Assembly (NCBI GenBank): GCA_964647565.1
Contig: CAZYIM010000019.1
Span: forward strand, 31,155 to 51,522
Source of the DNA: an uncultured Methanosarcinales archaeon
GTDB lineage: Archaea; Nanobdellota; Nanobdellia; Woesearchaeales; CAZYIM01
Direction of reading: 5' to 3'
DNA length: 20,368 bases
Each line of letters opens with the position of its first letter. Positions within the stretch are counted from its first letter, which is position 1. Below the pieces are notes generated by a model. It was not told the DNA's origin. It did not search any database and saw only the letters and a list, made by a program, of their open reading frames with translations. Made by a program: the position numbers and the translations under genes. Positions 1-20,368 of the stretch are shown here, piece after piece.

Positions 1-99
1 AAAAATTATCCATTCCATTCAATGTTCTTATCATCGCTGTTTTATAAATATTACTAAGTTTCTAACAAGTTTTTTATAGACGAATCGATTCCATCTACC

Positions 100-651
100 A
101 TGCCAGTTTCAATGAATAATGTTCTAAAATATATTTATCAGGATCTGGTTGTTGAGCAGAGCGACATCAGTACAGCCCTGCTACTCTACAAAGACCAGAT
201 AGCCTATGACACCCTTAAGCAGATGCATGACAAGGCAAAGTCAAAGGGTCATAACACCATCTGGATTGAGAACTCCAAAGACCAACTTGAATTCTGGACC
301 AGGTTTTGGAACGGATTGGATTTTGAAAAGCCAGAACAACCGGATTATGTCATGAACAGCTCATACAATCTTTCAGAGATTATACAAGGAGCAATAATCA
401 AATATGATTTACATCCCCAGCTTTTCATCCCTAATCTTGAAAAGGTGTTCTATGACTTTGATATTGCCAACAGGGACAAGAAAGCCAGATTTAACGCTTG
501 TTTAAGAACAATATGGCAAGATCCGGAGAGTTCTCTAAGCATCTTTGCTTCTGTATGGGATAACGGAACAGAAGCATTCGACAAAACCTTAAATGAGTAT
601 AAATACCCATTTTATTCTTCTAACTTCAGAAATATAAGAGTAAAAGAATAA
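100..651 (+). CDS. Hypothetical protein, possibly a degenerate (inactive) P-loop/STAND-like ATPase domain
   Basis: 183-aa ORF with TATA-like TTTATAGA at 73-80 about 20 nt before the ATG. Segments LFIPNLE, LRTIWQ and YPFYSSNFRNIRV recall archaeal ATPase domains, but there is no Walker A. Confidence 0.7.
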   Translation: MPVSMNNVLKYIYQDLVVEQSDISTALLLYKDQIAYDTLKQMHDKAKSKGHNTIWIENSKDQLEFWTRFWNGLDFEKPEQPDYVMNSSYNLSEIIQGAIIKYDLHPQLFIPNLEKVFYDFDIANRDKKARFNACLRTIWQDPESSLSIFASVWDNGTEAFDKTLNEYKYPFYSSNFRNIRVKE

Positions 652-658
652 AAAAAAA
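650..658 (-). terminator. Oligo-T tract directly after the rps6e stop
   Basis: A9 on the + strand is T9 on the minus strand, typical of archaeal terminators. Confidence 0.45.
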
Positions 659-1501
659 TCAGTCCTTCTTCTTTTCTTTCTTTTCTTCAGAAGATTCTTC
701 AGCAGGAGTCTCAGGCACCTCTTCAGCAGGAATATCTTCAGCAGGAGCCTCATCTTTAGCTTCCTCAGCAGGAGCTTCCTCAACAGGAGCTTCTTGCTCC
801 TCAGCAGGCTTCTCTTCAGGGGCTTCCTCTTCCTTAGGAGCCTCTTCAGCCTTAACTTCCTCTTTAGGCTCTTCTTCCTTAGGTGCTTCTTCAGCAGGAG
901 CCTCTTCAGCAGGTTTTTCCTCTCCCTTAGCTTCCTCAGGTTTAGCCTCCTCAGCAGGGGCCTCTTCAGCCTTAGCTTCCTCTTTAGGCTCTTCTTCCTT
1001 AGGAGCTTCCTCTTCCTTAGCTTCCTCAGGTTTAGCCTCCTCAGGTTTAGCCTCCTCAGCAGGTTTTTCTTCTGCTTTAGGTTCTTCCTTTGGTGCTTCT
1101 GCAGGAGCAGAATCGCTCTCAGCAGCAGGAGCAACAACCTCTAAGTTCTCCTTACCATACTTCAGAATCTTAAGATTTATCTGTGAAATTCTTGAATGGA
1201 TTGTATTGGCAGCAACCAGTTTCCGGATTCTCATACCCTTCCTGTTGTGCCGGGTTCCAACACCTCCAGAAATAAGCACTCGCTTCCTTGCCTTACCACG
1301 TACATCAGGCCTCATCGGAAAACCACAGTGGTCTGAACCGCCTGTAATCTCAAACTCATAGCCAGCCAAGTTAATTGCCTCTCCTTTGATCTTGTCACCT
1401 ATACTCTTATCTAGGAAAACATTTGCATCAGCGTCCTTGACTTCACGCTTGTAGCATTTTCCGTTTTTAGGATCTCCTATATTCAGTTTAAATTCTGCCA
1501 T
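659..1501 (-). CDS. rps6e: 30S ribosomal protein S6e (eS6) with a long acidic low-complexity C-terminal tail
   Basis: MAEFKLNIGDPK...GYEFEITGGSDHCGFPMRPDV...QINLKI is the eS6 signature. Start moved to ATG 1501, which follows a GGGGAG SD-like sequence. Confidence 0.97.
   Translation of the reverse strand: MAEFKLNIGDPKNGKCYKREVKDADANVFLDKSIGDKIKGEAINLAGYEFEITGGSDHCGFPMRPDVRGKARKRVLISGGVGTRHNRKGMRIRKLVAANTIHSRISQINLKILKYGKENLEVVAPAAESDSAPAEAPKEEPKAEEKPAEEAKPEEAKPEEAKEEEAPKEEEPKEEAKAEEAPAEEAKPEEAKGEEKPAEEAPAEEAPKEEEPKEEVKAEEAPKEEEAPEEKPAEEQEAPVEEAPAEEAKDEAPAEDIPAEEVPETPAEESSEEKKEKKKD
700..1110 (-). repeat. Coding low-complexity repeat (E/A/P/K pentapeptide units, with a 120-nt duplication)
   Basis: EEAPA/EEAKP/EEEPK units. 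841-883 and 961-1003 differ at one base. Confidence 0.9.
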
Positions 1502-1511
1502 TTTCGTTACA

Positions 1512-1580
1512 TTCTCCCCGAGGAATCGCATACCCACGCTAAAGCGTGTACAGAGAATCGCGTCCTCAGTAAAGAGAGAG
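1512..1580 (-). promoter_or_regulatory. Structured 5' leader of rps6e
   Basis: Minus-strand stems CUGAGGA/UCCUCGG, CGCG/UGCG and CACGC-UUUA-GCGUG lie between the TATA (1593-1600) and the SD. Confidence 0.6.
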
Positions 1581-1685
1581 AATTCTAGTTGCTTTATAAA
1601 GGTATTGGAAAACCCTTGGTTTTTTGAACCTTAAAAATATGAAATATTTCTATTGGTATTGGAAAATAAAGCTTTTAAAAACGAT

Positions 1686-1773
1686 AAAAATCACAACAAC
1701 AAAGGCACGGACGCTCTTTTTCTTCGAAAAAGTGCTACTCGGCTATGCCTCGCCCGGCCTTATTGTGATTTTT
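1686..1773. repeat. Intergenic inverted-repeat/REP-like structured element
   Basis: Perfect 11-bp IR AAAAATCACAA/TTGTGATTTTT enclosing AAGGC/GCCTT, CGGACG/CGCCCG and a CTTTTTC-TTC-GAAAAAG hairpin. Confidence 0.55.
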
Positions 1774-1832
1774 CAGATAATTCACCCCTGATAAGTGATA
1801 AATTTATAAATGGCGATACTTTCTTAGAAAAA

Positions 1833-2474
1833 ATGAGAATCCTAACATTAGAAATGCTATCTCCAGAGGACCAATGTGTTGATCTGAACGGTCCAAATAT
1901 GGATCCGACAGCATATCCTGGCCAGGACTCTGTTGTGTTTAGAGACAATCAAATCAATAAGGCCGTGCATGTTTATCAGAACCATATAGCCTATGAACAG
2001 ATATTAAAATATGCACAACATGTCAATATTGCAAAAGCATCATTCGAAAAACATCCGTTCATAGAGAAAATAGAATTCGAGAAGAAGAGTTATGATGTCA
2101 TAGTCGGCATAAATCCTGTGGAAGAAGTGGGCGAAAAATTATTTGAAATGCAAGGAAATAGAACCAGAAGAGCATATACATTAAGCCCGTTTATAGAAGG
2201 ATCCTCTTTATGTTGGCCAAATCAAGCTAACAATGATGAACAGTTTGCTGTCGCAAAATGTTTTGACATGTTATTTTACGACAGGATTGATAATGCGCTT
2301 TATTCTCAAACGAATATTAACGGAATAGACATCAATCCCGTCAATGTCAAGTATGCAATCGACAAGGATCAACAAAAAATATCTCTAACAATCACTGATC
2401 TTGCAAAGAATATCGGAGATGTTGGATTAGATTTTAAGAATATAGATTTTTTATTTGGAATTAAAAAAGGTTGA
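1833..2474 (+). CDS. Hypothetical protein with protein-kinase-like motifs
   Basis: Start moved to ATG 1833 (TTTATAAA at 1803-1810). Motifs in order: PGQDSVVF, KAVHVY, SPFIEGSSL, GIDINPVNV, ITDLA. Confidence 0.6.
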   Translation: MRILTLEMLSPEDQCVDLNGPNMDPTAYPGQDSVVFRDNQINKAVHVYQNHIAYEQILKYAQHVNIAKASFEKHPFIEKIEFEKKSYDVIVGINPVEEVGEKLFEMQGNRTRRAYTLSPFIEGSSLCWPNQANNDEQFAVAKCFDMLFYDRIDNALYSQTNINGIDINPVNVKYAIDKDQQKISLTITDLAKNIGDVGLDFKNIDFLFGIKKG

Positions 2475-2521
2475 TATTTCAAAAAACAACCTTTAAAAGA
2501 GCAACTGATTTCTTTATCATC

Positions 2522-3480
2522 ATGAACTTCCAAGACTTAAAAACTGTTGAAAAGGCTGACTTTTACCTAGATGTGGCGTTTAAGCAGGCCAATAACAGGG
2601 CTTCTGTACTCAGATCTAGTCTGAAAAGTCTTAACAGGCTTGAAAAATCTAAGAGAATTGAGTTGGCACGTATTGAAAAGATCAATGGCGTATTGATCAA
2701 GCATATGGACAATATAATCAAGTCATTTCCGAACATCGATAATTTGGCAGAGTTCTACATTGAGCTGGTCAAGATAACCCTGGAATATAGTGAGCTGAAG
2801 AAGTCCTTAGGTGCTGTGAATTGGGCTAAAAAGACAATCGCAGACATCTTCAGAAAATATCATTCCAAGATAAGGGGTACAAGAGATTATCAGAGGGTAG
2901 AAAGGAGTTCTCTGGCAGGATCTCCTCTGTTATGAAGCAGATCAACAAGAATCTGACGTTTCTTGAAGAATGCAGAAAGATCATGAAAAGCTATCCTGCT
3001 GTTAAGACAGGTATGTTCACAGTGGCCATTGCAGGCTTTCCGAATGTCGGTAAAACAACTCTTTTGACCAAGCTCACCTCTTCAAAAGCAGAAATCCGCG
3101 AGTATGCATTCACCACCAAGACTCTGAACTTGGGCTATTTTGAACAAGATTTCCAGAAAATCCAGTTTATCGATACCCCTGGCACCTTAAACAGGTTCAA
3201 TAAGATGAATGATATCGAGAAGATGGCATACCTGGCAATAAAGTACCAAACAGATGTAATTGTTTATATCTTTGATCTTACAGAGACATATCCTATTGAA
3301 GAACAAAAACAACTGCTCAAAACACTTGAGGATTTCGACAAGCCTATCATCATTTACCTTAGCAAGACGGATATTGTTGATAAAAAAGTTTTAGCTACTT
3401 TTAGAAAATCAGTCAAGAATACAATAGTTGATATAGCTGTCTTAAAAAAGAAGATAATTAAAGAATCTGAAGAAGATTAA
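2522..3480 (+). pseudogene. NOG1-family (nucleolar GTP-binding protein-like) GTPase, split by a frameshift near 2896-2902
   Basis: Helical N-terminal domain MNFQDLKTVEKADFYLDVAF in one frame. RKEFSGRISSVMKQI, G1 GFPNVGKT, G2 YAFTT, G3 DTPG and G4 SKTD are in the next frame. May be an intact gene with a sequence error. Confidence 0.8.
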
Positions 3481-4016
3481 GCAGTCTCTGCGACTTCGTT
3501 CTTCTCTACTTCTATTGTACAAGAACAAGGAAGCTTATGCTGTGCTTTTTTAAGAGCACCCTTTGCAAAATTAATATTAGACTCATCAACATCTACCTGC
3601 ATCACAGTTTGGCCTTTCATAATCCTCGCAGCAACACCAATAGACTTACCATAAGACTTGGCCATTCCCGTACTCATTCGGTCTGCTCCAGCACCTGCAG
3701 CTAAGGGATTCTCCCTAAGAACATGATGAGGATAAGTCAAGATCTTCAGACAATAAGCTGTTTTTCCGCAATTAGTCTCCATATGCCTGTTGGAGGTCTG
3801 CCTTGCAGACTCAAAGGCATTATGCCTGATCTGGATGTCATTTTTGGATTTAAGTACGATAGTATAGTCAAATTTCTTCCTAAGGTTGCCCATATTGAAC
3901 TTGACGATCTTACTATTGGGAACTGCTCTAACAAAAGATTTCTTTCTATACTTACTCTTTCTAGTAAATGGCCTTTCCAGTTTCCTATACGATCGTGCTT
4001 TTCTTAGCTTTGCCAT
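3477..4016 (-). CDS. rpl10e: 50S ribosomal protein L16/L10e (uL16)
   Basis: QIRHNAFESAR and YPHHVLRENPLAAGAGADRMSTGM are archaeal L10e signatures. Confidence 0.98.
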   Translation of the reverse strand: MAKLRKARSYRKLERPFTRKSKYRKKSFVRAVPNSKIVKFNMGNLRKKFDYTIVLKSKNDIQIRHNAFESARQTSNRHMETNCGKTAYCLKILTYPHHVLRENPLAAGAGADRMSTGMAKSYGKSIGVAARIMKGQTVMQVDVDESNINFAKGALKKAQHKLPCSCTIEVEKNEVAETA

Positions 4017-4129
4017 AGCTAGTTGGAAAAATAAAGTATTTAAAAAGGTTGTGATAAAAAAGAGAAATATTTATATCTTTTCACGACGTTCTTTTTGTAA
4101 TCTGTTATGATTATCAGGGGGTTTTAATA

Positions 4130-4918
4130 ATGAATCTAAAAAGAAAAAAGCATAATAATACAGAAGAAGTAGTGTTTGCTGTACAAGATAGTGATCATCC
4201 AGAGGATTTTCCACCTCCAGAGCCACAAAAACCAAAGAAAAGGAAGAAACGGCTTGGCAAGAGGCATCTTTTTCTCTTCACCATAGGTTTAACCCTTGCT
4301 GCGCGTCATTTTGGCCTGCAATGGTATGATGGATATCAAAACAACCAGAAATTCCCTATCGAAATAAAATCAGAGGTTGGCAAGATTGCATTTGATCTGA
4401 AAGCTGTTAAAAACAACGCCAAAAAGGTCTATAAATTAATGGAGAAAAAAGAGGAGAACAAGCTTTATGCTGTTGAACAGGGCTTGGAAATATCAAGTGG
4501 TTACAAACTTCTGAAAATCGGATTTACTCCTGATCAAAAACCATCTGAATATAGCTTTGCCGACTCAACTGCTGCAGCTTCTAATCTTGAGAAGATGTCC
4601 ATGGAGTTCAATAAGAATGAGGCTATATTTACGGTTTATAGAGAGAATAATTCAGAGAAGTCAATATCAATCGGTATGATGAACGTAGTGGGTGTAAATG
4701 AACACAGTGAAATTGCAGATCATAAGCTCGATGATGTAGTTGAGGGATATGTAGTTGTGTTGTCAAATCCAAATTTGTCATTAGAAACCTCTAGGGCTCC
4801 TCTGAATGAGTTCGAGTACGAGACTGTAAAGAATGACCTCTACAAGCTTAATCAGGCCCTGGAGACAGTAATTGCCCAATTAGATCAGAAAAAAGAAAAG
4901 AAATTCGGGATATTCTAA
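4130..4918 (+). CDS. Hypothetical membrane-anchored protein
   Basis: 262-aa ORF with a basic patch (KPKKRKKRLGKR) followed by a hydrophobic segment (LFLFTIGLTLAA). Confidence 0.75.
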   Translation: MNLKRKKHNNTEEVVFAVQDSDHPEDFPPPEPQKPKKRKKRLGKRHLFLFTIGLTLAARHFGLQWYDGYQNNQKFPIEIKSEVGKIAFDLKAVKNNAKKVYKLMEKKEENKLYAVEQGLEISSGYKLLKIGFTPDQKPSEYSFADSTAAASNLEKMSMEFNKNEAIFTVYRENNSEKSISIGMMNVVGVNEHSEIADHKLDDVVEGYVVVLSNPNLSLETSRAPLNEFEYETVKNDLYKLNQALETVIAQLDQKKEKKFGIF

Positions 4919-5212
4919 GAATCAGTATTATGACTTTCTTTTATTATTTTTTCAATACCATAAGTCTTCTTAAGGCTGTTAATCAGATCCTGATGGTCTT
5001 CTGAAACTGAATAGAAAACCTTATTGTCAGTTGTCAGGGAAAAGCTTGAACTTAAAATTCCTGGGATGCCACCCTTCTGCATGAGAAAAATCTTTACAGT
5101 GGTTCTGCCACCTTCCTGAAGAAACTGATAGCTGCAACCCGCTAATTGTTTTTTTGAATAATTCGTAAAAAGGCGCCAATATTTCTTTTGTTCATCTACA
5201 AAGCGGCTTCAT
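4915..5212 (-). CDS. Small hypothetical protein, copy 1 (not in the ORF track; start codon out of frame by +1)
   Basis: Open frame ...VDEQKKYWRLFTNYSKKQLAGCSYQFLQEGGRTTVKIFLMQKGGIPG...NTDS* is paralogous to 10025-10322, with many synonymous differences. TATA at 5233-5240. Confidence 0.6.
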
Positions 5213-5254
5213 GCAAGAAAGAAATGAACAAAATTATAAAAATGTTTTAGTTTA
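4938..5254. repeat. Direct repeat copy 1 (copy 2 at +5110)
   Basis: 5100-5254 matches 10210-10364 with one mismatch. 5006-5042 is identical to 10116-10152. The remainder is diverged but colinear. Confidence 0.97.
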
Positions 5255-5256
5255 TT

Positions 5257-5399
5257 GGCTCTGTCCAGAATGCTTACTCAGAGAATTTTCCCGCGCTTCG
5301 TACCCAGCATGTTATCAGCTGTAAACAGATTCTATTTAAATCAGATCCTGAACACTTGGCCACGCTAGGCGGGATAAATCCTCCTTTCTGGACAGAACC
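5257..5399. mobile_element. MITE-like element (143 bp, 14-bp terminal inverted repeats) or structured RNA
   Basis: GGCTCTGTCCAGAA ... TTCTGGACAGAACC (13/14). Flanks gTTTATT / aTTTATT. The interior folds into a long minus-strand hairpin. Confidence 0.6.
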
Positions 5400-5523
5400 A
5401 TTTATTGAGTTTTATATCATCGGAAACATCCCAAAAAAAACATCAGGGCTGTTAAAGAAGGATTATCACGACAAGATAATATTGAATAGAAAAAAAATTA
5501 AAAAAAAATTGACTAGTAACCCA

Positions 5524-6162
5524 TTAATGGAACGTTGGCTTGGTATAAGCTGCGTCATTATTAAGGGTCACAGCCTTCTCAAGATCCTTGTGAGGATAAT
5601 CACGCGAAGAATGGTTGTTATCTAAGTAAACTGGAGCTTCAAGATATGTATGGCATTTTCTAAGTGTTTCGAACTGTTCTGCTCTTCTTTGCTTTTGAGG
5701 TTGCTCCATCGTATATTCTTTCTCAGTACCATGCAATACCACAAATTTATCGTAATTACTGCTTCCCTTCACATTCTTCATATCCCACCCAGTCTCCTGA
5801 AGAATACACGCTTTAGTCAGTGCAAGCATGGTATTTTCTGCTACCTGAATAACATCCTGACTCCTCGGATTCTTATTCAGATCATAGAGTTTTGTTGTTG
5901 TAAAATCAAGATCTTTTAGCTTTTTCTTCACACCTTTATCCTGTTTACCCACTTCTTTTACTCTTTTTGGCGACATATGACTTGCGTAGTTCACATACTC
6001 GTCGGTCTCATACTCCTTTCCGCTGATTTCAGTGAATAATCCAAGAATATGTCCAATCATATCGTTATGAACAAAGATTTCCCTAAGATTTCCAGATGCC
6101 CTTACCTCATCCACAGTGTCCTCGCTAGAGTCTTGGTTTGCTCCGATATAAAATATTGCCAC
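5524..6162 (-). CDS. Hypothetical protein
   Basis: 212-aa ORF, GTG start preceded by GAGGTGG SD, BRE-TATA near 6221-6236 and T-tracts downstream. Confidence 0.8.
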   Translation of the reverse strand: MAIFYIGANQDSSEDTVDEVRASGNLREIFVHNDMIGHILGLFTEISGKEYETDEYVNYASHMSPKRVKEVGKQDKGVKKKLKDLDFTTTKLYDLNKNPRSQDVIQVAENTMLALTKACILQETGWDMKNVKGSSNYDKFVVLHGTEKEYTMEQPQKQRRAEQFETLRKCHTYLEAPVYLDNNHSSRDYPHKDLEKAVTLNNDAAYTKPTFH

Positions 6163-6239
6163 TTTCCCACCTCTTTTTTGATTAAATATCTCAAATATGC
6201 TATTATTATTGATTCTGATCTTTATAAATGTTTCGTTTT

Positions 6240-6259
6240 TTAGTACTGTTCAGTAGTAA
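6240..6259. promoter_or_regulatory. Palindromic operator-like motif, copy a
   Basis: TTAGTA-CTGTTCAG-TAGTAA (one mismatch to consensus), directly upstream of the minus-strand AAAACGAAACATTTATAAA BRE-TATA. Confidence 0.55.
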
Positions 6260-6309
6260 AATTACAATGAAGAATACTAAAAAAACAGAAAAATATCATA
6301 AAAGAAAGA

Positions 6310-7257
6310 TCAAAATGGACAAAAAATCATCACATGTTCTTTTGTCATAGTAGAGATATCAAAGTCAACATATTGTTTCTTGAATTCCTCGCGAAATCCA
6401 TCAATAATAGACTTCAACTCACGACCACTCTTAACATGAATCTCAATAGTAAGATCGTATTTCCCAAGTAACTCCAGTGCAAACAAGCAACTATTAGTGT
6501 TGTCAAAATATTCTATCACTTTATGCCTTATTGCTTGGTTAATAAGCGATATATTGATCTGGATAAATTCCAATCCCAGTTTGTCAAAGTTCGGAGCAGT
6601 AACATAGCCTAAAACTATCTTATCTTTCTTTAATTTCCTCAGCCTATAAGCTATTGTTTTACAGTCAATTCCTGATTTTTTAGATATTTCCAACAAAGGC
6701 ATACGCGCATTCCCCGATATTAATTTCAGAATCTTTCCATCCACTTGATGAAGCTCATATGATCCTAAAGAATACGGATAGTGCAAGTCAATAGTCTGTT
6801 CTTGATAAAAGAATTTCTGGTTAAGCCTTCTTGTAGTCAGCACTGTGTGTATGTACTTCTCGTTTACAAGATGACCATGATTTTCCATGAATTGCGTCAT
6901 GAGCCCGTACATCTCCTCAGCACTCTTAACCATTAGAAGCAAGATACAGTCATAATATCCTGAAACACTACCTAAATAGGCTGTCTTGGGGTTCTGCTTA
7001 AAATATTCGATAACTTCTGCTTCTTCTTCGGGTGTTGCATTTAATTTAAGGTAAAGCTTGTAGTAATAGAATCCTAGTTTCGATGTATTGAACACAGCAT
7101 AATACCCCTTAATAAACTTGTTTTGCAAAAGCCTTCTGATCCTAAAAGCAATTGTCTCTTTTGATTTGGAGAATTTCTTGGCCAGAGCAGATGCACTAAC
7201 CCTAGCATTCAGATCAAGTTCATACATAATTCGGCTATCTAATAAATCTAAAGCCAT
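6310..7257 (-). CDS. Lrp/AsnC-family transcriptional regulator, tandem double-domain type
   Basis: Two wHTH+RAM units: LDSRIMYELDLNARVSASALAK...GYYDCIL and DGKILKLISGNARMPLLEISK...GKYDLTI. Start taken as ATG 7257. Confidence 0.93.
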   Translation of the reverse strand: MALDLLDSRIMYELDLNARVSASALAKKFSKSKETIAFRIRRLLQNKFIKGYYAVFNTSKLGFYYYKLYLKLNATPEEEAEVIEYFKQNPKTAYLGSVSGYYDCILLLMVKSAEEMYGLMTQFMENHGHLVNEKYIHTVLTTRRLNQKFFYQEQTIDLHYPYSLGSYELHQVDGKILKLISGNARMPLLEISKKSGIDCKTIAYRLRKLKKDKIVLGYVTAPNFDKLGLEFIQINISLINQAIRHKVIEYFDNTNSCLFALELLGKYDLTIEIHVKSGRELKSIIDGFREEFKKQYVDFDISTMTKEHVMIFCPF

Positions 7258-7342
7258 TAATTTACACAATAGTAAAACAATTATTTAAATTTTTCCTTTT
7301 TGTGTAATCATTTAATAGAAAAATTAATATATCACATCACAT

Positions 7343-7362
7343 TCACCATCAAATAATAGTAA
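7343..7362. promoter_or_regulatory. Palindromic operator-like motif, copy b
   Basis: TCACCA-TCAAATAA-TAGTAA upstream of the 7393 gene. Confidence 0.45.
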
Positions 7363-7392
7363 CAAAATTTAAGATTAAAAGAGGTGAAAAAA

Positions 7393-7749
7393 ATGATAAA
7401 AACATACATCATATCCAAAAAATTAGAAGTAGCAATATGGGACTTGGAAGGCAAAACACACAATCAATGCCAGATATTAGATAGTAATGAAAAACCCATC
7501 GGCTATATTGATGAAAAACTAACAGGATGGGATTGGGGACCCCCTACAAACGACCTGGTAAAAAAAGTAGCTCAGAAGTTTCCATACAAAGAAGGCGATA
7601 TTGTAACAACAGTAAATAGCGATAAAAAGTATGGAGGGAGTGGAAATAGTCTTGCAGAGGTCTATTCTGGAACGATAGAATCATTTAGTGGACTAACCAT
7701 CAGGAGATTCAAAGAAGCCCTGATTAAATACTCAGAGAAACAAGAATGA
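7393..7749 (+). CDS. Hypothetical protein, divergent from the Lrp gene
   Basis: GAGGTGA SD at 7381-7387 places the start at ATG 7393; 118 aa. Confidence 0.8.
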   Translation: MIKTYIISKKLEVAIWDLEGKTHNQCQILDSNEKPIGYIDEKLTGWDWGPPTNDLVKKVAQKFPYKEGDIVTTVNSDKKYGGSGNSLAEVYSGTIESFSGLTIRRFKEALIKYSEKQE

Positions 7750-7920
7750 TCCCTACATGACTGAACAGAGAAGAATTCAAAGCCATTAAATGTAAGAAGT
7801 TGATTCTTGCGAATAATATATGAGGAGATTCTTCTTTTTTATTCTCCCTTAATTTACTGTGTGTAACTAGGTGCTCAGGGTGTAGGAAGCATACGAAAAT
7901 TTGCTTTTGGCTCATATCAT

Positions 7921-8189
7921 AAAAATTTGTCGAAAGTGTTCTACCCCACCTAAACGCTTAACAATCAAAGATTGTTGACGTGTTAGAAATACAAATTATT
8001 TCAAACAGGGAGGGGTATGAACGAACACTTTCTTTAACAGGCGAATTTTTAGGACCCTTAGAAATCAAAGATTTCGGGGGTCCTAAAAATGCTAAAAGCA
8101 TTTCTATGATACCCAAAAATTTCGACCTGAAGATCAGGGTATTAAACCCACGACCAAAAAATTCCAGTCGAAATTATTTAGTATAAGAA
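7921..8189 (+). ncRNA. Candidate structured non-coding RNA or hairpin-rich repeat element (may extend left to about 7750)
   Basis: Perfect stems of 13 bp (8045-8057/8078-8090), 10 bp (7932-7941/8023-8032) and 9 bp (8118-8126/8167-8175). G-U pairs favour the + strand. Confidence 0.5.
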
Positions 8190-8293
8190 AGAGTACCCTT
8201 ACGTCAAACCACACCCACTTCATAATAGGCCATTTAAGCTAACACAGATTATGCTCAATTTTTCTGGGCAAAAGAATAGGAAGAACAAAAAAA

Positions 8294-8333
8294 TTACCAC
8301 CATTTAATAGTAAAAAACCGAAAGATTTAAATA
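8294..8333 (+). promoter_or_regulatory. Operator-like motif copy c plus BRE-TATA
   Basis: TTACCA-CCATTTAA-TAGTAA-AAAACCGAAAGATTTAAATA. 8307-8333 matches 8917-8943 at 26/27. Confidence 0.7.
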
Positions 8334-8355
8334 TGGGCAACACCTATAAATAGCT

Positions 8356-8850
8356 ATGGATTACAAGCATTTAACAGCTGAACGTAAAGAACTTATAGAT
8401 AAAAGAGTAGGCATTCTAATAGAAAAATACACTAAAGATTCATCCATAAATTGGGAGCAGATTGCTGTAGACAACTCAATTATTTATCTGCAAGATAACC
8501 GTTTTTTAGTGGGTATTGCAGGAAGGACTTCTGGCGGAAATTATGTTGTCGGAGTTGAAAACAATGCAAACACAAAGGACGGACGGCTAACAAGAGGCCA
8601 CGAATTTTGCCACCAACTTCTAGGCCACACAAGATCTGACATCGAAGACCCGGCACAGGAGGATGAAGCAAATTATTTTGCAGAACAAATAACAGGAACG
8701 AGTAACACAGGTTGTTCAAGTTGGATTAATGCTTTCACAATAGTTTGTAAGCATCCAAAAAGAGCGTATATTTCTGCATTCGGCACCTCTGAAGAATTCA
8801 AAAAGTACAATAATAAAATATTGGAGACTTTAGTACCTGACCTGGATTAA
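8356..8850 (+). CDS. ImmA/IrrE-family (DUF955-like) metallopeptidase
   Basis: RLTRGHEFCHQLLGH (HExxH) followed by EDEANYFA. Confidence 0.85.
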   Translation: MDYKHLTAERKELIDKRVGILIEKYTKDSSINWEQIAVDNSIIYLQDNRFLVGIAGRTSGGNYVVGVENNANTKDGRLTRGHEFCHQLLGHTRSDIEDPAQEDEANYFAEQITGTSNTGCSSWINAFTIVCKHPKRAYISAFGTSEEFKKYNNKILETLVPDLD

Positions 8851-8903
8851 GTAAGAAAGCAAGCAGTTAGTTCTAACCTTTAATTCCTCCTTTAATCATT
8901 TTT

Positions 8904-8943
8904 TTACTACTACCCCATAGTAAAAAATCGAAAGATTTAAATA
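8904..8943 (+). promoter_or_regulatory. Operator-like motif copy d plus BRE-TATA
   Basis: TTACTA-CTACCCCA-TAGTAA-AAAATCGAAAGATTTAAATA. The arms extend to a perfect 10-bp IR. Confidence 0.7.
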
Positions 8944-8966
8944 CTAATTCACTAATATAATCAAAG

Positions 8967-9512
8967 GTGAGAAATTTGAGCACAAACATAACAAAGAAAA
9001 CACTGGAATTCCTAGCTGATGAATCTGAAAACCTCAAGCAATGTGAAGTATATCCTGATAGTAAAAAAGATTTTATATTCTCAGAATATGAAAACACCCC
9101 TGTTGATTTCAACATATATGTCGGTGACAAGTTCAATATCCTTTCTGAAGAAGAAAATCCCGAGGGTGTAAGAATAATCGATAATATATTCAAGCTGTAT
9201 ACTGAATGTGAATATAGCGAAGACCAAAGAATGCAAACAGTAGTTTTCAAGCAGATGAAGAATAAGGCAAAAAGAACCCCTAATAACTTATTTTGGGATG
9301 CACCAAACTGGAGACTGAGTGCCAGTCCACATAGGGATGATAATTCTGATATAGAAGGTTTCACAATATCCCTTTTCCATAATTACGAGGGATATCCAAC
9401 AAAAAAAACCATAGATGGTGCAGGTCATCAGTTAAAATACAGGCAGCTCATTAATAAGATCGAAAAATACTTAATTCAGTCTAATGTCGAGTATTCTATT
9501 CAAACAAACTAA
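8967..9512 (+). CDS. Hypothetical protein
   Basis: 181-aa ORF, GTG start about 24 nt after the TATA. Confidence 0.75.
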   Translation: MRNLSTNITKKTLEFLADESENLKQCEVYPDSKKDFIFSEYENTPVDFNIYVGDKFNILSEEENPEGVRIIDNIFKLYTECEYSEDQRMQTVVFKQMKNKAKRTPNNLFWDAPNWRLSASPHRDDNSDIEGFTISLFHNYEGYPTKKTIDGAGHQLKYRQLINKIEKYLIQSNVEYSIQTN

Positions 9513-9648
9513 TTTTGACAGACTGAAAAAGAGAAATACACAATAAACCGTTTTACTCTCAAGATAAGCTATTTTTGTACTGTTTTATCTGTTCTTTACG
9601 CTGCTTATCCCTGGTTTTAGCAGACTTGATTTCAAGGTCGTTGAATAG

Positions 9649-9915
9649 TTAATTAACCAGGTGATCAAATTTGGGTCTTAGGTTTGATCTACATTTGATC
9701 TCAGAATCAGGTTGAAGACCATATTTTTTCATAAGCTTGTCATACTTCTTCGTATATTTGTCAACATATGTATTTATTGTTTCCGGACTAAGTGTTTTTT
9801 TTCGTTTTTGTATAGGCTGAGATTCATGTATAGTTGTAATATATTCCAAAACCTCTCCAGCAGTATAACTCTCGCCAAATAGCTGGATCCTGACTTCGAA
9901 ATCTATGTGATCCAT
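9649..9915 (-). CDS. Small hypothetical protein
   Basis: 88-aa ORF with minus-strand TTTATATA about 25 nt upstream of the ATG. Confidence 0.65.
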   Translation of the reverse strand: MDHIDFEVRIQLFGESYTAGEVLEYITTIHESQPIQKRKKTLSPETINTYVDKYTKKYDKLMKKYGLQPDSEIKCRSNLRPKFDHLVN

Positions 9916-10024
9916 ACTATAAAAAAGATCACAGAGTTGTATATAAAATTTCCGTTAGTATCGGCACCATTTAAAGAATACAAGTAGTTAGTTCACTTTT
10001 TACTAAGCGCACTTTAACTTTTTT

Positions 10025-10322
10025 TCAGTCTTTGTTAGCAAATTCTTTTTTTATGATTTTTTCAACACCATAACTCCTTTTTAGATTATCAATCAAATCA
10101 ATATAGTCATCGGAGACTGAATAGAAAACCTTATTGTCAGTTGTCAGGGAAATGCTTGAATCCACAATCCCAGGAACACCCCCTTTTTGATTGAGAAAAA
10201 TCTTTACAATGGTTCTGCCACCTTCCTGAAGAAACTGATAGCTGCAACCCACTAATTGTTTTTTTGAATAATTCGTAAAAAGGCGCCAATATTTCTTTTG
10301 TTCATCTACAAAGCGGCTTCAT
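10025..10322 (-). CDS. Small hypothetical protein, copy 2 (same out-of-frame start as copy 1; the in-frame GTG at 10252 gives 75 aa)
   Basis: Paralog of 4915-5212 with the stop at the equivalent position. Confidence 0.6.
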
Positions 10323-10364
10323 GCAAGAAAGAAATGAACAAAATTATAAAAATGTTTTAGTTTA
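10048..10364. repeat. Direct repeat copy 2
   Basis: Matches 4938-5254 at offset 5110. Confidence 0.97.
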
Positions 10365-10374
10365 GCTTTGTAAA

Positions 10375-12039
10375 TTAGTTCTTAGTCATCAAATCTATGA
10401 CCAATCCATACATATCTGATGGTTTTTCAATATAGATGACTTCTTTTCCACATTTCTCAAGATCCTTGGCTGTTCCTGAGCGGCCAGTGGAAAGGAATGC
10501 AAAATAATGGGGTTCGATCAGATTCAGAAAACTGTCACGTATTTTCTTCCAGTTAAATATCCCACCATCAGAGACCAGGATCACTGAACAAGGAGATCTT
10601 GTCAGCTGCTTTTTAAGAACAGCCATATCAAGTACAGTATTCCAACCGCAGTACTCGTCAAGGGTAGTTTTTCTAATATCCAGAAGGTTTTCATATCCAA
10701 CCCAACCACTTGATTTAGTCCGATCTGAAAAACGGGTAAGATTCCAGGATACTGCTGGTGCCAGATTCATTTTCTTAGCATGATTGATAAGTCCGTAAAG
10801 AGCCAGTGCAGCATAGTGATAGTTGCAGTCTTCGCCCCAGGGCAAAGCGGGATTTTCCTTGCCAGAAAACATAGATCCTGAATCATCAAGTATCATAGCC
10901 ACATCTGTAAAACCAGGCATCTTCTTGTTATAAGCAATAGGTATGCCGTCATGGAAACGCCTATTTGCAAATGTTAAAGGCCCTATTGCCAGAGGCGAGT
11001 CCTTATCAAAGAAAACCCTGGACAAATCTATCTTATGAATATCATGCGTTGTAAAGTCAAACGGTTCAGGTCCATAATTCACAAGGGGAAACGACATAGA
11101 TGCCTTGTCAGAATATGACTTGACAGCAATATCACTTGCCAACTCCTGATAGAGTGCGTCCAGAAAATCTATCCTGCTGACACTTGCCGGAGGTCCCTGA
11201 CCTTTTTCAAACCTGTCCTTAGCCATCTTGCCAAGATCGCTTGAAGGCCCTCTTGAGATCACAAACGAAAGCTTTGGCAGTTTCACATCTTTGTGGTATT
11301 TTAGGGCTTCCTTGGTAAAAAGATAAGCATTCTTTTTCCAGGATCGTGGATTGGAGAGTCTCTTAGCGTTGCTTTTAAGATCCTTCAACCCAATCTCATT
11401 TGAAAGTTTCTTAACACTGATCCTGGTCTTCATAAAGGGTTTTACAAGCTTGTAATCTATATCTGTACCCCAGCTCTTCATATTCATCTTCACAAAGAAC
11501 TCAAAAAGTTTTGGATACTCACCTTTAGCCCCCTGGTCATAGAAAAAAAGAGTCTGGCCAGAATAGGGAGTACATAGATATTTGTTAGATGTGTTCAATA
11601 CAAAATCTGAGAACATGTTTCTAAAATAACCTGCAAGACTCTGGCCAGTAAAAACCGGCTTTAAGGGATCTTTCCCAGCTTCCGTAATAGCCTTAGCAGT
11701 TGCTTCTTCAATCATGAATCTGTAATCACTATTACAAGAGCAACCCATGTTTTCACTCCAGTGTCTGCATTCATGCCTTAATGTATCGCTTAATATTATC
11801 TCAAGAGCAGCATCAGGATCCTGCCCATTGGCTATAAGAAAATTCCGGATCTTCTTGTCTTTATGAGGTTTCCATTTCTTATCAATCTGAAAATCAACAT
11901 CCCATATCTCAGTATCAATGCATGCCATCAGATGGCCGTAGCCAGTCATGTCAAGATGGCTCATCGAGAGCTTGCCACCTATCAAACCGAATTCATTGTT
12001 CTTGATATCCTGCAATCTGGCTAATAAGTCCATTTTCAC
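10375..12039 (-). CDS. vWA-domain protein with an N-terminal HExxH metallopeptidase-like domain
   Basis: LRHECRH and NMFSDFVLN at the N-terminus. MIDAS ILDDSGSM ... NTVLD ... VSDG at the C-terminus. Start overlaps the MoxR stop (GTGA); ATG 12033 is an alternative. Confidence 0.88.
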   Translation of the reverse strand: MKMDLLARLQDIKNNEFGLIGGKLSMSHLDMTGYGHLMACIDTEIWDVDFQIDKKWKPHKDKKIRNFLIANGQDPDAALEIILSDTLRHECRHWSENMGCSCNSDYRFMIEEATAKAITEAGKDPLKPVFTGQSLAGYFRNMFSDFVLNTSNKYLCTPYSGQTLFFYDQGAKGEYPKLFEFFVKMNMKSWGTDIDYKLVKPFMKTRISVKKLSNEIGLKDLKSNAKRLSNPRSWKKNAYLFTKEALKYHKDVKLPKLSFVISRGPSSDLGKMAKDRFEKGQGPPASVSRIDFLDALYQELASDIAVKSYSDKASMSFPLVNYGPEPFDFTTHDIHKIDLSRVFFDKDSPLAIGPLTFANRRFHDGIPIAYNKKMPGFTDVAMILDDSGSMFSGKENPALPWGEDCNYHYAALALYGLINHAKKMNLAPAVSWNLTRFSDRTKSSGWVGYENLLDIRKTTLDEYCGWNTVLDMAVLKKQLTRSPCSVILVSDGGIFNWKKIRDSFLNLIEPHYFAFLSTGRSGTAKDLEKCGKEVIYIEKPSDMYGLVIDLMTKN

Positions 12040-13298
12040 AAGAACATCGAGATCACTCCGCCAACATCTGTCTTGTTCTTCTTGTAAAGAGAGCCATTCT
12101 CAGAGGCGTAAGTGTTGATATGATCCAGGATTCTGCCATAGAATGCCCAGTGATCCTTAAATGAGTCAAGAGTCTTCTTCCTAAGATGACCTTTCATGGA
12201 CTCCTCAAGGCCTGTCACAAGACCATCCTTCTTAGCCATTATGTCTCCCAGAAATTGGGATTTTAGGGTCTGCGCAGCCAACAGTTCATTTGAGTTATGG
12301 TTCTTGACAACCCACTGGGTGTTAAGCAAGCCAGAATAAGGGATGGTAAACATGGCAGCTTCCATCACATCATTATAATTCACATTCTTCTCTTCCCCTG
12401 TCTTGGCGTCTGTAATTGCCCTAAAAGCAGCAGCAAGAGACTTGGTGGCTGTTATTACTCTTGGAGGTGAAGGCGAGATATAGCCACAAGCCTTACCAAG
12501 TCTGTTGCAACCGTGGCATTTGCTAGGAATTGACTTGATCACTGTAAGCTTAGATTTATTATCTGATCTTTGGCAGTAGTCAAGAGCTTCCATGATGTAT
12601 AGCAATGCAACATACCCGTCAAGATCAAACTGCTTTGATTTCAACAATCCATTAATTTCCTGGATCTTGTCAGATAGGTCTTTTTTGGAATGATCTTTTG
12701 GACGCGGATTAAAGGCGTCTTTTACAATACTTAAGTTATCCAGGGTCTTTGTCGGGTAGTTGTTCATGTCCAGGGTCAGATGGAATCGTTCTTTTAGAGC
12801 GTCATCCATTGCAAACGTGCCGTTATAGTTGGTGCCTATGTTTGCAGTTGCAAGCACAACATGGAATCCCTTTCCCAAGATCACCTTCCTGCCCTTGAAA
12901 TTGATATAACCATCACATACATTGAAGATCTCGTTTTGCACAAGCGCAGGCGCCCTGTTTATCTCGTCAACCTCAGTCATCAAATTGTCAATGTGGCCAT
13001 TCAAAGTCATCTCCATGGATTCAAGCTTAAAATCCTCATACAGATCCTTGATCCTCAGGTCAGGATGAGCCCTGATCGCTGTTCCCTGGCTATTGAAGAA
13101 CTGGTTGTTTACACTTCTCATCAGCTGGGTCTTGCCCCTACCCTTCTCTCCAAGTAAAAGCACATTTAGGTTTGAGATAAGGCCTGCCTTGATGACATCC
13201 TCAACAAGAAGAGAAACATCAAGATTGACAACAGATGTTGTGTTGATGTAGCCTTCAACACCTGGCAGTGTTTTTATCAAGGTGGTCAGCTTACTCAT
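12036..13298 (-). CDS. MoxR-family AAA+ ATPase
   Basis: Walker A GEKGRGKT, Walker B VDEINRA, sensor ATAN, Arg finger DALKERF. ATGA overlap with the upstream gene. Confidence 0.93.
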   Translation of the reverse strand: MSKLTTLIKTLPGVEGYINTTSVVNLDVSLLVEDVIKAGLISNLNVLLLGEKGRGKTQLMRSVNNQFFNSQGTAIRAHPDLRIKDLYEDFKLESMEMTLNGHIDNLMTEVDEINRAPALVQNEIFNVCDGYINFKGRKVILGKGFHVVLATANIGTNYNGTFAMDDALKERFHLTLDMNNYPTKTLDNLSIVKDAFNPRPKDHSKKDLSDKIQEINGLLKSKQFDLDGYVALLYIMEALDYCQRSDNKSKLTVIKSIPSKCHGCNRLGKACGYISPSPPRVITATKSLAAAFRAITDAKTGEEKNVNYNDVMEAAMFTIPYSGLLNTQWVVKNHNSNELLAAQTLKSQFLGDIMAKKDGLVTGLEESMKGHLRKKTLDSFKDHWAFYGRILDHINTYASENGSLYKKNKTDVGGVISMFL

Positions 13299-14344
13299 TT
13301 GAATGCCTCCTTGTAGAGGTTTCTTGCGTATTTGCCAACCTCTCCTTTCAGGCCTTGCAGCTCAGCCATCTTCATGTTTAAATCCTGAACAGATTCAGAT
13401 AATTTTATAGGTGTTTGCGAATGTTCAGGTATGTTCTTCTTGAGTCTCTTAACAGAATTTGCCAGATTGCTTGCTAGATTATGCGCTGAATTTAATTCAT
13501 TATATGCTATCCTGAGTTTTTCAAGTTCTGTGTTGAAAGGGAATCTCCCAGACGGATAAATAGTCACGTCTTCAGGTGTCTTGTTCAGGAAATCAACTAT
13601 TTCCTGGTGGTATTTCTTGTTGGGAAATGAACCTTTACCCTTGAGCCAGAATATTTTTTCACCCTTGAGGTCAAAAGCAGAGCTATCTTCAATGGTTTTT
13701 GTCTGGATAAGCAGCGGTTTATCAATCTCATATATTTCAGGATCAAAATATCTATAGAGAATGTGGCGGTTTGCTTGTTGCTTTATCTTTTTTTCTAACA
13801 TCTTATCCTCAGCATCAACAACTTTCCGTTGATATAGAAGCCAAAGGTCTTGATCTGAAAAACTAATATTGGCTCGATACTCTCGATACCATCCATCAAC
13901 AGTGCAACCACCCTCTCTGGTTTCAAAAAATGGCATCAGATTCTTATATTCAAAATCCAGATTAGAAAAATCATCTGTCTGCACTTGTTTCAACTCTGTG
14001 AACTCCTGGATCCGATCAACAGCCAGATCTGCATTCTTATCAAGCAGGGATCTTAATGACTTAAGGTCCTGCATCATGCTCTTGACAACAGGAAAGCCTG
14101 AAGCCGCCATATATACTGTCTCTTTTTGCGATAGGGTCTCATCCATGAAAAACTTGACATGTTTTAGGAGATTATGCAAATAACTAACGCCAAACTCATC
14201 TATGGTCTGCATGAGTCTGCCCATATAATCATCGATCTTTCCTGCTGGGATGCCAATAAGATTCTTACCTCTTTTCCGCGACACCGCAGTAGGCTTTATA
14301 TCGAATGTTTTTTCCTTAATTGTCTCTCCAAAATATTGTGTCAT
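13295..14344 (-). CDS. Hypothetical protein, paralog B of the MoxR-operon leader genes
   Basis: 349 aa, GGAGGTGA SD. Shares FGE.I.E, IKPT, SGFP, RY.DP.IY, ELEKLR.AY and AR.LYKE with 14421-15431. Confidence 0.9.
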   Translation of the reverse strand: MTQYFGETIKEKTFDIKPTAVSRKRGKNLIGIPAGKIDDYMGRLMQTIDEFGVSYLHNLLKHVKFFMDETLSQKETVYMAASGFPVVKSMMQDLKSLRSLLDKNADLAVDRIQEFTELKQVQTDDFSNLDFEYKNLMPFFETREGGCTVDGWYREYRANISFSDQDLWLLYQRKVVDAEDKMLEKKIKQQANRHILYRYFDPEIYEIDKPLLIQTKTIEDSSAFDLKGEKIFWLKGKGSFPNKKYHQEIVDFLNKTPEDVTIYPSGRFPFNTELEKLRIAYNELNSAHNLASNLANSVKRLKKNIPEHSQTPIKLSESVQDLNMKMAELQGLKGEVGKYARNLYKEAFK

Positions 14345-14352
14345 ACTGAATC

Positions 14353-14400
14353 ACCTCCAAGTATACGAGGAGGTTCCAGCAGTTTACTGCTCAGAACCTC
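14353..14400 (-). promoter_or_regulatory. Intergenic alternative hairpins overlapping the SD of paralog B
   Basis: GAGGTTC/GAACCTC plus AGCAGT/ACTGCT stem, versus an ACCTCC/GGAGGT stem. Confidence 0.5.
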
Positions 14401-14420
14401 TTTATTAAATATTCAAAATG

Positions 14421-15431
14421 TTACAAGTTAACAGTCTCCTTGTAGAGCTTTCTTGCAAGATCTCCCATCGGGCCTTTTAGTTTCTGCAATTCTTCAATGG
14501 ACTCGTTGATATCTTGTATTGTTTCAGAAATCTTGCTCTGGTTTGTGCTATAGTCCATTATGCTTGCTCTTGTAGAATTTACTTTTCCAACCAAATCATA
14601 TGCAAATCTAAGTTTCTCTAATTCTGCCTTGATAGGAATTGGCCAGTTTTGTTTATTTACAGATTCAGTTGCAGTCTGGGAAATATATTCCGCTATTGCT
14701 TTTGCAAACATCGGATCACGTTTTTTATTATGATGATGAATAAAGAAAAAACGATTCCCCCAAAAGGACATATTAAAATTATCTTTAGGATCATCTGTTA
14801 AGATCACTAATGATTCTTCCAGGTCATAAATCATCGGATCAAGATATCTGATGAATGTCGTGGTTTCCTCATTTTGGCGTTCTTTTAATTTATTCTTAGA
14901 TTTTGCAGTAAGAATTTTCTTTTCAGATGTAAACCATTCTTTTTTGTTAGCGAATATATTTCGATATGTAAATTCCACTTCTGATTGATTTTTTTCTTCA
15001 TTTACTCTTGCTAAACGTTCAAGACTTTCTCTCTTAGGATCCAGCATGTCAGGGTATTGGCTATCTACAATCTGAAGGTCTATCCAGCTCTTGGTCCTTT
15101 CAAAACAATCACTTTTGCGGTTATCCTGTATAGACATCATCGACTCTATATCCCTAAGCATGTTTGAGGCTGGCGGAAAGCCTGATGGAGTAATGTAAAG
15201 CCCTGTGTCTTTGGCTCTTGTGTGCTTGAAATAAGATATGAAAAAACCGAGCAGTGAATCAACTATTCCGGGCGAGTCTGATCCTCTAAGCGTTGAATAC
15301 ATCTTTTCGAGATATGATTCTGCATTTTTAGGCTCTATTAGTATCAGGTCTTTGCCTGTTTTTTTTAATGCTGAAGTCGGCTTGATATTTGTTTTTCTTT
15401 CTTCTATTTTTTCTCCGAATAAGGTAGTCAT
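14421..15431 (-). CDS. Hypothetical protein, paralog A, first gene of the MoxR/vWA operon
   Basis: 336 aa, GAGGTGA SD, TATA at 15467-15474. Confidence 0.9.
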   Translation of the reverse strand: MTTLFGEKIEERKTNIKPTSALKKTGKDLILIEPKNAESYLEKMYSTLRGSDSPGIVDSLLGFFISYFKHTRAKDTGLYITPSGFPPASNMLRDIESMMSIQDNRKSDCFERTKSWIDLQIVDSQYPDMLDPKRESLERLARVNEEKNQSEVEFTYRNIFANKKEWFTSEKKILTAKSKNKLKERQNEETTTFIRYLDPMIYDLEESLVILTDDPKDNFNMSFWGNRFFFIHHHNKKRDPMFAKAIAEYISQTATESVNKQNWPIPIKAELEKLRFAYDLVGKVNSTRASIMDYSTNQSKISETIQDINESIEELQKLKGPMGDLARKLYKETVNL

Positions 15432-15442
15432 AATTTGTCACC

Positions 15443-15500
15443 TCACTACTTTATAGTGGTAATTACTATATAAATTTAACCTCCCACCTAGTAGGGGGTT
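15443..15500. promoter_or_regulatory. Divergent promoter region with operator-like motif copy e and a second imperfect palindrome
   Basis: TCACTA-CTTTATAG-TGGTAA (15443-15462) and AACCTCCCAC-CTA-GTAGGGGGTT (15478-15500). Confidence 0.6.
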
Positions 15501-15540
15501 TTAGAAAGATTTTTAAAGTTATAAATAAATACAACTCTTA

Positions 15541-16311
15541 ATGATACCAAAAATACTGACACAGTTAGGTCTAAACGAGTCAGAGATCAAGGTATATTTT
15601 GCGCTCCTGGAACTCGAATCAAGCACAGTCGGGCCCATAGTTGACAAGGCCAAGATATCAGATTCAAAGATCTACAACATACTTGAAAAGCTCAAAGAAA
15701 AAGGGCTGATCAGTTTTGTTATCAAAGGTAAATACAAGCATTTCCAGGCAACAGATCCTGAAAACCTGATAAGAATACTCGAAGAAAAAGAGGAAGAGAT
15801 CAAGCAGCAAAAAGAGAAGATCCAAAAAGAGATAATTCCTATGATAGTGCAGAGAAGAAAGATGACAGAGGAAAAGCAGGAAGCCTGGGTCTTTGAAGGT
15901 ATCAATGGGATGAAAAGCGTATACCAGGCTGTCTTAAACACCATGAAAAAGGGTGAGAGTTACAGGGTGTTCCACATCATGGACGAGCCTCTTAAGAAAA
16001 AACAGATATCCCTGTTCTACAAGAACTATCATCTGCAAAGATCTGAAAAAGGTATTTTTGTGAAGTTTATTGCACACATCAAGGAGAAAAAGACTGTGCT
16101 GGAATACTTCAACCAGCCTTTCTCAGAACTAAGGTTTACTGACAGGATGTTTCCAGTCGGCCTGCTGATATTCAAGGGTTATGTCCTGACCACAGTGTGG
16201 GGTGATAATCCTACTGCCTTTTTGATAAAATCACAAAGAAACTATGAGTATTATGTGAAATATTTCGATGATTTATGGGGGACGGCAAAAAAGGGTGTGA
16301 AGAATAAATAA
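15541..16311 (+). CDS. TrmB-family transcriptional regulator
   Basis: LGLNESEIKVYFALL...SKIYNILEKLKEKGLI wHTH, FEGINGMKS, and C-terminal YFDDLW. Confidence 0.93.
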   Translation: MIPKILTQLGLNESEIKVYFALLELESSTVGPIVDKAKISDSKIYNILEKLKEKGLISFVIKGKYKHFQATDPENLIRILEEKEEEIKQQKEKIQKEIIPMIVQRRKMTEEKQEAWVFEGINGMKSVYQAVLNTMKKGESYRVFHIMDEPLKKKQISLFYKNYHLQRSEKGIFVKFIAHIKEKKTVLEYFNQPFSELRFTDRMFPVGLLIFKGYVLTTVWGDNPTAFLIKSQRNYEYYVKYFDDLWGTAKKGVKNK

Positions 16312-16430
16312 TCCGCCCTCAAATATCAAGATATCCTTGTTTAATAAAGAGTTTCTCAGAACATCCGTTTATATTCTTCGAAACAAGCGATGGATTAAAA
16401 AAAAAGCTCTACTGGCTTTCTAGAAAAATG

Positions 16431-17102
16431 CTATTTAATCGCATCATATAACACTGCGAAAGCATAATCTAATTCGCCATATATGAATCTTGATTCAACT
16501 TGTTTAAATCCTGATTGAAATAAAGCATCGCCATATACATGGATCGGTTGATGAAAATCCCGAATACCAACATCATAATAATCACCATCTTTTCCTTTTA
16601 ATTCGACAATAAACGGTATATCTTCCTTTTCGTAATCATATTCTTCTTCAAATATTAATCTGTAACCAGGAAATTCCATACGATATCTTTCAATAGGATT
16701 AGTTAATGTAAAGATCAAATGCCCCTCAGGTATAAGATTTTGATATATGTTTTTGAATGCTGCAATCAAGCTTTCTTTTCTAAATTCTGAAAAGACATAG
16801 TTTGCAACCACAGCATCAACAGGCTCTATCATTATTTTTTCAAGATCAGATTTAACAGTTACATCACCCACTTCCACCTGCACTCCACGTTTTTTGGCTA
16901 ATGCAACCATTGATGGATTAAAATCCATCCCACACACCCCTATATTCCCTAACTGGCTAAGGAAATGACCATCTCCACAGCCAACCTCCAAGACATTTTT
17001 AGGATCTGCCTTTATGACTGCAGAGTACAGCTCAGCTTCTGCAAGGTTTTTTAGTTTATGATTGTATGCATCAAGAGCATAAAATCTTTCAGGGTCTTCC
17101 AT
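16431..17102 (-). CDS. Class I SAM-dependent methyltransferase
   Basis: VLEVGCGDG motif I, GMDFNPSMV, GDV, DAVVANYV and LIPEGHLIF. Start ATG 17102 (GTG 17111 is an alternative). Confidence 0.92.
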   Translation of the reverse strand: MEDPERFYALDAYNHKLKNLAEAELYSAVIKADPKNVLEVGCGDGHFLSQLGNIGVCGMDFNPSMVALAKKRGVQVEVGDVTVKSDLEKIMIEPVDAVVANYVFSEFRKESLIAAFKNIYQNLIPEGHLIFTLTNPIERYRMEFPGYRLIFEEEYDYEKEDIPFIVELKGKDGDYYDVGIRDFHQPIHVYGDALFQSGFKQVESRFIYGELDYAFAVLYDAIK

Positions 17103-17206
17103 AAATATCACTTTTTAATTACTTAACGATAGTCACTAACAGTATAATAATTATCGTAGTCCTTTTTAGGGCAACATTTATAAATTCAAAGAACATCATC
17201 TATATT

Positions 17207-17932
17207 ATGGACGCCAGTTCATTAGAAAAAGCAGGATTGACGCATAACGAAGCAAAGACATACATAGCACTATGCCAGGCAGGAAGCATCACTGCTGGCA
17301 AACTCTCAAAAAGAGTCGACATTCACAGGTCCAGAATGTATGAGGCATTAGATAGACTCGTAAGAATGGGTTTGGTGCAATTTCTAAACATCAATAATAT
17401 CAAGAACTATAAAGCCGAACCACCAATCAAAATCATCGACATGTTAAAAGAAAAGCAAGAGAATGTTGAAAAAATCATACCTAAATTAACATCCTTACAG
17501 CAGCAACCTGAGATCATCCAAAAAATAAGCGGATATCAAGGAATAACTGGCGTTAAAACACTGCTTAAAGAAACCCTGAACACATCATCCTATGTTGTAT
17601 ACGGAGCGCCACAAAGCTCAATCGATCTCTTAGGAGAAACATTTTGGAAGAATTATAACCAGAAAATAAATGACAAGAAAATCAGTACTAGAATGATATT
17701 TGATGAAGCATTGCGTAGTTGGTCTGCACATGTAAAAGATATCAACAAATCCACAAAAATCAAATATCTTAGCAAGCATTTCGATAACCTGACCGAAACC
17801 TTTGTTTTTGATAACAAAGTCATCATCATAACTTGGAGTGCTCAACCCCTAGGAGTCCTGATAACTGAGAAGACCATTGCCAAATCTTATGAACAATTCT
17901 TCAACATGCTTTGGCAACAAGCCAAGGCATAA
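17207..17932 (+). CDS. TrmB-family transcriptional regulator
   Basis: AGLTHNEAKTYIALC...SRMYEALDRLVRMGLV, YQGITGVKT and FFNMLWQQA. TTTATAAA about 22 nt upstream. Confidence 0.93.
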   Translation: MDASSLEKAGLTHNEAKTYIALCQAGSITAGKLSKRVDIHRSRMYEALDRLVRMGLVQFLNINNIKNYKAEPPIKIIDMLKEKQENVEKIIPKLTSLQQQPEIIQKISGYQGITGVKTLLKETLNTSSYVVYGAPQSSIDLLGETFWKNYNQKINDKKISTRMIFDEALRSWSAHVKDINKSTKIKYLSKHFDNLTETFVFDNKVIIITWSAQPLGVLITEKTIAKSYEQFFNMLWQQAKA

Positions 17933-17961
17933 CATACTCATAGATCATATCTAAATAAACC

Positions 17962-18549
17962 TCATGCATACCATAAAGGTGAATATTCTGCAGTTATTTC
18001 TTTAGCCCATTCTTGCATAGAAGTTCCATTCAATGTATAGAATAAGTGCTTGTATTTACCTCTGCCAACAACAGGTATCAAATAACCTTTTGTCACGTTG
18101 TTTTCAATATCTGTGATCTCTTCAAGGCTTCCTTGATTTCCTTCCCGTTGATATCCTAACAGAGGATCAATATTTTTAATATATGAAGCATGCACCAACT
18201 CCTTTTTTTCATCAAAAGAAATCATTATAGAATTGGGTACAGGCGTCTTGTGTTTATCCATTAACGACAATGCCTTGCGCACACGTCTATCATTATCACT
18301 GGTGAAAATGACCTGGTCATAAGGGAGTATACCCATCAAATAAAACGCAGTCCCAAAACAATTGGGTTCCAAATCCTTGCGATTGGATGAGGCGTGAGAT
18401 AAGCGCTTCTGAAAAGGTTCAATTTTTTTCCATTTCAGATAATTCTCTTCTTCAGCTTCACGCTCTTCAGGAGTCATCTTTTCCCCGCGCTTAAAAGACT
18501 CGAAAAAAGACTTCATACGCGAGATTGAAATTTCAAAACCATCTAACAT
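17962..18549 (-). CDS. Hypothetical protein, possible papain-like (Cys-His) fold
   Basis: PNCFGTAFYLMG followed by LVHASYI. Start uncertain (18549, 18516 or 18477). Confidence 0.7.
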   Translation of the reverse strand: MLDGFEISISRMKSFFESFKRGEKMTPEEREAEEENYLKWKKIEPFQKRLSHASSNRKDLEPNCFGTAFYLMGILPYDQVIFTSDNDRRVRKALSLMDKHKTPVPNSIMISFDEKKELVHASYIKNIDPLLGYQREGNQGSLEEITDIENNVTKGYLIPVVGRGKYKHLFYTLNGTSMQEWAKEITAEYSPLWYA

Positions 18550-18612
18550 GTAAAAAAAGGAATAAGAAATCTAATTTAAATGTTGCTCTCAAATAAAATA
18601 AGAAATATAAAG

Positions 18613-18762
18613 TAGCCCCACCCGGACTTTCAAGCCAGGACGTATTTTCCCTTGACATTTGAACCGAGGTCACAGCCTTGCTCCAAAAAGCTTCCAGAGG
18701 GCTGTATGAATGACCACCTCACCCTGTTATTGACAAGGCATTGGCCACTACACTATGGGGCT
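18613..18762 (-). tRNA. tRNA-Gln(CUG) with three introns (18740-18710, 18693-18679, 18657-18627)
   Basis: Spliced sequence AGCCCCATAGTGTAGTGGCCAA|TCATACAGCCCTCTGG|AGGCTGTGACCTCGGTTCAAA|TCCGGGTGGGGCTA forms a complete cloverleaf. Each junction fits a bulge-helix-bulge. No encoded CCA. Confidence 0.92.
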
Positions 18763-18850
18763 ACAGTTGTATATTTTGTCGTGGGATATTACGAAGTAAA
18801 ATCCCACCTGAGCGTATTGAATCAAAACTTTCACAAAGTTTTGGGCCTTG

Positions 18851-18866
18851 CTACACTATGGGGCTA
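18851..18866 (-). repeat. 16-nt duplicate of the tRNA 5' end
   Basis: CTACACTATGGGGCTA at both 18748-18763 and 18851-18866. Confidence 0.92.
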
Positions 18867-18935
18867 TCGTGTAGTGGATAAGAAAAATAAACTATTTAAA
18901 AATTTAATGGATAAAAAGAAAACTTATTGCTGTGT

Positions 18936-19325
18936 CTATAAAATTTCCTTACGTCTATAGAACTCTGCAGGGACTGCAGGAGGTGCACATTGTATCTCTA
19001 CTTGTTGCTGCGGTTCAGATTTATATGCCGCATAAGCACCTTTAACATCCATCACTTTGTAGAACTTGTCAAAGGCCTTTCGCATATTTTTTGTGTTTAA
19101 CTTCAGGCCTTTACTACCGCCTTCCTCCAACACCAGTCGAAGCTTTCGCCTGCCTTTTTTCCTTGCAATTGTCAGGTTATTAGACAAAGTGAGGTACTCT
19201 GTTTTATCTGAAGCATCATACTGAAAGATGGTCACTCTCTCTTCTTCGGTGTGAGTTATCTTAAAGCCTTCTGGAGCTTTAAGAGTTATAAAATCAAGAC
19301 TGGGTTTAGTTTGGTTATCATTCAT
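18936..19325 (-). CDS. Hypothetical protein
   Basis: 129-aa ORF with minus-strand TTTAAAAA about 25 nt upstream of the ATG. Confidence 0.75.
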   Translation of the reverse strand: MNDNQTKPSLDFITLKAPEGFKITHTEEERVTIFQYDASDKTEYLTLSNNLTIARKKGRRKLRLVLEEGGSKGLKLNTKNMRKAFDKFYKVMDVKGAYAAYKSEPQQQVEIQCAPPAVPAEFYRRKEIL

Positions 19326-19549
19326 TTTAATATGCGAAATAACTGAATATTTTTAAATTTTTGCTTGATTTCTCTTAAAAAGTGGTAATAAATCGTTAAA
19401 TAGATTTCAATACTTTTCAAGGTAAAAGAAATCTAATTTCTAGCATGTTCTACAAAAAGGTGAAATCTCGTTAACCAGTCTAGTGATTCGTAAACTTTTT
19501 ATGAGAAAATTTAAAAGCTTAAATCACCAAATAAGATTGGAGGATACAC

Positions 19550-19639
19550 ATGTATGATTTGGATTGGGAAGAATACGAATATAATCTAAAAAACGCTACT
19601 GTAACTGTTGTAAGAGAATTTATAATAAAAAAAGAATAA
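19550..19639 (+). CDS. Candidate 29-aa small protein MYDLDWEEYEYNLKNATVTVVREFIIKKE
   Basis: GGAGGA SD at 19539-19544 and GAGAAAA-TTTAAAA BRE-TATA at about 19503-19516. Confidence 0.45.
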   Translation: MYDLDWEEYEYNLKNATVTVVREFIIKKE

Positions 19640-19646
19640 TAATTCT

Positions 19647-20216
19647 TTAGTGCCTTCTGCCTTTAGCTCTAAGACTAGGTCTTATCTTCTCACTGCCCTG
19701 ACCCTTATTGTTAAGACCTCTGCTCTTTCTACCTGCAGAAGTAATGCCTCTTTGAGCTCTACCCTTCTTAGTAGAAATCCAATCTAGTTGGGAATCCTTA
19801 AGTATCTGAGGGTGGGTTCTATCAATAAGAATAACCTCATACCAGATGCTTTTTCCATCCATACCAACAAAATAGCTGTTTAAGACTTCACAATTGGTAT
19901 ATTTCTTACTGGCTCTTTCTTCGCAGACCTGTTGATAGTTCTTGGCAACAATCTTAACATGTCTATAGTGAGCTTGTCGCCTACCTTTTCTAATCTGGGG
20001 TCTTGATCTTCCACCACGCTTGACTCTCTGCCTTACTACAATAATACCCTGTTTAGCCCTATAACCCATAGATCGAGCTCTATCTATTCTTGTAGGTTTT
20101 TTGACCCTTACAGTAGCAGGTTCTTTTCTCCAAAGAATTAGTCTATCTTGTTGTATCTTTCCTAAATTATCGCCTGGTTTTTTCCAAGCATCTCTAACAT
20201 ATTTTAAGTAACCCAT
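19647..20216 (-). CDS. rpl15e: 50S ribosomal protein L15e (eL15)
   Basis: PTRIDRARSMGYRAKQG, EVLNSYFVG, WYEVILID and RGITSAGRKSRGL. GGAGG SD. Confidence 0.98.
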   Translation of the reverse strand: MGYLKYVRDAWKKPGDNLGKIQQDRLILWRKEPATVRVKKPTRIDRARSMGYRAKQGIIVVRQRVKRGGRSRPQIRKGRRQAHYRHVKIVAKNYQQVCEERASKKYTNCEVLNSYFVGMDGKSIWYEVILIDRTHPQILKDSQLDWISTKKGRAQRGITSAGRKSRGLNNKGQGSEKIRPSLRAKGRRH

Positions 20217-20368
20217 TTTACGTGGCCTCCATTGTTAATTTATCTAGCGGTTCAGGCAAGCCAATGCCCACATTCCAGACTATAGGAAAAAAAGACCATT
20301 TATAAAGGTTATGTTAAAAAAAGTAAAATAATCCACGCTAGTGACTTGAGTTATGCTATAATTCCCTT

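Follow-up and report, generated by a model that had tools for sequence, protein, structure and literature searches.

Well-studied pairs of a MoxR ATPase and a vWA protein, NorQD, CbbQO, and CobST, are maturation chaperones and not sensors. A further MoxR-linked arrangement fuses DUF2201_N (PF13203, the "putative metallopeptidase domain") to DUF2201 ("VWA-like"). Kahle et al. (2023; PMC9976466) propose a general mode of MoxR/VWA binding. In ternary conflict systems, the ATPase and the vWA protein are accompanied by a variable third component. As parts of Kaur et al. (2020; PMC7159879) describe them, the VMAP/iSTAND ternary systems carry the vWA domain N-terminally and variable effectors C-terminally, and parts of Doré et al. 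(2024; PMC10907252) describe DGR-coupled forms of MoxR-vWA ternary conflict systems. DGR cassettes have also been described in DPANN/Nanoarchaeota (Paul et al., 2015, PMC4372165; Wu et al., 2018, PMC5758913); the genes between their targets are described there as mostly hypothetical, and the relevant passages of these two papers name no MoxR-vWA pair.

We analyzed a window of 20,368 nucleotides (the whole stretch of DNA under study) and confirmed that the four-gene archaeal operon at positions 10375–15431 is real. Its minus-strand ORFs of 336, 349, 420, and 554 aa are co-oriented, as an earlier note had described, and encode in order A, B, a MoxR-class ATPase, and PV, a two-domain adaptor. All four proteins are predicted to be soluble.

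Like NorQ/NorD, CbbQ/CbbO, and CobS/CobT, the operon places an AAA_5/AAA_3 ATPase beside an adaptor (~550–650 aa in these families) with a C-terminal vWA/MIDAS domain, and PV resembles NorD in structure and matches phage "CobT-like" proteins from end to end. Unlike the NorD, CbbO, and CobT families, whose profiles in Pfam or NCBIfam it did not match, PV has an HExxH/Cys/Asp site in its N-domain, and its operon contains extra paralogous genes. No cobN, norB/C, or rubisco gene was found in the window or among 30 neighboring ORFs from 11 related loci. PV and the DUF2201 proteins both combine an HExxH-type N-domain with a divergent vWA-like C-domain, but PV is longer and the HExxH motif is degenerate in 9/17 members of its family; HMMs for PF13203 and PF09967 matched neither PV (E ≤ 1) nor its 17 relatives (E ≤ 0.1).

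With the ternary conflict systems, the operon shares a MoxR-class ATPase, a vWA protein, and a variable third component. The family to which it belongs also shares their cassette-like mobility, and some relatives share with the DGR-coupled forms DGR-diversified binding proteins within the operon. In contrast to those systems, the vWA domain of PV is C-terminal, behind the HExxH-region domain and with nothing after it, the DGR targets of relatives are separate small proteins that are not fused to the vWA domain, and the family is hosted by DPANN archaea and by a few bacteria rather than by multicellular bacteria. A and B matched nothing in Pfam or PADLOC, libraries that may lack VMAP models. 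The earlier description of a MoxR-vWA operon with third components of no known family stands, but its architecture differs from what VMAP ternary systems show.

Operon structure and chromosomal setting

The first three genes have the strong Shine-Dalgarno sequences previously ascribed to the operon: GAGGTGA lies 6 nt 5′ of the ATG of A, GGAGGTGA lies 6 nt 5′ of the ATG of B, and AGGAGG, which falls inside B, lies 7 nt 5′ of the ATG of the ATPase gene. PV is the exception, with none at canonical spacing. The proposed translational coupling was likewise found in part. The stop codon of B and the start codon of the ATPase gene share an ATGA that couples the two genes translationally, whereas the "GTGA" overlap between the ATPase gene and PV requires PV to start at GTG 12039. 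In the database, PV (P0002) is 552 aa long, which implies a start at ATG 12033 and would place the ATPase stop codon 2 nt before the PV start. No promoter-sized gap separates B, the ATPase gene, and PV. The spacer between A and B is 76 nt long and contains a 13-bp RNA hairpin (14370–14400, minus strand) directly 5′ of the Shine-Dalgarno sequence of B. The hairpin has an MFE of −22 kcal/mol (z = −2.7), an equally good fold was found in 1/200 shuffles, and it could act in processing or attenuation.

A divergent plus-strand gene (15541–16311) encodes the TrmB-family regulator noted earlier (256 aa; Pfam TrmB, 2.8e-17) and is separated from A by a 109-nt intergenic region. Reading the sequence of this region revealed a TATA-like element, TTTATATA (15467–15474), which we take to resemble the archaeal TATA consensus. 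In none of the other loci was a TrmB gene linked to the ATPase–PV pair. Ribosomal protein genes lie on both sides, and the window, an ordinary piece of chromosome, showed no defense-island context. Directly downstream of the operon come an ImmA/M78-like gene and a stretch of low GC that is poor in genes.

In searches of PADLOC-DB v2, A and B matched 0 families, and the ATPase and PV gave chance-level matches only (E at least 0.012); the operon matches no known system there, in keeping with the suggestion that it is undescribed. When 29 related proteins were searched, the strong matches were those of RT models to RT ORFs, and weak, sub-threshold matches were obtained for two accessory ORFs and the ATPase of a single locus (L001). 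The searches turned up no domain of the VMAP, iSTAND, trypsin, caspase, TIR, or EAD kinds.

The ATPase–PV pair

The ATPase (12036–13298, minus strand; 420 aa) is a MoxR-class (AAA_3/AAA_5, midasin-like) AAA+ protein. It matched Pfam AAA_3 at 35.2 bits (cutoff 27; 1.3e-8) and AAA_5 at 25.1 bits (cutoff 22; 1.9e-5), it weakly matched the CobS-type phrog_249, and a profile made from 11 of its relatives matched midasin AAA domains at 7e-11. Its Walker A motif, GEKGRGKT (aa 50–57; 13128–13151, minus strand), and Walker B motif, E-V-D-E (aa 109–112; 12963–12974, minus strand), are intact, as had been claimed: G50, G53, G55, K56, and T57 of the former and D111 and E112 of the latter are unchanged in 11/11 relatives. 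The same is true of N153 and R171, which by the MoxR motifs are presumably sensor 1 and the Arg finger. The C-terminal lid/extension carries a cysteine cluster (C242, C261, C264, and C271) that, among the relatives, is common only to the bacterial clade.

PV (10375–12039, minus strand; 554 aa, or 552 aa if translated from ATG 12033) begins with an N-terminal α/β domain that carries an HExxH motif, continues through a disordered linker, and ends in a C-terminal domain of the vWA type (AF2 model: pLDDT 79, pTM 0.73); no family in Pfam, NCBIfam, PADLOC, or PHROG matched it. The vWA domain (aa 376–554; 10378–10914, minus strand) was modeled with pLDDT mostly near 90 from about residue 380 to 554. 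Foldseek searches of the PDB returned vWA domains at probability 1.0 and TMt 0.5–0.67, including the LapA vWFA domain, integrin I domains, TFIIH p44, and NorD, the last from NorQD complexes (9qhd_G, 9qhe_G, and 9qh8_G). The MIDAS D385-x-S387-x-S389 (DDSGS, aa 385–389; nt 10873–10887, minus strand), together with T468 and D491, is intact, and all five residues are unchanged in 17/17 relatives; a conserved β-hairpin, PWGxxxxYH (aa 400–408), follows the DxSxS. Profile methods gave a different result: no vWA model in Pfam or NCBIfam matched at E ≤ 1, vWA or peptidase models matched 0/17 family members at E ≤ 0.1, and a PDB profile search gave chance matches only. The vWA domain proposed earlier is thus supported by its predicted fold and is invisible to sequence profiles.

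In the N-domain (aa 1–305; 11125–12039, minus strand), AF2 predicts three strands followed by helices. The reported HExxH motif is present as HECRH (aa 89–93; nt 11761–11775, minus strand) at the end of helix 75–94. H93, C100, D145, and N149 are invariant among relatives and probably mark a metal site, and we suspect a zincin-like fold. The motif reads HExxH in 8/17 relatives, HGxxH in 5/17, and NQxxH in 4/17, which leaves H93 as its only invariant residue. Because the glutamate is kept in only 8/17 relatives, a "peptidase output" is not a trait of the family, and no peptidase HMM matched the domain; the earlier idea that a fused metallopeptidase is the output is weak. An Atlas search with language-model features gave PF13203 (DUF2201_N) as a lead at 0.89, under the 0.9 line, and its top cluster for the N-domain was 91% viral. 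In each fold search with PV, the best 50 matches listed were all vWA domains.

PV homologs were present in 17/17 fetched genome loci, which were found among 185,579 species genomes by a scan bounded by its search pattern. The ATPase gene lies upstream of PV on the same strand in 12/12 loci that show this region. The two genes make up a conserved core pair that is inherited together. The family occurs in DPANN archaea and in a few bacteria; 13 loci are archaeal and mostly from DPANN. Genes outside the pair differ between all of the loci examined, and the insertion sites of the module are variable, which is cassette-like behavior. The PV tree and ATPase identities agree in grouping the window's pair with a bacterial two-gene branch, in which the ATPase and PV occur without a separate third gene. 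The label "new archaeal type" suggested for the operon was therefore too narrow.

The operon could be what is left of a viral or mobile-element module, with a CobS/CobT-like pair of a type that is common in tailed phages and with A and B as element-specific genes. The fold matches of PV to phage VWFA and "CobT-like" proteins, the viral Atlas cluster, the variable insertion sites, and the sequence downstream of the operon fit this origin. However, tblastn found no match to PV or the ATPase in 50,697 phage records, or to PV or P0006 (a homolog of A and B described below) in 72,556 plasmids, and the window has no capsid, terminase, or integrase match, no tRNA, and no attachment-like repeat. We regard this origin as very unlikely.

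A, B, and the third components of related loci

A (14421–15431, minus strand; 336 aa) and B (13295–14344, minus strand; 349 aa) are soluble orphans that align over their full length (28% identity, E = 3e-41). Neither matched a Pfam, NCBIfam, PADLOC, or PHROG family, which agrees with their earlier description as unknown paralogs. Their best-conserved part is the N terminus, where A has the conserved peptide MTxxFGExIxE..IKPT; A lacks a TM segment and has a helical C-terminal region with the end LKGxxGxxARxLYKE, and its AF2 model reached a pLDDT of only 44. P0005 is a strain variant of A (99% identical). A search with B of 5.8 billion plus 1.84 billion proteins returned only B itself, A, and P0006, the single distant A/B homolog found, and an Atlas search with B gave no usable match. 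A and B were found in 0/17 of the related loci, so they are not a conserved third component.

Most archaeal relatives have paralogous pairs or arrays of A/B-like size within the operon, and same-strand arrays of genes encoding 250–316 aa abut PV in 12/13 archaeal loci. These accessory proteins belong to unrelated families, but they have in common an N-terminal handle, T-x-E-[EDQ]-[LI]-[ILV], followed by a Pro-rich linker; this pattern, which was picked post hoc, occurs in 17 accessory ORFs and 1 other ORF among 550. Four of the archaeal loci (L002, L005, L008, and L015) are DGR cassettes of the DPANN/Nanoarchaeota type, each with an RT, a TR, and two VRs in orphan targets. The VRs lie at the 3′ ends of genes on both sides of PV. 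Mismatches between TR and VR fall at template adenines in 87/90 cases overall (10/10, 8/9, 8/9, 8/9, 13/13, 13/13, 13/13, and 14/14 in the eight VRs). The genes flanking PV in these four loci are thus DGR-hypermutated third components, and these results show that the core pair recruits differing, lineage-specific third components.

The window differs from these cassettes: no RVT_1 match was found among the ORFs scanned, and no TR/VR-type repeat was found on either strand. A and B lie upstream of the ATPase gene, whereas the DGR targets of relatives flank PV, and A and B show no similarity to those targets (hhalign probability <2%). Any functional equivalence is therefore one of operon position alone. 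That DGR-diversified proteins fill equivalent slots in relatives lends indirect support to the proposal that A and B are sensors or clients.

A and B might instead be unrelated passengers, a separate pair of lineage-specific genes placed upstream by chance, beside a functional unit that consists of the ATPase and PV alone, as in bacteria. Their absence from all related loci, the two-gene system of the bacterial sister clade, the A–B spacer with its stable hairpin, and the lower G+C of A (0.358, versus 0.435 in the ATPase gene) point in this direction. The ATGA shared by B and the ATPase gene, the ATPase Shine-Dalgarno sequence inside B, the shared strand of all four genes, the lack of a promoter-sized gap from B to PV, and the similar-sized paralogous pairs or arrays of archaeal relatives argue against it, and we consider it improbable.

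Proposed function of the operon

In tiny archaea, relatives of the pair lie inside cassettes for targeted hypermutation, a setting that hints at a machine for molecular recognition. We tentatively favor the reading, at a little under an even chance, that the operon encodes a self-contained MoxR-vWA remodeling or recognition machine with lineage-specific third components, in which A and B act as receptors. The ATPase hexamer would dock the vWA domain of PV, as in NorQ-NorD and CbbQ-CbbO, and the MIDAS would grip an acidic side chain on the third component. In the window's organism, A and B would have this role, probably as a heterodimer formed through their C-terminal helices and docked through the conserved acidic N-terminal peptide. 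ATP hydrolysis would then remodel or release A and B or their bound target, and in the present lineage, with its intact HExxH, the N-domain of PV might also cleave.

Several observations count against this machine: the absence of A and B from related loci, the lack of a third gene in the nearest bacterial pairs, the unconserved catalytic glutamate, the lack of a PADLOC match, RT, or TR/VR in the window, and the role of the well-studied NorQD, CbbQO, and CobST pairs as maturation chaperones. The pair may itself be a dedicated maturation or assembly chaperone that inserts metal into, or remodels, one housekeeping client, either A/B (for example, in coiled-coil assembly) or an unlinked protein, with no role in recognition or conflict. 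The CobT/NorD-like layout of PV (N-terminal helical domain, linker, and C-terminal vWA), its structural match to NorD and full-length match to phage "CobT-like" proteins, the weak match of the ATPase to phrog_249, the ordinary chromosomal setting, and the dispensability of a third gene in bacteria are all consistent with this, and the invariant H93, C100, and D145 look more like a metal site than a protease. On the other hand, no client enzyme gene is conserved beside the pair (30 neighboring ORFs, 11 loci), the distribution is sparse and patchy in the pattern-bounded scan, and archaeal pairs sit between DGR-hypermutated genes, which is unexpected for a housekeeping chaperone. We judge such a chaperone somewhat unlikely. 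As hypervariable binders occupy the same slots in relatives, a recognition or conflict device is likelier than a housekeeping cofactor-insertion chaperone, and by this analogy the operon is more likely to encode a cytoplasmic device of that kind with "germline-fixed" receptors A and B.

A more far-reaching proposal, which we put forward as doubtful, is that the ATPase and PV are the engine of an unrecognized archaeal recognition system in which DGR-diversified binders dock by the handle and A and B are fixed receptors. If so, DGR binders and a MoxR-vWA-(zincin-like) machine would together form a programmable, antibody-like sensor that drives ATP-dependent remodeling or proteolysis, and the window would hold a DGR-free derivative of this system. 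In DPANN archaea, the majority of "orphan-target" DGRs would then feed a MoxR-vWA device, and this would link them in mechanism to the ternary conflict systems that multicellular bacteria have.

An operon of four genes and its surroundings

The region under study belongs to an archaeal chromosome (G+C of the window ~37%) and is bordered by genes for ribosomal proteins S6e, L10e, and L15e and for the GTPase NOG1. We found four consecutive ORFs on the minus strand: A (15431..14421, 336 aa), B (14344..13295, 349 aa), a MoxR-class ATPase (13298..12036, 420 aa), and PV, which joins an N-domain with an HExxH motif to a C-terminal vWA domain (12039..10375, 554 aa if translated from GTG 12039). The B stop and the ATPase start share an ATGA overlap, and a TrmB-family regulator gene is divergent from A (Pfam 2.8e-17). 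The operon described in an earlier note on this DNA is real and its parts list was right. The translation signals proposed there stand in part. Strong Shine-Dalgarno sequences, read from the sequence, precede the starts of A, B, and the ATPase by 6–7 nt, and the ATGA coupling holds, but the GTGA coupling claimed for ATPase and PV needs the GTG at 12039, whereas the database copy of PV is 552 aa long, which implies a start at ATG 12033, 2 nt past the ATPase stop. The A–B spacer of 76 nt contains a 13-bp hairpin (z = -2.7). Solubility is predicted for all four proteins, none of which has a hydrophobic segment.

Searching the window against Rfam and for tRNAs gave no matches, and a scan for sigma-70 promoters and terminators, a model not applicable to archaea, scored no higher than shuffled sequences. 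NOG1 is encoded by two ORFs that overlap by 4 nt, one for the NOG1_N helical domain (2471-2935) and one for the GTPase and NOG1 domains (2932-3480), and is either a real split gene or the product of a frameshift. A class I SAM methyltransferase gene (16431-17111, minus strand) adjoins the TrmB gene, and a second TrmB-family regulator (17207-17932, plus strand) places two TrmB paralogs within 2.4 kb. Downstream of PV, the stretch 7300-10370 has low GC (~33%) and few genes, all of them small orphan ORFs, and may be the leftover of an integrated element. It includes an ORF resembling ImmA/IrrE-type M78 metalloproteases (8356-8850; HEFCH motif; Pfam 0.0025, phrog_87 1e-4) and a 75-aa ORF in the orientation of PV (10252..10025), which starts 122 nt past the PV stop.

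The ATPase and PV as a conserved pair

Scanning one genome per species for PV relatives yielded 266 pattern matches, from which 17 loci (L001–L017) were confirmed. Thirteen are archaeal (Woesearchaeota, Pacearchaeota, Nanoarchaeota, and bins labelled Methanosarcinales), and four are bacterial (Aerophobetes, a Clostridia bin, and an unclassified bacterium). The ATPase gene lies upstream of PV on the same strand in 12 of the 17, which is every informative locus; the other five have less than 1.2 kb upstream or, in L017, other genes up to the locus edge. In every locus examined the genes outside the core vary (ribosomal L10, HisRS, MetK, a DEAD helicase, sugar ABC transporters, Fic, and MNT-type nucleotidyltransferases), and because they differ from locus to locus, the ATPase–PV module acts like a self-contained cassette. 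Two of the cassettes adjoin genes of kinds typical of toxin-antitoxin systems, namely Fic/DOC and Polbeta/MNT-type nucleotidyltransferase genes (L006, 8351-9613 and 9770-10378; L002, 2868-3425).

The ATPase scored above the AAA_3 (MoxR family) and AAA_5 cut-offs of Pfam, and its Walker A and Walker B motifs, N153, and R171 are unchanged in all 11 relatives compared. The AAA domains of midasin were the best match (7e-11) to a profile built from 11 relatives; a PDB search with the single sequence found no match. PV matched nothing in Pfam, NCBIfam, PADLOC, or PHROGs, and no vWA or peptidase model matched any of the 17 family members. In the PDB, the PV sequence gave no match and its profile chance matches only. 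The AlphaFold model of PV, built on an alignment of 17 sequences, is confident (pLDDT 79), and a fold search placed its C-terminal 180 residues with solved vWA domains, including that of NorD in NorQ–NorD complexes, at probability 1.0. The MIDAS residues D385, S387, S389, T468, and D491 are unchanged in all 17 relatives.

In the predicted model the N-domain has three strands followed by helices, and the HECRH motif ends a long helix. Of the motif, only the second His, H93, is invariant across the family, and outside it C100, D145, and N149 are. The catalytic Glu is retained in 8 of 17 relatives and is Gly in five; in the four bacterial members it is replaced by Gln and the first His by Asn. 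Because the four residues are invariant but the Glu is not, the N-domain looks like a conserved metal site, and peptidase chemistry, although possible in the window's lineage, is not a trait of the whole family. The earlier note had made the fused metallopeptidase the output of the system, which the partial retention of the Glu renders doubtful. A language-model search with the N-domain pointed, below threshold (0.89), to DUF2201_N of Pfam, a "putative metallopeptidase domain." The shared core is a conserved pair, in which a MoxR-class ATPase accompanies a MIDAS adaptor with a metal-site domain.

Among predicted viral structures, phage proteins of 430–700 aa named "VWFA" and "CobT-like" aligned with the whole of PV (E down to 1.6e-7; high rmsd), and CobT/NorD-type adaptors have this layout. 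By tblastn, PV had no match in phages or plasmids, the ATPase none in phages, and P0006, a distant homolog of A and B, none in plasmids. That the operon is the remnant of a mobile element is the least probable of the readings we weighed.

A tree of PV comprised 17 rows and omitted L002 (PV split into two ORFs), L017 (partial), and L004 (a short contig, with a PV score equal to that of L003). The window sequence and the PV relative P0003 (42% identity) grouped together (support 100/100) as the sister of four bacterial two-gene systems (100/98), apart from an archaeal clade of 11 rows that contains all loci on the tree linked to diversity-generating retroelements (DGRs), L002 having been omitted. 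This placement agrees with the ATPase identities (36–38% to bacterial proteins versus 25–31% to other archaeal ones) and with four Cys residues in the ATPase lid region (C242, C261, C264, and C271, including a CxxC; aa 242-271, window 12480-12575), which are common to the window and bacterial ATPases only and are absent from the DGR-linked archaeal clade. The cluster may be a zinc knuckle. The bacterial ATPases end in an extension of ~170 aa that belongs to no known family (L010, 86-2095; L011, 6092-7900; L014, 6077-7900) and have no separate accessory gene, and the extension may stand in for the third component.

Accessory genes and DGRs in the archaeal relatives

Same-strand ORFs of 250–316 aa, or their fragments at contig ends, abut PV in 12 of the 13 archaeal loci; the other, L016, is on a contig of 2 kb. 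Usually one accessory ORF lies between ATPase and PV and another past PV, but L001 has four ahead of PV and two or more behind it, and L012 has three ahead. Directly upstream of the partial PV in L017 are nine tandem paralogous genes (249-7789; 266–294 aa), whose products share an identical N-terminal MTINKGKTNEELV handle and contain ~40-residue repeats (LCSHNGxLY...) that may form a beta-propeller-like domain; two of the nine were searched against Pfam and had no match.

The accessory ORFs fall into four families, C1, C17, C15, and C12, with no match in Pfam and no detectable similarity to one another or to A/B. When these families, A/B, and the bacterial ATPase extension were compared by hhalign, no probability reached 2%. 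Two families with different globular parts, the L003–L008 targets and the nine L017 repeat proteins, have in common an N-terminal T-x-E-[EDQ]-[LI]-[ILV] motif and, after it, a Pro-rich linker. The motif is present in 17 accessory ORFs and in one further ORF among 550. Because the pattern was picked post hoc, it counts as a lead and not as a test.

Reverse-transcriptase (RT) ORFs are present in L002, L005, L008, and L015, with a fragment in L009. In each of the four, a template repeat (TR) next to the RT matches the two genes that flank PV at their 3' ends, and the mismatches between TR and variable repeats (VRs) fall at template adenines (10/10, 8/9, 8/9, 8/9, 13/13, 13/13, 13/13, and 14/14). 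Such adenine-specific mismatches are the signature of a DGR. One TR serves two VRs in each complete cassette (L002, 3699-9404; L005, 4201-10624; L008, 5-5389; L015, 5970-12066), and the order is ATPase, target 1, PV, target 2, TR, RT, except that RT and TR in L005 lie upstream on the opposite strand. PV of L002 is split into ORFs 5641-6759 and 6844-7368; the DGR parts of this locus look intact. The extra genes of the ATPase–PV operon are lineage-specific, and in these four related archaeal loci they are hypermutated by DGRs. The window has no RT and no TR/VR-type repeats on either strand. Two TR/VR-like pairs in L012 (7/9 mismatches at A) were rejected as DGR evidence because the repeats occupy the 5' ends of tandem paralogs and no RT is close by. 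For 19 DGR-target-like proteins, a profile search of the PDB gave a single chance match, so that a C-type-lectin fold for these proteins is unsupported.

Known MoxR–vWA pairs act as chaperones, and more recent work has placed such pairs at the core of predicted conflict systems. A housekeeping chaperone is our second reading of the ATPase–PV system and a rather unlikely one, given the hypervariable genes beside PV in the relatives. The closest described systems are the ternary conflict systems built on MoxR and vWA (PMC7159879), together with the forms of these coupled to DGRs in multicellular bacteria (PMC10907252). The PV family differs from them in four respects: the metal-site domain precedes a C-terminal vWA domain; the third components are separate small proteins that belong to no known family; neither VMAP nor iSTAND nor an effector domain was detected; and the hosts are mainly DPANN archaea. 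Nanoarchaeal DGR targets are described as orphans by Paul et al. 2015 (PMC4372165), and the words ATPase, vWA, and von Willebrand are absent from the main text of Roux et al. 2021 (PMC8144416). In the literature that our full-text searches reached, no paper links a MoxR–vWA pair to DPANN DGRs; an earlier description is possible.

A and B and the proposed mechanism

A and B are true paralogs, 28% identical over their full length (E=3e-41), and neither matched a family in Pfam, NCBIfam, PADLOC, or PHROGs; on both points the earlier note was correct. A word-indexed search of 5.8 billion proteins and a full HMMER search of 1.84 billion representatives found as homologs only B, a strain variant of A (P0005, 99% identity), and P0006, a protein of 326 aa that has an N-terminal MTxLF, a GFP motif, and a C-terminal LKGxxGxxARxxY in common with A/B. 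Conservation in A/B is highest in the first ~30 residues, which, like the motif shared by the two accessory families, are N-terminal. The ESM Atlas held no usable match to B, and AF2 modeled A from a three-sequence alignment with pLDDT 44 and pTM 0.30, a quality too low for a fold search. Complex prediction for PV with B scored 0.00 in both runs, the fold of the partner itself being uncertain, and this result counts neither for nor against a complex.

Searches for A and B in the 17 PV loci gave no matches. The "undescribed ternary system" of the earlier note is supported in part. Its ATPase–PV core is a recurrent and previously unannotated family, and A and B are a lineage-specific addition whose role we infer. 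They might be passengers in the operon, which we consider improbable; their absence from the other loci speaks for this reading, and the overlap of B with the ATPase gene speaks against it.

The mechanism we propose draws on NorQ–NorD, the analogy for ATPase–vWA docking (PMC9976466), and on the proposal of Kaur et al. (PMC7159879) that a peptide is captured by the vWA domain and then released in altered form by the MoxR ATPase. The ATPase hexamer would dock the vWA domain of PV, the MIDAS of PV would hold a carboxylate of the third component, and the third component would be remodelled through ATP hydrolysis. In the window, A and B would be the third components, and the intact HExxH of PV may add cleavage.

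We tentatively favor a role in recognition or conflict, ahead of the chaperone, passenger A/B, and the mobile-element remnant in that order, because the corresponding slot in the relatives holds hypervariable binders and all parts are cytoplasmic. Counting against this role, A and B are lineage-specific and lie upstream of the ATPase instead of flanking PV, and no known defence model was matched. If the system is a chaperone, the finding amounts to a modest new MoxR subfamily. PV was missed by every profile library searched, though in several DGR cassettes of DPANN archaea its gene lies between the two hypermutated targets. The orphans A and B gain a concrete hypothesis, docking on PV and remodelling by the ATPase, and PV, recognised as a MIDAS adaptor that carries a metal-site domain and is partnered by a midasin/MoxR-like ATPase, provides a testable biochemical partner for those DGR targets.
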